Source: Alphaproteobacteria bacterium | GTDB taxonomy: Bacteria > Pseudomonadota > Alphaproteobacteria > SP197 | Reading direction: 5' to 3' | Length of the DNA stretch: 64,000 bases | NCBI GenBank assembly: GCA_965228895.1 | Contig: OZ245842.1 | Coordinates: forward strand, 3,936,001-4,000,000 | Shown here: positions 1 to 64,000 of the stretch, in pieces | Layout of the letters: each line of letters begins with the position of its first letter | Numbering within the stretch: the stretch's first letter is position 1 | Notes under the pieces: model-generated | What the model saw: the letters and a program-made list of their open reading frames with translations, nothing else | What the model was told of the DNA's origin: nothing | Databases searched by the model: none | Made by a program: the position numbers and the translations under genes

Positions 1-2
1 CG

Positions 3-467
3 GCCCAGGAGAACGGCTTTTCGATCGAGCGCCAAGTCTACGACATGGCCGGCAACCCGATCGATCCCAGCACCATGGCCCAACACGACCTGGCGGTCGT
101 CGTCCTGACCGGTGACTTGAGGGACCGCATCTGGTGGGAGTACGAAACCTGGCACGACATCCTCCTGATCGATTTGTTGCCGGCCGGCCTGGAGATCGAG
201 AACGCCCGGCTTGAAGGCAACCGCGATCTCGAAAACGTCGCCTGGCTAGGCGACGACCTCTCGCCAACCGACAACGTCGAGCAACGCGACGATCAGTATG
301 CGGCGGCGCTGAGCTTCGCGGGCAAGACCGGCTTCAAGGTCGCCTACATCGTGCGCGCGGTAACGCCGGGCAGCTATGTCTATCCTGCACCCTATGTGGA
401 GGACATGTACCGGCCGTACCAGTTCGCGACTGGCAAGACCGGCCAGTTGGACGTAACCGGGAACTAG
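3..467 (+). CDS. Bacterial alpha-2-macroglobulin (YfhM-like), C-terminal part; 5' end outside the window
   Basis: Frame open from the window start (AQENGFSIERQVYD...). C-terminal motifs DLLPAGLEIEN, EQRDD and RAVTPGSYVYPAPYVEDMYRP are typical of the A2M MG10 region. Lies directly upstream of pbpC. Confidence 0.9.
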   Translation, partial: AQENGFSIERQVYDMAGNPIDPSTMAQHDLAVVVLTGDLRDRIWWEYETWHDILLIDLLPAGLEIENARLEGNRDLENVAWLGDDLSPTDNVEQRDDQYAAALSFAGKTGFKVAYIVRAVTPGSYVYPAPYVEDMYRPYQFATGKTGQLDVTGN

Positions 468-474
468 GCTGGCG

Positions 475-2580
475 ATGACGGCACGGGGCAACAGACCGCA
501 GGCCGGCGCCCGCTGGTGGGCACGCGCCACCATGGGCGTGGCGTTGCTCTTCGCGGCTGTCGTCATTGCCGACCGGCTGGTACCGCCCGACGTTACCCGC
601 TATGCCGACCGCACCCAGGTTGTCGCCGATCGCGACGGCGACGTGCTGCGTGCCTTCGTCACCGAAGACGGCATGTGGCGACTCAAGACATCCGTCGACG
701 ATGTCGACCCGCTCTACCTCGCTATGCTGGTCGCCTATGAGGACAGCCGCTTCGATTGGCATTGGGGCGTCGACCCGTTGGCGTTGGCGCGCGCGACCGG
801 CCAGTGGGTCGCCAACGGCCACGTCGTTTCCGGCGGTTCGACGCTCACCATGCAGGTCGCACGCCTGCTGGAGCCGCGCCCGCGCACGCTCGCCTCCAAG
901 CTGATCGAGATCGCACGCGCCTATCAGATCGAAGCCCAGTTCAGCAAAGACCAGATCCTCGGCGTTTACCTGACGCTGGCACCCTTCGGCGGCAACCTGG
1001 AAGGCGTGCGTGCCGCCAGCCTCGCCTATTTTGGCAAGGAGCCACGTCATCTCTCGCCAGCGGAAGCCGCACTGTTGGTCGCCCTACCCCAGTCGCCGAC
1101 GGCGCTGCGCCTGGACCGCAACCCTGAGGCCGCGCAAGCGGCGCGTGACCGCGTCCTCGACCGGGTCGCCGCCGCCGGTGTCATCACGTTTGCCGAGGCC
1201 GCGCGCGCGAAGCGCGGCGACGTGCCCGACCTGCGCCAGGACCTGCCCTTCCTGGCGCCACATCTCGCCGAACGCCTGCATGCGCTGGACCCCGATAGCG
1301 AGGAGATCGTCACCACCCTCGACGCCGACCTGCAGCGCGCCGTCGAGCGGGTCATCGGCCTGGCGCCGCCGGTTGCCGACCCTGTCGCGAGCGCTGCCGC
1401 GCTGATCGTCGACAACCGCACGGGCTGTGTGGTCGCCCATGTCGGTGCCTTCGATTACTTTGCCGCCGAACGTCAGGGCATGGTCGATATGACCCAGGCC
1501 ATTCGTTCGCCGGGCTCGGCGCTCAAACCTTTCATCTACGCGCTCGCCTTCGAACGCCGCTTGGTCCACCCCGAAACCATCATCGACGATCGCCCGCGCC
1601 GTTTCGGCGGCTACGCGCCGACCAACTTCGACGGCGGCTTCAACGGCGATGTCTCGATCCGCGTCGCGCTGCAACTCTCGCTCAACGTACCGGCGGTCGC
1701 CGTGCTCGATCGTCTGGGTCCCGTGCGCTTCCAGTCGGCGTTGCAGCAGAGTGGTGTGGCGCTTCATTTGCCAGGCGATGCGCCGGCCGCCTCGCTGCCC
1801 CTGGCGCTGGGCGGCGTCGGCATCACGCTGGAAGACATGGCCGCACTTTACGCCGGACTGGCGCGCGGTGGATCTGTCGCGCCGCTTTGCGTCACAGAGA
1901 CCGAGGCACCGGTCGAACCACACCGCTTGGTCCGTCCGTTCGCCGCATGGTACGTCACCGACATCCTGGGCGGCGCGGCACGGCCTCTCGGGTTCCGTAA
2001 CGAGCACGCCGCCTTGCCGTTCAAGACCGGGACGTCCTATGGCTACCGCGATGCCTGGGCTATCGGCTTCTCCGGCGCCTACACGATCGCGGTGTGGGTC
2101 GGCCGGCCAGACGGCGGATCGTGCACCGGCTGCATCGGCATTGATGTCGCCGCACCCCTGATGCGCCGCTTGTTCGAACTCTTGCCACCCGATGCCATGG
2201 ACGGCCTGTCGCCGGCGCCCGCCGGCAGCGTCATCGCGAGCAACGCCGAGCTGCCCGCCCTGCTGCGCCGCTTCGACCGTAACCTGAGCCCCATGCCTCT
2301 TCCCGATCTCGACATCGCGTTTCCACCTGACGGCGTGCGTGTGCGCCTGGCAGAAGACGACGACGGCGCCGAGGCCCTGCCGCTGCGCGCCGAAGGCGGT
2401 GTCTTGCCGCTGACATGGCTGGTCAACGGTGAACCGGTGCCCACCTATGGCCGACTTTCGCTCGCCGAATGGCTGCCCGACGGCGCCGGCTTTGCTGACA
2501 TTAGAGTCGTCGACAGCCACGGTCAGTCGGCCGCGGCGCGGGTCTTCATCGAGCTGCATGACGCCGGAGGCGCGCTCTAG
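475..2580 (+). CDS. pbpC: Penicillin-binding protein 1C
   Basis: Transglycosylase motifs EDSRF, GGSTLTMQVAR and SKLIE; transpeptidase SxxK (GSALK) and KTG (FKTGTS); C-terminal PBP1C domain; follows the A2M gene. Confidence 0.95.
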   Translation: MTARGNRPQAGARWWARATMGVALLFAAVVIADRLVPPDVTRYADRTQVVADRDGDVLRAFVTEDGMWRLKTSVDDVDPLYLAMLVAYEDSRFDWHWGVDPLALARATGQWVANGHVVSGGSTLTMQVARLLEPRPRTLASKLIEIARAYQIEAQFSKDQILGVYLTLAPFGGNLEGVRAASLAYFGKEPRHLSPAEAALLVALPQSPTALRLDRNPEAAQAARDRVLDRVAAAGVITFAEAARAKRGDVPDLRQDLPFLAPHLAERLHALDPDSEEIVTTLDADLQRAVERVIGLAPPVADPVASAAALIVDNRTGCVVAHVGAFDYFAAERQGMVDMTQAIRSPGSALKPFIYALAFERRLVHPETIIDDRPRRFGGYAPTNFDGGFNGDVSIRVALQLSLNVPAVAVLDRLGPVRFQSALQQSGVALHLPGDAPAASLPLALGGVGITLEDMAALYAGLARGGSVAPLCVTETEAPVEPHRLVRPFAAWYVTDILGGAARPLGFRNEHAALPFKTGTSYGYRDAWAIGFSGAYTIAVWVGRPDGGSCTGCIGIDVAAPLMRRLFELLPPDAMDGLSPAPAGSVIASNAELPALLRRFDRNLSPMPLPDLDIAFPPDGVRVRLAEDDDGAEALPLRAEGGVLPLTWLVNGEPVPTYGRLSLAEWLPDGAGFADIRVVDSHGQSAAARVFIELHDAGGAL

Positions 2581-2667
2581 GCTGGCTTAGCCAAGCTTGA
2601 AGAAAACGCTTCCTCAGCCGCCAACGTCGCACCATAGTTTGCCGGTCCGCGTCATGGAGCCGGAACC

Positions 2668-3810
2668 ATGAACAGACCCACCCGTTCCACCAAGGCAATG
2701 CCATTGGACGCTGGCCGCTTCGATCCCGATAGCGCGGAGGCATCGTCGACTCTGCCAGCCTCTTGGTACTACGAGCCGGAAATCTATCGCCGCGAGCACG
2801 AGGCGATCTTCTATCGGACATGGTGGTATCAGTGCCACGTTTCGGACCTCGCCAAGCCCGGCGACTTCACGTGCGGCGCCGTTGCCGACCAGAAGATCTT
2901 CATCATGCGTGGGCGCGACAACGAACTGCGCGCGTTCTACAACGTCTGCAGCCACCGCGCCCATCCGCTGTTGGAAGGCCAGGGCAACAAGGTGCTGATC
3001 ACCTGCCCCTACCATCAGTGGTGCTACAACAGCGACGGCACGTTTCGGCAGGCAGGCGGGCGCGAGACGCTTGAGGGCTGGATCCCCGACAACGCCGACC
3101 TGAAGCCTGTACGCCTCGAAAACTACGGCGGTTTCCTATTCGTCAACCTTGACCCGGACGCCAAGCCGCTTATCGAACAGGCGCCGCAGCTTATGAAGGA
3201 CTTCTACACATGCTGCCCGCGCCTGGACGACCTCGTCCGCGTCGAGCGGCGCGAACGCGAGGTTGCGGCCAACTGGAAGACACTCGTGGACAACAACCAC
3301 GAATGCTACCACTGCGACGCCAACCACAAGTCGCTGATGGAGTTGGTCGACTACGACAACAAGGCCGTCTGGTCCGATGACGGCATCACGTTCTCCCACA
3401 CGGTCGAACGCAAAAAACTCGACAACAGCGCATACGCCCTCAACGACGTCGCGATCGAACAGGATTCGCTGTTCAGTTACATCTGGCCGAGCTTGATACC
3501 GCTGTTCTTTCCGGGAACGCCAAGCGCGGTGATGTTCCAAGTCCTGCCGACCGGGCCCGAGACCTCAACCGTGCGCCACGACTTCTATTTTCTGAGTCGC
3601 GCGCCAAGCGAACAGGAACAGGCTTTCATGGATTGGATGACAAACGTGCTGGTGCCCGAAGACGTAGCCCTGTGCGAACACGTCCAGCAAGGCCTGCATT
3701 CGCGCGGTTATGACCAGGGCAGGTTTGTCGTCGACCGCGACCACGTTGCGTTCTCCGAACACCACGTCCATTTCTTTCAGCGGTTCGTCTATCAGGCGCT
3801 CACGCGATAG
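2668..3810 (+). CDS. Rieske non-heme iron oxygenase alpha subunit (CntA/YeaW/choline monooxygenase-like)
   Basis: Rieske motif CSHRAH...CPYHQW; mononuclear Fe motif ECYHC..NH; C-terminal EDVALCEHVQQGLHSRGY and SEHHVHFF. Confidence 0.88.
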   Translation: MNRPTRSTKAMPLDAGRFDPDSAEASSTLPASWYYEPEIYRREHEAIFYRTWWYQCHVSDLAKPGDFTCGAVADQKIFIMRGRDNELRAFYNVCSHRAHPLLEGQGNKVLITCPYHQWCYNSDGTFRQAGGRETLEGWIPDNADLKPVRLENYGGFLFVNLDPDAKPLIEQAPQLMKDFYTCCPRLDDLVRVERREREVAANWKTLVDNNHECYHCDANHKSLMELVDYDNKAVWSDDGITFSHTVERKKLDNSAYALNDVAIEQDSLFSYIWPSLIPLFFPGTPSAVMFQVLPTGPETSTVRHDFYFLSRAPSEQEQAFMDWMTNVLVPEDVALCEHVQQGLHSRGYDQGRFVVDRDHVAFSEHHVHFFQRFVYQALTR

Positions 3811-3827
3811 CGCCTCGCATTGCCGGG

Positions 3828-4112
3828 TTACTTGGTTAGACCGCGCCGCAGATCGTCGGGGCTGAGCACGGGCATGATCTCGATAGCTGCATTGACCGCA
3901 GCGAAGAACGGCTCGTTGATCTCCGCCAAGCGCGCTTGATCCTCCAGCTCGAAGAAGACCATGCCGGCGCGCTGGCCGTCCTTGACCATGAAGTAGGCCG
4001 CTTCGGCGTTAGTCTGCTCGAGCAACGTGTCGATCGCCGCGCCCAGCGTACCGTCCTTGGCAGTCTCGTTGCCCTTTTGAACGGGGATGGTGAACGAAAG
4101 CATCAAACGCAT
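3828..4112 (-). CDS. Small hypothetical protein (94 aa)
   Basis: ATG at 4112 preceded by GGAGGAAACC; protein-like composition; lies downstream of the rhodanese gene on the same strand. Confidence 0.7.
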   Translation of the reverse strand: MRLMLSFTIPVQKGNETAKDGTLGAAIDTLLEQTNAEAAYFMVKDGQRAGMVFFELEDQARLAEINEPFFAAVNAAIEIMPVLSPDDLRRGLTK

Positions 4113-4155
4113 GGTTTCCTCCAGAATGAGAGCGATGGGCGCTCTGGGGGTGGTT

Positions 4156-5418
4156 TCACGTGGGCGGGTTCGCGAATGAGAGCGTACCATCACGCTCGAA
4201 TCGTCCGAACAAGGATTGGCGCCATGCCAAAGAGCGCCGGCAGGCTTCGCGCTCGGCCTCTTTGTCTGGCGGCGCGTTATTCACAGATGCCGCCTCGGCG
4301 GGCCTAGACGTTGCGGCCAAGGGATCGCTGCCGGTCATGAGATCATGGCCGTGCAGGCCACCGGCCAATACGGCGACTTCCGGCCAGCCCTGCTGCATCA
4401 TCCAACTTGCCGTGACGATCGCGCGCGCACCGTCATCGTCGACCAAACACAGGCGCGCGTTGCGCGTCGCCAGATGATCCTCGGTACAGCCCGCGAGCTC
4501 ACCACCGGGAATCGACCGGGCGTCCCAGAGGTGCCCGGCCTGATATTCGTCCGGCGTTCTGACATCGACGACATAGAGCGTGCGATGGTCGGACTCGCGG
4601 CGCCAGATATCGAGTTCGTCCGGCTCGATCGTGCCTACGCCAAATTTTGCGGCGATACGGTCAGCAGCCTCGCGTCCCGCCTCTCTTGCTTTGCTGGAGA
4701 CCGGACCCACCTTGCGCGTTGCGCCAACTTCAAGGTCGTCACCGGTCATGACCCAATCCCCGGTGCCTTCGTCCAGCGCGACGACCGGATTGGCGAAGCC
4801 GGCGTTGATCAGCGTCTGGCAACCCAGGATGCCGCGTGTCTTGCCGCCGCAGTGAACGACAAAAGTCGCGCTCGTATCGACGGCCAGATCAAAGGCATCG
4901 CGAACAAGCTCGGCCACCGGCACGTTGATGGCGCCGGGCAGCGTGCCGCCGTGATATTCATCATAAGGGCGGCTGTCGACCAGGACGATGGGTTCGCCGG
5001 ACGCCAATCGCCGCTTCAGCTCCGCACCGTCTATGCGTGGTGTGGCGCATTGCTCCTGAACGAACAAACCAAAGCAGTTGGCCATGGCGTAGCCGGTCTC
5101 GAACAACGCATAACCCGCCGCTACCCATGTCTGAACGCCACCGTCCAGGGTATACAGATTGCTATAGCCCATCGCCGCCAACCGGATGGCAGCTTCCTCG
5201 GCCAGATCATCACCGTCATCGCACAGGACAACAGGCGTCGAAAGGCGCGGCACAAAGCCACGAACCAGATCGTCCAACCTGCCGATGGGCGTGTTGACAG
5301 CACGTAGCAGGTGGCCGGTCTCATAGGCAGCGCGTTCGCGTGCATCCAGCACGGCGATCTCACCGCCGCCCCTCAGCATGGCGTGAAACGATCCGGGATC
5401 GATGGGGGCAGCCGTCAT
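4156..5418 (-). CDS. Multi-domain rhodanese / sulfurtransferase
   Basis: Three rhodanese repeats (LDARE..Y..GH, VDSRP..EY..GTLPGA, VDVRTPDEYQAGH); active-site loop HCGGKTRG in the second domain. Confidence 0.85.
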   Translation of the reverse strand: MTAAPIDPGSFHAMLRGGGEIAVLDARERAAYETGHLLRAVNTPIGRLDDLVRGFVPRLSTPVVLCDDGDDLAEEAAIRLAAMGYSNLYTLDGGVQTWVAAGYALFETGYAMANCFGLFVQEQCATPRIDGAELKRRLASGEPIVLVDSRPYDEYHGGTLPGAINVPVAELVRDAFDLAVDTSATFVVHCGGKTRGILGCQTLINAGFANPVVALDEGTGDWVMTGDDLEVGATRKVGPVSSKAREAGREAADRIAAKFGVGTIEPDELDIWRRESDHRTLYVVDVRTPDEYQAGHLWDARSIPGGELAGCTEDHLATRNARLCLVDDDGARAIVTASWMMQQGWPEVAVLAGGLHGHDLMTGSDPLAATSRPAEAASVNNAPPDKEAEREACRRSLAWRQSLFGRFERDGTLSFANPPT

Positions 5419-5442
5419 GGCACGAGACCGGTGCCGATCGGC

Positions 5443-6966
5443 CTAGCGGGCCGCAGCGGGTTCCGAAAGTTGGACGCTGTTCCCAGCCGGCATCTGCGCA
5501 CCATCGCCGGGATTGCTGAACATCAGAACGTCGTCGTCGATCGGCGCATCGCGGATCAGCTTCTTGTCCTGAGCAAAGTCCTGCGTATGGCGCCAGGGCT
5601 CGCGGTCGCCTTGTTTAGGGAATAAATGCATCATGCGTTGCATGTAACCGGCCGAGAAGTCATCGATCCACGGCAGCGCCTGCATGGTCTTGTCGCTGTC
5701 TCGCAGACGCGGCGTCGCCTGGCGCATGCCCAACGCGTCCATCCGGTTGATCAACCGGCACACGAATTCCGCCGTCATATCCGCGCGCAAGGTCCATGAC
5801 GCGTTGATGTAACCGAAGGTCTGCACCAGGTTCGGCACGTCCGAATACATCATGCCCTTATAGGAGAACGTCTCCGGGAACGCGACGGGATCACCGTCGA
5901 CGCTGAACGTGACGCCGCTGGCGACGATCAGCTTTAGACCGGTCGCCGTCACGATAATGTCGGCGTCCAACTCCTTGCCCGACTTGAGTTTGAGACCGGA
6001 TTCCGTAACCGCCTCGATGTGATCCGTCTCGACAACGGCCTTGCCGGCGTTGATGACATTATAGAGGTCGTCATCGGGGATCAGGCATAGCCGCTGATCC
6101 CAGGGGTTGTAGCCCGGCGTGAAATGGGTCTTCACGTCATAGTCAGCGCCCAAGGCCTCGCGAACGAGATAGAGAAGCTCCTGTTTGACGACCTTCGGCT
6201 CCGTGCGCGTGCGGCGATAAAACGCGACATCGTTACGCACGTTTTTCCAGCGGGTCACCTTGTAGGCCATCTCTTCAGGCAGAAAACGCCGCAAGCGGTT
6301 GGCATCGGCGTCGACGGCAGGCATCGACACGACATAAGTCGGCGAGCGCTGCACCATCGTGACCTCGGCACCCTTCTCGGCCATGGCCGGCACCAAGGTC
6401 ATCGCGGTCGCCCCGCTGCCGATGACAACGACCTTCTTACCCGCGTAATCGAGCTCTTCCGGCCAGAACTGCGGGTGAACGATGGTGCCCTGGAAACGCT
6501 CCATGCCATCGATGGCCGGATCATGCGGTTCGTCGTAATTGTAATAGCCGCCACACATTAAAAGCATGTTGCAGGTGAATTGGACGGGCTCGCGCTCGTC
6601 GCCCCTCTCGGCTTCAACCGTCCACCGCGCGTCGTCCGTCGACCAGTGTGCTGCGATAACCTTGTGGCCGTAACAGATGTGATCAGTCACGCCGTGTTCT
6701 TCGGCGGCTTCGCGCACGTAGCTCAGAATTGACGGGCCGTCCGCAATCGCCTTGGCCGCGCGCCAGGGTTTGAAGTTGTAGCCAAGCGTGTGCATGTCGC
6801 TGTCAGAGCGCACACCGGGATAACGGAAGAGATCCCACGTCCCGCCGAGAGCGTCGCGGCCTTCCAGCAGGACAAACGTCTTGCCCGGGCACTCCGCCTG
6901 AAGGTGGCAGGCGCTGCCGATGCCGGAAAGGCCCGCACCGACGATCACAACGTCAAAATCGCTCAC
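5443..6966 (-). CDS. Flavin-containing monooxygenase (EthA/AlmA-like, BVMO family)
   Basis: GAGLSG, GGTWDLFRYPGVRSDSD, FxGxxxHPQxWP fingerprint, second Rossmann GSGATA, ATG motif. Confidence 0.92.
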   Translation of the reverse strand: MSDFDVVIVGAGLSGIGSACHLQAECPGKTFVLLEGRDALGGTWDLFRYPGVRSDSDMHTLGYNFKPWRAAKAIADGPSILSYVREAAEEHGVTDHICYGHKVIAAHWSTDDARWTVEAERGDEREPVQFTCNMLLMCGGYYNYDEPHDPAIDGMERFQGTIVHPQFWPEELDYAGKKVVVIGSGATAMTLVPAMAEKGAEVTMVQRSPTYVVSMPAVDADANRLRRFLPEEMAYKVTRWKNVRNDVAFYRRTRTEPKVVKQELLYLVREALGADYDVKTHFTPGYNPWDQRLCLIPDDDLYNVINAGKAVVETDHIEAVTESGLKLKSGKELDADIIVTATGLKLIVASGVTFSVDGDPVAFPETFSYKGMMYSDVPNLVQTFGYINASWTLRADMTAEFVCRLINRMDALGMRQATPRLRDSDKTMQALPWIDDFSAGYMQRMMHLFPKQGDREPWRHTQDFAQDKKLIRDAPIDDDVLMFSNPGDGAQMPAGNSVQLSEPAAAR

Positions 6967-7086
6967 GGCATTCTCCGAAGCGCCAAGAAATCGTCGCGAT
7001 TATTCCCTTCTTTCGCCGCCATCGCCACCAATAGTAAGGCTGCACGACGCCGGCCACGGGGGGCGGCGGAAACCGGGGGAACCCTT

Positions 7087-8706
7087 ATGGTTCGGTCCAA
7101 CGGACTGCTGAACACCCGTCATGCCTTTCCAGTTCTGATCGCTTCGATGGTTGCCGCGCCGCTGCTCGGCTGCGAGAGCGAACCCGCCGTCACAAACCAG
7201 GACGACAAGGTCGTCTATGAGGCCGAGGCGAGAATCGAAGGGCTCTTCGCACCGCCGGCACCGGTGATGACGCCACCGGGCGACGCCTATGAGGACATCG
7301 AACCGAACCCGGTCATCGCAGTGGTCGAGGAGCCGGTGTCGACCTTTTCCATCGATGTCGACACGGCCGCCTACGCCAACGTGCGCCGTTTCCTGAATGA
7401 AGGTTCTTTGCCGCCACGCGATGCCGTGCGCGTCGAAGAAATGATCAACTATTTCGACTACGCCTATGAACCGCCGCTTGACGCCACCGAGCCGTTCTCG
7501 GCAATGACCACCGTGGTCCCGACGCCGTGGAACGACGGCACACAACTCGTGCACATCGCGATCAAGGGCTACGACGTCGTCGACATCGAGGAACGACCGC
7601 GCGCTAACCTCGTCTTTCTGGTTGACGTCTCCGGCTCCATGCAAGGTCCCGACCGGCTGCCACTTCTGGTGCAAAGCCTGCGCCTCCTCGTCAACGCGCT
7701 AGACCCGGACGACAGCGTCGCCATCGTCACCTATGCCGGCAGTGTCGGCGTCGCGTTGGAGCCGACACCGGTTGCCGACAAGGCGAAGATCCTGGCTGCG
7801 CTGGACTCACTCGGCGCGGGCGGATCGACGGCCGGCGCCGCCGGTATCAACCTTGCCTATGACACCGCAAGGTCAAGCTTTGTCGAAGATGGTTTGAACC
7901 GAGTCATCCTGGCCACCGACGGCGATTTCAATGTCGGCGTCAGCGACACCGACACATTGCAGGAGATGATCGAGCGCGAACGCAAGAGCGGCGTTTACCT
8001 CTCGGTACTCGGGTTTGGCCGCGGCAACCTGAACGACCAGATGATGCAACGCATCGCGCAGCACGGAAACGGCAACGCCGCCTATATCGACTCGTTGATG
8101 GAAGCCAAGAAAGCGCTGGTCGACGAACTCGACGGCACGCTCTTTCCGATCGCCAACGACGTCAAGATCCAGGTCGAGTTCAATCCCGCCCAGGTGGCCG
8201 AGTACCGGCTGCTGGGTTATGAAACCCGCCTGCTCGATCGCGAAGACTTCAACAATGACAAGGTCGACGCGGGCGAAATCGGCAACGGCCACGCCGTGAC
8301 CGCGATCTACGAAATCGTCCCGACGGCTTCACCGTTCCGCTGGGTCGATCCCTTGCGCTACAGCACCGACACAGAGTCTGTGGACGATGAAACGCACGGC
8401 AACGAACTCGCCTACCTGAAGATCCGCTACAAGCTGCCCGGCGAAACCACCAGTGTGCTCATGCAACAGCCCATCCTGGCGCCGGCCGACGACACCGGTC
8501 TGGCCGAGGCCAGCGAGGACGTGCGTTTCGCCGTCGCCGTTGCCGCCTATGGCGAGCTGCTGCGCGACGACGTTCACCTGGGAACGTGGCAGATGGGCGA
8601 CGTCATCGATCTGGCCAGCAGTGCCTTGGGCGACGACCCCTATGGCTATCGCCGCGAGTTCGTCCGTCTCGCCGACCTCGCCGGCAGTCTGCGCACGACC
8701 CATTGA
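7087..8706 (+). CDS. VWA-domain lipoprotein (YfbK-like: vWF_A + VWA + DUF3520)
   Basis: Lipobox-like LLGC; STFSIDVDTAAY; MIDAS DVSGSM; ILATDGDFNVG; DFNNDKVDAGEIG. Start taken at ATG 7087. Confidence 0.88.
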   Translation: MVRSNGLLNTRHAFPVLIASMVAAPLLGCESEPAVTNQDDKVVYEAEARIEGLFAPPAPVMTPPGDAYEDIEPNPVIAVVEEPVSTFSIDVDTAAYANVRRFLNEGSLPPRDAVRVEEMINYFDYAYEPPLDATEPFSAMTTVVPTPWNDGTQLVHIAIKGYDVVDIEERPRANLVFLVDVSGSMQGPDRLPLLVQSLRLLVNALDPDDSVAIVTYAGSVGVALEPTPVADKAKILAALDSLGAGGSTAGAAGINLAYDTARSSFVEDGLNRVILATDGDFNVGVSDTDTLQEMIERERKSGVYLSVLGFGRGNLNDQMMQRIAQHGNGNAAYIDSLMEAKKALVDELDGTLFPIANDVKIQVEFNPAQVAEYRLLGYETRLLDREDFNNDKVDAGEIGNGHAVTAIYEIVPTASPFRWVDPLRYSTDTESVDDETHGNELAYLKIRYKLPGETTSVLMQQPILAPADDTGLAEASEDVRFAVAVAAYGELLRDDVHLGTWQMGDVIDLASSALGDDPYGYRREFVRLADLAGSLRTTH

Positions 8707-9612
8707 TCACGCATCGCGCGCCGGCCCCTTGTGACTCAGAAACCAGTCGCGCATGCGCGTCACGAGCTCGGGGTCGCGCGGCACGCGCGGCGCAATGAGA
8801 TAGAAACCGGTCTCGTCGCCGACCGTCAGGTCGAACAGGCGGCACAGACGTCCGGCCTCGATGTCAGCCTGGACAAGAGGTTCGCTTGCCAGAGCGATGC
8901 CCTGACCGGCGATGGCCGCATCGATCGCCAGCGACTCCTGTGAGAACCGCAACGACCGCGCGGGTTCGAGAGGTTCGCCCCTGCCTGCCTGCTCCAGGTA
9001 CTTGGGCCACCAGCCATGGGTATCGTGAAGGAGAACGTGGTGGGCAAGATCAGCCGGTTCCTCCAGCGGATGATCACCATCGAGCAGCGCCGGGCTGCAC
9101 ACCGCGAACATGTCGAGACCGTAGAGCAAGTCGGCTGACAGACCAGGGCCAAAAGGCGGTTTACCTTGGCGCACGGCAATGTCCACGCCGTCGCTTTGAA
9201 AGTTCGCCATCGCGACCGTGGCGACCACCTGGACATCAAGGTCGGGATTGGCTTGCGTGAACGCACCCAACCGCGGCACCAGCCAGCGCGCCGCGAACGA
9301 CGGCGTTGCGGAGACCGTCACCGTCTGTTGCTGGGGGCGCAGTTCTTCCGTCGCCTCGGCGATGATCCGCAGCGCGCGCGCAATCGGTGTGCGATAGCGC
9401 CTGCCGGCCTCGGTCAGGGCGAGCCCGCGGGGCAGACGATCGAACAGCTTGACGCCAAGTTCGGCCTCCAGACCGCGTATCTGTTGCGCCACCGCACCCT
9501 GGGTGACGCCCAGTTCCTCGGCCGCCAGACGGAAGTTGAGCTGGCGCGCGACGGCCTCGAACACTCTGAGGGCGTTCAATCGTGGATAGCGGGAGGGCCG
9601 TTGCTCACTCAT
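8707..9612 (-). CDS. LysR family regulator (GcvA-like)
   Basis: N-terminal HTH LNALRVFEAVARQLNFRLAAEELGVTQGAVAQQIR; PSFAARWLVPRL; divergent from an SDR. Confidence 0.93.
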   Translation of the reverse strand: MSEQRPSRYPRLNALRVFEAVARQLNFRLAAEELGVTQGAVAQQIRGLEAELGVKLFDRLPRGLALTEAGRRYRTPIARALRIIAEATEELRPQQQTVTVSATPSFAARWLVPRLGAFTQANPDLDVQVVATVAMANFQSDGVDIAVRQGKPPFGPGLSADLLYGLDMFAVCSPALLDGDHPLEEPADLAHHVLLHDTHGWWPKYLEQAGRGEPLEPARSLRFSQESLAIDAAIAGQGIALASEPLVQADIEAGRLCRLFDLTVGDETGFYLIAPRVPRDPELVTRMRDWFLSHKGPARDA

Positions 9613-9617
9613 TATCC

Positions 9618-9632
9618 TGTAGATTTTCTACA
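9618..9632. promoter_or_regulatory. Probable LysR operator, palindrome TGTAGA-TTT-TCTACA
   Basis: Perfect 6-bp inverted repeat containing T-N11-A, 5 bp from the LysR start, in the divergent spacer. Confidence 0.6.
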
Positions 9633-9715
9633 TGCATGAAAGCGGGCTTCTGCTTAGACGTCCCTGCTGGACTGTGTCAAACACCCCATCAGACCGACAG
9701 ACCAGGGAGAGAGCC

Positions 9716-10420
9716 ATGTCTTCAGAAAGAGTTGCCGTCATCACGGCAGGCGGCAGCGGCATGGGCGCCGGTGCGGCCCGCAAGCTGGCCGCAGACGGTT
9801 TCCGCGTCGCTATTCTTTCTTCATCCGGCAAGGGCGAGGCGCTGGCCAAGGAGCTCGGCGGCCTTGGCGTCACCGGATCCAACCAGTCGAACGACGACGT
9901 GAAGCGCCTGGTTGACGGGGCCATGGACACATGGGGTCGCATCGACGTGCTGGTCAACAGCGCCGGCCACGGACCGCGCGGTCCCGTCCTCGACCTCAGT
10001 GACGAGGACTGGCACCAGGGCATGGAGGTCTATTTCCTCAGCGCCGTCAGACCGACGCGCCTGGTGACGCCGGTCATGCAGCAGCAGAACGGCGGCGTCA
10101 TCATCAACATTTCGACCTTCGCGGCGTTCGAGCCGGACCCGGTGTTTCCGACCTCCGGCGTTTTCCGCGCCGGCCTTGCCGCCTATACCAAGCTCTACTC
10201 GGACAAATACGCCGCCGACAACATCCGCATGAACAACGTGCTGCCCGGCTTCATCGACAGCCTGCCGGAAAAAGAGGAGTTCCGCGCCCGCATTCCGATG
10301 GAGCGCTACGGCAAGACAGAGGAGATCGCCGACGTCGTCGGTTTCCTGGCGTCAGACGGCGCGGGCTACATCACCGGCCAGAACATCCGCGTCGACGGCG
10401 GTATTACGCGATCGGTGTAA
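9716..10420 (+). CDS. SDR family oxidoreductase (atypical active site)
   Basis: TAGGSGMG, VLVNSAG, PG motif and GQNIRVDGG; S-G-V-F-R in place of YxxxK; RBS GGAGAG before ATG 9716. Confidence 0.88.
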   Translation: MSSERVAVITAGGSGMGAGAARKLAADGFRVAILSSSGKGEALAKELGGLGVTGSNQSNDDVKRLVDGAMDTWGRIDVLVNSAGHGPRGPVLDLSDEDWHQGMEVYFLSAVRPTRLVTPVMQQQNGGVIINISTFAAFEPDPVFPTSGVFRAGLAAYTKLYSDKYAADNIRMNNVLPGFIDSLPEKEEFRARIPMERYGKTEEIADVVGFLASDGAGYITGQNIRVDGGITRSV

Positions 10421-10430
10421 CGGGACGGCC

Positions 10431-11447
10431 TTACTTCGCCGCGGCCCAGACCGCATCCAGGAAAGACTGGGTCGCGATGGTGGCGGCCGCGTAGGCGGTC
10501 CACGTTTCGGTGGTCTCACTGCGTGCGAGATCGGCGAAGTCCTCGATCATGAGAACCTGTTGCGGCGTCTTCGACGGCGTCTCGACAAAGATGAAGTCTT
10601 GCGGCGTCATCGACCGTGTGCGCACGGTATAGCCCGTCGGCACATCGGCGGCCTGGCTGCCGATGCTGTTGGTCCAGTTCATGACGAAGTCGTCCATGGC
10701 CAAGACGCCCTTCTCGCCAAGCAGGCGGAAGTCCTCCAGCCTGGTGCCGCACTGGAAACCCGAACCGAAGGTCATGGTCTCGCCACTCTCGAAGCCGAGC
10801 GCGCCGATAGCCTCGGTCACGGCACCCGTATCGCTGTCGCGCCGCAGCACCACCTCGACCTCCGAAACAGCCCCTTGAGGCCGCAGGTATTCGACGATGG
10901 CGCGCATGCAGTACCAGCCGAGATCGCCCAACGCTCCCGTCGGTTCCAAAGCCGGGTCAAAGCGGATGTCCGACCGGTCGTCCAGGGGGCTGTAAAAGAC
11001 GCAGTGGAGGCCAAAGCGCTTGCCGATTCGTCTCTCAGCCACCGACCGGACGGCATCGCGGCGCGGATGGTGCACGAAGTGCGTGGCGTCCATGAACAGA
11101 AGGCCTGCCGAGGCAGCGGCATCGGCTATGCGCGCGACGGACCGGCCGTCCATAAACGGTTTATCGACGAGCACGTGCTTACCCGCCGCGATCGCCGCCA
11201 GCGCGACCGCTTCCTTCTTGGCCGTCGGGATCGCCACATAGACAGCGTTCACATCGTCGCGCGCCAGCAACGGCTCCAGACCTTCGACCGCCTGGGCATC
11301 CGCGCGTCCCGTGACAAAAGTCTCGGCTCGGCTCAACGTCCGGCTCGATACCGCCGCCAATCTTGCGTTGCCGGCCTGCTGGATCGCATTCGCGACCTCG
11401 TTGGCGATCATGCCGGTGCCGACAATACCGAAACCGAACGACGTCAT
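10431..11447 (-). CDS. Gfo/Idh/MocA family oxidoreductase
   Basis: GIVGTGMIA, AGKHVLVDKP, GALGDLGWYC. Confidence 0.9.
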   Translation of the reverse strand: MTSFGFGIVGTGMIANEVANAIQQAGNARLAAVSSRTLSRAETFVTGRADAQAVEGLEPLLARDDVNAVYVAIPTAKKEAVALAAIAAGKHVLVDKPFMDGRSVARIADAAASAGLLFMDATHFVHHPRRDAVRSVAERRIGKRFGLHCVFYSPLDDRSDIRFDPALEPTGALGDLGWYCMRAIVEYLRPQGAVSEVEVVLRRDSDTGAVTEAIGALGFESGETMTFGSGFQCGTRLEDFRLLGEKGVLAMDDFVMNWTNSIGSQAADVPTGYTVRTRSMTPQDFIFVETPSKTPQQVLMIEDFADLARSETTETWTAYAAATIATQSFLDAVWAAAK

Positions 11448-11483
11448 GGCGCTGCCAGCAAACTCTCGTTTGCGCTGCGCAAC

Positions 11484-12620
11484 CTACGCCCCGTCGAGCG
11501 CCTGCTTCACCATGTGGTGGAAAAGGTGAACGACATGCTCTTCCTGGCCATCGACTTCGGGGCCGACGATGAAGCGGCCCTGGTCATAGGCGTGGGACAT
11601 GAGACCGCGCTGGACAGATTCACACAACGACTGGTCTTCCCGGCCCAGCAGGTCGAACAGATAGGTGTCGCGGTCTTTGTCCTCGGGATCACCCGGTGCG
11701 GATAGGCGTTCGTTGACAAACGACGTCGTGGTCGGACTGCGCGGCACAATGTGCGTGATGTTCACGTTCACCGAGCCCGGCACGACGTTGATCGTCGTCG
11801 TCGGCCACAGATACCAGAACGCCGCGCGCTGGATCGGGTCGTCTTCGCTAAACGTATAGGCGCTGTTCTCCGGCTTCGTCTCCGGCCCCAACTGGAACGC
11901 CGAGATGCCGTCGATCGTGTGTTCGTAGCACGCCATGTCGATCATGTCGGCGAACGCCGGATGGGCGGGGCCGCAGTGGTAGCACTCGACATAATTGTCG
12001 ACGACCACCTTCCAGCCTGCCTGCATCACGCTGTCGCCAAACGTGCTTGTGCCGGTGAACGCGAGATCGTCGTAGTTCGGCACGAACCCGCGGATCGACG
12101 CCTCCAGGTTCGGCGCCTGCTGGGCCAACGGGACGGCGTCGTCATCCAGGTTGACGAAGATGAGGTTGCAGAACTCTTCGACGCGCACGGGTTTGAGGCC
12201 AAAGTCACTCTTGTCGAAACCCTTCACCGACTCGCAATTGCGCGCGGCCCTCAGGCTGCCGTCCGGCGCATAGGCCCAGGCGTGATAAGGGCAGGTGATC
12301 ACCGCCTTGACGTTGCCGGTGCCCTCAAGCAGTTCGTGGGCGCGATGCTGGCAGACGTTGTAGAACGCGCGCAGTTCGCCGTCGCGGCCGCGGATGACAA
12401 AGACGCCCTGGTCGACAATGGTCGTGGTCATGTAGTCGCCGGGTTTGGCGACCTGGCTCTTGTGGCCGACATACTGCCAGGTGCGGAAAAAGATGCGCTC
12501 CTTTTCCAACTCGAAGATCTCGGGGTCGGTGTAATAGCTGGCCGGCAGGGTATAGGAGTGTGCAGCGTCTTCCGTCAGGGGTTTGGGAAACGCTGCATGA
12601 ACGACATTCGACGTTGCCAT
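11484..12620 (-). CDS. Rieske oxygenase alpha subunit, carnitine monooxygenase CntA/YeaW-like
   Basis: CQHRAHELL...VITCPYHAW; DNYVECYHCGPAHPAF closely resembles the CntA motif; EDQSLCESVQRGLMS; RBS GGAGG before ATG 12620. Confidence 0.88.
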   Translation of the reverse strand: MATSNVVHAAFPKPLTEDAAHSYTLPASYYTDPEIFELEKERIFFRTWQYVGHKSQVAKPGDYMTTTIVDQGVFVIRGRDGELRAFYNVCQHRAHELLEGTGNVKAVITCPYHAWAYAPDGSLRAARNCESVKGFDKSDFGLKPVRVEEFCNLIFVNLDDDAVPLAQQAPNLEASIRGFVPNYDDLAFTGTSTFGDSVMQAGWKVVVDNYVECYHCGPAHPAFADMIDMACYEHTIDGISAFQLGPETKPENSAYTFSEDDPIQRAAFWYLWPTTTINVVPGSVNVNITHIVPRSPTTTSFVNERLSAPGDPEDKDRDTYLFDLLGREDQSLCESVQRGLMSHAYDQGRFIVGPEVDGQEEHVVHLFHHMVKQALDGA

Positions 12621-12640
12621 CGTCACATCCTCCGGCAGTT

Positions 12641-12688
12641 TTATTGAATATGTATTCAATAATAATCTGGCCGTCTCGGCCTTGTCAA
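12641..12688 (-). promoter_or_regulatory. Sigma70-type promoter (TTGACA-N18-TATTAT) overlapped by the palindrome TTATTGAATA-TG-TATTCAATAA (12641-12662), BetI/TetR-like operator
   Basis: Perfect 10-bp arms in an AT-rich patch; minus-strand TTGACA at 12688-12683 and TATTAT at 12664-12659. Confidence 0.7.
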
Positions 12689-12723
12689 TCCGCGGTGGCA
12701 TCACAGCATAGAGGGAGATCACC

Positions 12724-13263
12724 ATGGCGGCTATTCGCGGCTATATCGGCTGCAGTCTCGACGGCTACATCGCCTCATCCGACGGTTCGCTTGACTGGCT
12801 GACCAAGTATGACGGCATCGATGCGGGCGCACTGGATTACGAGCGGTTCATCGCCGGCATCAAGACCGTGGTCATGGGTCGCGCCACCTATGACGCCATC
12901 GTGGGCTTTGACGTCGGTTGGCCTTACACCGACCAGGAAACGATGGTCGTGACGTCGCGCGCGATCCCCGATGCCGTCGGGTCGCCGGCTGTCTGGTCCG
13001 ACGACATCGACGATCTGGTCGCCGACCTGCGCAGCAAGGATAACGGGGATGTTTGGGTGGTCGGCGGCGGCCGGCTCCAGCAAGCGTTCATCGATCGCGG
13101 CGCCCTCGACAGCCTGATGCTGTTCGTCGTGCCCGAGATCATTGGCGGCGGTGTTCCACTGTTTCCGGCCAGCGGGTTCGCCAGGACCGTGCGTCTGGAT
13201 GCCGCGCACGTGTTGGATCGCGGCTGTCTGGGCCTCATTTACGACTTCGCAGGTGCTTCCTAA
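12724..13263 (+). CDS. Dihydrofolate reductase family protein (RibD C-terminal domain)
   Basis: SLDGYIA, VMGRATY, VWVVGGG, PEIIGGGVPLF. Confidence 0.9.
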   Translation: MAAIRGYIGCSLDGYIASSDGSLDWLTKYDGIDAGALDYERFIAGIKTVVMGRATYDAIVGFDVGWPYTDQETMVVTSRAIPDAVGSPAVWSDDIDDLVADLRSKDNGDVWVVGGGRLQQAFIDRGALDSLMLFVVPEIIGGGVPLFPASGFARTVRLDAAHVLDRGCLGLIYDFAGAS

Positions 13264-13313
13264 CCGAACGTCATGACTTATCATGGTCGCCGCCACACCG
13301 GAGTACCTCGTCC

Positions 13314-14921
13314 ATGTCTCAATCCATGATCGTCGCGCCGCAGCCCGATGCCGTCGAAGCCAGCGCGCGCGCCTTACGAGACGGCGGCAACGCGCTTGAT
13401 GCCGCCCTTGCCTGCGCCTTCGCGCAGACCGTGGTCGATCCCTTGATGTGCGGCATCGCCGGGTTTGGCAGCCTGCAGGTGCTGATGCCGGGGTCGGGCG
13501 CCCATGAGATTATCGATTTTCACGGGCGTGTCCCCACCGCCGCGACGCCCGAGATGTGGCAGGACCTGATCCGGGGCGAGACCGAGGACGGCTTTGGCTT
13601 CGTTCTGAAGGATGCGGTCAACGACTTGGGCTATCAGTCGATCACCACGCCCGGTACCTTGAAGGCCTTCGAGGAAGCGCACCGGCGTCACGGTAACCTG
13701 CCATGGTCGCGCATCCTGGAACCGGCGATCGCGCTGGCGGCGGACGGCTACGTCCTGGCGCCGGAGGTCTATTACTACTGGGTCTCCCGCGACGCGCCCG
13801 GCCGCATTGCGGTGCGCGATCGTCTCGCCTATTCGCCCGCCGGCCGTGCGATCTATTGCGAAGACGACGGCACGCCAAGAGACATCGGCAGTGTCATCCG
13901 CAATTCCGATATGGCCGCGACCCTCTCGCGCATCGCCGATGGTGGCGCCGATGTTTTCTATCATGGCGACATTGCCCAGACGATCGATGCCGACATGAAG
14001 GCCCATGGCGGCCTGCTGTCGGCCGTCGACCTGGCGGATTACGAGACGGTCACGGGCGAACCGCTCTGGGGCAGCTACCGTGGACTCAGCTTTTCCACCA
14101 ACCGGCCGCCAGGCGGTGGCATCATGTTGATCGAGATGCTGAACATTCTGGAAAACTTCGACCTCGCCGCCATGGGCCATAACAGCCCGGACTATATGCG
14201 CGTGGTTGCCGAAGCGATGAAGATCGCGACATCCGACAAGGACAACTTTGTCGGCGATCCCCGTTTCGTCGATGTGCCGGTCGACCGGTTGACGGACAAG
14301 GCCTATGCCGCCGGCCACGCTGAGGCGATCGAGCGCGGCGAGATCGCCCAGGTCGAGCGGCTCGGGCTGGCCGAATCGGCGGGCACAACCCATATCAGCG
14401 TCGCCGACGCCCATGGCAACGCGGTCTCGGTGACCCATTCGCTGGGCATGATGTCCGGGGTCGTCACCGACGGTTTGGGTTTCATGTACAATGGCTGCAT
14501 GGCCGTCTTCGACCCTCGGCCCGGGCGCGCCGGCTCGATCGCACCAGGCAAGGCGCGGTTCAGTTCGGTCTGCCCGACCATCGTCTTCCAGAACGGTGAG
14601 CCCTGGCTGATCCTGGGCGCGCCTGGCGGCACCCAGATCGCCATGGGTGTGCTGCAGGTCATGTTGAACGTCATCGATTTCGGCATGTCCGTGCAGGAGG
14701 CCGTCCTGGCGCCGCGCTTCTCGGCGACCAGCGACGCGATCACCGTGACCGCGCGCATTCCGCGCTATGCCTATGCATCGCTTGAGGAACGCGGTTATCC
14801 AATCGCCAGAAGCCCCTATAGTTACGAAATCGCCTCGGTCCACGCGCTCAAAAAGGTCGATGGCAAATGGACAGGTGCCGCCGATATTCCTTATGGCGGT
14901 GGCATGGCGTTGGGAGTCTAG
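13314..14921 (+). CDS. ggt: Gamma-glutamyltransferase family protein
   Basis: GGNALDAA, nucleophile Thr in GTTHISVAD, GAPGGTQI. Start taken at ATG 13314. Confidence 0.9.
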   Translation: MSQSMIVAPQPDAVEASARALRDGGNALDAALACAFAQTVVDPLMCGIAGFGSLQVLMPGSGAHEIIDFHGRVPTAATPEMWQDLIRGETEDGFGFVLKDAVNDLGYQSITTPGTLKAFEEAHRRHGNLPWSRILEPAIALAADGYVLAPEVYYYWVSRDAPGRIAVRDRLAYSPAGRAIYCEDDGTPRDIGSVIRNSDMAATLSRIADGGADVFYHGDIAQTIDADMKAHGGLLSAVDLADYETVTGEPLWGSYRGLSFSTNRPPGGGIMLIEMLNILENFDLAAMGHNSPDYMRVVAEAMKIATSDKDNFVGDPRFVDVPVDRLTDKAYAAGHAEAIERGEIAQVERLGLAESAGTTHISVADAHGNAVSVTHSLGMMSGVVTDGLGFMYNGCMAVFDPRPGRAGSIAPGKARFSSVCPTIVFQNGEPWLILGAPGGTQIAMGVLQVMLNVIDFGMSVQEAVLAPRFSATSDAITVTARIPRYAYASLEERGYPIARSPYSYEIASVHALKKVDGKWTGAADIPYGGGMALGV

Positions 14922-14924
14922 GTC

Positions 14925-15728
14925 ATGGATGCGAAGACAGCGGTCAGAAAGTCCTTCGAGGAAGGCGACTACCCCTATCCCGAGCCCTTTGGGCGCAAGA
15001 AATACGAGAAGAAGAAGGAACCCCTGCAGATCGAGCTGGTCCGCATGCTGCGCTGGTTGCACGAGACCGACCAACGCCTGGTCCTCGTTTTCGAGGGACG
15101 CGATGCGGCCGGCAAAGGCGGCATGATCAAGGCGCTGACGGAACACCTGAACCCCCGCGTCGCCCGCGTCGTTGCCCTGCCTAAACCCAACGAGACCGAA
15201 CGCGGTCAATGGTACTTCCAGCGCTACGTCGCCCACCTGCCGACCAAGGGCGAAATGGCTCTGTTTGACCGCTCCTGGTACAACCGCGCCGGCGTCGAGC
15301 GCGTCATGGGTTTCTGCGACGAGCCGCAGTACCGCCTGTTCATGAACCAGGCGCCGGCCTTCGAACGCATGCTGCTGGATGACGGCGTCCTGCTCTTCAA
15401 ATATTGGCTCACCATCAGCCAGCACGAACAGAAGCGCCGTTTCGAACGCCGCTGCAAGGATCCTCTGAAGCAGTGGAAAATGAGTCCGATCGACATGGCC
15501 GCTGTCGACAAATGGGATGACTATACGAAGGCGCGCGAAGAGATGTTTGCGGCGACTGACACCCCGTTCGCACCGTGGACCGTCGTCAACGCCGAAGATA
15601 AACACCGCGCCCGGCTGGCAACCATGCGCCACCTGTTGTCGGCACTTGACTACGACGGCAAGAATTCCGACGTCATCGGCACGCCGGACTCCAAGATCAT
15701 CGATCACCCGGATGGCGTCACCTACTGA
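14925..15728 (+). CDS. ppk2: Polyphosphate kinase 2
   Basis: FEGRDAAGKGG, WYFQRY, FDRSWYNRAGVERVMGFC, DPLKQWKMSP. Confidence 0.96.
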   Translation: MDAKTAVRKSFEEGDYPYPEPFGRKKYEKKKEPLQIELVRMLRWLHETDQRLVLVFEGRDAAGKGGMIKALTEHLNPRVARVVALPKPNETERGQWYFQRYVAHLPTKGEMALFDRSWYNRAGVERVMGFCDEPQYRLFMNQAPAFERMLLDDGVLLFKYWLTISQHEQKRRFERRCKDPLKQWKMSPIDMAAVDKWDDYTKAREEMFAATDTPFAPWTVVNAEDKHRARLATMRHLLSALDYDGKNSDVIGTPDSKIIDHPDGVTY

Positions 15729-15915
15729 CGCCTTCGTGCGCCAGCAAATGTGGCGCTAACCCGGCGACAAACCGGCAATGGTCTGACATCGCTCTGTTTT
15801 TCGCCGGCTTCACGGCAGAAAGATCACAGCGGGAAACTTTTTTGCGAAGGGTTTTCCGTGGCCGTGCGTATGAGAAACACGACCAGGACAAACCCTAACA
15901 AGAGAGAAGAAACTC

Positions 15916-16695
15916 ATGGATCGCGTTGTTACCCCTACTCTGGCCGCCACGGCCTTGCTGCTGCTGCTCGCCGGTGTTTCCGCGACGGCCCACTCGGCCG
16001 GCGACCGCGCCGAAGCGATGTTCGATCGCGCCGACACCAATGCCGACGGTTCGATCACTGTCGAGGAATGGCAGGCCATGCGTGACACCATGTTCACGAC
16101 CATGGACGCCAACGCCGATGGTTACGTCACGATTGAGGAGGCCCAGTTGATGCGCGCCGAACGTCACGGCGACAAGATGATCGAAAAACACGATGCCGAC
16201 GGCGACGGGCTGGTCTCGACCGACGAGTTCATGAACGGCGAGTTCAAGGGCCTGAAGAAGTTCGAGCGGCTCGATGCCGACAGTGACGGTGTCGTCACCC
16301 AGGCTGAAGCCGACGAAAGCCGTCATGGCAAGAAACTCATGGAAAAGGCCGACCTGAATGGCGACGGTCAGGTGACGATGGACGAAATCATGTCGCTCCG
16401 CGCCGAGAAGTTCGCCACCATGGATACGGACGGCGACGGTTTTGTTTCGGCCAGCGATGTCTCCGAAGCCTATGCCGCGCGCAAGGCCGAGTCGGACCAC
16501 CAGGGTCACGGCAAACACCATCGCATGTTCGAACGTGCGGATGCCGATGGTGACGGCCAGATTTCGGCCGACGAGTTCGCCAACACCAAACCGAACATGT
16601 TCGAGTGTCTGGATGCCGACGGTGACGGCGCCATCACGCTCGACGAAGCGTCGGATCGCGATCGTCACCGCGATTGCCGCAAAGACGCGGGCTGA
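15916..16695 (+). CDS. Secreted EF-hand calcium-binding protein (8 EF-hand loops)
   Basis: Signal peptide followed by eight DxD/NxDG loops. Confidence 0.88.
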   Translation: MDRVVTPTLAATALLLLLAGVSATAHSAGDRAEAMFDRADTNADGSITVEEWQAMRDTMFTTMDANADGYVTIEEAQLMRAERHGDKMIEKHDADGDGLVSTDEFMNGEFKGLKKFERLDADSDGVVTQAEADESRHGKKLMEKADLNGDGQVTMDEIMSLRAEKFATMDTDGDGFVSASDVSEAYAARKAESDHQGHGKHHRMFERADADGDGQISADEFANTKPNMFECLDADGDGAITLDEASDRDRHRDCRKDAG

Positions 16696-16809
16696 CCCTC
16701 CCCCGTCTCCTCGCGGCGGGCGGCGCGCTCGACTTCGGTCGTCGCGCCGTTCGTTTTCTTACCCTATGCTCATCTGCTCACGATCATCTCTTGGGCACCG
16801 AGCTGACGC

Positions 16810-17613
16810 ATGGCACCGGACAAACAGCCGTCCTCAGACTTGCAGCGCGACGGCCACACCATCTTCTACGACCTCAGCGGAACCGGCACGCCGGTCACGC
16901 TGATCCACGGGGTCGGCACCTGGTCGGACGACTGGCTCGGCGTGATCGAGCGGTTCGGCGGGCGGTTCCGCACGCTGCGCTACGACCTCAGAAGTCATGG
17001 CCGATCAGGGTCGCCGCCGGGCGATTACACGGCCGCTGATTTCGTCGGCGATCTTGTCTGCCTGCTCGACCATGTCGGCATCGAAAAGACACACCTTGCC
17101 GGCTTTTCTCTCGGCGGATTGATTGTCCAGGCGTTCGCGCTGGCCCATCCCGACCGCGTCGACCGCCTTGCGCTCATGTCGACGGTTGCCGGGCGTACGG
17201 CCGAGGAGCGCGAAAGGGTCATGGGTCGCCTCGACTTTATTCGCAACGAACCGCCGGTCAGCTATTTTGATGCGTCGGCGTCGCGCTGGTTCACCGACAG
17301 TTTCCGCGCCGAACACCCGGACCTCCTAGCGGAAAAGAAAAAGGTAATCGGCCGTATGGATACCGACCGTTATGCCGCCTGCTACCGCGTGCTGGCCGAA
17401 AGCGATTTTGCCGACGAACTCCACCGAATCCCAAACCGCACCTTGGTCATGACCGGCGAATTCGATCAGGGCTCCAACCCGCGCATGGCACGCCTGATGC
17501 ACGAGCGCCTGCCCGATTCCGAACTGATCATCCTGCCGCGTCTGCGCCACAGCATCCTGCTGGAGGCGCCCGATATCGTCGGCGGCATCCTGCGCGAGTT
17601 CTTTTCGCCGTAA
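16810..17613 (+). CDS. Alpha/beta hydrolase (PcaD/TgnD-like)
   Basis: LIHGVG, GFSLGG nucleophile elbow, GEFD, RHS. Confidence 0.88.
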   Translation: MAPDKQPSSDLQRDGHTIFYDLSGTGTPVTLIHGVGTWSDDWLGVIERFGGRFRTLRYDLRSHGRSGSPPGDYTAADFVGDLVCLLDHVGIEKTHLAGFSLGGLIVQAFALAHPDRVDRLALMSTVAGRTAEERERVMGRLDFIRNEPPVSYFDASASRWFTDSFRAEHPDLLAEKKKVIGRMDTDRYAACYRVLAESDFADELHRIPNRTLVMTGEFDQGSNPRMARLMHERLPDSELIILPRLRHSILLEAPDIVGGILREFFSP

Positions 17614-18417
17614 CTACCCCGCTCTCACCGACAAACGGTCAATCCGCAAACGGTGGCGGTCGTCGGTCAATCGGCGGACCCCGCCAAGTACCGCCAGGAC
17701 GACGCCGAAGCCGGTGGCGCCGCCGATCAGGAACATCACAAGCAGCTGATACTTGACCGCCTCGACCGGCGGCACGCCGGCCAGGATCTGGCCGGTCATC
17801 ATGCCCGGCAGCGAGACGATACCGGTCGCCGACATCGAGTTGATGATCGGCATGAACCCGGCGCGCAGCGCATCGCGCATGATCGTACCGAGCGCTTCGA
17901 ATCGCGGCTGGCCGAGCGCGATACGGGCTTCGATCGAGGCGCTTTCGCGTACCGCCGCGACGGTCAGGGTATCCAGACCCAGGCTGATGCCGGTCATGGT
18001 GTTGCCCAGGATCATGCCGAGTAACGGGATGGCATAGCGCGGATCGAACCAGGGATCGGGCCTGATCTGCGTGCCCAAGGCCAGGACGGTTACGCTGATC
18101 GCCGCGACCAGCATGGTCGAAACGCCGAGACCATAGGCCCAGAAGCCCCTGAGACGGTTCTTCTGGCGGGCCATCACCTCGTAACCGGCGACGGCGACCA
18201 TGACCAAGGCCATCAAGCCGGTCCACAAGGGCGACGCACGTTCGAACAGGAACGTCAGCACCAGGCCGACGAGCAGGAGCTGGACCGTCATGCGGATGGC
18301 GGCGACAAACAACTGCCGCGCAAGCCCCAATGACAGCAGGATCGAGAGGATCCCGTTGACGACAAGCAGCAACGCCGCCAGCGCGATGTCCTGATAGGTG
18401 AGTTCGATGAAGTTCAT
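17614..18417 (-). CDS. ABC transporter permease, UPF0014 (FetB/YbbM/STAR2-like)
   Basis: RMTVQLLLVG, GMILGNTM, GIVSLPGMMTGQILAG..P..AVKYQ; ATGA overlap with the upstream ATPase gene. Confidence 0.92.
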   Translation of the reverse strand: MNFIELTYQDIALAALLLVVNGILSILLSLGLARQLFVAAIRMTVQLLLVGLVLTFLFERASPLWTGLMALVMVAVAGYEVMARQKNRLRGFWAYGLGVSTMLVAAISVTVLALGTQIRPDPWFDPRYAIPLLGMILGNTMTGISLGLDTLTVAAVRESASIEARIALGQPRFEALGTIMRDALRAGFMPIINSMSATGIVSLPGMMTGQILAGVPPVEAVKYQLLVMFLIGGATGFGVVLAVLGGVRRLTDDRHRLRIDRLSVRAG

Positions 18418-19031
18418 GACGCGGCCGGCTCCAGACAGCCCGCGCGCATGTGATAGCAACGCTCCCCGAGCCGCTCGGCGAATGCCCGATCATGGGTCGC
18501 AACCAGCAGCCCCATACCTTGCTCGCGCCGGGTTTCCAGAAGATCGGCAACGAGGTCACGGCTTTCGGTATCAAGCGCCGCCGTCGGCTCATCCAACAGC
18601 AGCACCTCGGGGTCTTGGATGAGCGCTCGGACAAGCGCCAAACGCTGTTTTTCGCCGGTCGAGAGGCGATTCACCGGTGCATCGAGAAAACTCTCCGCAA
18701 GGCCGAGGCGGCCCATGGTTTCCCGTGCACGATCCGATTTTGCCATGTGGGGTCCGACCGTTTCGGTCCACCAGCCGGGCTCAGCGGCGACATACGTCAC
18801 CTTGGAGCGCCAAGCTGGTCCCGGCATGGCCGAGCACGCGGTGCCGTTCAGATAGACCTCGCCCTCATGGGGGTCGAGGTCGGCGATCGCGCGCAGCAGC
18901 ATCGACTTGCCCGAACCGGACGGCCCCATCACCGCGCCACACGAACCCGCATTTAGCGCCAAAGTGGCCGGCGCCAGGCCCGGGCGCGCGACACCATCGA
19001 TCACCAACAATGCCTGGCTCGTTTCGGTCAT
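18414..19031 (-). CDS. ABC transporter ATP-binding protein (FetA/YbbL-like)
   Basis: Walker A GPSGSGKS, signature LSTGEKQR, Walker B LLLDEPT, H-loop ATHD. Confidence 0.92.
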   Translation of the reverse strand: MTETSQALLVIDGVARPGLAPATLALNAGSCGAVMGPSGSGKSMLLRAIADLDPHEGEVYLNGTACSAMPGPAWRSKVTYVAAEPGWWTETVGPHMAKSDRARETMGRLGLAESFLDAPVNRLSTGEKQRLALVRALIQDPEVLLLDEPTAALDTESRDLVADLLETRREQGMGLLVATHDRAFAERLGERCYHMRAGCLEPAAS

Positions 19032-19885
19032 GAGGGTTCCCGGCCATCAGGCCAGGGCAGCATGGCGGCTTCGAAAGCACCGACATGCCGGAGCGTTCCG
19101 GCCGCCCGCTTGGCGCCCGCCTCCAGGCTGCGGCGGACATCCCGCGTTTGGGCATAGGACGCCAGGAACCCCGCCTGGAAGCTGTCGCCCGCGCCCGTCG
19201 TGTCAACGACATCGGTAACAGCCACGGCGGGACAGGCGATTCGTTCTCGGCCGCCCAGCGCCAGACTGCCGGCAGCACCCAACGTCACGACAAAGAGCTT
19301 GCCGTGGTGCTGGGCCAGCCCTTCAAGCGCGTCGATCAGGTCGGTGTCACCGGCAGCCAAACCAGCGAAACCGATATCGATGCTGGGCAGAGCACGCCTG
19401 ACCGGTGCCAGGCGATCATCGGTGTCGTTCAGGTCTAAAAAGTCGACGGCGCGCAAACCAGACGATGGCGTCTTCACCGCCGACTCAAAAAAACCCATGA
19501 CCTGCCGGTAACAGGTCATCAACAGCACGTCGGAGTCGGCAATGATGGGTGATTCCGCAGCGCCGACACGATAGTCCGTGAGCACGCCGGCCTCGTAGCG
19601 GATGAAGATCCGCTCGCCCGATGGATCGTGGTCGATGACCTGCAACGACGTGCGCCCCGCCATCTCAGGCAACACACCCGCGACATCATGGCCGACGATC
19701 GCCGCGCGCACGTCGCTGGCTTCGCGGTCGTTGCCGAGCGCACAGACCACCGCGATCTCGCTGCCCGGCGGAAAGGTTGCCTTGGCGTTGACCGCAAAGT
19801 TGAGCGCGATCCCGCCGACACGGTCGGCCTTCAGGTCGAGGTAACGGTCGACCCCGCAGTCACCGACCGCGACCACGCGCATCAC
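19028..19885 (-). CDS. PfkB family kinase (fructoselysine 6-kinase FrlD-like)
   Basis: VGDCGVDRY...GGIALNFAV, VVTLGAAGS, VVDTTGAGDSF. Confidence 0.85.
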   Translation of the reverse strand: MMRVVAVGDCGVDRYLDLKADRVGGIALNFAVNAKATFPPGSEIAVVCALGNDREASDVRAAIVGHDVAGVLPEMAGRTSLQVIDHDPSGERIFIRYEAGVLTDYRVGAAESPIIADSDVLLMTCYRQVMGFFESAVKTPSSGLRAVDFLDLNDTDDRLAPVRRALPSIDIGFAGLAAGDTDLIDALEGLAQHHGKLFVVTLGAAGSLALGGRERIACPAVAVTDVVDTTGAGDSFQAGFLASYAQTRDVRRSLEAGAKRAAGTLRHVGAFEAAMLPWPDGREPS

Positions 19886-20682
19886 GCTGCCGCCGCTTTG
19901 TCGCGCGCGATCGCAACCAGCTCGGCCACACGCTTGGCGTCGATGGCATCACCCGACTTCAGGCCTGTGCCGACAATGGCGCCGTCTGCGACAGCCAGCA
20001 GCGCTTCGGCGTTCCCGGCATCAAGGCCGCTCCCAAGGATGACCGGAATGGCACCCGCACCCTCCTTGGCGGCCGCTACCGACGCGACATCCGGCGCGTG
20101 GCCGGTGGCATCGCCGGTCACGACGATCGCATCGGCCCCGGCCTCGGCGGCGAGCGATGCCGATTCGGCAAGGCTGCGCTCGACCAGCATGGTGGCGTAC
20201 TTGACCTGGATATCGGCCAGGATCAGCACGTCGTCGGCACCGATCGCACGGCGATAGGCCAGCAATCCCGCCGCATCGATCCGCATGGCACCGCCGTGCT
20301 CGGGCCGCGACATCGGGTCGACGAAATAGTCTGTGCGGATGAACGAACCGCCGGCCGCGTGCGTCACGGCGAGCGACGCCTCGGGATCGTTCAGCAGGAT
20401 TTCCGCCCCGACCCGGACATCGGCTGACGCCGTCACGACTTCCCGAGTCACCCGCGTCATCGCCGCCGTCGTTTCGGCGGATGAGAGCACGCGGTGCGGC
20501 CGGTCGTATTCGTTCTCGACCAGCGCGCCCTGCGCGCCGCCCGCCTCGAGCGCAGCTAGATCGCCAAGCGCCTTATCGATCACCGCATCAAGGCCAGGCG
20601 AGTCCGGATAACCCGGCAGGGGCGGCAGATGGATGACGCCAATAATCGGCTTGCCCGCGCCAAACAGATCGTGGAACCGCAA
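19882..20682 (-). CDS. BtpA/SgcQ family protein
   Basis: IGVIHLPPLPGYP, VENEYDRP, ILADIQVKYA, ADAIVVTGDATG, ADGAIVGT; TTG start. Confidence 0.9.
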   Translation of the reverse strand: MRFHDLFGAGKPIIGVIHLPPLPGYPDSPGLDAVIDKALGDLAALEAGGAQGALVENEYDRPHRVLSSAETTAAMTRVTREVVTASADVRVGAEILLNDPEASLAVTHAAGGSFIRTDYFVDPMSRPEHGGAMRIDAAGLLAYRRAIGADDVLILADIQVKYATMLVERSLAESASLAAEAGADAIVVTGDATGHAPDVASVAAAKEGAGAIPVILGSGLDAGNAEALLAVADGAIVGTGLKSGDAIDAKRVAELVAIARDKAAAA

Positions 20683-20789
20683 CGGCCTCTCCCCTCACGC
20701 CTCAAGGCAGGCTGGCCGCTCAAGCCATGGGATGCAAGGACGCCGTCGACGGTCTATAGAGGCGGGATGAACACGGGGAGAGCACAACC

Positions 20790-21794
20790 ATGACCGAGAT
20801 CTCGATGACCTATCTGAACGGGCCGGACATCGAGAAGCTCGCCATGACCAACGACGAGATCCTGGATGCCGTCGAAGCCGGCCTCCTGGCGCAGGGACGC
20901 CAACAAACCGTCCTGGAGCCGCGCGTGCATCTGGTGCCCGAGAGCTCCGACAAGGGCCATTTCAACGTGCTGCGTGGGTTTATCGCGCCGCTCGAGGTCG
21001 CCGGCGTCAAGATCGTCGGCGATTTCGTCGACAACTACAAACAGGGCCTGCCGTCCGAGATGGCGCTCCTCAACCTGTTCAGCCCGGAAACCGGGATGCC
21101 CAAGGCGTTGCTGGACGCAACCGCCATCACCGATATGCGCACCGGCGCGATGACCGCGTTGGGCGGCAAGTACCTGGCCCGCAAATCGAGCCAGCGTCTC
21201 GGCAATATCGGCGCGCGCGGCTCGTCCTATTGGAACGTGCGTCTGCTCGATCACCTCTTTGACTTCGACGAGATACGCGTTCATTCGCGCCGGCCGGAAA
21301 GCCGCGAGGCCTTCGGCGAACGTCTGTCGCGCGACCTCGGCAAGACCGTCATCGTCACCGACGACTGGGAGAGCTGCCTGAAGGGCGCCGACATCCAGGT
21401 CGAGGCCTCGCGCCTGCCTGAACCCCATCCCCACTTCAAGACCGACTGGGTGCCCAAGGGCGGCTTCGTCGTGCCCTACGGCACCATGAGCGCAGTCGAG
21501 TTCTCGCTGACCGACATCATGGACAAGGTCGTTGTCGACGACTGGGTCCAATGCCAGCCCGGCCGCCCGTACGGATCGCTGCGCCGCCATGTCGACGAGG
21601 GCAAGGTGACCCAGGAAAACCTGCATGCGGAGATGTGCCAGATCGTGGCCGGCGACCGCCCGGCCCGCGAGAGCGATGACGAGACAATCCTGTTCTGGCA
21701 CCGCGGTTTGAGCCTCTCCGACATCGCGCTCGGACAGGCCATGGTCGACAAGGCCGCGAGGCTCGGCATCGGCACCAGCTTGCCCTATCGTTGA
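20790..21794 (+). CDS. Ornithine cyclodeaminase / mu-crystallin family protein
   Basis: AGVKIVG, ITDMRTGA, IGARG, HRGLSLSDIA. Confidence 0.88.
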   Translation: MTEISMTYLNGPDIEKLAMTNDEILDAVEAGLLAQGRQQTVLEPRVHLVPESSDKGHFNVLRGFIAPLEVAGVKIVGDFVDNYKQGLPSEMALLNLFSPETGMPKALLDATAITDMRTGAMTALGGKYLARKSSQRLGNIGARGSSYWNVRLLDHLFDFDEIRVHSRRPESREAFGERLSRDLGKTVIVTDDWESCLKGADIQVEASRLPEPHPHFKTDWVPKGGFVVPYGTMSAVEFSLTDIMDKVVVDDWVQCQPGRPYGSLRRHVDEGKVTQENLHAEMCQIVAGDRPARESDDETILFWHRGLSLSDIALGQAMVDKAARLGIGTSLPYR

Positions 21795-21845
21795 CATTCG
21801 TTGCCCGCCGCCTGACCCCCAACCCGACCTGGAGCGCCCCCCAAA

Positions 21846-23015
21846 ATGGATATCACCTTGAGTTCGGCCGACCGCGACCTGCAGGCCAAAGCCAAGAGCT
21901 TCGCCGAAGAATGGCTGTTTCCCTATGAAGAGCTGGCCGAGGACGATGCCGGTGTGCCACCCGAAACCATGAAGAAGATCCTGGCCGCCTCGGTCGACGC
22001 CGAACTCTCGGGCATGAACCACAGCGTTGAAGACGGCGGGCGTGGTTACAACGTCGTGCAGCAATGCCTAATCTATGAAGAGCTCGGCAAGGCGACCGGC
22101 GGACTCGCCCTGATCCACTCGATCGTGCCGCCCTATTCGCTGAAGTTCGCGACGCCCGAGCAGAAGGAGAAGTACCTCAGGCCCACCATCAACGGCGAGA
22201 AGTCCGTCGCCTTCATGGTGTCGGAGAAGGACGCTGGCTCCGACGCGCGCGGCATCAAGACGACCGCCGTCCAACAGGGCAACCACTACGTGATCAACGG
22301 CGAGAAGTGGTTCGCCAGCCACGCGGACTATGCCGACTACTCGCTGCTGCACAGCAATATCGACGGCGATCCGGAAAAGGCGACGCTTTTTATCGTCGAC
22401 AAGGGCACACCCGGCATGTCGGTCAAGCATCTCTCAAAATACATGCTGAACCGGGCCGGGCGCACGCCGCAGATCCTGCTGGAAGACATGAAACTCGAGG
22501 CGGGCCAGATCCTGGGCGGTATCGGCCAGGGTTTCGAACTCACCAAAGACTGGTTCATCGAACAACGCATGTTCATCGCCTCGCGCTGTGTCGGCTCCGC
22601 GATCCGCGCCGCCGAGACCGCCGAGGCCTATGCCCGCGAGCGCGAAGCGTTTGGCCAGAAGGTCGGCGACTTCCAGGCGATCGCCTTCAAGATCGCCGAC
22701 ATGGCGGTCGACATCATGACGGCGAAGACTCTGCTTTACCGCTGCGCCGCCGAAATCGACTCCGGCATCGAACGCAAGCTCGCGCACGCGCGCGCCTCGG
22801 CGGTCAAGCTTGTCTGCACGGAGATGGCGGGGCGCGTCTGCGACGAGGCGCTGCAAATCATGGGCGGGCGCGGCTACATGGTCGAATGCCCGACCGAACG
22901 CCTTTACCGCAGCGTCCGCCTGGAACGCATCGTCGAAGGCACATCGGAAATCCAGCGCGTCGTCATCGCCGGCCAGATCAAAAAGCGCGGCTTGGCGCTC
23001 TATACGAGCCTTTAG
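21846..23015 (+). CDS. Acyl-CoA dehydrogenase
   Basis: SEKDAGSD, INGEKWF, REAFGQKVGDFQAI, ALQIMGGRGY, RIVEGTSEIQR. Confidence 0.93.
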   Translation: MDITLSSADRDLQAKAKSFAEEWLFPYEELAEDDAGVPPETMKKILAASVDAELSGMNHSVEDGGRGYNVVQQCLIYEELGKATGGLALIHSIVPPYSLKFATPEQKEKYLRPTINGEKSVAFMVSEKDAGSDARGIKTTAVQQGNHYVINGEKWFASHADYADYSLLHSNIDGDPEKATLFIVDKGTPGMSVKHLSKYMLNRAGRTPQILLEDMKLEAGQILGGIGQGFELTKDWFIEQRMFIASRCVGSAIRAAETAEAYAREREAFGQKVGDFQAIAFKIADMAVDIMTAKTLLYRCAAEIDSGIERKLAHARASAVKLVCTEMAGRVCDEALQIMGGRGYMVECPTERLYRSVRLERIVEGTSEIQRVVIAGQIKKRGLALYTSL

Positions 23016-23027
23016 CGTTGGCGTCGG

Positions 23028-23113
23028 CCCCCTCACCCAACTCCGGCTAAGGCGCATTCGCACCTAAGCCTGCGCAACCCTCTCCCCTTGAGGGAGAGGG
23101 CCGGGGTGAGGGG
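23028..23113. repeat. REP/RIME-like palindromic intergenic element
   Basis: CCCCTCACCC...CCCTCTCCCCTTGAGGGAGAGGGCCGGGGTGAGGGG, nested inverted repeats between convergent genes. Confidence 0.7.
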
Positions 23114-23138
23114 TCGCGCGCGCCGGCGCGCGAAAATC

Positions 23139-24815
23139 CTAATCCAGCATCGGCAGCTTCAGGTGGTGCTCGGCGGCGCACTCAACGGCGATGTCGTAGC
23201 CGGCGTCGGCGTGGCGCATGACGCCGCTGGCGGGATCGTTCCAGAGCACGCGCGCGATACGCCGGTCGGCGTCTTCGCTGCCATCGCAACAGATGACCAT
23301 GCCGGCGTGCTGGGAGAAGCCGATACCGACGCCGCCGCCGTGGTGGATCGAGACCCAGGTCGCGCCTGACGCGGTGTTCAACAGCGCGTTCAGCAACGGC
23401 CAGTCGGCGATGGCGTCGGAGCCGTCCTTCATGGACTCGGTCTCACGGTTGGGGCTGGCGACCGAACCTGAATCAAGGTGATCGCGGCCGATGACGATCG
23501 GCGCCTTCACCTCGCCCGTGCGCACCATCTCGTTGAAGGCAAGCCCCAGCTTGTCGCGCTGCCCCAGCCCGACCCAGCAGATGCGCGACGGCAGGCCCTG
23601 GAAGTGGATGCGCTCCCTCGCCATGTCGAGCCAGTTGTGCAGGTGTTTGTCGTCGGGGATCAGCTCCTTCACCTTGGCGTCGGTGGCGTAGATATCTTCG
23701 GGATCGCCGGAAAGCGCGGCCCAACGGAACGGGCCAACACCGCGGCAGAACAAGGGACGGATATAGGCCGGCACAAAACCCGGGAAGTCGAAGGCGTGCT
23801 CGACGCCCTCCTCCTGCGCCATTTGGCGGATATTGTTGCCGTAGTCGAGCGTCGGGACGCCGGCGTTCCAGAAGTCGAGCATGGCCTGGACCTGAACCGC
23901 CATCGATTCCTTGGCCGCTTTGACCGTGCCTTCGGGATCGCTCTCGCGCCGTTCGTCCCACTCGGCCAGAGACCAGCCCGCCGGCAGATAACCGTTCAGC
24001 GGATCGTGGGCGCTCGTCTGGTCGGTCACCACATCGGGATGGGCGCCGCGTTTGACCAGTTCGGGGAACACCTCCGCCGCGTTGCCGAGCAAGCCGATCG
24101 ACACGGCCTCCTTCTTCGCCGTCGCGTCTTCGATCATCGCCAGCGCATCGTCCAGGTCGTCGGTGCTTTTATCCAGATAGCCGGTCCTGAGCCGCATCTC
24201 GATGCGCGACGGTTGGCATTCGACGGCCAGCATCGACGCACCGGCCATGGTCGCAGCCAAGGGCTGCGCGCCGCCCATGCCGCCGAGGCCGCCGGTTAGG
24301 ATCCAACGGCCCGAGAGGTCGCCCGCGTAGTGCCGGCGGCCGACCTCGACGAAGGTCTCGTACGTGCCCTGAACGATGCCCTGGCTGCCGATATAGATCC
24401 ACGAGCCCGCCGTCATCTGGCCGTACATCATGAGGCCGGCGCGGTCGAGTTCGTGGAAGTGCTCCCAGTCCGACCAGTGGGCGACCATGTTGGAGTTGGC
24501 GATCAGAACCCGCGGCGCGTCCTTGTGGGTACGAAAGACACCGACCGGCTTGCCCGATTGCACCAACAGCGTCTCGTCGTCGTCGAGTTCGCGCAGGGTG
24601 GCGACGATGCGGTCGAAACACTCCCAGTTCCGCGCCGCGCGCCCGATGCCGCCATAGACGACCAGTTCTTCCGGCTTTTCGGCGACCTCGGCATCCAGGT
24701 TGTTCATCAGCATGCGCAGCGGCGCCTCGGTCAGCCAGCTCTTCGCGCTGATATCCGAACCACGGGCAGCACTGATCGTTCTCGTGTTGTCGCGGCGGTT
24801 CTCGGCTGCGGTCAT
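23139..24815 (-). CDS. hutU: Urocanate hydratase
   Basis: [63 protein letters not shown]. Confidence 0.97.
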
Positions 24816-24897
24816 GGCCCGGCTCCCTGGAACACTGCTTCGGTGCTATAAACCCTCTATAGAGCAGCCCTACGACCGGTCAACACCACGCGCAACC

Positions 24898-25848
24898 ATG
24901 GCAAGCTTCGACCCTCTGTCACGCAAGGCGTTCGCCGATGCCAGCAAGCCGCACACGGACGGCTTCTTCTGGCGTTATGACGGGCCGACCTGGCTCGTCG
25001 CCATCGGCACCTATGCGGCCTGGCTGCTGCTGATCATCTTTCACGATCTCATTCCCTGGCCGGTCATGATGATCGTCGGCGGCTATGTGCTGGCACTGCA
25101 TTTCTCGCTGCAGCATGAAGCGATTCACGGCTGGCGCTCGATCCCCGGCTGGCTGAGAACCGCGGTCGTGTGGCCACCGATCGGCGGCTGGCTGCCGTTT
25201 GAAATCTACCGGCGCGCCCACAGCCTGCATCACCGCAACACGGTTCTAACGTTCCCTGGCGAGGACACGGAATCCTACTATCACAAACGCGCGGACTGGC
25301 AGCGCTACAGCGCCCTATGGCGCGGCATCCTGCTGTTCCACCAGACGTTCTTGGGCCGGCTCCTGATCGGGCCGTTACTGCGCTGGCGCAAGCTGGTGAT
25401 AATCGAAGGCGGCATGTTGTTACGCGGTGATTTCAGCAACGTGCCGATTTGGCTCGGCTTCTTTGCCGGTCTCGCCGTCATCCTGTGGTTCGTCAGCGGC
25501 GTCTGTGGCATGCCGATCTGGGAATACTACGTGCTGCTGGTCTATCCCGGTCTCAGCATCGGCTTGATCCGCGCTTTCATCGAACACCGCTATGGACGGC
25601 GCGCCGGCGAGCGCATTGCCATCGTCGAATCGAATTGGGTGTTCGGCCTGCTGTTCCTTTGGAACAACATGCACCTCATCCATCATCTCTATCCGGCGAT
25701 GCCGTGGTACCGGATTCCCGCCTTCTACCGTAAGCATCGTTCGGAACTACTGGCGCACAACAGCCAGTATCGCTTCAGAGGTTACGGCGAGATCGCGCGT
25801 CGCTGGTTCCTGAAACCGGTCTTCGTCCCGGTTCACCCGATCAAGTAG
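24898..25848 (+). CDS. Membrane fatty-acid desaturase family protein
   Basis: His boxes QHEAIH, HSLHH and HLIHH with hydrophobic segments. Start taken at ATG 24898. Confidence 0.85.
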   Translation: MASFDPLSRKAFADASKPHTDGFFWRYDGPTWLVAIGTYAAWLLLIIFHDLIPWPVMMIVGGYVLALHFSLQHEAIHGWRSIPGWLRTAVVWPPIGGWLPFEIYRRAHSLHHRNTVLTFPGEDTESYYHKRADWQRYSALWRGILLFHQTFLGRLLIGPLLRWRKLVIIEGGMLLRGDFSNVPIWLGFFAGLAVILWFVSGVCGMPIWEYYVLLVYPGLSIGLIRAFIEHRYGRRAGERIAIVESNWVFGLLFLWNNMHLIHHLYPAMPWYRIPAFYRKHRSELLAHNSQYRFRGYGEIARRWFLKPVFVPVHPIK

Positions 25849-25860
25849 AGACGATCTGCG

Positions 25861-26931
25861 TTACTCCGCGGCGACGGGCTCGCGCGCGTTGCTGCCTTCG
25901 AATGCCGGCATCACCTCGTCGACGAAGAGACGCAGCGACTTCTGCTGTTCTTCCATCGGCAGACCGTAGCTGGCGCAGTAGAGGAAGTTATCGACGCCGA
26001 GTGCCTCATAGGCCCTGAGCTTGGCGATTACCTCGTCGGGCGTTCCGAACATCAGGTTCTCGCACAGCATCTTTGGATCGTACTCCGCCCGGTTGTCCAG
26101 GCTGGCCAGATCGATGACTTCCGGGAAGCCGTTGGAGACCGCGCCCAGTTCCTTGAACAGGTTCTCGAACTGCGCGCTTTGGTGACGCACCGCGTTGATA
26201 TAGTGCTCCCAGTCGCCCGCGTTCTCGTAAACGGCCGCATAGCGCATGGTTAGGAACGTCGGTCGTTTGACATCCGGCGCCTTGGCGAGAGCGTCCTCGA
26301 AGCGGCCCATATAGGTCTCGACTTCCGAGAACGGGCGGGACAACGCCCAGGTCATGATGTTGCAGCCGTTGGCGAGCGCCCAGTCGAAGGTACCGGGATC
26401 GCGCGCGGCCACCCATATCGGCGGGTGCGGATCCTGCAGCGGCTTGGGGCACGCCGTGGTCGGCGGGAACGACCAGAACTCGCCCTCGTGTTCGTAGTCG
26501 CCGGCCCAAAGCTGTTTCAGCACCGGCAGCATTTCCTGCATATAGGCGACGCCGACCTGCTGCTTCAGGCCGCCGGCCATGCGGTTGAACTCGCGCTGAT
26601 AAGCGCCGCGGCCGATGCCGAACTCCAGTCTCCCGCCGCTCAACAGATCGAACATGGCAGCCTCGCCGGCGAGCTTCACCGGATGCCAATAGGGCGCCTG
26701 CACGATGGCGGTGCCCAGGTGGATATTGTCGGTGTGCGCGGCCCACCATGTCAGCAGCGGAAACGGCGCCGGCGCGATGGTCATCTCGATCGCGTGGTGC
26801 TCGGCGGCCCAGGCGATTTCGAAACCGCCCTGGTCGGCCATCTGGACCATCTCAAGGGTGTGGCGCGCGACATCCTTCATGTCGATCGCGGGATCCATGC
26901 GTTCCATGTTGATGGCGAGACTGAATTTCAT
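25861..26931 (-). CDS. Luciferase-like (LLM) flavin-dependent monooxygenase, TgnB-like
   Basis: AWAAEHH, HLGTAI..APYWHPVKLAGEAA, SGGRLEFGIGRGAY, PKPLQDPHPPIWVAARD. Confidence 0.9.
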   Translation of the reverse strand: MKFSLAINMERMDPAIDMKDVARHTLEMVQMADQGGFEIAWAAEHHAIEMTIAPAPFPLLTWWAAHTDNIHLGTAIVQAPYWHPVKLAGEAAMFDLLSGGRLEFGIGRGAYQREFNRMAGGLKQQVGVAYMQEMLPVLKQLWAGDYEHEGEFWSFPPTTACPKPLQDPHPPIWVAARDPGTFDWALANGCNIMTWALSRPFSEVETYMGRFEDALAKAPDVKRPTFLTMRYAAVYENAGDWEHYINAVRHQSAQFENLFKELGAVSNGFPEVIDLASLDNRAEYDPKMLCENLMFGTPDEVIAKLRAYEALGVDNFLYCASYGLPMEEQQKSLRLFVDEVMPAFEGSNAREPVAAE

Positions 26932-26994
26932 GGCGGCTTTCCTCGATCCGGCAACGGTGGCAATCGAGGCGAAGTAAACGGGTGAGCGGTCAGA

Positions 26995-27040
26995 GCGTAA
27001 ACGGCAAAAAGGATGGCCCTTGCGTAACGAAAACTTCACA
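26995..27040 (-). promoter_or_regulatory. Bipartite regulatory motif, copy 1 (TGTGAA-N7-TTACG-N19-CGTTTACGC), upstream of the LLM gene
   Basis: Same boxes and spacing as the copies at 29550-29595 and 32491-32535. Confidence 0.7.
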
Positions 27041-27127
27041 CGGCGTTCGGCACTTGCGGTCTCTTAGGGCCCGCTAACGGCGGGATCGACCAGTCGATGT
27101 TCAGTACCTGCACAGCGTAAGAGGCGC

Positions 27128-28312
27128 CTAAGACGGTGGCAGGTCCAGGATCGCCTCGGCCATGGCGATGATGTCGGGGTAGTAACTGGCGTCGTAGCCT
27201 TCCGCGTCTTCCAGCACGCTGAAGAAGACAATGACGGTCCGGCTTGCCGGGTCGACCAGCAGATACTGGCCGCCGTAGCCGCCATGGCTGACCCAGCGGC
27301 CGTTCGTCATGAGCTGGTTGTGGTAGGTCAGGTCATCGCGATCTTCGTAGCGCGGCTGGCCCTGCTCCTTGAGCGTGCGTTCCAGAAATGCCGGACTGCC
27401 GACCATCTCACCGCTGACGCCGCGGCCACCGCGCGCGATCAGCCCGCCGTAGCGGGCGAGATCGCGCGCGGTCAGCGAGACGCCCCCCGCTATCACGGGC
27501 ACACCGTCGCAATCGGTCGAAATGTGGAAGGTGCCTTCGATGCCGGCGGCCTCGACGATATCCAGCACGTGATCACACAGGCTCTTGCCGCTGATCCGTT
27601 CGGCGATCCATCCGGCAATGTCGGTGTTCGGTGACTTGTATTGCGTCATGCCGGTCGTGTTGGTGATGTCGTCGCTCACCAGTTGGGCGGCAAACGCGCG
27701 GCAGCTGAACGGCTGCTCGCCGTCGGGCTGCAAGCGCCAGCCCATGGCGATCTCCTCGCGCCCGTAACCGACCGTGGCACCCGGCGTCGCGTTGAAGTGC
27801 CAGGGGTCGGCATAGTCCTCGTTGAAGTTGTTGATGACGTTCATATCGAGGACCTGCTGCACCGTCGCCTCGGCATAGCCACTGCCGACCTCGGGCAGGT
27901 AGTGCGAGACCTTGGCGTCGAGATCAATCAGACCGTCCTCAACCAGACGGCCGCACACCAGATGCATGGTCGTCTTGCTGATCGACTGGATGCTGTGCGG
28001 CCGGTCAGGCCCGAAGTCGGCGGCGTATTTTTCGAAGAACACGGTTTGATCGCGCACGACAACCATGCCGGAGAACATCGTCGATCCGGTCAGCTGGCGC
28101 ACCAGTGCCAAATCACCGATACGCCGGTCGATGACTTTGGTCAGCGGCAAAACGTTGGTGGCGCGAAGGCTCAGGCCGTAACGGGACAGCCGGTGGAGGT
28201 TGTGAAACCCCCACCGGCGTTTGTCCGGCCGGTTCCAGTTCGCCTGATTGCGCGCCTCGACGTCGAGGTCGGGATTGCGAACCGTCGTCAGCCCATGGTC
28301 GTCCGACGACAC
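27128..28312 (-). CDS. Serine hydrolase, beta-lactamase family (NylB-like amidase)
   Basis: SxxK (QSISKT), YKS, LTARDLARYG, HGGYGGQYL; GTG start 9 bp after the SBP stop. Confidence 0.88.
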   Translation of the reverse strand: MSSDDHGLTTVRNPDLDVEARNQANWNRPDKRRWGFHNLHRLSRYGLSLRATNVLPLTKVIDRRIGDLALVRQLTGSTMFSGMVVVRDQTVFFEKYAADFGPDRPHSIQSISKTTMHLVCGRLVEDGLIDLDAKVSHYLPEVGSGYAEATVQQVLDMNVINNFNEDYADPWHFNATPGATVGYGREEIAMGWRLQPDGEQPFSCRAFAAQLVSDDITNTTGMTQYKSPNTDIAGWIAERISGKSLCDHVLDIVEAAGIEGTFHISTDCDGVPVIAGGVSLTARDLARYGGLIARGGRGVSGEMVGSPAFLERTLKEQGQPRYEDRDDLTYHNQLMTNGRWVSHGGYGGQYLLVDPASRTVIVFFSVLEDAEGYDASYYPDIIAMAEAILDLPPS

Positions 28313-28321
28313 GGGCGGAGA

Positions 28322-29422
28322 CTAAAGACCCGCGCGGACGTCCTGGTACAGCGTTTCGTACTTGGCTTCGTACTCCGGATCCATCGCCGGGAAGAAGATC
28401 GTGTTCGCGATCAACGTCTCGGGATCGGAGAAGCCCAACTGGTCGAGGCGCTCCTGGGGCAGCATCTCGTATGCCGCCAGGTTGGCGCTGCCGTAGCCAT
28501 AGTTATCGATCAGCCAGGCACCGGATTCCGGCGAGATCCAGGCATCGATATAGGTGTAGACGGCATCCAGATCGGTCGCGTCCTTATGGATGATGAAACC
28601 GGAACCCCACGCGAAGACACCTTCCTTCGGCACCATGTAGCCGACCGGCACGCCTTCGTCCTGCAGGGTGACGAACGACTGGTTCCACGCATAGGCCGCA
28701 ACGACTTCGCCGTTGGCGATCGCCTGCTCCATCTCGGTCACGTCCGACCAGTAGAAGCGGGTGAGGTCGCGCTGCTTCGACATCAAACCCTGAACCTCGG
28801 CGAGCTGGTCGTCCGACAGGGTCCAGACGTTATCGTAGCCCAGCATCAACGCGGCGACGGCAACCGTCGCCACCGACGTGTCGTACCAAGCCAACCGATT
28901 GGCATAAGCATCGTCATAGAGGATCGCCCAGGAGTTATCGTTGATGTACTTCTGGTCAATCATGTCGGTGCGGTAGAGCAGCGACGAGTTGCCGAACTCC
29001 GCCGGCACGAAATAGCGGGTGTCGTCAAAGATAGAACCCGAGATGTCCTTGATGCCGGGCGCAATCGTGCCCCAGTTGCTGAGCCGGCTGGTGTCGATCG
29101 GCTGAATCAGTCCGGCGTCGACATAGCGCTGGATCATGTAGTTGCCGGGATGGATGAAGTCCGGTGCAAAGCCAGCGCGAATCTTCTCGAACGATTCGAT
29201 GTCGGACGCGATGTAGCTGAATTCCGGCGGCCCGCCGTACTTGTCGATGTAACCGCCCATCATCTCGGGCATGTCATAACCGGCCCATGTGTGGCCGGAG
29301 ATTTCGCCGGCCGCGCGGGCGCCGCGCGTCATCAGCGGCACGCTGACGATACTGACACCAAGCGCCGCGAGGTTCTTGGCCAACTCACGCCGGTCCATGA
29401 CCGGACCCTTTATCGTTTTCAT
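28322..29422 (-). CDS. ABC transporter substrate-binding protein (PotD/PotF-like) with twin-arginine-like leader
   Basis: MDRRELAK..LAALG...ARA leader, TWAGY, IQPIDTSRLSNW, YMVPKEG; no permease or ATPase adjacent. Confidence 0.88.
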   Translation of the reverse strand: MKTIKGPVMDRRELAKNLAALGVSIVSVPLMTRGARAAGEISGHTWAGYDMPEMMGGYIDKYGGPPEFSYIASDIESFEKIRAGFAPDFIHPGNYMIQRYVDAGLIQPIDTSRLSNWGTIAPGIKDISGSIFDDTRYFVPAEFGNSSLLYRTDMIDQKYINDNSWAILYDDAYANRLAWYDTSVATVAVAALMLGYDNVWTLSDDQLAEVQGLMSKQRDLTRFYWSDVTEMEQAIANGEVVAAYAWNQSFVTLQDEGVPVGYMVPKEGVFAWGSGFIIHKDATDLDAVYTYIDAWISPESGAWLIDNYGYGSANLAAYEMLPQERLDQLGFSDPETLIANTIFFPAMDPEYEAKYETLYQDVRAGL

Positions 29423-29549
29423 GTGATGCCTCCCCAGAAATGAGCAATCGGGCCGCCCGTCGGTGTCAGACCGACGCCCGCGACCCCGTGCGAACGCAAA
29501 CCCGACCGCCCCGTCGAGCAAGCTTCATGCTCGGGCCGGAGCGCCTTGG

Positions 29550-29595
29550 GCGTAAACGTAGAAAATAGTTTGCTACACGTAACGTCAGCTTCACG
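29550..29595 (-). promoter_or_regulatory. Bipartite regulatory motif, copy 2 (CGTGAA-N7-TTACG-N19-CGTTTACGC), upstream of the SBP gene
   Basis: Near-palindrome CGTGA-N8-TTACG plus a downstream GTTTAC box, same spacing as copies 1 and 3. Confidence 0.7.
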
Positions 29596-29611
29596 CAAAA
29601 AAGCTTCGGGT

Positions 29612-31096
29612 TCAGCGCATCACGAACGGGTTGCCCATCGGCGCCGACGACGTGTTGATCCAGACCGTCTTCGGCCTTGTGTAGTCGTAGATCGCCTGGG
29701 CACCCGACTCGCGGCCATAACCGGAATCCTTGAAGCCGCCGAACTCGGCGATCGGCGACACCACCCGATAGGTGTTGATCCAGACAATGCCGGCGCGAAT
29801 CTGCTTTTGCACCCTGAGCGCCCTGGCGATGTCCTTGGTGAAGATGCCGGACGCCAGGCCGTACTTGGTATCGTTGGCCTTGGCGATCACCTCGTCCTCG
29901 TCCTTGAAACGCAGCACCGACAGCACCGGGCCGAACATCTCGGTGTCGACGATCTCCATCTTCTGGTCCGGACACTCGACGATGGTCGGCTCGTAGAACC
30001 AGCCGGCGTTCAAATGCGCCGGCTGTTTGCCGCCATGGTGGACGGTGCCGCCCTGCTCCTTCGCTCTGGCAACCTGTGTCTCGCACGCGTTGAGTTGGCC
30101 CAGGGTGCACAAAGGACCCATCTGGGTTTCCTCGGCCAGCGGATCACCGATCAGAATCTTTTCGGCGCGGCCCGTCAGGTCGGCCAGAAACGTGTCGTGG
30201 ATCTTCTCGTGCAGATAGATCCTGGAACCGGCAACGCAGCTTTGGCCGCTGGCGCCGAAGATGCTTGCCATCGAACCATTCACCGCGCTTTCAAGGTCCG
30301 CGTCGTCGAACACGACGACCGGCGACTTGCCGCCCAGTTCGAGCGACACCTCGGCGAAGTTTTCGGCCGAGTTGCGCACGATGTGCCGCGCCGTCTCGGG
30401 CCCGCCGGTGAAGCTGATGCGCGCGACCAGCGGGTGCGTCGTCAGCACACGACCGCACGGCTCGCCGAAGCCGGTGACGACGTTGACGACACCTTCGGGA
30501 AAGCCTGCTTCCTCGATCAGCTTGGCGAACTCCAGCATCGCGGCCGACGCGTGTTCCGACGCCTTCAAGACCACCGTGTTGCCGGCAGCCAGCGCCGGCC
30601 CGATCTTGACCGCGACCAGGAAGAGCTGGCTGTTCCACGGTACGACGGCTGCGATCACGCCGAGCGGTTCGCGTGTCGTGAAGACACAGAGGTCCGGCTT
30701 GTCGATCGGCAGCGTTTCGCCATGCACCTTGTCGGCAAGGCCGGCATAGAAGTGGAAGAACTCGGCGATGTACTTCGCCTGCCAGCGCGTTTCCTTCAGC
30801 ATCTTGCCGGTATCGATCGTCTCGGTGCGGCCCAATTCCTCCGACTTGTCGGCCAGAAGATCGCCCAGGCGGCGCAGGTACTTGCCGCGTTCGGTCGGTG
30901 TCATCGACGCCCACAGTCCTTCGCTGAACGCGCGGTGCGCGGCTTTGATGGCGCGGTCGACATCGTTTTCGGTCGCCGCCGGGATCTTCGCCCATACCGC
31001 GCCCGTCGACGGGTTGACACTGTCGAACATGCCGCCGTCTTCGGCGTCACACCACGCGCCGTCGATGAACATCTGATAGGATTTTGCTTCGCTCAT
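29612..31096 (-). CDS. Aldehyde dehydrogenase (TgnC-like)
   Basis: VPWNSQLFL, SFTGG, LELGGKSP, GQSCVAGSR, EMFGPVL, FGGFKDSGYGRE. Confidence 0.93.
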   Translation of the reverse strand: MSEAKSYQMFIDGAWCDAEDGGMFDSVNPSTGAVWAKIPAATENDVDRAIKAAHRAFSEGLWASMTPTERGKYLRRLGDLLADKSEELGRTETIDTGKMLKETRWQAKYIAEFFHFYAGLADKVHGETLPIDKPDLCVFTTREPLGVIAAVVPWNSQLFLVAVKIGPALAAGNTVVLKASEHASAAMLEFAKLIEEAGFPEGVVNVVTGFGEPCGRVLTTHPLVARISFTGGPETARHIVRNSAENFAEVSLELGGKSPVVVFDDADLESAVNGSMASIFGASGQSCVAGSRIYLHEKIHDTFLADLTGRAEKILIGDPLAEETQMGPLCTLGQLNACETQVARAKEQGGTVHHGGKQPAHLNAGWFYEPTIVECPDQKMEIVDTEMFGPVLSVLRFKDEDEVIAKANDTKYGLASGIFTKDIARALRVQKQIRAGIVWINTYRVVSPIAEFGGFKDSGYGRESGAQAIYDYTRPKTVWINTSSAPMGNPFVMR

Positions 31097-31200
31097 GACG
31101 CGACCTCCCCAACTCGATTCGTAAATGAACCTAGTGCACGTCTCCCGGTCGTGGCTAGATGTATGGACGGAACAGCACCATCAACGAAGGAACGATCGTC

Positions 31201-31590
31201 ATGTCGAAGGCAAAGGAAATCATCGGCGGGCCGCTGGTTATCGGCGGTCGAACGCTATCGCTGTCCAGGGCCGTGCGCGCCGGCGACATGGTCTATCTGA
31301 CCGGCCAGATTCCCATGAAGGACGGTGCGCCGATGACCGACGGCAGCATCGAAGACCAGACTCGCGTGACCCTCGACCTCATCACCGAAACCCTGAGCGA
31401 GGCCGGCTGCACGCGCGATGATGTCGTGAAGGCGATGGTCTGGCTGCGCGATGTCGAGGACTTCCCCGGCTTCAACAGCGTCTATGCCGAGTACTTCCCA
31501 AAAGACCCACCGGCCCGATCGGCGGTGCTGACCCAGTTGCTGGTCGACGTGAGGATCGAGATCGAGGTTGTCGTCTATAGCCCGCAGTAG
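31201..31590 (+). CDS. RidA/YjgF family protein
   Basis: LSRAVRAGDMVYLTGQIP, FNSVYAEYF, PPARSAV (conserved Arg), IEIE. Confidence 0.92.
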   Translation: MSKAKEIIGGPLVIGGRTLSLSRAVRAGDMVYLTGQIPMKDGAPMTDGSIEDQTRVTLDLITETLSEAGCTRDDVVKAMVWLRDVEDFPGFNSVYAEYFPKDPPARSAVLTQLLVDVRIEIEVVVYSPQ

Positions 31591-31593
31591 GTG

Positions 31594-32493
31594 TCAACGC
31601 TGTGCCATCACCCAGTCGTGAAACCGTTGCGCGCCGGAACCCAGGCGCACGCCGCGTGGCGTGACCATGTAGACACCGTAGCCTTTCGACTGAACGGCCT
31701 TCATCGGGCGCACGAGGTCACCGCGCGCCAGGTGATGATCGACGATGTTGCTGAAACCCAGCGCCACGCCGTGGCCTTCGATGGCGGCCTGGATGATGTT
31801 GGCGTAGTTGTCGTAACCCAACGTGCGGAAGTTCGCCGGCAGTTTGACGCCGGCGCCTTCCAGCCACCACGTCCAGTCTTCGTCGGAATGCGGCGCGCCG
31901 TCCAGATTCAGGAGCGGCTGCGACAAGAGGTCGGCCGGCTTGGCGATGGGGCCCGCCGACTCCAAGAAATCCGGCGCGCAAACCGGGAACGTGTCGGTAT
32001 CGAAGAGATGCCGCGGCTTGAGGCCGGGCCAGGAACCGGAGCCGTAGCGCAGGCCGACATCGATGCCTTCCTCGATCATGTCGAGCGGCGCGTCCGACAC
32101 CCTGATGCGCAACTCCAGATCCTTGTTGGCCGAGCGAAACGCCGGCAGGCGCGGCGTCAGCCAAAATGTGGCGATGGCGACCGTGGCGGTCACGGTAACC
32201 CGGGACGACCCGGCGACGTGACCCAGTTCGCCAGCGGTCTTGGCGATGTCGCCCAGGCTCTTTGAGACCGTCGCATGAAGCGCGTGACCGGCTTCGGTCA
32301 GCTCGATGGCGCGGTGGCGGCGGAAGAAGAGATCGGTGCCCAGATGCTCTTCCAGGATGCGGATATGCCGGCTCACCGCCTCGCGGCTGACGGTCAGTTC
32401 CTGGGCCGCGCGGGTAATGCTCAAATGCCGGGCAGCCGCCTCAAAGGCGACCAGACTGTTGACCGGCGGAAGACGCATACGCAGGCTTTGCAT
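31594..32493 (-). CDS. LysR family regulator (GcvA-like)
   Basis: LPPVNSLVAFEAAARHLSITRAAQELTVSREAVSRHIR; FWLTPRL; divergent from the flavin reductase. Confidence 0.93.
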   Translation of the reverse strand: MQSLRMRLPPVNSLVAFEAAARHLSITRAAQELTVSREAVSRHIRILEEHLGTDLFFRRHRAIELTEAGHALHATVSKSLGDIAKTAGELGHVAGSSRVTVTATVAIATFWLTPRLPAFRSANKDLELRIRVSDAPLDMIEEGIDVGLRYGSGSWPGLKPRHLFDTDTFPVCAPDFLESAGPIAKPADLLSQPLLNLDGAPHSDEDWTWWLEGAGVKLPANFRTLGYDNYANIIQAAIEGHGVALGFSNIVDHHLARGDLVRPMKAVQSKGYGVYMVTPRGVRLGSGAQRFHDWVMAQR

Positions 32494-32535
32494 GAAAAAA
32501 AGCTTACGCGAAGATCAGCCTTTTTCAAGTTTACC
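32491..32535 (+). promoter_or_regulatory. Bipartite regulatory motif, copy 3 (CATGAA-N7-TTACG-N19-AGTTTACC), overlapping the LysR start codon and upstream of the flavin reductase
   Basis: Same spacing as copies 1 and 2; position typical of an LTTR autoregulatory site. Confidence 0.7.
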
Positions 32536-32598
32536 GAACGCCTCGGGAAACCCTCTACTGCGTGGCGTCGCACCGTGCCGCGAACCGGAGGTCTGATC

Positions 32599-33114
32599 AT
32601 GAGCTTTTTCGAATGCGCCCCCAGGCTTGGCTTTCACGACGCCTTTCGCCAGGCGATGCGCGGGGTCGCCGGCACGGCGCACCTGATCACCGCGGTCGAC
32701 AAGGAAGGCGCCTGGTACGGCATGGCGGCAACAGCCGTGTCGTCCGTGTCGATGGATCCACCATCCATTCTGGTTTGCATCAACCGCGACGCCGCGACGT
32801 GCGCGCCGATCGACGAGCGCGGCCAGTTCTGCGTCAACGTGCTGGCGGAGGATCACCGCGACCACTGCGCGCGCTTCGGCCGGCCGGACGCCCGCCACAC
32901 CCGGTTCCATCACGGCGAGTGGCTGGACCACGACGGCCTGCCCTATCTGGCCGACGCCCAGGCCGCCATCTTCTGCGACGTCGCGCAGCGCGTCAGCCAC
33001 GGCACGCATAGGATCTTCATCGGCAATGTCAGCGACATCATGCTGCCGCGCGAAACGGTCAATCCGCTGGTCTACCTCGACCGCAACTTCGTTTCGCTGG
33101 CCGCGACAGCCTGA
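32599..33114 (+). CDS. Flavin reductase (HpaC/RutF family)
   Basis: FRQAMR, GMAATAVSSVSMDPPSILVCIN, GTHRIFIG, PLVY; RBS GGAGG. Confidence 0.92.
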   Translation: MSFFECAPRLGFHDAFRQAMRGVAGTAHLITAVDKEGAWYGMAATAVSSVSMDPPSILVCINRDAATCAPIDERGQFCVNVLAEDHRDHCARFGRPDARHTRFHHGEWLDHDGLPYLADAQAAIFCDVAQRVSHGTHRIFIGNVSDIMLPRETVNPLVYLDRNFVSLAATA

Positions 33115-33245
33115 GGAGCGTTTCACCCCAACAACGGTTGGCCGGCCTGCGATCCGCGATTGCGGTGGATCGTGCGCCATGGCATGTCGCGTTCCATCAG
33201 ACAGTGCCGTAACCGGCCACGACAAGAACAGGAGAGGCACTGCCC

Positions 33246-34058
33246 ATGGAAGCCACCGACACCGGCATGCGTCTTGAAAGGCGCGGCCATGTTCTGGAGA
33301 TCACGCTCGACCGGGGCAAGGTAAACGCCATCGACAACGCCATGAGCCGCGAGCTCGGCAAGGCGTTTGTCACCTTGCGCGACGATCCCGACCTCAGGGT
33401 CGGCCTGATCACCGGCGCTGGCGAAAAGATCTTCTCGGCAGGCTGGGATTTGAAGGCGCTCGACAGCGGCGACCAGGCGCTCGACAACTGGTGGGAGAGC
33501 GAGGACGCGGCGTCCGGTGGTTTCGCCGGCATCACCGAAATGTGGGACCTGAACAAGCCGGTCATCGCCGCGCTGAACGGCATGGCGATCGGCGGCGGCT
33601 TCGAGATCGCGCTGGCCTGCGACCTCATCATTGCCGCCGACCACGTCCAGTTCCAACTGCCCGAAATGCCGCTCGGCATCGTGCCCGACGCCGGCGCCCT
33701 GCAGCGTCTGCCGCGCCGCCTGCCCTATACGATCGCGCTCGAAATGCTGCTGATGGGCCGGCGCATGCCGGTCGAGGAGGCCCAGCGCTATGGCCTCGTC
33801 AATCTGATCGTGCCCGCCGCCGATCTGATGACGACGGCGCGCGCCTGGGCCGATCAACTGGCCGAGTCGGCCCCGCTTGCCGTGCAGACGGTGAAAGAGG
33901 TGCTGCGCGCCGTCGAGGACGACACCATCCAAACTGCATTCCACACCATGCGCACCGGCGATCTGCCGACCTATCGCCACATGCTGCGCTCCGACGATGC
34001 CAAGGAGGGCGTGCGCGCCTTCGTCGAGAAACGTAAACCCAACTTCAAGGGGGCCTAG
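33246..34058 (+). CDS. Crotonase; carnitinyl-CoA dehydratase (CaiD-like)
   Basis: NAIDN..SRELGKAF...RDDPDLRV.LITGAGEKIFSAGWDLKA, GGFAGITE, GGGFEIALACD; adjacent to carnitine dehydrogenase. Confidence 0.85.
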   Translation: MEATDTGMRLERRGHVLEITLDRGKVNAIDNAMSRELGKAFVTLRDDPDLRVGLITGAGEKIFSAGWDLKALDSGDQALDNWWESEDAASGGFAGITEMWDLNKPVIAALNGMAIGGGFEIALACDLIIAADHVQFQLPEMPLGIVPDAGALQRLPRRLPYTIALEMLLMGRRMPVEEAQRYGLVNLIVPAADLMTTARAWADQLAESAPLAVQTVKEVLRAVEDDTIQTAFHTMRTGDLPTYRHMLRSDDAKEGVRAFVEKRKPNFKGA

Positions 34059-34068
34059 GGAACCGGGA

Positions 34069-35025
34069 ATGGCGAGAAAAGAACCTGGCGCGGTAAAGCG
34101 CATCACCAGCATCGGCGCCGGCCCGATCGGCGGCGGCTGGTCGACCTACTTCCTGGCAAAGGGTTACGACGTCACCGCCTATATCCACGACGCCGCTGAA
34201 GAAGAACCGCTGCGCGGCCTGATCGATAACGCGTGGGCGGCCATGGAAGAGCTGGGTCTGGCCGAGGGCGCCTCGCGTGACCGGCTGACCTGCACGACCG
34301 ATCTTGCGGCGGCCGTCGCCGATGCCGAGTTCGTGCAGGAAAGCGTGCCGGAAATCCTGGATCTCAAACAGTCGATCTACGCCAAGCTCGGCGACATGGT
34401 GCCCGAAGACGTCGTGATTGCGTCCAGCACGTCGGGCCTGATGATGACGGACATCCAGGCAACGTGTTCGACACCGGAACGCACGGTCACCGGCCATCCC
34501 TTCAACCCGCCTTATCTAATGCCGCTGGTCGAGGTCGTCGGCGGCGAGAGAACGGCGCCGGAGACTGTCGAATGGGCCGGCGCGTTCTATGAGCACGCCG
34601 GCAAGGCGCCGTTGATGATGACCGCCGAGGTGCCGGGCTTTGTCGCCACGCGCCTGCAGGAAGCGATCTGGCGGGAGGCGCTGCACATGGTCAATGAGGG
34701 CGAAGCCACACCCGAGCAGATCGACACCGCCATCGTCAACGGGCCGGGGCCGCGCTGGGCGATCATGGGACCGTGCATGGTCTATCACGTCGGCGGCGGC
34801 GAAGGCGGCATGGAGTACTGTCTGGAACAGTTCGGCCCGGCGCTGAAACTGCCGTGGACCCGCCTGGTGGCGCCGGAACTGACACCGGAACTGCGCGCCA
34901 AGATGGTCGACGGCTGCGACCGCATGGCCGGCGACAAGGACTTCCGCCAGCTGACCCGCGAGATGAACGACGGTTTGGTCGCCATCGCCAAGGCGCTTAA
35001 CGCCATCAGGGCGGCATCGTCCTGA
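34069..35025 (+). CDS. lcdH: L-carnitine 3-dehydrogenase (3-hydroxyacyl-CoA dehydrogenase family), no fused thioesterase
   Basis: GAGPIGGGW, VQESVPE, ASSTSGL, GHPFNPPYLMPLVEVVGG, RLQEAIWREALHMV, GGGEGGM; context with CaiD-like and BKACE genes. Confidence 0.82.
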   Translation: MARKEPGAVKRITSIGAGPIGGGWSTYFLAKGYDVTAYIHDAAEEEPLRGLIDNAWAAMEELGLAEGASRDRLTCTTDLAAAVADAEFVQESVPEILDLKQSIYAKLGDMVPEDVVIASSTSGLMMTDIQATCSTPERTVTGHPFNPPYLMPLVEVVGGERTAPETVEWAGAFYEHAGKAPLMMTAEVPGFVATRLQEAIWREALHMVNEGEATPEQIDTAIVNGPGPRWAIMGPCMVYHVGGGEGGMEYCLEQFGPALKLPWTRLVAPELTPELRAKMVDGCDRMAGDKDFRQLTREMNDGLVAIAKALNAIRAASS

Positions 35026-35123
35026 ACCCAACGACCAGTTCACGACGAAATTCGCTTGGTGCGTCCGAAGGGATCGTGAAGGATGCGCCAAGACGAATCG
35101 CGACCGAACAAGGGGCAGAAACC

Positions 35124-35651
35124 ATGGCCGTTCCAGCAGAGCTTAAAGCCGTCTTCGAGGCCGACACGGCCGACGATGCCAAGATGGGCGACCTCATGAA
35201 GGTGCTGTGCGACGTGCTGGACTGCGATCGCTGCCTTCTGTTCCTGCGCGATCCCGATAGTCGCAAGTCGCGCTGCACCCATGGTTATGAGACCGACCCT
35301 TCCTATGCGCTTGACCGGCCTGATGACGGCTGGGCGACGGAACCGGAAAACCTGGTGAGCGACGACCCGATGTTCGCCGAGGCCATGCACAATCCCGAAG
35401 CGCTCTATATCGACAACATCGAGACCGCGTCGCCCGACCTTGTGAACGCTGCCTATGAGCGCGAACACTTCAAACACCAGGCGCTCGTCCACGCGCCGCT
35501 GCAGCAAGGCGGCAAGCTCTACGGCATTCTGGAGCCCTGCACGATCGCCGCACCACGCCAATGGACCGATGCCGACCGCGAGACGATCGCCTGGACCATG
35601 GAACAGCTAACCCCGATCGCCGTGGCCTATGTCGCCGCGAACTGTCACTAA
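35124..35651 (+). CDS. Stand-alone GAF-domain protein
   Basis: [35 protein letters not shown] are typical GAF features. Confidence 0.78.
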
Positions 35652-35716
35652 TCCTTTTGCGGCCCCGACCTTTTGACAACCCGGGGGCCGCCCCAACCCA
35701 TGAGGACCGAACGACC

Positions 35717-36604
35717 ATGAATACCGACGTCATCATCACATGCGCCGTGACCGGCGCCGGCGACACCACCGGCAAGAGCGACAAGGTGCCGGTGACACCG
35801 GAGCAGATCGCCGACGCCGCCATCGAGGCCGCCAAGGCGGGCGCGGCCGTCGCCCACATGCATGTGCGTGACCCTGAGACCGGCAAGGGCGCACGCGATG
35901 TCGAGCTGTTCCGCGAGGTCGTCGACCGGGTCAAGGCGAGCGACACCGATGTCGTGATCAACCTGACCGCCGGTATGGGCGGCGACTTCGTGCCCGACGA
36001 GAACGATCCGACCGTCGCCGCGCCGGGCAGCGATCTGATCGGGCCGAAGGAACGGCTGGCTCATGTCGAGGCGCTCCGCCCGGAGATCTGCAGTCTGGAC
36101 TGCGGCACCATGAACTTCGGAAACGGCAACGAGACCTATATCAACACCGCGGCCTTCATTCGCCAGATGGCGGCCGACATCAAGGAACTCGGCGTCAAGC
36201 CGGAGCTTGAGGTCTTCGACCTCGGCCAGGTGCGCCTGGCGAGCCAGATGGTGACCGAGGGTTTGATTGCCGAACCACCGCTGTTCCAGGTCTGCCTCGG
36301 CATTCCCTGGGGTGCGGGCGCCGATACCCGCTCCATGACCGCCATGGTCGACGGCCTGCCCGAAGGCGCCAACTGGGCGGGCTTCGGCATCAGCCGCATG
36401 CAAATGCCGATGGTGGCGCAGGCCATGCTGCTGGGCGGCAACGTCCGCGTCGGGCTGGAGGACAACATTTATCTCGATCGCGGCGTCCTGGCATCGAACG
36501 GCGATCTTGTGGCACGCGCGGTCGAGATCATCCAGCGCCTTGGCGGCAAGGTCCTGAATCCCGAAGAGGCCCGTCAGAAGCTGGGATTGCCGACCAAGCA
36601 TTAG
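35717..36604 (+). CDS. Beta-keto acid cleavage enzyme (BKACE/Kce; CdhC-like dehydrocarnitine cleavage)
   Basis: [46 protein letters not shown]. Confidence 0.92.
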
Positions 36605-36666
36605 AGCGGATTCACCCGCCTTGACGGGGTCGCAAAGCGATCCCATCACAACAGGATCTGCTCTAA
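36601..36666. repeat. Short inverted-repeat element with TTAGAGC...GCTCTAA ends (CIR/Bru-RS/MITE-like)
   Basis: Arms TTAGAGCGGAT and ATCTGCTCTAA (10/11 match), internal hairpin GGGGTCGC-AAA-GCGATCCC; contains the BKACE stop codon. Confidence 0.55.
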
Positions 36667-36798
36667 TGGATCGAAAGTATTAGGAAGACTTATCCACAAG
36701 GGGTGTCTTGTTTTACCCCCTATTGGTTAGTACTTCGTTCGGTGTTTGTTTCGCGATGTTCTCATTTCCGAGCAGCCAGCTCGGGATTCACCGCTGAA

Positions 36799-37563
36799 TC
36801 AGGTGGAATCGCTCGATAACGCGCCGCCGTCCATGGCCAGCATAGAACCTGTCATGAACGCGGCCGCTGGCGAGCAGAGAAACAGGATGCCCTGGGCGAC
36901 CTCCTCGGCGGTGCCGACGCGGTCCAGCGGGTACCATTCCTTCAGATCGTCGATGGTCGCGCCGGGTTTGCCGAAGATATCGAGGTTCTGGCCGCCCATC
37001 TCGGTCGCGATGACCGCCGGGCAGACGCAGTTCACGCGAATGTCCGGCGCCAGCTCCTGGGCCATGGCGCGGGTCAGGTTGACCACCGCGCCCTTGGTCG
37101 CGCAGTAGACGGTGGTCTGAGCCGAGCCGGCGAGACCGGCACTGGAGCCCAAATTGACGATCGCGCCCTTTGAGGCGCGCAGCGCCGGCAACAGCGCGCG
37201 CGACAGGAAGAACGTCGCCTTGACGTTGATGTCGTTCAGGCTGTCCCACGCCGCCTCGTCGCTGTCCTCCATGGAGGCCACGACGTAGATGCCGGCGTTG
37301 TTCACCAGGTAGTCCAGACCGCCCAGACCGTCGACCGCGGCCTTGGCGACCGCCTCGCAGACCGCGACCTCGGATAGATCGCCGGGCGCCGGCACCATGT
37401 TGTCGCCACCCAGATCCGCCATCAGCCGGTCGACGCTTTCCTGGCTGCGACCGTTGACAGCCACACTCGCTCCGGCTTCAAGAAACGCCACCGTCGTGGC
37501 GCGCCCGATGCCGCGCGTCGCGCCCGTCACCAAAACTTTCTTGCCGGAAAAATCCATGGTCAT
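36799..37563 (-). CDS. SDR family oxidoreductase (classical)
   Basis: TGATRGIG, LVNNAG, YCATK, MDGG. Confidence 0.93.
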   Translation of the reverse strand: MTMDFSGKKVLVTGATRGIGRATTVAFLEAGASVAVNGRSQESVDRLMADLGGDNMVPAPGDLSEVAVCEAVAKAAVDGLGGLDYLVNNAGIYVVASMEDSDEAAWDSLNDINVKATFFLSRALLPALRASKGAIVNLGSSAGLAGSAQTTVYCATKGAVVNLTRAMAQELAPDIRVNCVCPAVIATEMGGQNLDIFGKPGATIDDLKEWYPLDRVGTAEEVAQGILFLCSPAAAFMTGSMLAMDGGALSSDST

Positions 37564-37566
37564 CTC

Positions 37567-38445
37567 CTACCAGCGCAACAGGGGGATCGCCGCGACCGGG
37601 CGGACATTGGCGTCGCGGCAGGCGGTGTCGATCAAGTGTTGATCGGGCATGGCGTCAGGAGCAATGCCCCAATCGTGGGCCGGCAGGCCACCGGTAATCC
37701 ACACCGCGTCCAGCCCGGCCAGACGGGCGCCCAGAATATCGGTGTGCAGGCCGTCGCCGATCGCCAGCATCGAGGCGCCAGGCGCTTCGCCCAACACGTC
37801 CAGACAGTGGCGATAGACGCCGGGCAGCGGCTTGCCTTCCTGGCGCATGTCGCCGCCCAGTTCGACAAAGCGCTCGGCAATGCGCCCGGCACACAGTTCT
37901 CGGGACTCGCCACGCAACACCGACTTGTCGGGATTGGTACAAACCATCGGCAAGCCCAATTCCAGGAATTCGGCCAACATGGTCTCAAAATCGGAGAGCT
38001 GCTCGTCGCGGGAGCGGATGCCGCAACACAGGACGAAGTCGGCGTCCTTGGCCTCGGCCACGCGTTCGAAGCCGAGGCCGTCCAAGAGCTTGGCGTCGGG
38101 CTCCGTGCCAATATGAAAGAACCGGTGGCCCAGTCCGGCATACCAGGGATCGGTCGCCTCCTCGATCTCCAACCGGACCGCTTCACCCGCCGTCATGATG
38201 GCATCGTAGGTGCCGGGCTCGACACCCATGCGGCCGATCTGATGCGCGACGGCCGACGACCGGCGCGGTGCGTTGGAGAGGAAAATGACCTTGGCGCCAT
38301 CGCCTCTGACCCGCGCCATCCAGGCGAGCGCGGCGGGATAGGCCTCTATGCCGTTATGCAGGCAACCCCACAGGTCGACCACATAGACATCATAGCCGGC
38401 ATCCAGTTCCGAAAGGCCGGCAAGCCTTGGTATCCCTGCTGTCAC
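37567..38445 (-). CDS. HAD-superfamily hydrolase, class IIA (TIGR01459-like)
   Basis: DLWGCLHNG, LSNAPR, CTNPD, GKP, IGDGLHTDILGA. Confidence 0.92.
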   Translation of the reverse strand: MTAGIPRLAGLSELDAGYDVYVVDLWGCLHNGIEAYPAALAWMARVRGDGAKVIFLSNAPRRSSAVAHQIGRMGVEPGTYDAIMTAGEAVRLEIEEATDPWYAGLGHRFFHIGTEPDAKLLDGLGFERVAEAKDADFVLCCGIRSRDEQLSDFETMLAEFLELGLPMVCTNPDKSVLRGESRELCAGRIAERFVELGGDMRQEGKPLPGVYRHCLDVLGEAPGASMLAIGDGLHTDILGARLAGLDAVWITGGLPAHDWGIAPDAMPDQHLIDTACRDANVRPVAAIPLLRW

Positions 38446-38448
38446 GCC

Positions 38449-38913
38449 TCAGCCGCCGTCGGACGTCGCCGCGTCCGTCATGCCGCCCAACCCCTTGTTC
38501 ATCATCTCTATTCGCGCCTCTTCGCCCTCGATGCCATAGCGCTCGACAATCAGCACTTCCGGCTTGGCGTAGGCGAGCCAGACCTTGCCGTCGGCGTCCT
38601 CGTAGACAACCACCTTGATCGGCAGGTCGATTCCGATCAGCGGATTCTTCGCCATCAGCGGCGTGCCAAGCGCGGGCTTGCCAAAGACCAGAACCTGGTT
38701 CGGCGCCAGGTCCATTTCGACAGACGCGGCCGCGGCGGCATGGTCGACCCGTGCGATCACGACGAACTCCTTCTCCTGAACGATGGCCTCCAGGCGATCC
38801 ATCGTCTCCTGCACCGAATGGGCGCTCGCCTTGATGATAAAGGCGTCGTTTGCCGCCGCCTGCATAGGCAAGGCAACGGCGATGAGTGCGAACAAGGCGA
38901 ACAGTCTTTTCAT
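38449..38913 (-). CDS. DUF302 domain exported protein
   Basis: Signal peptide; ARVDHAAAA, FGKPALGTPLM, GIDLPIKVVVYED. Confidence 0.88.
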   Translation of the reverse strand: MKRLFALFALIAVALPMQAAANDAFIIKASAHSVQETMDRLEAIVQEKEFVVIARVDHAAAAASVEMDLAPNQVLVFGKPALGTPLMAKNPLIGIDLPIKVVVYEDADGKVWLAYAKPEVLIVERYGIEGEEARIEMMNKGLGGMTDAATSDGG

Positions 38914-39033
38914 GGCGGTCTCTCCGGTTTCGGCGCCCGGCGCACCATGCCAGATAGGCACCACGTGCCGTCAAGGACGGAACACGCGAGCGCCGGTTCA
39001 ATCGGCCGTGAAACAGGGCCGCGCAAGGCAGCG

Positions 39034-40173
39034 TTAGAGATCCTGTCTGGTTCCCAGGCCGCGATCCAAGATCGTTTCGACGGCCAGGATCATGGTCATG
39101 TAGCCCTGCCAGTCGACGTTGTCGGGATCGACATGGGTGAAACTCGACACCAGAAAGAGATCGGTGTCCGGCACGGCCGATTGGAGGTTCAGGCTCTCGG
39201 TATAGGGCACGATCTGATCGTCGAGCCCATGGACCAGGATAAGCTCGCCTGCCAGCGGTTCGACGTCATGGCGCGATGGCGAGAGCGCCGTCAGCGACGC
39301 AAGGATCGATGGCGGCAAGGCCTCAAGCAGCGCGCCGGTCTGATCGGGATCACGGTTTTCGAACAGATCCATCAATGCCAACGCGTCGGTCCCCAGATAG
39401 CCGCGCAGGTTGGAGAGGTCGACATTGGGATCCTCTGCCTTTTGCCGCGCGGCTTCCTGCAGCAGATCGCCTTCGGCCGGGTCATGCCAGCGCGCGGCGT
39501 TGGCGGCCATGAAAACCCAGCCGGCGCGCAGGTTGCCGGGACCGTACTGCCAAGTCGTCTCGCCGGTCTGACGAAACGCACCGGTGGTGAGATAGGTGAT
39601 AACGCTCTCAGCGTCGTGATAGCCGCCCAACGCGACGACGTAATCGACCTCAGCGGCAACGCGTGGATCGATCGCCGCGACAATCGCCGGTCCGGCGGCG
39701 TAGGAAACCGCCGCCATACCGACCGGTGTATCGTCGCCGGCATCGCCGGTCCGCGCCTTGATTGTCGCAATCAACCCTTCGACATCGACCTCGCTGACCA
39801 TCAGGCTGCGCGACCCCGGCAGGTCGGGCACGTGAACGGCGAAGCCGGCGCGCGCGAACGTCTTGGCGAGCGCCATCAGGCGCATATCGTCTTTGCCGGC
39901 CGGAGAAAATCCCGGCACCAGGATCAAGTGACCGCGATACCCGGCACGGTCGACATAGGTGTCAACGCCAAGGCTTTCGCCGGAAAGGGGCACGAACCCG
40001 GTCGAACGAACGGGCGCATCAGTCAAATCCTTGATCAGGCTTGCCCCGTCGGCGGCCACCATGTCCTGCAGTACCATGGCCGGCGTGGCGAAGCGCCACA
40101 GCAGAAAGCCGGCAACGATGAAACAGACAACGAGCAGCCCCAGGCCGGTGCGGATCAGAAGTCGGCGCGTCAC
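39034..40173 (-). CDS. Membrane-anchored alpha/beta-hydrolase-fold protein
   Basis: N-terminal TM helix, LVPGF, AVSYAA elbow-like motif, LVHGLDDQIVP, late His (FTHVD). Confidence 0.75.
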   Translation of the reverse strand: MTRRLLIRTGLGLLVVCFIVAGFLLWRFATPAMVLQDMVAADGASLIKDLTDAPVRSTGFVPLSGESLGVDTYVDRAGYRGHLILVPGFSPAGKDDMRLMALAKTFARAGFAVHVPDLPGSRSLMVSEVDVEGLIATIKARTGDAGDDTPVGMAAVSYAAGPAIVAAIDPRVAAEVDYVVALGGYHDAESVITYLTTGAFRQTGETTWQYGPGNLRAGWVFMAANAARWHDPAEGDLLQEAARQKAEDPNVDLSNLRGYLGTDALALMDLFENRDPDQTGALLEALPPSILASLTALSPSRHDVEPLAGELILVHGLDDQIVPYTESLNLQSAVPDTDLFLVSSFTHVDPDNVDWQGYMTMILAVETILDRGLGTRQDL

Positions 40174-40379
40174 GGACGTGCTTTCTTCACCGTGGGCCGG
40201 CGGGCATGGGCGGACGGTTTGATGTTATGGCTTGCAGCATGGCCGAGGCGCCTGAACTCTCTACCGAACAGAGGGCATTAGACCCTCTGGAAGATGGCAA
40301 TCATGGGGCGATCGCGCGACCCTTCGCCGACGTCCCGACAAAGGGCGGTACGATCGTTACGCCCGTCGACGATTGCCGT

Positions 40380-41354
40380 TCAGGCCGACTTGCGGCGGTG
40401 ATCGAAATTGCGGTTGGTGAACGCCAGGATGTGGTCGAGGTAGCGGATCGGCGGGAACGCAGGCGGTCTGTCGGCGTTCTGGCAGGTCGGCAGGCAGGCG
40501 ATCTCGGCCTCGAAATCCGGATCGAAGAAGAACGGGATCGAATAGCGTTCGGCGCCGGCCAGATTGACCACCCGATGCGGCGTCGAGGGGTAGAGACCGT
40601 TGGTCCAGCGGCTCAGGATCTGGCCGATATTGACCAGAAACATGCCGGGCATAACGGGTGCCGGAAACCATTCGCCGTCGCGGCTTTGAATGTCGAGCCC
40701 GCGAACGTCGGCTTGCGCCAGATAGGTCGTGAAGCCGGCATCGGTATGCGGCCCGGTGCCGAACTCCTCACCGTCGAAGCGGTCCTGCGGCGGGTAGTGC
40801 GAAATGCGCAACGTAATGCTGGGTTCGCGGAACGATCCGCTGAAATAGTCTAGCGGCAGATCCAGTGACGCGGCGAACAGCGGCAGCATGCGGTGGCCGA
40901 GCGCCTCCATGGCGTTCATGTACTCCAGCATGGCGGGCCGAAAGCCAGGAAGCTCCGCGGGCCACTGGTTCAGACCGCGCAACGGAAGACCGGCCACGAC
41001 GGCGGGGTCGTCGGGGTCCCGGTCACGCTTCATAAAGTATGATGCCACCAGATTGGGCCGGGTTGCCGCATGCACCGTCGAGCTGCGCTGCATGCTGGTT
41101 TGCGAGGCCATGTAGCCGATGTTGTGCTCGTTGATCGTGTAGGCCTGTTTGACGTCCAGCGGCAGGGCGTGAAGCGCGCGGGTTTCGGCGAACGCGCCAT
41201 CCACGGTTTCCTGGGGCACGCCATGGCCGGCCAGAAAAAAGAACCCGACATCGATGCAGGCGGCCCTGAGTTCCCGGCCAAGACGTTCGTGAGAGGCCTC
41301 GTCGCCTGCCTTCAGCGATCCGACATCGATGACCGGTATGCCGCCGCTTTCCAT
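40380..41354 (-). CDS. 2-oxoglutarate/Fe(II) oxygenase (isopenicillin N synthase family)
   Basis: IPVID, ACIDVGFFFLAGHG, PHTD (HxD), STPHRV, RYSIPFF. Confidence 0.92.
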   Translation of the reverse strand: MESGGIPVIDVGSLKAGDEASHERLGRELRAACIDVGFFFLAGHGVPQETVDGAFAETRALHALPLDVKQAYTINEHNIGYMASQTSMQRSSTVHAATRPNLVASYFMKRDRDPDDPAVVAGLPLRGLNQWPAELPGFRPAMLEYMNAMEALGHRMLPLFAASLDLPLDYFSGSFREPSITLRISHYPPQDRFDGEEFGTGPHTDAGFTTYLAQADVRGLDIQSRDGEWFPAPVMPGMFLVNIGQILSRWTNGLYPSTPHRVVNLAGAERYSIPFFFDPDFEAEIACLPTCQNADRPPAFPPIRYLDHILAFTNRNFDHRRKSA

Positions 41355-41406
41355 CGTTGGCCTCGTTACCTGTGGCTGATACCCGCCATGGTAGACCAGC
41401 GGGCCC

Positions 41407-42918
41407 CTATCGGGTACCCGCGTCAAGACACGCGTCGAACGCGCCGTCGCGCAGCATCGTGGTAACCGCCTCCAGATCAACCGTCAGGCTGCGGTCCTGA
41501 TCCAGCGGCTCGACCGCCTCGCGCACGCGGTCGCGCAGCGCTTGGGCGACCGGCGCCACCCGATCCAGACGGCGCAGATCGAGGGCCTGTGCACCGACGA
41601 TCAGTTCGGCCGCCATGATCTGTTGCATAAGTTGAAGTGCCTCCGCGGCCTTGCGCACCGCGAGCGGCGTCATCGGCGCGTGATCCTCAACCGGGTAACC
41701 CATGGAATCGAGCAGGCTGGCCGGTTGCGCCTTCATCTTGACCTCCTTGGCGAGCGCCTCGGTGGTCGCCGTCATCAGCGCGAGACCGGTATGGACAATG
41801 CCGCGCTCGGTCAGCAAATCCGGCAGATCGGTGAACTCGGACTTCATCATCCGCGCGACACGTTGCGACGCCAGCGTTGCCGTCTGCGCAACCGCCAAGC
41901 CGAGAGCGTCGAAAGCGACGGCCATGGCGGGCGTGTGAAAGTTGCCGTTCGACAACACCTCTTCGTCATCGACCAGAACCAGCGGGTTATCGCCGGCGCC
42001 GTTAATCTCAACGAGCACGTTGGGCGCGCAGAAATCGATGGCCGCGCGCAAGCTGCCGTGCACGTGGCTGACACAGCGCAGGCTGATCGGATCCTGAAGC
42101 CGTCGCGGTTCGCCGTCCTCGAACAGGGTGCTGCCTGCCATCTTGTCACGCAGACTGGCCGCTGCCCGGGCTTGACCGGGAGCACCGCGCGACCGGACGA
42201 CCCGGGGATCGATGGGGCTGGGGTTGGCACGAAACGCCTCGAATGAGAGGACCGCGATGGCATCCAGAAGTTCGGCCATATGGGCGGCATCGTGAAGGAC
42301 CAACGCGCCATAACCCGCCGAAATCGAGTTGGCGCTGCACAGTGCCAAGCCTTCTTTCTCGAGCGGTTCGACCGTCTCGATACCGGCCCTTGCCATGGCG
42401 TCGGGCCCAGTCATCGTCTCGTTGGCGAACGTCGCATGGCCCTCGCCGATCAGCGGCAAGGCAAGGTTGGCGAGGAGCGGCAGGTCCGACGCGCCGAGAG
42501 AACCGACCGACGGCACCAGCGGATGAACGCCGGCGTTCAACATGGCGCACTGGGTCTCGACGATAAGCGGCCTGACGCCGGCGCCACCCTGGGCCATGCT
42601 GCTGGCGCGCGCGGCCAGCGCGGCGCGTACGACCTCGTCCGGCAGATAAGGTCCGGCGCCGCAGGCACGCGCCAGGACGACGATCCGGCTGGAACCTTGG
42701 CGCTGGTCCTCGTCAATCTCGTGGACCACCCGTCCGCCGAGGCCACGGGTCATCCCGTAAACCGGCCTGCCCTCTTCGGCAAATCGCTCGATCACCTGTC
42801 GCGAGCGGTCCATCCGCTGCCGGGCCGGCTCGCTCAGCGCCACCGTGCCGCCGCCGCGCGCAATCGCCACAATCTCGGCGATACCGATCGCCTCCAAACC
42901 CAAATGAACGTCTGCCAT
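41407..42918 (-). CDS. Aromatic amino acid lyase family protein lacking the MIO tripeptide (ergothionase/trimethylammonia-lyase-like)
   Basis: PVYGMTRGLG, GSLGASDL (no ASG), KEGLAL, LQDPISLRC, DNPLV, SNGNFH, EDH; RBS GAGGAGG before ATG 42918. Confidence 0.85.
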   Translation of the reverse strand: MADVHLGLEAIGIAEIVAIARGGGTVALSEPARQRMDRSRQVIERFAEEGRPVYGMTRGLGGRVVHEIDEDQRQGSSRIVVLARACGAGPYLPDEVVRAALAARASSMAQGGAGVRPLIVETQCAMLNAGVHPLVPSVGSLGASDLPLLANLALPLIGEGHATFANETMTGPDAMARAGIETVEPLEKEGLALCSANSISAGYGALVLHDAAHMAELLDAIAVLSFEAFRANPSPIDPRVVRSRGAPGQARAAASLRDKMAGSTLFEDGEPRRLQDPISLRCVSHVHGSLRAAIDFCAPNVLVEINGAGDNPLVLVDDEEVLSNGNFHTPAMAVAFDALGLAVAQTATLASQRVARMMKSEFTDLPDLLTERGIVHTGLALMTATTEALAKEVKMKAQPASLLDSMGYPVEDHAPMTPLAVRKAAEALQLMQQIMAAELIVGAQALDLRRLDRVAPVAQALRDRVREAVEPLDQDRSLTVDLEAVTTMLRDGAFDACLDAGTR

Positions 42919-43069
42919 CGCGCCACCTCCTCTACCGGCGGGTGAATCCGCCCCGCCACCTGCTTCTAACGGGGCGGCCGCACCGTGCCAATTGTTGGAA
43001 ATTCCTGCCGGGTGATCATGGTCACTGGCAATTCGTACGGATGTGCCAACATTTAAGGTGTTCATAAGA

Positions 43070-43155
43070 ACAACGAGTTTCGAAGACAGCGCAAACCTCT
43101 TCGAATCAGCACTTTAGCCCCCGCTGAACCAGGCCTCGGGTCAGCGGGGGCTTTC
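43070..43155 (+). ncRNA. Candidate small RNA (two hairpins, the second terminator-like); ends approximate
   Basis: Stem TTCGAAGA/TCTTCGAA (43079-43105), then a 12-bp stem AGCCCCCGCTGA/TCAGCGGGGGCT (43116-43152) with a short T run, inside a divergent spacer. Confidence 0.35.
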
Positions 43156-43389
43156 ATGTCTGCTCCACAGCACCCATCCGGCTGGCCAAACCACCCCTTT
43201 CGATCCGTACGCCTTCGCCCAAAGGGTGTGATGAGCATCATCAATGCGACCGGTTTTCGTCAGGTTCCCTTGCCGGCCTGCGAAGCCAACAAAACCGCAA
43301 TCGGTCGTTGCTCCGACACCGACGGACGTCTTATCAAGAACACATTCTGGCCCTAGTGATTCGGCCGGGGCTGTCTTGCGGGGATTGTG

Positions 43390-45438
43390 ATGAAAAAGCT
43401 TCTGATTGGCGTTGGCGTTGTCATCGTCCTGTTGATTGTCGTCGTGCTGGTCGCGCCGATGTTCATTCCGATCGATTGGGTGAAGGAACAAATCGTCGCA
43501 CAGGTGAAAGAGAGCACCGGCCGCGACCTGAAACTGGACGGCGATGTCAGCGTGTCGCTGTTGCCCACCACCTCCGTCGAGGTCACCGACGTCGCACTCA
43601 GCAACCGGCCGGGCAGCGATGTCACGGACATGGTGACCCTGAAAGGCCTGGAGTTGGATGTCGGGCTTTTCCCGCTGATCGACGGCCAGCTCGAAATCAA
43701 CCGCTTCGTCCTGATCGAGCCCGATATCTATCTGGAAGTCGATCAGCAAGGCCAGGGCAACTGGGTGTTTGAGGGCCAGGGCGGCGAGACCACGACGGCT
43801 GACGACACCTCCGGCGACACATCGTCAGGTGGCGGCGCCGATCTCGGCAGCATCAAACTGGGCGACGTGCGGATCGAGAACGGCCGCCTGACCTATGCCG
43901 ATCTCGCCACCGGCGAGACGACCGTTATCTCGGACCTCAACATCACCTTCGATCTGCCGGACATGGATAGCCCCTTTGTCGGCGACGGCAGCCTGACGTT
44001 CAACGACCAGCCGGTCACCTTCACGGTCTCGACCGGCGCGCCCGCAGCGCTGAATGCAGGACAGCCCGTCGATGCGTCCTTCGAGCTGACGAGCGACAGC
44101 GTCACAACCACCTTCAACGGCACCATGGCGACCGGCAACGGCCCAGCGCTGAACGGCCAGTTGGATCTCCAGATCCCCAGTCTGCCGGGTCTCGTCGCGT
44201 GGGTCGCCGAACCTCTGCCGGACGACACACCGGCACCGGAGGCCATCACAATCACCGGTCAGCTCGATCTGGCCGCGGCGCGGTATGCGTTCAACAGCGC
44301 TTCGATCAAGATCGACGAGATGACCACCGAGGGCGACATGGCGGTCGACATGAGTGGCGCCAAGCCGATGGTGACCGCATCCCTCGCCGTCGATCACATC
44401 AACCTCAATCCCTATATGGGCGACACGGCCGGTGATGGCGAAGCCTCAGGCGATAGCGGCGGTACCGCTGACGGCGGCGATACAGGCGGCCAGCAACAAG
44501 GCTGGAGCGAGGAACCGTTCGACTTCTCCGCTCTTGATCTTCTTGACGCCGATCTCTCGCTGACTGCCCAGGCCATTACCATTCAGGAAATCAAGATTGG
44601 TCCCAGCGCCGTCGACGTCGACATCACCGATGGTTCGATGAACGTGAACCTGAAGGAGATGGAGCTCTACGACGGTCAGGGTACGGCGACGGTCGAGCTC
44701 AACCGCGGCGGCTCGGTGCCGCAGATCAACAAGACGTTGAATGTCCAGGCGATCCAGGCGGAACCGCTGCTGACCGACGCCGCCGGGTTCGAAAAACTGT
44801 CGGGCACCGGCGCCATTCAGATGCAGGTTACAGCCTATGGCAACTCGCAAAAGGAGATGGTCGACACGTTGAACGGGGATGGCAGCATCATGTTCCAGGA
44901 CGGCGCCTTCCAGGGCATCAACCTGGCGAGCATGCTGCGCAACTTCTCTTTGGAAGCCCTGCAAGGCGCCATGGACTCAACGCAGAAGACCGACTTCGCG
45001 GAGCTGTCAGGCACGTTTACCATCGACAACGGTATCGTCAGCAACAACGACCTCTTGATGGTCGCACCGCTGCTGCGTGTGAATGGCGAAGGCACGATAC
45101 CTATGCCGCCGCGCACCCTCGACTATCTGATCGTGGCCAAGGCGGTTGCCTCGCTGGAAGGTCAAGGCGGCGAAACGGATCAGAGCGGCGTTCCGGTGCC
45201 GTTGAAGATCACGGGTTCATGGGATAACCCGTCGGTTCAGCCGGACATGGAAGCCATGGCGCGCGGCCTGTTGGAAGACCCCGATGCCATCGGCGACCAG
45301 CTGCAGCAGCTTCAGGAGGGACTGGGCGGCGGCGAAGACGGATCCGGCGGTGTCGGCGATTTGCTTGAGGGTGTCACCGGCGGCGGCGAAGAAGGCTCCG
45401 GCGACGCGACGGAAACACTCAAGGGCCTGTTCGATTAA
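43390..45438 (+). CDS. AsmA family protein
   Basis: N-terminal TM anchor, ESTGRDLKLDG, GQGNW, C-terminal TDFAELSGTFTIDNGIVSNNDL and VPLKITGSWDNP. Confidence 0.9.
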   Translation: MKKLLIGVGVVIVLLIVVVLVAPMFIPIDWVKEQIVAQVKESTGRDLKLDGDVSVSLLPTTSVEVTDVALSNRPGSDVTDMVTLKGLELDVGLFPLIDGQLEINRFVLIEPDIYLEVDQQGQGNWVFEGQGGETTTADDTSGDTSSGGGADLGSIKLGDVRIENGRLTYADLATGETTVISDLNITFDLPDMDSPFVGDGSLTFNDQPVTFTVSTGAPAALNAGQPVDASFELTSDSVTTTFNGTMATGNGPALNGQLDLQIPSLPGLVAWVAEPLPDDTPAPEAITITGQLDLAAARYAFNSASIKIDEMTTEGDMAVDMSGAKPMVTASLAVDHINLNPYMGDTAGDGEASGDSGGTADGGDTGGQQQGWSEEPFDFSALDLLDADLSLTAQAITIQEIKIGPSAVDVDITDGSMNVNLKEMELYDGQGTATVELNRGGSVPQINKTLNVQAIQAEPLLTDAAGFEKLSGTGAIQMQVTAYGNSQKEMVDTLNGDGSIMFQDGAFQGINLASMLRNFSLEALQGAMDSTQKTDFAELSGTFTIDNGIVSNNDLLMVAPLLRVNGEGTIPMPPRTLDYLIVAKAVASLEGQGGETDQSGVPVPLKITGSWDNPSVQPDMEAMARGLLEDPDAIGDQLQQLQEGLGGGEDGSGGVGDLLEGVTGGGEEGSGDATETLKGLFD

Positions 45439-45465
45439 GGAGAACTGAGGAGCGCGACGCCGCGC

Positions 45466-46827
45466 TTAACCGGTGCCGCGCTCGCTCTGACTGGGTGAGA
45501 TAAGACGCGATGCCGGAAGCCTAACCGTCACTCTGGTGCCGACACCCGGTCTACTGTCGAGGCGCAGGGTGCCGCCATGGAGTTCCGTCAGCGCTTTGGA
45601 CAGCGGTAGACCGAGCCCCGTGCCTTGGTTTCGCGAATCGCCGGTCTGGCCAAAGCGCTCGAGGACACGCATCTGGTCTTGCGGCTCGATGCCGACGCCG
45701 GTGTCCTCGACACGGATGCAAAAATCGCCACTGGTTTCGACGCTGCCGGACAACGTCACCTTGCCGCCATGGCCAGTGAACTTGACGGCATTGTCGAGCA
45801 GGTTCAGCAAGATCTGCTTCAGCTTACGCCCATCGGCCAGCAACACGGCATCATTGGGCGTCGTCCAGGCATCAAGCGCAATCGACATGCGGCTGGCGCG
45901 CTCGCGCACAAACCAGATGGATGAGTCAAAGGCGTCACGGATAATGACCTCTTCCTCGCGCAAGGACAGCTCGCCCGCCTCGTACTTGGACAGATCAAGA
46001 ATATCGTTGATCAGGTCGAGCAGGTGCTCTCCGCTGTCGCGGATAAACAGGGCGTAGTCGCGGTAAGCATCGTGGCCCAAGGGACCAAGCTTTTGGTCGA
46101 TCAGCAACTCGGAGAAGCCGCTGATCGCGTGCAGCGGCGTGCGGAACTCATGGCTGATGTTGGCCAGGAACTCCGTCTTCGAACGGTTCGCCGCATCGGC
46201 CTCCAGTCTGGCGCGCTTGACATTGCGCTCGGTCATCTTCAGATCGGTTACGTCATGGACGGTGTAGATGACGCGCGCCCAGGTCTCGCGAAAGGCCGGC
46301 GGAACGTAATAGGTCTCCTTGATCCAACGCGGCGCGCCATCTGGATAGGGCTGACACTGGCTGGACCAGGAGTGGCTGGCGGCGCCGCGATCCAACGCCG
46401 CCAGCATCACGGCCGCCGACCACAGTGAGCCAAAAGGCGGATCGTCGTAGAGCCGCTCGACCAGCGCCCGCTTCGATGACTCCGAAAAGAACGCAAGCGC
46501 CGCATCGTTCATGTCGAGCTGAACGACATTGCTGTAGACCTCCATCAACAGCTGCAGGTCCTGCTGAAGATCGTGTTCCAGGTTCGGGCGACCGCGCAGG
46601 CCCCTTTCCTCGAGAGCCGGCGGCACGCCCGACCAGTCCTCGATCCAAATCGGCGTCGGCATCTGGTTGAACAGTTCTGCATAGACGGCTTCATCGATAC
46701 GCAACGTCGGTTGCGCGTTGTTGAGCCGGTCCATCGCCTCAACCCAGGCCTGGTTGCGAGTTCGTTCAAGATCGCTCGTCACGGAGGGGGGCTCCCATGC
46801 AGCATCCAACGACAACAATTCTGCCAC
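45466..46827 (-). CDS. Cytoplasmic sensor histidine kinase (PAS-like + HisKA + HATPase; DivJ/PleC-like)
   Basis: KTEFLANISHEFRTPL, QILLNLLDNAVKFT, DTGVGI, GTGLGL; no response regulator adjacent. Confidence 0.92.
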   Translation of the reverse strand: MAELLSLDAAWEPPSVTSDLERTRNQAWVEAMDRLNNAQPTLRIDEAVYAELFNQMPTPIWIEDWSGVPPALEERGLRGRPNLEHDLQQDLQLLMEVYSNVVQLDMNDAALAFFSESSKRALVERLYDDPPFGSLWSAAVMLAALDRGAASHSWSSQCQPYPDGAPRWIKETYYVPPAFRETWARVIYTVHDVTDLKMTERNVKRARLEADAANRSKTEFLANISHEFRTPLHAISGFSELLIDQKLGPLGHDAYRDYALFIRDSGEHLLDLINDILDLSKYEAGELSLREEEVIIRDAFDSSIWFVRERASRMSIALDAWTTPNDAVLLADGRKLKQILLNLLDNAVKFTGHGGKVTLSGSVETSGDFCIRVEDTGVGIEPQDQMRVLERFGQTGDSRNQGTGLGLPLSKALTELHGGTLRLDSRPGVGTRVTVRLPASRLISPSQSERGTG

Positions 46828-46866
46828 GACCGGCCCATGATTGCGAAGCCCGGTCTCACCGGTACG

Positions 46867-47928
46867 TCAAGCATGGTCGGCGCCGATCGCATCGGCAGCA
46901 GTCTGGAATCCGTCCCGGCGCAGAAGGTCGGCCAGGCCGCGATCGATATCACGGACCAGACGCGGACCGCCATAGATCAGCCCGGTATAGAGCTGCACCA
47001 GTGTCGCGCCGGCCCTGATCTTGGCATAGGCATCGTCCGCGCTGGCAATCCCGCCGACCCCGATTAACGGCAGGCGTCCGGCCGTCTCCCGGTAGACGTG
47101 GCCTAAAAGCGCGGTCGAGCGGGCAAACAGCGGTCGCCCGGACAGGCCGCCGGCTTCGTCTCGGTGGCGCGAAACCAGGTCGTCCGGCCTGACAACCGTC
47201 GTGTTGGAGATCGTCAACCCGTCGAGGCCGAGCTCAAGCGCCAGGCGGGCGACCTCGACAGCGTCCTCGTCGGCCAGGTCCGGTGCGATCTTCAGGCAAA
47301 TCGGACACGCGCGCGCCGGGTCCCGCAGGCCTTGCCGCGCTGCGATGAGCGCCTCAAGCAACGGGTGCAGGTTATCGATGGCATGGAGATCGCGCAGGCC
47401 CGGTGTGTTGGGCGACGAGATGTTGACGACGACATAGTCGGCCAACGGCGCCATGACCTTGAGCCCGGCGACATAGTCGGCGATCGCATCGGTGGTGTCC
47501 TTGTTGCGCCCGATATTGGCGCCAACAAGACCATGTCCTTTCCGGGCCGCCAGACGTCGCGCGGCGGCGTCCAAACCTTGATTGTTGAAACCCAGCCGGT
47601 TGATGACCGCGGCGTCGTCAATCAGCCGGAAGACACGCGGCTTCGGATTGCCCGGTTGAGGCCGTGGCGTCACCGTGCCGGTTTCGACAAAACCGAAACC
47701 CAGCGCCAGCATGGCTTTGAAGACGCGGGCATCCTTGTCAAAGCCGGCGGCCAGGCCGATCGGGTTAGGGAAGTCGCGTCCCCAGCAGCGTGTCGCCAGG
47801 ATCGTGTCGCTTGTTGCGCCGCCACCGCCGGCAAGTCCCAATTCCAGCGCGCGCAATGTCAGGTTGTGGGCTGACTCCGGCTCGATTGAGCGCAAGACAG
47901 GGCCGAACAGACGAAATGGATCCGGCAA
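46867..47928 (-). CDS. pyrD: Dihydroorotate dehydrogenase (quinone, class 2)
   Basis: NPIGLAAGFDKD, GNPKPRVFRL, INRLGFNN, VNISSPNTPGLR, KIAPDL, GGLSG. Confidence 0.97.
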   Translation of the reverse strand: MPDPFRLFGPVLRSIEPESAHNLTLRALELGLAGGGGATSDTILATRCWGRDFPNPIGLAAGFDKDARVFKAMLALGFGFVETGTVTPRPQPGNPKPRVFRLIDDAAVINRLGFNNQGLDAAARRLAARKGHGLVGANIGRNKDTTDAIADYVAGLKVMAPLADYVVVNISSPNTPGLRDLHAIDNLHPLLEALIAARQGLRDPARACPICLKIAPDLADEDAVEVARLALELGLDGLTISNTTVVRPDDLVSRHRDEAGGLSGRPLFARSTALLGHVYRETAGRLPLIGVGGIASADDAYAKIRAGATLVQLYTGLIYGGPRLVRDIDRGLADLLRRDGFQTAADAIGADHA

Positions 47929-48047
47929 ATTCCCTCACCGCGAGTTGACGCGCCCTTCAGCCTAACGCAAGCGCGCAAGACTGCACAGGCGGCCTGAGAC
48001 GTGATAACAAACCGCCCCTCCCGAGTCCCAGCAAGAAGGATCGCGCC

Positions 48048-48899
48048 ATGCAGTCCCTGACCTATTACGACGGTGACTTTACCGAAGGCAATCCCATGAT
48101 CATGGGACCGATGGACCAATCCTTCTGGTTCGCCACCATGATCTTCGATGGCGCGCGGGCGTTTGACGGTGTGTTGCCGGATATCGAGAAGCACAGCGAG
48201 CGCTGTCTTAACTCGGCCCGCATCATGGGCATGGAGCCGAAAGAAACCCTCGACGAGCTGGTCGACCTGACGATCACCATGGCGCGCAAGTTTCCGCGCG
48301 ACATGCAGCTTTATGTTCGACCGACCTATTGGTGCGGCGAGACCGATGCGCTCTATCCCGACCCGGACCTCACCAAATTCCTGCTGTGCCTCCACGAAGC
48401 GCCGATGGAGGAACCGAAAGGAGCAAGCGTGACGTTGTCGTCGTTCCGTCGTCCGGCACCGGACATGGCGATGACACTGGCCAAGGCGTCGAGCCTTTAT
48501 CCAGTGACCGGCGAAGCGCTGCGCGAGGCCCAGAAGAAGGGCTTCGGCAACGCCGTGATGCTGGATCACAAAGGCCATGTGGCGGAGTTCGCGACCTCCA
48601 ATCTGTTCACCGCGAAGGACGGCGTCGTGCATACGCCTGTGCCCAACGGCACATTCCTGAACGGGATCACGCGCCAGCGGGTGATCGGTCAGCTTCGCGA
48701 TACCGGCATCGAGGTCGTCGAACGCCAGATGACCTATGACGACGTCACGAGTGCCGACGAGGTCTTTTCGACCGGCAACTACAGCAAGGTCCTGCCGATC
48801 ACCAAGGTCGACAACCGCGATCTGCAGCCCGGGCCGATCTATCGCAAGGCCCGCGAACTCTATTTTGATTTTGCACGGGAATCCGCCACCACGTACTGA
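48048..48899 (+). CDS. Branched-chain amino acid aminotransferase (PLP class IV)
   Basis: IFDGARAF, AKASSLY, EFATSNLF, FLNGITRQ. Confidence 0.92.
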   Translation: MQSLTYYDGDFTEGNPMIMGPMDQSFWFATMIFDGARAFDGVLPDIEKHSERCLNSARIMGMEPKETLDELVDLTITMARKFPRDMQLYVRPTYWCGETDALYPDPDLTKFLLCLHEAPMEEPKGASVTLSSFRRPAPDMAMTLAKASSLYPVTGEALREAQKKGFGNAVMLDHKGHVAEFATSNLFTAKDGVVHTPVPNGTFLNGITRQRVIGQLRDTGIEVVERQMTYDDVTSADEVFSTGNYSKVLPITKVDNRDLQPGPIYRKARELYFDFARESATTY

Positions 48900-48921
48900 C
48901 GGATCCGACAGGATAAGAACA

Positions 48922-49731
48922 ATGAACGAAGCACACGAAATCAACAAAAAGTGGTGGAACGAGGTCACGCCGGTGCATGTCGACAGCGACTTCTACGCGG
49001 TCGACCGGTTTCTCGCCGGCGAGAACAAGCTGGGCAAAGTCGAGCGCGACGCGGTCGGCGATGTCACCGGCAAGCGGCTCCTGCATCTGCAGTGTCACTT
49101 CGGCATGGACACGATGTCGTGGGCCAGGCTGGGCGCTAAGGAAGCGATCGGCGTCGACTTTTCTGAAGAGGCCGTCAAGGCGGCGACCGACCTCGCAGAG
49201 AAAGCGGGCCTTTCGGACCGCGCGCGTTTCGTCGAAGGCGATGTTCAGGAGATCGGAGAGGTCGAGGGCGGCAATTTCGACGTCATCTTTACGTCCTTCG
49301 GCACCATCGTGTGGCTGTCGGATCTGAAGAAGTGGGGCCAGACGATCGCCCGGAACCTCGCCAAGGACGGTTTCTTCTATTTCCTCGATAGTCATCCGAC
49401 CTATCTGATGTACGACGAGGCCAAGAGCGACCTGACGCTGGCCTACGACTACTTCCATAACGCGGAGCCGATCGTCGATCCGCCCGGCAGCGTGAGTTAT
49501 GCCGACGAGACCTACACGATCCAATCGGGTACCCACGAGTTCCAGTGGCCGCTTGAGGACATGTACGGCGCGTTGGAGGCCGCGGGTCTGACCGTGTTCG
49601 AGACACGCGAGTACCCGTTCGGCGCCTGGCGCATGTTCCCGGACATGGAGATCGCCGAGGACGGCTATTGGTACCGCAAGCAGGCCGGCCTGCGCATACC
49701 CCTGCTGCTCGGCTTTAAGGCACGCTGGTAA
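48922..49731 (+). CDS. Class I SAM-dependent methyltransferase
   Basis: LLHLQCHFGMDT, GVDFS, FDVIFTSFG. Confidence 0.9.
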   Translation: MNEAHEINKKWWNEVTPVHVDSDFYAVDRFLAGENKLGKVERDAVGDVTGKRLLHLQCHFGMDTMSWARLGAKEAIGVDFSEEAVKAATDLAEKAGLSDRARFVEGDVQEIGEVEGGNFDVIFTSFGTIVWLSDLKKWGQTIARNLAKDGFFYFLDSHPTYLMYDEAKSDLTLAYDYFHNAEPIVDPPGSVSYADETYTIQSGTHEFQWPLEDMYGALEAAGLTVFETREYPFGAWRMFPDMEIAEDGYWYRKQAGLRIPLLLGFKARW

Positions 49732-49773
49732 GGCCGTGACGGCCCCTCACCGGGGCCGCTCACAGCTCGACCA

Positions 49774-49802
49774 TTGACATAAGGATATCTTTATATCCTA
49801 AT
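49774..49802 (+). promoter_or_regulatory. Promoter (TTGACA at 49774) overlapped by the SahR-type palindrome ACATAAGGATATCTTTATAT (49777-49796)
   Basis: Imperfect 20-bp palindrome centred on GATATC immediately upstream of sahR-metF. Confidence 0.75.
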
Positions 49803-49808
49803 GTCCAC

Positions 49809-50786
49809 ATGCTGAATGAAACGACCTTCGACACGATGCTCGCCGCCCTCAAGGCGGTCGGCGAGCCGACGCGGCTGCGCCTGCTGTGCTTGTGCGCCCA
49901 TAACGACCTCACCGTTTCCGAGCTGGTGCAGATCCTCGGCCAGAGCCAGCCCAGGATCTCACGTCACCTGAAATTGCTCTGCGAGGCCGGCCTTTTGGAA
50001 CGGCGCAGCGAAGGCAACTGGGCCTATTTCCGTGTCACAGATCGGGGCGCGACGGCCGATCTCAGCCGCCACTTGGTCGACCTCCTGGGCCCTGGCGACA
50101 CGGTGCTGCAGGGCGATCTCGAGCGCCTGGAAAGCCTGATACGCGCGCGCATCGAACGCGCCGACGCCTACTTCGCGGAGAACGCCGCGCGCTGGCATGA
50201 CATCCGTTCGCTCTATGTCGATGAAGCCGAAATCGAACGCTGCCTGATCGACGCCATGATGAACGAGACCGTCGACGACCTGCTCGATATCGGGACCGGT
50301 ACCGGGCGCATGGTCGAACTTTTGGCGCCGCGGGTCGGCCGCGCCATCGGGGTTGATCAGTCGCGCGCCATGCTGCAGGTCGCGCGCGCCAATCTCGAAC
50401 GCCACGGCATCAAGAACGGATCGGTCCAGCGCGCCAACATGTACAGCCTGCCCATGGCGCCGCGTTCGTTCGACGGCATCGTCATGCATCAGGTTCTGCA
50501 CTATGCCGAGCGGCCGGGCGAGGCGATCGCCGAGGCCGGCCGCGTGCTGCGCGACGGCGCGCCGCTCGCCATCGTCGACTTTGCCCGTCACGAGCGGGCC
50601 GACCTGCGCGACGCCCACGCCCATCGCTGGCTCGGCTTCGATTCCGACGACATCGCCACATGGGCGAAACGCGCCGGGCTTGCGGTCGACCGTACCGTCG
50701 ACCTGCCGGGCGCCGAGCTCACCGTTCTCATCTGGATTCTTCGCCGCACACCCACCGACACCCGACCGAACAGGAGTGCCCGATGA
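49809..50786 (+). CDS. sahR: ArsR-HTH + methyltransferase-domain regulator (SahR)
   Basis: EPTRLRLL...GQSQPRISRHLKLL HTH; LLDIGTGTG; HQVLHY; overlaps metF. Confidence 0.85.
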   Translation: MLNETTFDTMLAALKAVGEPTRLRLLCLCAHNDLTVSELVQILGQSQPRISRHLKLLCEAGLLERRSEGNWAYFRVTDRGATADLSRHLVDLLGPGDTVLQGDLERLESLIRARIERADAYFAENAARWHDIRSLYVDEAEIERCLIDAMMNETVDDLLDIGTGTGRMVELLAPRVGRAIGVDQSRAMLQVARANLERHGIKNGSVQRANMYSLPMAPRSFDGIVMHQVLHYAERPGEAIAEAGRVLRDGAPLAIVDFARHERADLRDAHAHRWLGFDSDDIATWAKRAGLAVDRTVDLPGAELTVLIWILRRTPTDTRPNRSAR

Positions 50787-51688
50787 CCTCAACGCCCGAC
50801 TTGGCTCCATGGAGCGAGCGCGTTCACCCGCTGGCCCTGCCCCATGTCTCCTTCGAGTTCTTCCCGCCAAAGAGCCGCAAGATGGAAGGCGTGCTGTGGC
50901 GCGAGATCAAGCGGCTGGAGCCGCTGGCGCCGCGCTTCGTCTCGGTCACGTTCGGTGCCGGCGGCGGCACGCGCGACACGACCCAGGCAACGGTCACGCG
51001 CATCCGCCAGGAGACGCGCCTGCAGCCCGCCGCGCATCTTACCTGCGTCGGTCTGACGACCATGGAGGTCGACGACATCGCGCGCTGCTATTGGGAAGCC
51101 GACATCAAACACATCGTCGCCCTGCGCGGCGATCTGCCGGGTGACGGCAGCGATGCGATCACGAGACAACGCTATCATTCGGCGGCGGAGCTGGTCGCGG
51201 GTCTGCGTGACGTCGCCGACTTCGACATCTCGGTCGCCGCCTATCCGGAGGTCCATCCGGACGCGGCCAGCCCCGGCGCCGATCTCGACAACCTCAAACG
51301 CAAACTCGATGCGGGCGCGACGCGCGCGATCACGCAGTTCTTTTTCGATCCCGATCTCTTCCTCGACTTTGTCGAGCGTGCCCGCGCCGCCGGCATTACG
51401 GCGCCGATCGTGCCGGGCATCCTGCCGGTCACCAACATCCAGCGCACCATTGCCTTCGCCGAGCGCTGTGGCGCCACCGTGCCGGGCTGGCTGATTGCGC
51501 TGTTCGACGGCATTGCGCCCGACGACGAGGAGACGACCAACCTGGTCGGTGCTGTCGCCGCGGCGGAACTGTGCCGCTATCTGCAGGCGCGCGGGATCGA
51601 AGAGTTCCACTTCTACACCCTCAACCGCGCCGACCTGACGACAGCGATCTGCCGCATTCTGCAAACGCCAGTGCTCACCACGACCTAG
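50783..51688 (+). CDS. metF: 5,10-methylenetetrahydrofolate reductase
   Basis: SFEFFPPK, AAHLTCVG, ALRGD, AAYPEVHP, AITQFFF, HFYTLNR. Confidence 0.97.
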   Translation: MTSTPDLAPWSERVHPLALPHVSFEFFPPKSRKMEGVLWREIKRLEPLAPRFVSVTFGAGGGTRDTTQATVTRIRQETRLQPAAHLTCVGLTTMEVDDIARCYWEADIKHIVALRGDLPGDGSDAITRQRYHSAAELVAGLRDVADFDISVAAYPEVHPDAASPGADLDNLKRKLDAGATRAITQFFFDPDLFLDFVERARAAGITAPIVPGILPVTNIQRTIAFAERCGATVPGWLIALFDGIAPDDEETTNLVGAVAAAELCRYLQARGIEEFHFYTLNRADLTTAICRILQTPVLTTT

Positions 51689-51770
51689 GCGGAACCGCCA
51701 AAGGCAATTCCACTCGACTGCCATCTGCTCTAGGTTCGCGGGTCCGTTCGTCACTCGTGGAGTTGGCCCC

Positions 51771-52616
51771 GTGCGTTTTGAAGGTACCGATACCTATGTT
51801 GCGACCGAGGATCTTGCGGTCAGCGTCAATGCCGCCATCGCGCTGGAGCGCCCGCTCCTGATCAAGGGCGAGCCCGGCACCGGCAAGACGATCCTGGCCG
51901 CCGAAATCGCCAAGTCGCTGGGCCGCAACCTCATCGAGTGGACGATCAAGTCGACCACCAAGGCCCAGCACGGGCTCTATGAGTACGACGCCGTGGCGCG
52001 CCTGCGCGACGGCCAGTTGGGCGACGAGCGCGTGCACGATATCGCCAACTACATCGTGCCTGGCAAGCTGTGGCAGGCCTTTGTCGCCGGCGACACGCCG
52101 GTCCTTTTGATCGACGAGATCGACAAGGCCGATATCGAGTTTCCCAATGACCTCTTGCAGGAACTCGACCGCATGGAGTTCTTCGTTCACGAGACCCAGG
52201 AGACGGTGCGCGCACAGCAGCGCCCGATCGTCGTCATTACGTCGAACAACGAAAAGGAGCTGCCCGACGCCTTCCTGCGCCGATGTTTCTTCCACTACAT
52301 CCGCTTCCCCGACGCCGACACCATGGCGCAGATCGTCGAGGTCCATCACCCGCAGATCAAACCGCGCCTGGTCAGCGAAGCGCTCAACGTCTTCTTCGAA
52401 CTGCGCGACGTGCCTGGCCTGAAGAAGAAACCGTCGACCTCTGAGCTGCTCGATTGGCTGAAGCTTTTGATGGTCGAGGATCTGCCCCCCGACGCACTAC
52501 GCGCACAGGACACAGGTTCGCTCATTCCGCCGCTCTATGGCGCGCTGCTCAAATCCGAGCAAGACGTCCACTTGCTGGAGCGTCTGGCGTTCCTCGATAG
52601 GCGCGAGCGCGGATAA
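51771..52616 (+). CDS. MoxR family AAA+ ATPase (CoxD-like)
   Basis: GEPGTGKT, LLIDEIDKADIEFPNDLL, ELPDAFLRRC. Confidence 0.93.
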   Translation: MRFEGTDTYVATEDLAVSVNAAIALERPLLIKGEPGTGKTILAAEIAKSLGRNLIEWTIKSTTKAQHGLYEYDAVARLRDGQLGDERVHDIANYIVPGKLWQAFVAGDTPVLLIDEIDKADIEFPNDLLQELDRMEFFVHETQETVRAQQRPIVVITSNNEKELPDAFLRRCFFHYIRFPDADTMAQIVEVHHPQIKPRLVSEALNVFFELRDVPGLKKKPSTSELLDWLKLLMVEDLPPDALRAQDTGSLIPPLYGALLKSEQDVHLLERLAFLDRRERG

Positions 52617-52644
52617 GCCATGCTCAACTGTCGTCGAAACGGCT

Positions 52645-52713
52645 CCAGCCCGCTCCCCCTCCCGGCCACCCCGAGGATGCTGCCATGGGTGGCCGGGAGG
52701 GGGAGCCGGCTGG
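52645..52713. repeat. Long inverted repeat (27-bp arms, one mismatch), REP-like
   Basis: CCAGCC-C-GCTCCCCCTCCCGGCCACCC, 15-nt loop, GGGTGGCCGGGAGGGGGAGC-C-GGCTGG. Confidence 0.75.
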
Positions 52714-52745
52714 CGATGCCAGCTAGATCGAGAAGGCGTTAGCCG

Positions 52746-53924
52746 ATGTTCGTCACGCTGTTCACCGAATTGCGTGATGCCGGCGTACCGGTTTCGCTGA
52801 GGGAGTATCTCGATCTCCTGGAGGCGACCGATTACGGCCTCGCCAACTACAAGGTCGACGATTTCTACTATCTCTCGCGCACGGCGCTGGTGAAGGACGA
52901 GAAGTATCTCGACCGCTTCGACCAGGTGTTCGGTCATGTCTTCAAGGGCCTTGAAGCGCCCGACGGCGAGGAGGGCACGGCCGAGATCCCCGAGGAGTGG
53001 CTCAAACGCCTCGCCGAACTGAACCTGACCGACGAAGAGAAAGCCGCGATCGAGGCCATGGGCGGTTTCGAGAAACTCATGGAAACGCTGAAGCAGCGCA
53101 TGGAGGAGCAGGAGAAGCGCCACCAGGGCGGCAGCAAGTGGATCGGCACCGCCGGCACCTCGCCGTTCGGCGCCTATGGCTACAATCCCGAGGGCATCCG
53201 CATCGGCCAGGACGGCAACCGCAACTTCAGCGCCGTCAAGGTGTGGGACAAGCGCGACTTCCGCGACCTCGACGGCGAGTCGGAAATCGGCACGCGCAAC
53301 ATCAAGGTCGCGCTGCGCCGCCTGCGCCGCTTCGCCCGAGAAGGCGCGGCCGACGAACTGGATATCGACGACACCATCCGTTCGACCGCCAAGAATGGCG
53401 GCTGGCTGGATCTCAAAATGGTGCCCGAGCGCCACAACGCGGTGAAGGTGCTGCTGCTGCTCGATATCGGCGGCTCGATGGACTGGCACATCCGCGCCTG
53501 CGAGGAGCTGTTCAGCGCCGCGCGCACGGAGTTCAAGCACCTCGAGCACTACTACTTCCACAACTGTCTCTACGAAAGCGTGTGGCGCGAGAACGCGCGC
53601 CGCCACCGCCAGCGCACGCCGACCTACGACCTCATGCACACCTATCCCGCCGACTACAAATTGGTCTTCGTCGGCGATGCCTCGATGAGCCCATACGAGA
53701 TCGCCGTGCCCGGCGGCAGCGTCGAGCACATGAACGACGAGCCGGGCGAGCTCTGGCTGCGCCGCATGCTGGCGCTCTACACCAAGGCCGTCTGGCTCAA
53801 CCCGATCCCACAAGACAAGTGGCGCTACACCGGCTCCATCGGCATGATCCGCGAAATCATGGAAGGGCGCATGTTCCCGCTGACCCTCGAAGGTCTCGAC
53901 GACGCCATGCGGGCGTTGGTGTAG
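52746..53924 (+). CDS. VWA-domain protein (CoxE-like), partner of the MoxR ATPase
   Basis: HQGGSKWIGTAGTSPFG, MIDAS-like DIGGSM, YYFHNC, VGDASMSPYEI. Confidence 0.92.
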   Translation: MFVTLFTELRDAGVPVSLREYLDLLEATDYGLANYKVDDFYYLSRTALVKDEKYLDRFDQVFGHVFKGLEAPDGEEGTAEIPEEWLKRLAELNLTDEEKAAIEAMGGFEKLMETLKQRMEEQEKRHQGGSKWIGTAGTSPFGAYGYNPEGIRIGQDGNRNFSAVKVWDKRDFRDLDGESEIGTRNIKVALRRLRRFAREGAADELDIDDTIRSTAKNGGWLDLKMVPERHNAVKVLLLLDIGGSMDWHIRACEELFSAARTEFKHLEHYYFHNCLYESVWRENARRHRQRTPTYDLMHTYPADYKLVFVGDASMSPYEIAVPGGSVEHMNDEPGELWLRRMLALYTKAVWLNPIPQDKWRYTGSIGMIREIMEGRMFPLTLEGLDDAMRALV

Positions 53925-53973
53925 ACACCAACAGCGACCCGGCCGGATAGCCGGGACGCGACAGAGGCTTCCT

Positions 53974-54822
53974 CTACTTCCGACGCGACGGCGGTTCGAC
54001 ACCCGTCAGGTGCTTGCGTGCGGTGCGCCACAGCACATCCATAGCTTCGCGATAGGCGACGCCGTCGCGCGCGAGGATACGGCCCCACAGGCCGCTCTCG
54101 TCCGGCAACGTCGAGAGCCCGCAATAGGTGCCCGCGACATCGTCGACGGCTTCGCGCAAGGCAGTGAGCAAGCTGTTGCGGTCATCGTCGGTGACAACAC
54201 CGAAGGAGGCGTGGATCGGGTAACCGGCGGTCACCGCGCCGCCGTCGGCGGCCATCACATCGCCGTCGATCACGAACCGGTCCACTGCCATCACTTGCCC
54301 GCCTCGTGACAGCATGGTCTCCGACGCCAGTTCCGAAAAACGACCGTCCCCGCCTTTCGGATCGTGCATGATGATGCCGTCGCACCAAAGGACCGTCGCG
54401 CCCGGTTCGATGTCGAGCAGCAGCCGCGTCTTCAGCCGGCTCTCAGGAAACAGGATGAGCGCATCGGGCAGATATTCGACAAACGCGCCGTCGCGCGCGA
54501 CGACATGAGCGGTCTGCTCGGCATGGCCTTCGTTCATGGTGTGGACGACCGTCGAGGCCTGGGTCGTTAGATGGACGGCGGCGCCGGGCTCGGCCTCAAC
54601 CGCCATGTCGATACGGTCGCCCTGCAGGATGCCGGCGCCAATCGACTGCACGATCAAGGTCGCCATGCCTTCAGGCTTCGTGTCGAGCGCAAACGGACGG
54701 GTGATGTGAAACGGGAACCCGGCGATCTGGCGCGCCAGAAACGTCGCGCCATCGGGCGCGCGCCGGAACCTCAGGTCAAGTTGGCGGCCGATACGGGAGG
54801 GGTCGCCGAGCGCCCTATTCAT
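53974..54822 (-). CDS. ureD: Urease accessory protein UreD
   Basis: [30 protein letters not shown]; overlaps ureG. Confidence 0.88.
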
Positions 54823-55447
54823 CGAACAAGACGTCGCGGGCGATCTGCGCGACGACCGCGTCCAGCCCCTCGCCGGCGCGGCAGTTGGTCACGATCACCG
54901 GTTTGTCGCCGCGAATCTGGCGCGCTTCTTCGACCATCCGGTCGAGGTCGACGCCGACATGAGGCGCCAAATCAGCCTTGTTGATAATCAAGAGATCGGC
55001 CTGGACGACGCCCGGCCCGCGTTTGCGCGGAATATCGCCGCCGCCGGCGACATCGATGACAAAAAGCCAGTAGTCGACCAGCTCGAGCGAAAAGGTCGAG
55101 GCCAGGTTGTCACCACCGGATTCCAGCAGGATGAGATCGAGCGGCGCGAAACGCGCCTCCAGCGTGTCGGCGGCGTCCAGGTTCAGCGTCGGATCTTCGC
55201 GGATCACCGTGTGCGGACAGGCACCCGCTTCGACCGCCAAAACGCGCTCCGGTGCGATCAGGCCGCTTTGGCGCAGACGTTCGGCGTCCTCCTTGGTCAC
55301 CAGATCATTCGTGATAACGGCAAGCGCTGTGCCGCGCGCACCAAAGCGCGGGATCAACTGCTCCACCAGCGCCGTCTTGCCCGAGCCGACCGGCCCGCCA
55401 ATGCCGACGCGCGCCGCTCCGGGTTCGGACGATTGTGCAAGGCTCAT
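54815..55447 (-). CDS. ureG: Urease accessory GTPase UreG
   Basis: [42 protein letters not shown]. Confidence 0.96.
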
Positions 55448-55465
55448 GTGTCTTCCCCCCGGCGG

Positions 55466-56140
55466 TCAGGTGGCGAACAGACGGGCGTCGCCCGTTTCGT
55501 GACGCATGACGGCGATCTCGGCCGCCGGCGTAAAGGCGTTCGGTCGGTCGGGCACCGGCTGGTCCAGCAACGCCGTGATGTCCTCGCGCAATCCCGCCAG
55601 CAGTGCTTGCGCCTCCATCGGACCCAGAATCGCAAGTCGTATCGCCGCCTGCGTGATGCCGCTGGCGAGCGTAAAGGCGGCGACGGTCTCGATCTCCGCC
55701 AGGGCGAGCCCAGCGCCGGACCAGGCGACCCCCTGGGCCACCGGCAGATGACCATAGGCCTCGCCGCGCTTGACCGCCGCCTGATAGGCCAGCACCCCAG
55801 GCGTCTCCAACTTCGCATGGGCACGCAACAGCGAGCGCCCGGCGCGGCGCGATCCCTCACGCATTTCGGCCGGCAAGGTCAGCGCCTCGACTTCGCGGTC
55901 GAGCGACGCCAAACGGTCGAGATCGTCCGTTACTTCCACGGCGCGACGCAGAAACAGCCGGTCCGATGTGGACCAACGATGGGCCAACTGACTGCGCGCG
56001 AAGGATGCCACGCCTGCCGCATCGTTCACCAAGCTGTCCGCCTTGAGCGTCTCCAGCCCCCATGAAAACGCGAACGCGCCGGATGGAAAGGCGCTGTCGC
56101 CGTGCTGCAGGGCGATCAGGAGGGCTCTCGCGTCAGTCAC
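55466..56140 (-). CDS. ureF: Urease accessory protein UreF
   Basis: DSAFPSGAFAFSWGLE, C-terminal HE....RLFAT; GTG start at 56140 overlapping the ureE end. Confidence 0.92.
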   Translation of the reverse strand: MTDARALLIALQHGDSAFPSGAFAFSWGLETLKADSLVNDAAGVASFARSQLAHRWSTSDRLFLRRAVEVTDDLDRLASLDREVEALTLPAEMREGSRRAGRSLLRAHAKLETPGVLAYQAAVKRGEAYGHLPVAQGVAWSGAGLALAEIETVAAFTLASGITQAAIRLAILGPMEAQALLAGLREDITALLDQPVPDRPNAFTPAAEIAVMRHETGDARLFAT

Positions 56141-56582
56141 GATCGACCACCCGGGCGCGGCCATCGGTCAGGTAAGCATCGAGCCTGTCGAGGTAGACCT
56201 GTTCGGGCCCCTCAAGCGCAATGGCCAGGGTGCCGGCGTTGAAATGGACGCGCCAATGCATGTTGCCGGCGTGATAGCCCAGCTCCAGCGCCGCGGCCGC
56301 GTCGCGCGGTTCCAGGCGCAGCCAGCGTTCGTCAGCGGCGCGCACGACAATGGCCCGATCGTCCTCCAGGAGCAGAACAGCGCCGTCCTCAAGGTCGCGA
56401 TCGCGCGGCAAAGCGACGGCGCACACGGTGCCCTTATCGGTTTCTGCACGCAAGCGGTGTCGAAGCATGTCGCGACGTTCCAGGCGAATCGTCTCGACGG
56501 CGTCGCGATGAGCCAGGTCGTGCAGGCGCTCGTGCAGATCCCCGTCGGTCGCCAGACCGACGATGGTCGTGAGTTTCAGCAT
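56133..56582 (-). CDS. ureE: Urease accessory nickel chaperone UreE (no His-rich tail)
   Basis: RHRLRAETDKG, LEDGAVL, LGYHAGNMHW (GNxH metal-binding motif). Confidence 0.88.
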   Translation of the reverse strand: MLKLTTIVGLATDGDLHERLHDLAHRDAVETIRLERRDMLRHRLRAETDKGTVCAVALPRDRDLEDGAVLLLEDDRAIVVRAADERWLRLEPRDAAAALELGYHAGNMHWRVHFNAGTLAIALEGPEQVYLDRLDAYLTDGRARVVDRD

Positions 56583-56699
56583 GGCCGCCACGATGCCGTC
56601 CGCGGCCGGGTTTCACAAGAGGTCTCGGCCTGGCCGTGTTTCTCCTTGCCACGGCCCATCCGGTCGTGACCAATGGGTTTCCCGCCGCCGGATCCCGTC

Positions 56700-57584
56700 A
56701 TGCGCCTCATCGACATTCTGACCGCCATCGCCGTCCCGATGATCTGGGGTTTCGGCTTCGCGCTGGCCAAGGATGCCTTTGACCAGTTCCCGCCGATCTT
56801 CCTGATGTCCATGCGGTTCGGTTTTGCCGCCCTGGTGCTGATCTGGTTCGTCGGCAGGTTGCGGACAGGTGAAGGACCGCGCCTGGCCCTGATCGCCTTT
56901 GTCGGCGGTACCGTGGCCTATGGCCTCCAGTTCACGGGCCTTGAAGGTCTCGACGCGTCGACCGCAGCACTGATCGTTCAGCTCGAGGTGGTGTTCGCCA
57001 CGATCTTCGCGGCCATCTTTTTGGGCGACCGGATCGGCTGGGTGCGCGCTGCCGCCATGGCATCGGCCTTTATCGGCATCGGCCTGATCGCCGGCGAGCC
57101 CAGCCTGCACAACAGCACCTTTCACCTGACGCTGCTGATCATCGGCGGCATCGCCTGGGCCGGCGGCCAGGTCTTGATCAAGACCCTCGGCGCCTTTGGC
57201 GGTTTGAGGTTGATCGCCTATTTCGCCGTCTTTGCCGCGCCGCAGATGCTGGTCGTCTCGCTGATCGTCGAAGACGGCCAGTGGCAGGCGGTCTCTACTG
57301 CCAGTGCCTTGGACTGGATCAAGGTGCTCTATCTCGCCTTCATCATGACCGCGGCCGGTTATGCTCTGTGGTACCGCCTGATCGGCCATTACCGGCTGAG
57401 CCAGGTTATGCCATTCATCCTGCTGGTGCCGGTGACCAGCGTTGCCGGCGGCATCGTCATGCTGGGCGAGAGCCTGACGTTCAACATTGCGGTGGGCGGT
57501 ATCATCATCATGGGGGCGGTCGCCGCCATTCAGTTGATCCCGCCGCCGCCCGAACGCCGGCCCACCGGCGAGGCGGCGGACTGA
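56700..57584 (+). CDS. EamA/DMT family transporter
   Basis: About 10 hydrophobic helices, IWGFGF, two EamA repeats, LGE. Confidence 0.9.
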   Translation: MRLIDILTAIAVPMIWGFGFALAKDAFDQFPPIFLMSMRFGFAALVLIWFVGRLRTGEGPRLALIAFVGGTVAYGLQFTGLEGLDASTAALIVQLEVVFATIFAAIFLGDRIGWVRAAAMASAFIGIGLIAGEPSLHNSTFHLTLLIIGGIAWAGGQVLIKTLGAFGGLRLIAYFAVFAAPQMLVVSLIVEDGQWQAVSTASALDWIKVLYLAFIMTAAGYALWYRLIGHYRLSQVMPFILLVPVTSVAGGIVMLGESLTFNIAVGGIIIMGAVAAIQLIPPPPERRPTGEAAD

Positions 57585-57860
57585 GATTTCGGGTTCTGGC
57601 TGGCATTACCGGCCCACTCGTTCGGCGTGAAGCCACGGAATCATCACAAAACGTCCCCACTTGCGCCGTGATTGGAGCGCCTCATAGCCTTGCCGGACCA
57701 ACCGCCGGCAACGAGCACAATTGTCGGATACAGCGGCAATCGCGCTCGTGACGCGACGGACCGGGGTGACGCCCTTCAACGTCCCCTGCGCCGCCCGGCA
57801 GCCCCCCGGGTAAGACGCAAACCTCCAAGCCCCGGTTCGTACGCGCCCTTCTTTCATAGT

Positions 57861-58499
57861 CTAGGGATCGAAGGTGACTGTCTCGAAGGCACGCGCCGTC
57901 TTGTCATCCGGCCAAATCACCGGATCGGACGGCTGGGTGGCGGCATCGGTGACCGTCGTGCCCTCGCCAGTCGCCGTCAACAGGACCGTGCCCGCCTCGG
58001 TCGTGACCGAGATCGAGCCTTCCAGCAGCAGAACACCGTAGTTGCCGTCAATCGGCCCGCCCCAGAACTGGGTGCCGCGAATGCCGACCACCGCCAGATT
58101 GGTAAGGACCGTCACGTTGTCAGGGTCCTGTTTGCCAATGTCGCCGGTCGCCATCAGAAACGCACCGGCGATCATGTCGAGCGTGCTGACGCTGTTGTCG
58201 CCGTCGGGATCGTAGACGTAGTCGCTGATCTCCAGCACGGCGTTCTCGCCCAAGGTAACCACCGTGCCGTCGACAAACGTGACCTCAAGGCGCGCCTGGC
58301 GCCCGGTCGACAGCACATCGCCGTCGTAGATGTCCGATCCCGTCTGAAGCGTGCGGTTTTCGTCGACGTTCTTCGCCGTCGCGTCGGCCTGCACCCGTGT
58401 CACCTCGCCGACCCGATCGGCGGCCGCGGCCGGCATGCCAATCGCCAGACCAGCGGCTGCCACGATCACGACGACAAGAAGTCTTTGCAAAACAAACAT
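57861..58499 (-). CDS. Exported FecR-domain protein
   Basis: Signal peptide; VGEVTRVQ, GDVLSTG, FVDGTVVTLGEN, GIRGTQF. Confidence 0.85.
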   Translation of the reverse strand: MFVLQRLLVVVIVAAAGLAIGMPAAAADRVGEVTRVQADATAKNVDENRTLQTGSDIYDGDVLSTGRQARLEVTFVDGTVVTLGENAVLEISDYVYDPDGDNSVSTLDMIAGAFLMATGDIGKQDPDNVTVLTNLAVVGIRGTQFWGGPIDGNYGVLLLEGSISVTTEAGTVLLTATGEGTTVTDAATQPSDPVIWPDDKTARAFETVTFDP

Positions 58500-58571
58500 G
58501 GTTCTTCCCCCGGTTTGACACCCGCTAGATGGCACCGGCGAACCGGCAGGACAACCCGCCGAAGTGTTGCA

Positions 58572-59540
58572 TTAGGGTTTCAATGATTCGCCAATCTGCC
58601 CCGATTGGATCATCGCGGCGATCGCCGTCAGCACCATACGCGCGCAAACGGTTGCGCCGATGCCGCTGGAAAAGTCGTGTTCGGGGCCAAATTCGACGAT
58701 ATCCAGGCCGGCGATACGGCCCTTTTGCGCAACGCCGCGAATCAGATCGATGACGTCGTAATAGGAGATGCCGCCGGGCGCCGGCACGCTGAGGCTGGGA
58801 AAATCCGCGGGATCAATGCCGTCGCAATCGATGGTGATCAGAAATTCACTGCCTTCGGGCACCTGATCCAGAGCCGCCGCGATCCCGCCCTCGCGGACGG
58901 CGCGCGCGGTCACCAGACGCGAACCCCAGGCCTCGGCATCGGCGACCTCCGACGGCCGGGCACTGCCGATGCCTCTGAGGCCGACCTGAACCATGCCGGT
59001 AACACAATCAAGCTCTGAGGCGCGCCGCATCGGGCTCGAATAGCCGAACCGGCTGCCATAGACCTCGTCGCGCCAATCGAGATGCGCATCGACCTGGATG
59101 ACGGTGAACGGCCCGCGCCCCTCAAACGCTCTGAAGAACGGAATCGGCACGCTGTCATCGCCGCCCAGCACGATCGGCACGGCGCCCTTGTCGAGGATCG
59201 CACGCACGGTTGTCGCGGCGCGCTCGCGATTGGTCTCGCCGTCGGCGGGATTGGGCCCGCCGACCACATCGCCGCAATCGGCGATGCGCACATCGACACC
59301 GTCGAGCAGCGCACGGCCGATATCGAAGTCATAGTGCTCCAACGAACGACGGTCGGTGCGCGCACGAATCGCCGTGGGCGAACCGGCGCTTTCGTTAACC
59401 GGCGTTTCCGTATCGTAGGTCGTGCCATAGGGAATGCCGAGCACAGCGACATCGGCCTCAAGGGCCGCCAGGTCGGTAACGACGGGGACGCCGGCAAAGC
59501 TGCGGCCGCCCTCCGGCAGCCGGGTCATAGATGCGGTCAT
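58572..59540 (-). CDS. Ureohydrolase (agmatinase/arginase family), GGDDS variant
   Basis: GGDDS (usually GGDHS), DAHLD, TIDCDGIDP, PGG, DIVE. Confidence 0.88.
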   Translation of the reverse strand: MTASMTRLPEGGRSFAGVPVVTDLAALEADVAVLGIPYGTTYDTETPVNESAGSPTAIRARTDRRSLEHYDFDIGRALLDGVDVRIADCGDVVGGPNPADGETNRERAATTVRAILDKGAVPIVLGGDDSVPIPFFRAFEGRGPFTVIQVDAHLDWRDEVYGSRFGYSSPMRRASELDCVTGMVQVGLRGIGSARPSEVADAEAWGSRLVTARAVREGGIAAALDQVPEGSEFLITIDCDGIDPADFPSLSVPAPGGISYYDVIDLIRGVAQKGRIAGLDIVEFGPEHDFSSGIGATVCARMVLTAIAAMIQSGQIGESLKP

Positions 59541-59684
59541 GGTTCACTGCCTTTTGGTCAGGGGAACGGATCGATGCGGCGACCGGGACAAAACCTAGCC
59601 CGAATACCCGGCAAAGACAGTAGGTGTCAGGAGGCCGGAAACCACAGGTGGCGGCGAGGCCCGGAACTTAGTAGGACTGATGCC

Positions 59685-60896
59685 ATGACCGAGACGCCTC
59701 TCCAGCTCACCAACCTGCAAGCGCGCCACCTGTTCATGGATCTGCAGGGTTTGGCCGAACCGTGCCACCTGAAGCTCACCAAGGACGCGCTTTACGATCT
59801 CATCGAGCGCATGGGTTTCGTGCAGCTCGACAGCATCTCGACCGTTGAGCGCGCCCATCACCTGACGCTCTATTCACGTTACCAGACCTACCGTCCGCGC
59901 CATCTGGAGCGGCTGATCGAAGACGACAGGATGCTGTTCGAGAATTGGACCCACGACGCTTCGGTCATCCCGACCCGGTTCTATCCCTATTGGAAACACC
60001 GCTTTGCGCGCCGCCGCGACGAACTGCACGCCAACGCTTGGTTCAACGAACGTGTCGGTGAGAACGGCCATGAAGTCATTACCAAACTGATCGGCCACGT
60101 TCGTGACAACGGCCAATCGATGTCGCGCGACTTCACCGACGATGAGCACAACGGCGTCAAAGGCGGCTGGTGGCATTGGGGGCCGTCGAAGGCGGCGCTG
60201 GAATATCTGTGGCTGACCGGCGAACTGGCCGTCGCCAAGCGCATCAACTTCCAGAAGGTCTACGATCTCACCGAACGCGTCATTCCCGGTGAGCACCATG
60301 AGCGGGAACCGGATTGGGAAGAGTGTGTCGACTGGCATTGTACGTCGGCGCTCGACCGCTTGGGTACGGCGACGCCCGGCGAACTCGCGCAGTTCTGGGA
60401 TGCCTTCTCGCCGGATGTTGCGAAGACGTGGTGTGCCGAGAACAAAGATCGGTTACAGGTCGTCGAAGTCGCCTCGGCCAACCGCGGCAAACCCCGCGCG
60501 GCGTACGCTTGGCGCGACCTGGAGGACCGGCTGGCAGGCGTGCGCGAACCGGCCGCGCGCTTGCGGTTCTTGAGCCCGTTCGACCCGGTCATCCGCGACC
60601 GCAACCGCGCCCAGCGCCTGTTCGGTTTCGACTATCGTTTCGAAGCCTTCGTACCCAAGGCCAAGCGGCAGTATGGCTATTACGTGCTGCCGATTCTGGA
60701 AGGCGAGCGTTTTGTCGGCCGCATCGACATGAAACACCATCGCGCCGAAGGCCGGCTGGCGGTCAACGGTCTGTGGTGGGAACCGAAGGTCAAGGCGGGC
60801 ACGGGCCGTGTCGCGGCGTGCCAAGCCGAACTGGAACGCCTTAGACGTTTTATCGGCGCCGAGGCCATCGACGATTCGACCGGTCTGCTCGGCTAA
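59685..60896 (+). CDS. Winged-helix (HTH_42) crosslink-repair DNA glycosylase, YcaQ-like
   Basis: QxD motif (VQLDSI), LFENWTHDAS, LSPFDP, YRFEAFVPKAKRQYGYYVLPIL. Confidence 0.88.
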   Translation: MTETPLQLTNLQARHLFMDLQGLAEPCHLKLTKDALYDLIERMGFVQLDSISTVERAHHLTLYSRYQTYRPRHLERLIEDDRMLFENWTHDASVIPTRFYPYWKHRFARRRDELHANAWFNERVGENGHEVITKLIGHVRDNGQSMSRDFTDDEHNGVKGGWWHWGPSKAALEYLWLTGELAVAKRINFQKVYDLTERVIPGEHHEREPDWEECVDWHCTSALDRLGTATPGELAQFWDAFSPDVAKTWCAENKDRLQVVEVASANRGKPRAAYAWRDLEDRLAGVREPAARLRFLSPFDPVIRDRNRAQRLFGFDYRFEAFVPKAKRQYGYYVLPILEGERFVGRIDMKHHRAEGRLAVNGLWWEPKVKAGTGRVAACQAELERLRRFIGAEAIDDSTGLLG

Positions 60897-60918
60897 CCCG
60901 TTCAAAGGAAAAACCTCC

Positions 60919-61425
60919 ATGATGCATCACAAGGCGTTCGTGCCGCCCGCCTTCGACGTACCGGAACGACTCGAAACAGCGCGATTCACCCTTCGCATGC
61001 TGACCATCCACGACCTGATCAAGGACTACGACGCCGTCATGTCGAGTGTCGAGCAGCTGCAGGGAAGCTACAGCGCGGTCTCCGGCAGCACGTGGCCGGA
61101 GGGCCTGACGCTGGAGGAGGATCTGATCGACCTCGCCTGGCACCAACGCGAGTTCACGATCCGCTCGTCGTTCGCCTATACGATGATGGCGCCGGACGAG
61201 TCGATGTGCCTGGGCTGCGTCTACATCAACCCAAGTATCAAGCAGGGTTACGACGCCATGGTGATGCTGTGGGTCCGCACGTCGGAACTTGCCAACGGTC
61301 TGGATGACGAGCTCTTTGCGACGGTTTGTTCGTGGGTTGCCGGCGATTGGCCGTTCGAAAACGTCGCCTATCCCGGCCGCGACATCAGCGCCGCCGACTG
61401 GCACGCCCTGACAGACAAGGCGTGA
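60919..61425 (+). CDS. GNAT-fold protein
   Basis: DYDAVMSS, WHQREF...SFAY, LGCVYINP, WPF..VAYPGR; RBS AAGGA. Confidence 0.72.
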   Translation: MMHHKAFVPPAFDVPERLETARFTLRMLTIHDLIKDYDAVMSSVEQLQGSYSAVSGSTWPEGLTLEEDLIDLAWHQREFTIRSSFAYTMMAPDESMCLGCVYINPSIKQGYDAMVMLWVRTSELANGLDDELFATVCSWVAGDWPFENVAYPGRDISAADWHALTDKA

Positions 61426-61445
61426 TGCCGGCGGCGCATTGACGC

Positions 61446-62423
61446 TTAGAAGTGAATGACCAGATCGGTCGTGACGCGTGACCCGAAGACGCTGTTGTCG
61501 TTGCTCGTGACCTCAGTTTCAGCACCAAAACCCAGCAATGTGTTGTCATTAATGCGATAGCGGAAACCGCCGCCCATCGTCACCGTCGTGCCGCGATCGG
61601 AGCTGCCGAAGTTTGCAACATCGGCACCGTCGAGCTTGGCCAGCGCACCGGTGATCCGGTTGGCATGGTTGAAGGCGGTGAAACCGTTCGCCTCGACCAG
61701 CGGGAAGAAACCCGGCCACAGCTCGTAGTCGGCGTGCAGCGAGTAGTGGATGAAGGAGTCATCGACATTGTCGTCGACGGCAACGTTCGCACCGAAGCTA
61801 CCTTGCACGCCCACACGACCGATCAACGTCGATGCCGTGATGAACGGATTGACGAAAGCATCGCCATCCCCGGCCAGTTCTATCCCGGTGGTCTCCAGAT
61901 CGTTGACCGGGATCTCGTAGCGGATGCCGGCGGTAACCAGCGTCTCGCTCTCGGCAATGGAAATGAAGTTGTACTTCAGGCCCGCCGCGATGTTGTTCCA
62001 GCCATCCGTATCGGCAAGACCCGCCTTGAAGTTGTACCAGGTATAGCCATCCTTGGTCGCGATCAGGCCAAGACGCTCGGTGATCGCGAGCCGACCCTGC
62101 AGCGCGACGACATTGGCATGCCCGCCGCCGGTCACGAAATCGCTGGGCAGATCGTGATAGGCATAGAGCGGTTTGACTTCCGTCGTGATGTAAGGCGTTT
62201 CGTTGAACAGAAAGTCGGTAACCGGCGGCACGTAGCGACTGTGCAGGCCGTCACCGAGTGATCCCTCAAGGTCCAACCCCAGAAAAGGATCAAGCCGCGC
62301 CCCCCAAATCCGAACAGCATATTTCGATAGCCTGTGGTTGTTGCACGCAGTCGGCAGTTCGACCTGTGGTGACCAATCACAACGGCCAGAGCTCATCGAG
62401 CGCCGGGCCGACGCACCGCACAT
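61446..62423 (-). CDS. Putative outer-membrane beta-barrel protein; start codon uncertain
   Basis: Alternating hydrophobic beta-strand pattern with terminal Phe (..DLVIHF); the first ~45 translated residues look non-coding and no signal peptide is visible. Confidence 0.6.
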   Translation of the reverse strand: MCGASARRSMSSGRCDWSPQVELPTACNNHRLSKYAVRIWGARLDPFLGLDLEGSLGDGLHSRYVPPVTDFLFNETPYITTEVKPLYAYHDLPSDFVTGGGHANVVALQGRLAITERLGLIATKDGYTWYNFKAGLADTDGWNNIAAGLKYNFISIAESETLVTAGIRYEIPVNDLETTGIELAGDGDAFVNPFITASTLIGRVGVQGSFGANVAVDDNVDDSFIHYSLHADYELWPGFFPLVEANGFTAFNHANRITGALAKLDGADVANFGSSDRGTTVTMGGGFRYRINDNTLLGFGAETEVTSNDNSVFGSRVTTDLVIHF

Positions 62424-62458
62424 CGATCGGTCCGCATCTCAACGAAAAAAGTAGAAAG

Positions 62459-62477
62459 ATTATTGTAATACGATAAT
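62459..62477. promoter_or_regulatory. Palindrome ATTATTGT-AAT-ACGATAAT, probable operator of the XRE regulator
   Basis: 7/8 inverted repeat in an AT-rich patch about 40 bp upstream of the DUF2975-HTH operon. Confidence 0.55.
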
Positions 62478-62518
62478 AAATGCGATTAAGATGCCAAAAC
62501 CAGCATTGGAGGACGGAC

Positions 62519-63052
62519 ATGAGCAGAGACAGGATTCGCCGGGTCAGCCGCATCATGTCGGCCTTGTGTCTGATCGGCATGGTCGGCTTGCCGGTCTCCT
62601 TGGCGCTTGGCTGGTGGTACCCGCAGATACTCGGCGGCCCCTACCCGGCGAGCGAGGGTCTTTGGGGCGCCCCCGATGACCTGCCGGCCGTGAACCGCCT
62701 CCTTGGCTTCGTGGTGTCCATGGTACCGGCCGGTATTCTGATATTCGGCTTGGCGCGTTTGCGCGCGATGTTTGGCCTTTATCAGGCCGGCGAGATCTTC
62801 AGCGTTCGGTCGGCGCGTTGCCTGAAACAGTTCGCGATGACCGTCTCGGTGCAAGCCCTCCTTCAGCCTCTTGCCGGCGCCGCCCATTCGGTGATCGTCA
62901 CGTTTGATAACCCGCCGGGCGAACGCATGCTGACCTTGTCCTTCGGCAGCGCCGAGTACTCGGCGATCCTGCTCGGTGGGTTGCTGCTTGTGATCGCCTG
63001 GGTCATGGGCGAAGGCGCCAAGATGGCGGACGAGAACCGTCAGTTCGTCTGA
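62519..63052 (+). CDS. DUF2975 family membrane protein
   Basis: Four TM segments, GEIFS, IAWVMGEGAKMADENRQFV; followed by a YozG-like HTH gene. Confidence 0.85.
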   Translation: MSRDRIRRVSRIMSALCLIGMVGLPVSLALGWWYPQILGGPYPASEGLWGAPDDLPAVNRLLGFVVSMVPAGILIFGLARLRAMFGLYQAGEIFSVRSARCLKQFAMTVSVQALLQPLAGAAHSVIVTFDNPPGERMLTLSFGSAEYSAILLGGLLLVIAWVMGEGAKMADENRQFV

Positions 63053-63065
63053 GAGGGAGCGCGCC

Positions 63066-63278
63066 ATGGCCATCATCGTCCGGCTTGATGTCATGCTGGC
63101 ACGCCGCAAGATGCGCTCGAAGGATCTGGCGCAGCAGATCGGCATCACCGAACAGAATGTCTCGTTGCTCAAATCCGGCAAGGTCAAAGGCGTCCGGTTC
63201 GAAACACTCAATCGGATTTGCGAGGTTCTCGACTGTCAGCCCGGCGACCTCCTGGAGTTCGAATCGGACCCAACATAG
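63066..63278 (+). CDS. XRE/Cro-type HTH regulator (YozG-like)
   Basis: MAIIVRLDVMLARRKMRSKDLA..IGITEQNVSLLKSGKVKGVRFETL..IC..LDCQPGDLL. Confidence 0.93.
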   Translation: MAIIVRLDVMLARRKMRSKDLAQQIGITEQNVSLLKSGKVKGVRFETLNRICEVLDCQPGDLLEFESDPT

Positions 63279-63281
63279 AAA

Positions 63282-63317
63282 GGGCCGGGTGCGCAAACTG
63301 TGGCGTGCACCCGGCCC
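63282..63317. terminator. Hairpin between convergent genes, probable intrinsic terminator
   Basis: GGGCCGGGTGC/GCACCCGGCCC 11-bp stem, followed by TTTCT on the minus strand. Confidence 0.6.
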
Positions 63318-63343
63318 CTCCGTCCGATCACACGGTCAATGAC

Positions 63344-64000
63344 CTAGCCGCAGGTATAGAGACCACCTGCTGCCTGACGAATGGCGTCATAGTCCTTGAA
63401 GATCTGAACCACCTTGGCCTGGGTCTCGCCGGTTTCGGCGATTTCATCCCAGAACGAGGCGGCGGCTTCCTCGACCTCACGCCACTCGTCGGCCGGAATC
63501 GACTGGACCTTCAGCTTCGTGCCTTCGGCGCGCAGCTTGGCCTCGCCGCCCCAGTACCATTGGTTACGGTACTCGTGGCTGGCGCCGATCGCCGCCATGA
63601 CCACGCCCTTAAGGTGCTCAGGCAGTTCGGCCCATTTTTCCTCGTTGACGAACCACGATCCAATCCAGGCACCGGAGATGTTGTTGGTCAGGAAATAGTC
63701 CGTCACATCGGCCCAACCGACCGTGTAGTCCTCGGTGATGCCCGACCACGCCATGCCGTCCAACTCACCGGTCTGCACCGCGACCTCGGCGTCTTCGTAC
63801 GGGATCGAAACCGGCACGACACCGAAACGCGCCAAGAAGCGACCGGCGGTCGGGAAGGTGTAGAGACGCAGACCCTCCAGGTCGGCGAGCGACTTTACGT
63901 CCTTTTTGATGTTGAAGTTGCAGGGATCCTGACCGGCCGCCGATAGCCAGACGACACCGCCTGCCTTCTTGTAGGCTTCCGACCAGATCTCCGCGAAACC
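63344..64000 (-). CDS. TRAP transporter substrate-binding protein (DctP-like), C-terminal part; 5' end outside the window
   Basis: Frame open to the window end: ..KSLADLEGLRLYTFPTAGRFLARFGV.., AVQTGELDG, VNEEKWAELPEHLK, FWDEIA. Confidence 0.88.
   Translation of the reverse strand, partial: GFAEIWSEAYKKAGGVVWLSAAGQDPCNFNIKKDVKSLADLEGLRLYTFPTAGRFLARFGVVPVSIPYEDAEVAVQTGELDGMAWSGITEDYTVGWADVTDYFLTNNISGAWIGSWFVNEEKWAELPEHLKGVVMAAIGASHEYRNQWYWGGEAKLRAEGTKLKVQSIPADEWREVEEAAASFWDEIAETGETQAKVVQIFKDYDAIRQAAGGLYTCG

Follow-up and report, generated by a model that had tools for sequence, protein, structure and literature searches.

A LysR-flanked gene island joining a monooxygenase labeled as TgnB family to carnitine-pathway-like genes in an alphaproteobacterium

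The window analyzed here is a 64-kb stretch of an alphaproteobacterial genome. The genes that bear on the analysis are the following.

16810 to 17613, plus strand: α/β-hydrolase of an LLM-linked (TgnD-type) family (PF00561), 8.2 kb from the LLM gene
25861 to 26931, minus strand: oxygenase component of an LLM-class flavin-dependent monooxygenase (LLM), 356 aa, TgnB family by source labels
27128 to 28312, minus strand: NylB-like class C beta-lactamase-family serine hydrolase, amidase or esterase (PF00144)
28322 to 29422, minus strand: orphan PotD/PotF-like periplasmic solute-binding protein (SBP; PF13416) with a twin-arginine-like leader (DRRELAK)
29612 to 31096, minus strand: NAD(P)-dependent aldehyde dehydrogenase (ALDH; PF00171), first gene of an ALDH-SBP-hydrolase-LLM string
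31201 to 31590, plus strand: RidA-family enamine/imine deaminase (PF01042), divergent from the ALDH gene
31594 to 32493, minus strand: GcvA-like LysR-type regulator (PF03466 and PF00126), divergent from a reductase-ECH-HCDH-GAF-BKACE string
32599 to 33114, plus strand: short NAD(P)H:flavin reductase (171 aa; PF01613), presumed LLM partner
33246 to 34058, plus strand: enoyl-CoA hydratase (ECH), crotonobetainyl-CoA-hydratase-like (PF00378)
34069 to 35025, plus strand: 3-hydroxyacyl dehydrogenase (HCDH), L-carnitine-dehydrogenase-like (PF02737 and PF00725)
35076 to 35651, plus strand: small GAF-domain protein (PF01590; E value, 5e−10), between HCDH and BKACE
35717 to 36604, plus strand: BKACE-family beta-keto-acid cleavage enzyme (PF05853; E value, 8e−102)

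Pfam searches recovered all seven families that the initial annotation had placed from the LLM to the flavin reductase, and the motifs it quoted (MKFSLAINMER, AEHHAIEMTIAP, PWNSQLFL, and IDKPD) were present in the translations. The LLM matched PF00296 (E value, 2e−51; ORF 25861-27039, minus strand), with a likely true start at 26931 and GAGGAAA 7 to 8 nt upstream; no NCBIfam model scored at or above its cut-off. Relatives sharing 65 to 74% identity carry the database name [quoted passage not shown] and the Atlas cluster name also places the family under the TgnB oxygenase component. By these labels, which are automatic and are shared by this LLM clade and the A. fabrum-type clade (52% identical to it), the protein can be taken as a putative member of the family called TgnB oxygenase component in public sources. 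It shared 52% identity with the LLM of the A. fabrum pAt cluster and 61 to 62% with those of Aminobacter and Parasedimentitalea.

The ALDH (PF00171 E value, 4.4e−169) carried both the ELGGKSP and GQSCVAG motifs and shared 72% and 46% identity with the ALDHs of the Aminobacter and A. fabrum clusters, respectively. Its top NCBIfam model was betaine-aldehyde dehydrogenase (521.7 bits; cut-off, 668.6), which is also the Atlas name of its nearest clusters, rather than TgnC. RidA (PF01042 E value, 1.9e−27; ORF 31159-31590, plus strand; likely true start, 31201) contained a PARS motif, scored 92.4 bits against TIGR00004 (cut-off, 106.25) and 57.6 against RutC (169.1), and was 64% identical to RidA of the Aminobacter cluster and 77% to that of related locus L007. 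For the reductase (PF01613 E value, 4.3e−39 to 1.7e−38), the likely true start within ORF 32275-33114 (plus strand) was the ATG at 32599; RutF was the top NCBIfam model (112.6 bits; cut-off, 254.75), and the protein shared 34% identity with the reductase domain of its A. fabrum cluster counterpart, which is 323 aa long. The window reductase is presumed to be the flavin-supplying partner of the LLM. The intergenic region between the reductase and LysR genes measures 105 nt. The regulator scored 259.5 bits against GcvA (cut-off, 288) and 231.8 against the choline-sulfate regulator (324.8), in keeping with its earlier GcvA-like label. Control of either string by LysR could be suggested from position only, and a promoter and terminator scan gave no excess of sites.

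The serine hydrolase (PF00144 E value, 6e−24) aligned end to end with NylB (PDB 1wyb; residues 23 to 369; E value, 4e−34), and the Ser-x-x-Lys motif and tyrosines matching NylB Tyr170 and Tyr215 were conserved, which bears out its NylB-type label. No signal peptide was seen on inspection by eye. At least 120 homologs were found, with 51 to 99% identity among the matches listed, where the named ones came from alphaproteobacterial and other metagenome-assembled genomes or from a marine survey. The SBP (PF13416 E value, 1.8e−24; ORF 28322-29521, minus strand; likely true start, 29422) matched PDB entries for PotF and PotD at E values of ∼1e−22; the PotD-like label holds, although the PotD/PotF-like scores were far under the equivalog cut-offs (PotD, 84.5 bits against 582). 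Since three permease queries found no PotB/C-type permease in the 64-kb window, its description as a lone SBP also stands.

The initial annotation ended the unit at 33114, which proved too narrow: the reductase is the head gene of a co-directional string of ECH, HCDH, GAF, and BKACE genes (33246 to 36604), families that are conserved partners of the LLM clade. The top NCBIfam models were crotonobetainyl-CoA hydratase for ECH (319 bits; cut-off, 500) and Kce for BKACE (255.5 bits; cut-off, 382; start picked from two translations compared by eye), and HCDH scored 330.5 bits against L-carnitine dehydrogenase (414). Its two best plasmid matches (60 to 61% identity) were the two LLM-linked clusters. 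Carnitine-pathway or Kce models were thus best for all three enzymes, both here and in three relatives, yet always under cut-off, which suggests an analogous rather than an identical substrate. Missing from the window were several families that round out the CoA module in other loci, namely the cluster-type acyl-CoA dehydrogenase (a 35% match only), the ADP-forming CoA ligase, and the CoA-transferase. The GAF protein had no homolog in 80 related loci at the thresholds used.

These 80 genome loci were surveyed for gene linkage, with denominators that differ by family (48 to 80); they are not independent, about ten (L068 to L083) being nearly identical single-cell genomes. The families, their order, the conserved catalytic motifs, and the linkages kept in other genomes are direct observations. 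An α/β-hydrolase lay within 8 kb of the LLM gene in 43 of 48 loci, RidA in 17 of 48, and BKACE in 19 of 57. An ALDH gene (≥60% identity) was directly upstream of the LLM gene in 33 of 60 loci and an ECH gene (63 to 73% identity) directly downstream on the same strand in 21 of 68, while HCDH and DUF1185 were linked to the LLM clade in 19 of 63 and 23 of 48, respectively. LysR homologs (54 to 59% identity) flanked the LLM gene in 3 of 80 loci (L007, L013, and L022).

The ALDH-SBP-hydrolase-LLM string was collinear in L004, with 91 to 97% amino acid identity. Locus L007, with an LLM sharing just 68% identity with that of the window, had LysR, SBP, LLM, hydrolase, ECH, HCDH, RidA, and ALDH genes within 12 kb (55 to 77% identity), and SBP-LLM-hydrolase-ECH-HCDH-ACAD-ACS in one co-directional string. 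Because the block recurs in these two loci, the cluster is more than a chance assembly. The SBP adjoined the hydrolase and LLM in both (95% identity in L004 and 67% in L007), and shared only 22% identity with the SBP of the Aminobacter cluster. The trio of amidase, orphan SBP, and LLM is rare, and the NylB-like gene stood beside the LLM gene in these 2 of the 80 loci only. The P. marina cluster ends with a 41%-identical homolog of the NylB-like hydrolase.

In the trigonelline (Tgn) system, TgnA is the reductase, TgnC the ALDH, and TgnD the α/β-hydrolase. Citing papers give TgnB as an LLM and TgnF as DUF1185, with succinate semialdehyde oxidized by TgnE. The Tgn family set in related loci comprises LLM, ALDH, α/β-hydrolase, DUF1185, and flavin reductase, whereas the seven-gene interval lacks the α/β-hydrolase and DUF1185 genes. 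The window does encode an α/β-hydrolase of the LLM-linked family, at 16810 to 17613. It was 49% identical to the hydrolase following the LLM gene in A. fabrum pAt, its best matches among the loci were LLM-adjacent hydrolases, and its L004 ortholog (90%) adjoins an OCD gene and is itself 5.3 kb from the LLM gene; its PcaD score was 156.7 bits (cut-off, 255.85). The proposal of a trigonelline-pathway-like module had partial and indirect support from the TgnB labels of the LLM family and the Tgn set in related loci; its replacement of TgnD was not supported, and neither were its boundaries.

We tentatively favor the reading, plausible without being assured, that the seven genes form the center of a more extensive LysR-flanked catabolic island, which reaches from ∼25.9 to 36.6 kb and is complemented by a related hydrolase gene at 16.8 kb. 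Its substrate would probably be an N-methylated or quaternary-ammonium carboxylate, meaning a betaine or an N-heterocyclic betaine. An N-heterocycle or N-methyl betaine, as first suggested, fits the context in relatives, which includes GbdR-like regulators, OpuAC or PotD-like SBPs, an OpuAC transporter, MttB, and sarcosine oxidase. In our reading, the island may be a rare form, associated with a LysR gene, of a widespread type of TgnB-family, CoA-linked cluster for the catabolism of betaines or N-heterocycles. That type genetically couples a TgnB-family two-component flavin monooxygenase (LLM plus flavin reductase) and its ALDH to a carnitine-pathway-like module (ECH, HCDH, and BKACE).

The reactions, their order, the regulator targets, and the substrate class are inferred. 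The Tat-exported orphan SBP would bind the compound outside the cytoplasm, and the cytoplasmic NylB-like hydrolase could act on either the imported compound or an intermediate, removing a group bound through an amide or ester. The reductase would give reduced flavin to the LLM, which may oxidatively open or cleave the nitrogen-containing substrate to an aldehyde for oxidation by the ALDH. RidA and the distal α/β-hydrolase could hydrolyze enamine or imine and amide products with release of amine, and ECH, HCDH, and BKACE might perform carnitine-like hydration, oxidation, and acetyl-CoA-dependent cleavage to acetoacetate. LysR would control the reductase string, from which its gene diverges, and probably that of the ALDH as well. 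A single linear pathway is hard to draw because BKACE enzymes act on free beta-keto acids.

It is possible, if rather doubtful, that two independent pathways share the island, their proximity reflecting a common role in betaine scavenging: one of trigonelline type (LLM, reductase, ALDH, RidA, and distal α/β-hydrolase) and one converting carnitine or gamma-butyrobetaine to glycine betaine (ECH, HCDH, and BKACE). Tgn-type sets without the CoA genes ECH, HCDH, and BKACE occur in many relatives (A. fabrum [pAt; L003], L046, L050, L052, L061, and L066), so the modules can exist apart and their co-location could represent a "betaine island." Plasmids of Bacillus cereus and Citricoccus carry BKACE-CDH-thioesterase clusters with no LLM, Aminobacter also has the acetoacetate-CoA ligase expected downstream of BKACE, and carnitine enzymes are the top models for ECH and HCDH. 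Against separate pathways, ECH, HCDH, and BKACE all fall under the carnitine/Kce equivalog cut-offs, and many loci place ALDH, LLM, ECH, and HCDH genes side by side. In seven loci (L002 and 6 of 80), CoA-transferase and flavin reductase are fused in one reading frame; in L010 and L081 the LLM stands alone within an ECH-HCDH-BKACE-ACAD-ACS module, with no ≥60%-identical ALDH within 8 kb (L081 has a 36%-identical one directly upstream); and the genes are interleaved in the L007 string. These arrangements, together with the reductase string of the window, argue for the favored single system of LLM and CoA module.

A trigonelline-like ring opening in which the amidase takes off an N-formyl group and RidA hydrolyzes the enamine, the two jointly replacing TgnD as initially proposed, is unlikely. 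The retained catalytic residues of the amidase would suit it, as would the lack of α/β-hydrolase and DUF1185 genes from an interval whose relatives mostly keep the hydrolase close by. A formamide hydrolysis step with subsequent enamine deamination also makes chemical sense and parallels the RutB/RutC logic of the Rut pathway. Against it stand the distal hydrolase of the window and its L004 ortholog next to the block. Both L007 and the Parasedimentitalea (P. marina) plasmid pW43B combine the amidase with RidA and a hydrolase of the LLM-linked family, and in two of its three contexts the amidase is operonic with CoA-module genes and not with the RidA/hydrolase arm. RidA also accompanies hydrolase-bearing relatives and is thus not special to this variant.

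Highly improbable is a Baeyer-Villiger role, in which the LLM would oxygenate an HCDH-made beta-keto intermediate (a dehydrocarnitine-like ketone) to an ester that a serine hydrolase (NylB-like or α/β-hydrolase) splits, as an O2-dependent bypass of BKACE: two-component LLM ketolactonases are known (PMC6352141), no linkage is better conserved than that of LLM and α/β-hydrolase, enol-lactonase models match the hydrolases best, and L010 pairs the LLM with HCDH without an ALDH, but the bypass would be redundant with BKACE in the same clusters, and the source labels and partners (ALDH, DUF1185, and RidA) indicate a Tgn type.

Searches with Pfam located all seven gene families of the block at 25861-33114 at the places given by the initial annotation, and the peptide motifs it had quoted were all found in the translations; the seven-gene observation as reported is confirmed. 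The G+C content of the window is ∼63%. The seven Pfam-assigned genes are as follows.

25861-27039, minus strand, LLM monooxygenase
27128-28312, minus strand, beta-lactamase-family hydrolase
28322-29521, minus strand, solute-binding protein (SBP)
29612-31096, minus strand, ALDH
31159-31590, plus strand, RidA
31594-32493, minus strand, LysR
32275-33114, plus strand, flavin reductase

The likely true starts come out shorter than the longest open reading frames (ORFs), with that of the LLM gene at 26931, preceded by a Shine-Dalgarno-like GAGGAAA, and those of the SBP, RidA and reductase genes at 29422, 31201 and 32599, respectively. The minus-strand order is ALDH-SBP-hydrolase-LLM. RidA stands alone and is divergent from ALDH, while LysR points toward RidA and away from the flavin reductase gene, which lies 5.7 kb from the LLM gene on the opposite strand. 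Scans for promoters (1 promoter-like site; expectation, 2.0) and terminators (6 terminator-like sites; expectation, 7.6) did not inform the operon limits.

The GcvA-like label of the LysR protein holds, as does the NylB-like label of the hydrolase, which aligned with NylB over its whole length (E value, 4e-34) and kept the Ser-x-x-Lys motif (SISK versus SVSK in the alignment with PDB 1wyb) and both tyrosines (equivalents of Tyr170 and Tyr215). This match fixes the fold (class C beta-lactamase) and the catalytic type only, not the substrate. The SBP is PotD/PotF-like, yet scored far under the PotD and PotF model cut-offs. Three permease queries identified no permease homologs of the PotD/PotF importer in the 64 kb, so that the SBP is a lone one as annotated, and the sole ATPase match for this importer in the window was an unrelated gene at 18414-19031. 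The ALDH, in one string with the LLM, shared 72% identity with the ALDH of an Aminobacter cluster and 46% with that of an Agrobacterium fabrum cluster; an Atlas search returned the name betaine-aldehyde dehydrogenase for it and no TgnC name. The reductase is short, at 171 aa, whereas the form encoded by the clusters of A. fabrum and Aminobacter has 323 to 326 aa; identity to the reductase domain of the 323-aa A. fabrum protein is 34%.

The end point of the annotated interval was placed too early, as the string led by the reductase runs on past 33114 through four further genes.

33246-34058, plus strand, enoyl-CoA hydratase (ECH), codirectional with the reductase gene; best NCBIfam model, crotonobetainyl-CoA hydratase (319 bits; cut-off, 500)
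34069-35025, plus strand, 3-hydroxyacyl dehydrogenase (HCDH); best NCBIfam model, L-carnitine dehydrogenase (330.5 bits; cut-off, 414)
35076-35651, plus strand, GAF protein (191 aa, GAF only), between HCDH and BKACE
[quoted passage not shown]

On these scores, ECH, HCDH and BKACE of the window are predicted to be carnitine-like proteins, not equivalogs, and the same sub-cut-off scoring of carnitine- and Kce-type models was seen in three related loci (L001, L007 and L070). No counterpart of the GAF protein was found in any of 80 related loci. Upstream of the LLM gene are genes of the fatty-acid-desaturase and OCD families, with a true hutU and an acyl-CoA dehydrogenase (ACAD) gene between them; beyond these come a block of four genes and then an α/β-hydrolase gene at 16810-17613. 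The desaturase-family gene (24895-25848) encodes a membrane protein, is convergent with the LLM gene and occupies the same place in the related metagenome-assembled genome (MAG) contig L004 (90% identity). A fatty-acid-hydroxylase-family gene was found near the LLM gene of another related locus, L018.

Annotated plasmid relatives fall into two cluster types. In A. fabrum pAtC58 (LLM 52% identical), the order is reductase-ALDH-LLM-α/β-hydrolase-CMD-NIPSNAP-DUF1185, beside a ProXVW transporter, and this set appears to match the Tgn set so far as confirmable, which is for DUF1185 as TgnF. Aminobacter pSR3 and Parasedimentitalea marina pW43B carry LLMs 61 to 62% identical to that of the window in two-armed clusters. 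One arm, with RidA, α/β-hydrolase, reductase and DUF1185, runs divergently from ALDH-LLM-ECH-HCDH; next come genes for a GlxA/GbdR-like regulator, BKACE, an ABC importer, ACAD and an ADP-forming CoA ligase. When the region was compared with plasmids by megablast, only short matches of 72 to 78% resulted, so that it does not correspond to any known plasmid module.

A scan of one genome per species gave 80 loci (L004 to L083), which were mapped by tblastn with window and plasmid proteins. The counts listed below take in only loci with enough flank and come from rows that are not independent, ∼10 of them being nearly identical single-cell genomes.

α/β-hydrolase within 8 kb of the LLM, 43/48 loci
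ALDH at least 60% identical, directly upstream of the LLM, 33/60 loci
DUF1185 with the LLM, 23/48 loci
RidA with the LLM, 17/48 loci
Flavin reductase with the LLM, 11/48 loci
ECH directly downstream of the LLM on the same strand, 21/68 loci
HCDH with the LLM, 19/63 loci
BKACE within 8 kb of the LLM, 19/57 loci
NylB-like hydrolase within 10 kb of the LLM, 2/80 loci (L004 and L007)
LysR at least 50% identical, with the LLM, 3/80 loci (L007, L013 and L022)

The NylB-like hydrolase was rare beside the LLM. The few contexts of this hydrolase bear on the proposal that it and RidA stand in for TgnD. No TgnD-type α/β-hydrolase was identified by Pfam within 25861-33114. The gene at 16810-17613, 8.2 kb away from the LLM of the block, belongs to the LLM-linked family, and its best matches were LLM-adjacent hydrolases (A. 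fabrum, 49%; L007, 40%; L013, 38%). L004, with an LLM 96% identical, is collinear with the window over ALDH-SBP-hydrolase-LLM-desaturase-hutU-ACAD-OCD, and its α/β-hydrolase gene directly follows OCD, 5.3 kb from the LLM gene. At this point the window has four minus-strand genes (17614-20682: UPF0014 permease, ABC ATPase, PfkB kinase and BtpA) that are absent there in L004; the difference represents an insertion or deletion of four genes between close relatives, probably an insertion in the window. In L007 (LLM 68% identical), LysR-SBP-LLM-hydrolase-ECH-HCDH-ACAD-CoA ligase form one string, and α/β-hydrolase and RidA are divergent from ALDH. The BKACE-ABC-ACAD-ligase string of P. marina ends with a NylB-like hydrolase homolog (41% identity). 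Where it recurred with this cluster type, the NylB-like hydrolase was always accompanied by the α/β-hydrolase family, and in two of three contexts it sat among genes of the CoA module; the replacement of TgnD by this hydrolase and RidA is contradicted by these arrangements.

MAGs of alphaproteobacteria and other metagenome sources commonly carry the NylB-like subfamily; it has at least 120 homologs, those listed all being 51 to 99% identical. Two further candidates were set aside. A "serine hydrolase" on a Citricoccus plasmid (order BKACE-HCDH-thioesterase-ABC-"serine hydrolase") falls outside the subfamily of the window hydrolase (21/62 residues in the alignment) and is an analogy at most. 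Mesorhizobium AR02 carries a 49% hydrolase homolog beside a peptide-type ABC transporter between insertion sequence elements, with no LLM.

Homologs of the window LLM number in the thousands. Several with 65 to 74% identity bear the JGI or NCBI name [quoted passage not shown], which is also that of an Atlas cluster scoring 0.97. Acinetobacter baylyi TgnB (Q6F9F6), an LLM according to a figure legend (PMC11354265), was not among the best 120 matches of either the window LLM or the A. fabrum LLM. In LLM trees, the window, L004, L005/L006, L007 and L013 made up a basal group of poor resolution, outside a large well-supported clade; the A. fabrum-type branch lay further out still, beyond the 82 rows that include the window. 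L007 grouped with L005/L006 and not with the window in quick trees; a single clade of the hydrolase-bearing rows (window, L004 and L007), a group picked after the tree was seen, was not rejected by an AU test on a smaller form of the tree (p 0.33).

The locus L005 (10001-19917) has two LLM-ALDH pairs in opposite orientation, with LLMs 74% and 64% identical to that of the window, and thus a duplicated module; genes for a GntR regulator, DUF1185, α/β-hydrolase, ABC ATPase and Rieske oxygenase separate the two pairs. A second LLM context, with an α/β-hydrolase and a TPP-dependent enzyme, was found at L037:5871-13572 and L018:7335-11038. In L037, genes for a PNPOx/FNR/2Fe-2S reductase, a DUF1348 protein and a pyridine-nucleotide-disulphide oxidoreductase come before this set, and an MttB-family methyltransferase lies near the set of L018. 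Because L037 is from the same MAG as L004, the organism of the window probably has a second LLM paralog, and the recurrence of this context in L018 and L037 indicates that the LLM/hydrolase pair is the movable core.

In A. baylyi ADP1, the tgn pathway comprises TgnA (reductase), TgnB (LLM), TgnC (ALDH type), TgnD (α/β-hydrolase type), TgnE and TgnF. The window resembles it in a putative two-component pair of LLM oxygenase and flavin reductase, an ALDH beside the LLM, an LLM-linked-family α/β-hydrolase in the same 64 kb, and LLM relatives labeled TgnB by public sources; related loci have a tgn-like set of LLM, ALDH, hydrolase, DUF1185 and reductase. Unlike tgn, the window had no DUF1185 (TgnF-type) gene by tblastn with two DUF1185 proteins across its 64 kb, its hydrolase is 8.2 kb off and not in the operon, its reductase is the short form, and it has in addition the NylB-like hydrolase, the orphan SBP, RidA and ECH-HCDH-BKACE. 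One published account equates DUF1185 with TgnF and has TgnE oxidizing succinate semialdehyde (PMC7913881).

The logic and superfamilies of the window also resemble those of the Rut pyrimidine pathway, where the LLM RutA opens an N-heterocycle with flavin from the reductase RutF, the amidohydrolase RutB acts on the ring-opened product, RutC (RidA family) and RutD (α/β-hydrolase) handle the enamine/imine, and a semialdehyde is processed later. The Rut equivalog models scored below cut-off (RutF, 112.6 bits against 254.75; RutC, 57.6 against 169.1; RutD, 71.2 against 238.5), and the RutA model was absent among the best 25 of 28 LLM model matches. The amidase of the window has a beta-lactamase fold, whereas the Rut amidohydrolase is an isochorismatase, and the window adds ALDH and the CoA/BKACE module.

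That module resembles carnitine and gamma-butyrobetaine catabolism (CaiD-type hydratase, carnitine dehydrogenase, a BKACE that cleaves dehydrocarnitine, and GbdR/CdhR-type regulators) in the models matched by ECH, HCDH and BKACE. The relatives have, besides these, ACAD, either a family III CoA-transferase or an ADP-forming CoA ligase, and a regulator of GbdR-like type. It differs in scoring below all three equivalog cut-offs, in its tie to an LLM oxygenase (and in seven loci to a CoA-transferase/flavin-reductase fusion), and in a LysR-type regulator versus the GlxA type of the carnitine system; compared with the carnitine-type clusters of Bacillus and Citricoccus, the window has no thioesterase gene. 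The window hydrolase is no more than distantly related to NylB (6-aminohexanoate-dimer hydrolase), and its genetic context is one of natural-product catabolism. The homarine operon homABCDER serves the breakdown of an N-methylpyridinium betaine and, like the putative pathway of the window, includes a hydrolase and an ALDH-like enzyme (PMC13236597). Its authors liken HomA/HomB to TgnA/TgnB, and their text describes HomA as an FAD-binding protein, HomC as a predicted peptidase and HomD as "ALDH-like", with no mention of a luciferase-like protein (PMC13236597). By that description the families differ, and the homarine operon was rejected as the identity of the window cluster.

Taken together, the locus is tentatively read, at a little below an even chance, as a LysR-flanked variant of a TgnB-family, CoA-linked island that would degrade an N-methylated or quaternary-ammonium carboxylate, with all reactions inferred from sequence. 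The interpretation first offered is partly supported, in that public sources label the LLM family as trigonelline monooxygenase; the NylB/RidA substitution for TgnD was not supported. That two known pathways, a Tgn-type set and a carnitine-like CoA set, simply share an island is rather unlikely. Tgn-type sets do exist without CoA genes, BKACE-CDH-thioesterase clusters exist without an LLM, and cluster-type ACAD, ligase and transferase are missing from the window. However, a family III CoA-transferase and a flavin reductase occupy a single ORF in P. marina (by Pfam; L002:4028-6151 on pW43B) and in six genome loci (L043, L051, L056, L059, L063 and L080). These ORFs, measured from stop codon to stop codon, span 574 to 755 codons (707 aa in P. 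marina as annotated), adjoin LLM clusters and represent gene fusions that tie CoA chemistry to a two-component monooxygenase. In L010 and L081, moreover, the LLM lies inside ECH-HCDH-BKACE-ACAD-ligase without a cognate (at least 60% identical) ALDH within 8 kb, L081 having only a 36% ALDH directly upstream. LysR-LLM-hydrolase of L013 adjoins a ligase and ACAD, the reductase of the window leads the ECH string, and the two best plasmid matches of the window HCDH are exactly the two LLM-linked clusters. These arrangements argue for one system.

The fuller form of the single-system reading is somewhat unlikely as a whole. On this view, a pathway that is widespread in Alpha- and Gammaproteobacteria (several carriers are labeled marine) and apparently undescribed has in the window a variant with LysR, NylB-like hydrolase and orphan SBP. 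It is a pathway in which a TgnB-family ring-opening or C-N-cleaving monooxygenase would be combined with CoA activation and carnitine-like ECH/HCDH/BKACE, the CoA-transferase/flavin-reductase fusions physically joining both parts, and the substrate would be an N-methylated betaine or N-heterocycle other than trigonelline or carnitine. Novelty lies more in the wider cluster family than in the seven genes themselves. The combination of TgnB-like oxygenase and carnitine-like CoA cluster occurs in 21/68 related loci, many of them uncultured single-cell genomes, and a limited literature set yielded no paper describing an LLM-plus-carnitine-like cluster. Published work describes betaines and N-methylated heterocycles, among them trigonelline, homarine, carnitine and gamma-butyrobetaine, as abundant in the sea; publication of the homarine pathway dates only from 2026 (PMC13236597). 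If it is one pathway, it would be a new route, probably with a new substrate, for the marine pool of betaines and N-methyl heterocycles and would give a function to the large NylB-like hydrolase subfamily and to the CoA-transferase/flavin-reductase fusions; if two known pathways lie side by side, the locus would be a commonplace betaine island, unusual only in its accessory amidase.

Elsewhere in the window, an aromatic-amino-acid-lyase family gene (40380-43065) overlaps a 2OG-Fe(II) oxygenase gene on the same strand. The lyase scored under the HutH cut-offs (404.2 bits against 524 and 385.6 against 539), and the only true hut gene near it is hutU (23139-24815; 973 bits), 17 kb off, next to the LLM block. 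The lyase may act on a compound other than histidine, as an ammonia- or amine-lyase of, e.g., a betaine type. Two Rieske ring-hydroxylating oxygenase alpha subunits are encoded at 2668-3810 and 11484-12725. Close to the second are genes for a LysR regulator, an SDR and a GFO/IDH/MocA oxidoreductase (8707-11447). A Rieske oxygenase is also present inside the LLM cluster of L005, and those of the window could be further betaine or aromatic oxygenases.

Follow-up and report, generated by a model that had tools for sequence, protein, structure and literature searches.

A histidine ammonia-lyase homologue without the MIO glycine, paired with a 2OG/Fe(II) oxygenase in an alphaproteobacterium, is probably a trimethylammonia-lyase acting on a histidine betaine

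The window, i.e., the whole stretch of alphaproteobacterial DNA that was analysed (64,000 nucleotides of contig OZ245842.1), carries on its minus strand a gene for a lyase of the histidine ammonia-lyase (HAL) fold, followed by an oxygenase gene. The features referred to below are the following:

41407..42918, minus strand: gene for the MIO-less HAL-fold lyase of 503 aa, placed in "group A" within the Arg-83 clade (PF00221, 441.9 bits)
42736..42759, minus strand: Tyr loop YGMTRGLG, residues 54-61, with Tyr54 as the presumed base (translation, alignment)
42667..42669, minus strand: codon of Arg84, which aligns with His83, the ring ligand in HAL (alignment)
42484..42492, minus strand: codons of Ala143-Ser144-Asp145, the MIO site minus its Gly (translation, HMMER alignment)
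41767..41769, minus strand: codon of Ala384, which aligns with Lys384, the residue that binds the thiolate in Treponema ergothionase (alignment)
41355..41406, minus strand: 52-nt spacer from the lyase stop to the oxygenase ATG, with a GAGG ribosome site
40380..41354, minus strand: IPNS/ACCO-type 2OG/Fe(II) oxygenase gene, 324 aa (Pfam, motifs)
39034..40173, minus strand: alpha/beta-hydrolase-like gene (weak Abhydrolase_6 match, 20.9 bits, below cut-off)
37567..38445, minus strand: HAD-IIA hydrolase gene of the TIGR01459 family (profile matches)
23139..24815, minus strand: HutU gene (TIGR01228, 973 bits), with no other urocanase-family gene present in the genome
20790..21794, plus strand: OCD/mu-crystallin gene close to HutU, sharing 67-72% identity with OCD genes from group B lyase operons

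The lyase start codon (ATG, 42918-42916) is preceded by AGGAGG 8 nt upstream, and was set by identity with a stored 503-aa protein and by the lengths of homologues. Residue numbers refer to the 503-aa protein; most analyses were run on 41407-42921, which contains one extra leading codon (GCG). The oxygenase ATG (41354) lies 52 bp downstream of the lyase stop (41407) on the same strand, as had been noticed earlier. A terminator-like hairpin was looked for in the spacer and none was found, and a promoter and terminator scan of 36500-43500 revealed nothing above shuffled expectation. Syntenic counterparts of the alpha/beta-hydrolase-like gene (34-38% identical) were observed at loci L007, L010, L011, and L050 of related genomes, and those of the HAD-IIA hydrolase gene (53-59% identical) at the same four loci and at L005. 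Genes for BKACE and a 3-hydroxyacyl-CoA dehydrogenase are also present within the window.

The lyase translation contains VPSVGSLGASDLPLLANLA and RPVYGMTRGLG. Its MIO site, GSLGAS-DL, lacks one residue of the Ala-Ser-Gly triad, and its Tyr loop differs from the YGINTGFG sequence; both features had been described in the earlier note, and both were reproduced by translation at the exact positions (Ala-Ser-Asp at 42492-42484 and residues 54-61). In a HMMER alignment with P. putida HAL, the Gly of the triad faces a gap of one residue. In an alignment of the lyase with its 120 best homologues, the Gly was absent in 119 of the 119 rows that cover the site; the sole Gly-bearing row in the homologue alignment is the canonical HutH of the same genome. 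The gap was also present at 80 of 80 genome loci (the L034 row is uncovered at the site), in 87 of the 150 best 50%-identity representatives, and in a copy of the gene, 84% identical, from a genome of the same genus. Since all the covering rows lack the Gly, its loss cannot be ascribed to chance or to an assembly error, a possibility that the earlier note had named as refuting its proposal; the deletion is genuine.

The overall fold was confirmed by the PF00221 match and by a structural model (pLDDT 91.9) that matches HAL and TAM structures with Z of 43-46. The lyase is about 31% identical to P. putida HAL (PDB 1B8F/1GKJ), shares its fold, and contains the equivalents of its Tyr53, Gln277, Arg283, Asn313, Phe329, and Glu414. 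In contrast, the HAL active-site residues Asn195, Tyr280, and His83 are replaced in the lyase by Ser, Ile, and Arg, respectively, each of which is conserved within the family. As judged from its sequence, MIO cannot form in this protein, with the Gly deleted and Asn195 and Tyr280 substituted. The best NCBIfam names for the lyase are those of histidine ammonia-lyase, and public sources label clade members "histidine ammonia-lyase" or "aromatic amino acid lyase", in agreement with an ordinary MIO-dependent HutH from which the Gly was lost by a sequencing or assembly error. We give this explanation practically no credence: it is refuted by the occurrence of the deletion across homologues from independent assemblies and across genome loci, the lyase scores below the HutH cut-off (386.1 versus 539.15 bits, TIGR01225), and a separate, canonical HutH with GSVGASGDL is encoded elsewhere in the genome. 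The proposal that the protein is not HutH is thus firmly upheld.

The remaining active-site positions are highly conserved. At the catalytic and carboxylate-binding positions, Tyr, Gln, Arg, Asn, Phe, and Glu are each retained by 118-121 of the 121 rows. Glu411, which corresponds to the second residue that binds the ring in HAL and ergothionase, is unchanged in all 120 rows that cover it. Features of MIO-independent trimethylammonia-lyases, i.e., a HAL fold without the MIO triad and with the Tyr and the Arg, Gln, and Asn residues kept, are therefore present. At the position of HAL His83, Arg was found in 119 of 119 covered rows; among the 150 best representatives it is found in 53, all 53 of which have the MIO-site gap. 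Position 58, in the Tyr loop, is also Arg in 114 of 118 covered rows. Arg84 occupies the selectivity-switch position of the HAL fold, with Arg58 close by. The lyase could in principle be a catalytically inactive paralogue with a binding or regulatory role, as its cofactor is lost and neither a transporter nor a downstream enzyme adjoins it in the window's genome. However, the protein retains the catalytic Tyr and the ligands for both carboxylate and ring, and the MIO-less relatives that have been solved and assayed are efficient enzymes, making a loss of activity highly improbable.

An alignment with Treponema ergothionase, suggested in the earlier note, was carried out using the T. denticola enzyme (6S7J), to which the lyase is 28% identical. 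Five derived active-site states are common to the two proteins: a MIO-site loop one residue shorter (SIGEGD in 6S7J, by profile alignment), an Arg in the Tyr loop (YGLNRGVG in 6S7J), Ser at HAL position 195, Asn at 197, and an aliphatic residue at 280. The Gln, Arg, Asn, Phe, and Glu residues are kept in 6S7J as well. 6S7J was also the top structural match to the lyase model (Z 46.6, rmsd 1.9, 495 aligned residues), with tyrosine aminomutase and HAL within about 1 Z, so that ergothionase and MIO enzymes cannot be told apart by the fold search. Two specificity residues differ: 6S7J has His at HAL position 83 and Lys at 384, where the lyase has Arg84 and Ala384. According to the text of two preprints, Lys384 is essential for thiolate binding in ergothionase, and the characterised trimethylammonia-lyases all keep His at position 83 (10.1101/2025.08.13.670108, 10.64898/2026.04.22.720169); relative to the enzymes described there, one with Arg at this position is therefore without assayed precedent.

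The shared derived states and the structural match would suit a genuine ergothionase, converting ergothioneine to thiourocanate and trimethylamine. We nevertheless consider this very unlikely, since position 384 is non-Lys in all 52 group A rows and His83 is replaced by Arg. Moreover, the one urocanase homologue of the genome reaches 698.8 with the thiourocanate hydratase model, whose cut-off is 930 (and 718.9 against 880 for S-methyl-thiourocanate hydratase), and a desulfurase search of the genome with the S-methyl-thiohydantoin desulfurase model NF058532 alone yielded a best match of 109.2, below the cut-off of 450.

The MIO-less branch is reported to have diversified to sulfur-free and ring-methylated histidine betaines, in the text available from the same papers: Swoo_3913 of Shewanella woodyi is a histidine betaine lyase, and SO_3299 of S. 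oneidensis is an N(pi)-methyl histidine betaine lyase (10.1101/2025.08.13.670108, 10.64898/2026.04.22.720169). As described in that text, both are MIO-less and non-Lys at 384, like the lyase studied here. Both are also located in the periplasm, and their genes are accompanied by those of flavocytochrome c reductases that serve anaerobic respiration, whereas our lyase shows no obvious signal peptide when its N-terminus is inspected and has an O2-dependent oxygenase as partner. Compared with Swoo_3913 by text, the lyase has Glu411 and a non-Lys residue at 384, but the His that serves as ring ligand (His117 in Swoo_3913, per the paper text) is replaced by Arg84. A plain hercynine (histidine betaine) lyase, releasing trimethylamine and urocanate, the latter passing to HutU, and functionally unrelated to the oxygenase, would be in line with the residue at 384 and with the genome content, which includes one bona fide HutU and HutI- and HutF-like genes. 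The invariant Arg, at a position where the characterised enzyme has its ring-binding His, speaks against it, and together with the neighbourhood data presented below makes us regard it as unlikely.

Phylogenetically, the lyase falls in a well-supported clade, group A, whose sister is group B. Group B genes reside in true Hut operons, with HutU (927 bits), HutI (469), HutF (644), OCD, an OpuAC betaine-binding protein, the lyase, and ABC permeases and ATPase, an arrangement that also fits a hercynine lyase. OpuAC was found at 12 of 80 loci, in 11 of them within 3 kb and on the same strand, and MttB homologues adjoin the lyase at five loci. These betaine-transporter, MttB, and Hut contexts belong to group B and not to the window's own 22-row clade, in which the oxygenase is the only recurrent informative neighbour; a betaine transporter beside the lyase gene in the window was looked for and not found. 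Elsewhere in group A, the neighbours are sulfur-related, which is at odds with a hercynine substrate. The one strong context in group A is that of Pandoraea (L052), in which the lyase, a long-branch sequence only 46% identical to that of the window, is followed by S-methyl-thiourocanate hydratase (956.7, above the cut-off of 880) and S-methyl-thiohydantoin desulfurase (494, above 450). Other genes of group A have a TauE sulfite exporter gene (L054) or rhodanese genes (L027, L052) in their vicinity. In Lichenihabitans, the neighbours of the lyase are a D-hydantoinase (445 bits), a CN-hydrolase, DAO, and RidA, a set that is ambiguous between a hydantoin route and pyrimidine catabolism. Related genomes contain two divergent classes of urocanase, scoring about 780 and 590 bits, which were considered as thiourocanate hydratases and rejected, as none reaches the 930-bit cut-off; the class at ca. 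590 bits adjoins canonical HutH in both genomes compared (G017 and G019).

Methylamine and betaine genes abound in the window's genome, with 18 for MttB homologues among them. These genes, the BKACE and 3-hydroxyacyl-CoA dehydrogenase genes of the window, and the placement of Arg84 and nearby Arg58 would be compatible with a lyase for a non-imidazole quaternary amine (a betaine of an aromatic or acidic amino acid) or for another good leaving group, in which the two extra Arg residues would bind an anionic side chain. Such a substrate appears distinctly unlikely, given that the ring ligand Glu411 is kept throughout the covered rows and that all informative contexts in the clade involve urocanase-family or Hut enzymes.

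The oxygenase matches the Pfam families DIOX_N (87.5 bits) and 2OG-FeII_Oxy (86 bits), both over cut-off, and contains the iron ligands His203-x-Asp205 and His260 and the 2OG ligands Arg270-x-Ser272; these motifs are kept in seven intact orthologues. No family was matched in an NCBIfam search, and only generic "2OG dioxygenase" clusters were retrieved from the protein atlas. The closest solved relatives are PaIPNS (PDB 6JYV, E 2e-62) and Anc357 (PDB 9OVH, E 2.9e-49), bacterial IPNS-family 2OG oxygenases with the same HxD...H and RxS ligands; true EFE structures match weakly (E about 1e-19). Both proteins are related to ethylene-forming enzyme, and neither has a known physiological substrate; 9OVH is a reconstructed ancestral sequence (PMC12329707). 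Nothing ties PaIPNS or Anc357 to histidine betaines.

Conservation of the gene pair was checked in 41 related genomes. Oxygenase orthologues (at least 69% identical) are present in seven of these, and in all seven they lie beside the lyase, six directly adjoining it and one at 1.2 kb. Among the related genomes examined, the pairing is co-inherited and confined to one marine family of alphaproteobacteria. That the orthologues occur only beside the lyase favours a shared pathway over an unrelated oxygenase, as in the hercynine explanation. On the other hand, 11 of 18 related genomes with the lyase are without an intact oxygenase orthologue (one keeps a broken copy), which speaks for the hercynine explanation. 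The oxygenase is thus dispensable for the lyase and looks like a clade-restricted accessory enzyme. The pairing had not been recognised in the earlier note from described ergothioneine catabolism, and in the literature that we searched on the enzymology of S-methyl-ergothioneine, thiourocanate, and ergothioneine sulfonate, neither the lyase clade nor the oxygenase pairing is described.

The analysis establishes the features of the sequence, the structure of the clades, and the linkage of the genes; from these data we infer a reaction, a substrate class, and a role for the oxygenase. The lyase is probably a MIO-independent, cytoplasmic trimethylammonia-lyase whose substrate is a histidine betaine, likely ring-modified, with the oxygenase serving as an accessory enzyme of the same pathway. 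As to the earlier suggestion of a trimethylammonia-lyase for ergothioneine, hercynine, or another amino-acid betaine, the derived characters shared with 6S7J and the gene neighbours in relatives argue indirectly for the reaction type, while ergothioneine itself is an unlikely substrate. Counting against our reading are the genome searches, in which neither S-methyl-thiourocanate hydratase nor its desulfurase partner exceeded the cut-off and no EgtD was found, the restriction of the betaine-transporter, MttB, and Hut contexts to group B, the Arg at a position where the characterised enzymes have His, and the genomes that have the lyase without an intact oxygenase. The lyase would remove trimethylamine from the alpha-carbon of the betaine to yield a urocanate-type acrylate, by a mechanism patterned on that of ergothionase. 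Tyr54, on a mobile loop, would abstract the beta-proton, the carboxylate would be held by Gln275, Arg281, and Asn311, and the ring by Glu411 and Arg84; no MIO would be needed because a quaternary ammonium group leaves readily enough without it. With Arg84 in place of His and Ala384 in place of Lys, the substrate is probably not the ergothioneine thiolate; S-alkylated or oxidised ergothioneine, N-methyl hercynine, or hercynine itself appear more likely. The presumably co-transcribed oxygenase would act, in one bacterial family, on the substrate of the lyase or on its acrylate product. If urocanate is produced, HutU is its likely sink.

A more specific version of this scheme, which we consider unlikely as it stands, is a two-step O2-dependent shunt, in which the lyase would eliminate trimethylamine from a histidine betaine with a substituent on S or N (such as S-methyl-ergothioneine or a betaine of the ovothiol or N-methyl-hercynine type). 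The oxygenase would then free the ring of the acrylate from its substituent, through demethylation at S or N or through desulfurisation, and so deliver urocanate to HutU. If this is true, ergothioneine catabolism would have a second route besides that through the hydratase and desulfurase.

The lyase is best read, from its sequence and that of its relatives, as a member of an unstudied branch of MIO-less lyases that split trimethylamine off histidine-derived betaines. That 87 of the 150 nearest representative clusters lack the MIO Gly, and that 53 have the ring-position Arg, points to a group of enzymes that is large and probably misannotated. The switch from His to Arg, the split between groups A and B at position 384, and the clade-specific oxygenase make the substrate specificity of MIO-less enzymes directly testable. 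If our reading is true, these lyases would be an unrecognised source of trimethylamine, a climate- and health-relevant amine, in seawater and soil, and would provide a route for the turnover of ergothioneine- or ovothiol-type antioxidants.

A minus-strand open reading frame at 41407-43065 was translated into a histidine ammonia-lyase (HAL)-like protein with the motifs VGSLGASDL and VYGMTRGLG. The start was placed at the ATG at 42918, which has AGGAGG upstream and agrees with the stored 503-aa protein and with homologues of 501-507 aa. The genes under study are:

41407-42918, minus strand: MIO-less lyase of the HAL fold, 503 aa
40380-41354, minus strand: 2OG/Fe(II) oxygenase, IPNS/ACCO-type, 324 aa

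The codons of Ala143-Ser144-Asp145 occupy nt 42492-42484, where an earlier note had placed them, and a HMMER alignment shows a single gap opposite the Gly of P. putida HAL GSVGASGDL, the residue that note had described as missing. An assembly error is contradicted by the query and its 120 best homologues (46-99% identity), in which Gly was absent from all 119 rows covering the site; 80 genome loci from GTDB species representatives agree, with one row (L034) uncovered there. The proposal that the protein is not HutH also held: it scored 386.1 bits against a HutH cut-off of 539.15 bits, and a canonical HutH (583.6 bits, GSVGASGDL, YGINTGFG) is encoded elsewhere in the genome (5.53 Mb, one contig), whose three PF00221 genes are this HutH, the lyase, and a divergent MIO-less paralogue.

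The canonical HutH (locus L102, G000:C1:2895496-2903916, outside the window) adjoins HutI-/HutF-like amidohydrolases and, in tandem, two genes for MttB-family methyltransferases, a cluster through which methylated histidines could be demethylated to histidine; MttB homologues number 18 in this genome. The third paralogue (L103, G000:C1:3387933-3389411, 492 aa) reads YGVTTGMG and GQGGAGEIL, has no Ala-Ser-Gly triad, carries, by visual inspection, Arg in place of His83, and adjoins a TetR regulator. Two-part matches similar to it were present in all five related genomes checked.

An exhaustive HMMER search collected 9072 proteins at E <= 0.001. Among the 150 best representatives at 50% identity, the Gly is a gap in 87 and present in 62 (one is uncovered). 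Arg occupies position 83 in 53 of the 150, every one of them gapped, while 29 gapped representatives keep His.

Active-site positions of the lyase family (HAL numbering), read in the alignment of query and homologues with the genome's own HutH as reference
Tyr53: kept, 118 of 118 covered rows
Thr57: Arg, 114 of 118 rows
His83: Arg, 119 of 119 rows
Asn195: Ser, 116 of 121 rows
Tyr280: Ile, Leu or Val, 121 of 121 rows
Gln277, Arg283, Asn313, Phe329: kept, 121 of 121 rows
Glu414: kept, 120 of 120 covered rows

A profile built from 35 lyase-family members gave 372.9 bits with the Treponema denticola ergothionase (6S7J) and 378.7 bits with P. putida HAL. The profile alignment, a comparison suggested in the earlier note, revealed derived features common to 6S7J and the family: Arg in the Tyr loop (YGLNRGVG), an equally shortened loop (SIGEGD), Ser at HAL-195, Asn at HAL-197, and Leu at 280. 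However, 6S7J has His where the family has Arg84, and the thiolate-binding Lys of ergothionase, essential for that binding according to Shewanella preprints (10.1101/2025.08.13.670108, 10.64898/2026.04.22.720169), aligns with Ala384 of the window lyase. Both Arg84 and Ala384 speak against ergothioneine thiolate as the substrate. The AlphaFold model of the lyase (pLDDT 91.9) had 6S7J as its top structural match (Z 46.6, rmsd 1.9, 495 residues), but since tyrosine aminomutase (46.1) and HAL (45.4) are nearly tied with it, the structure search does not discriminate.

The window and the 80 loci together divide into two groups of the Arg-83 clade. Arg83 is common to both: group A (52 rows, including the window lyase) combines it with Arg in the Tyr loop and a residue other than Lys at 384, group B (29 rows) with Thr or Ser in that loop and Lys at 384. 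Group A came out as a single clade (SH-aLRT 100) in a quick maximum-likelihood tree that had the genome's HutH as root, and the window lyase fell inside a 22-row clade (SH-aLRT 98) from a single marine alphaproteobacterial family; long branches make the placement of L084, L052, and L027 unsure.

A simple heuristic was used to cluster neighbouring ORFs; it failed to pick up the lyase itself in 6 of 80 loci, making neighbour counts lower bounds. In group B, an OpuAC betaine-binding protein was found in at least 12 loci (at least 11 within 3 kb on the same strand) and an OCD/mu-crystallin gene in at least 15 (at least 10 within 3 kb), with ABC permeases and ATPases alongside. The full order in Burkholderiales MAGs of this group is HutU-HutI-HutF-OCD-TctC-SBP-OpuAC-lyase-permeases-ATPase, HutU (927.3 bits), HutI (468.9), and HutF (644) each scoring above its cut-off. 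In Actinobacteria (L062, L068, L069, L083), the group B lyase comes straight after an OCD gene and Hut genes are absent from the vicinity, which suggests OCD and lyase as the smallest conserved unit of the group. At least five loci have MttB-family genes (PF06253) close to the lyase: they adjoin it directly and divergently in L072, L078, and L079 (all group B), are separated from it by two genes in L047 (group B), and occur also in L034, of group A. Elsewhere in group A, the lyase of Pandoraea anhela (L052) is followed by S-methyl-thiourocanate hydratase (956.7 bits, cut-off 880), S-methyl-thiohydantoin desulfurase (494, cut-off 450), and a sulfurtransferase. Other neighbours of the lyase gene in this group are a TauE sulfite exporter after it in L054, rhodanese and Cys/Met PLP genes close by in L027, and, before it in L020, an M20 peptidase. 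Recurrent neighbours in the window's own clade are the oxygenase, GNAT, an alpha/beta-hydrolase-like gene, a HAD-IIA hydrolase, and a molybdopterin oxidoreductase.

The oxygenase gene begins 52 nt past the lyase stop, exactly the spacing noted earlier, and the spacer holds a GAGG ribosome site and lacks a terminator-like hairpin. The protein has DIOX_N and 2OG-FeII_Oxy domains with an intact residue set (His203-x-Asp205, His260, Arg270-x-Ser272) and matches no NCBIfam family. Its best solved relatives are PaIPNS (6JYV) and 9OVH; the latter, Anc357, is an ancestral sequence reconstructed for PaIPNS-like proteins, a group with no known physiological substrate according to PMC12329707. O-demethylases occur in its Pfam family (solved matches 9vgi, 5o7y).

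Conservation of the pair, another check raised by the earlier note, was found by tblastn in 7 of 80 loci, where an intact oxygenase lies next to the lyase; 72 of the 80 had no match at E <= 1e-5. At L050:11598-12305, the oxygenase beside the lyase is broken into two frames and residues 144-209 are gone, and with them the HxD iron ligands; this looks like a snapshot of partner-gene loss. All nine carriers, the window included, are inside the 22-row clade and none outside, and presence and absence require at least four changes on the tree, which is consistent with one gain and later losses. The lyase was present in 18 of 41 related genomes, namely in 17 of the 24 others from its family and in none of 16 sampled genomes of other families at E <= 1e-100. 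Oxygenase matches of at least 69% identity were obtained in 7 of the 41, and coordinate comparison placed all seven beside the lyase (six directly adjacent, one, in G012, 1.2 kb away), though these genomes are kin and the counts are not independent events; weaker paralogues (37-51% identity) lie elsewhere. Although tied to the lyase within this family, the oxygenase is not required for it and may carry out an accessory step on the lyase's substrate or product. The literature covered, which lacked key subscription papers, gave no account of the Arg-83 clade or of the pairing, though one may exist.

The sole urocanase-family gene of the window's genome is HutU (23139-24815, 973 bits); S-methyl-thiourocanate hydratase and desulfurase gave nothing above cut-off there, and the genome has no EgtD. 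An OCD gene near HutU (20790-21794) shares 67-72% identity with the OCDs that group B operons carry in Betaproteobacteria, Kiloniellales, and Streptomyces. The cluster at 20790-25848 comprises this OCD/mu-crystallin gene, an acyl-CoA dehydrogenase, HutU, and a fatty-acid-desaturase-family gene, the last 39-43% identical to genes adjoining group B lyases (L047, L072, L079, L084). Between the HutU region and the lyase, 25861-33114 is another catabolic cluster, encoding a luciferase-like monooxygenase, a beta-lactamase-family protein, an ABC solute-binding protein, an aldehyde dehydrogenase, RidA, LysR, and a flavin reductase. Enoyl-CoA hydratase, 3-hydroxyacyl-CoA dehydrogenase, a GAF protein, and BKACE (beta-keto acid cleavage enzyme) follow in a row at 33246-36604 (plus strand), a set reminiscent of carnitine or other betaine catabolism.

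The derived characters common with ergothionase, the retained base, carboxylate, and ring ligands, and the betaine, Hut, and S-methyl-thiourocanate contexts of clade members support a reading of the window lyase as a putative MIO-independent trimethylammonia-lyase for a histidine-derived betaine. Hercynine and a ring-modified derivative are both candidates for its substrate.
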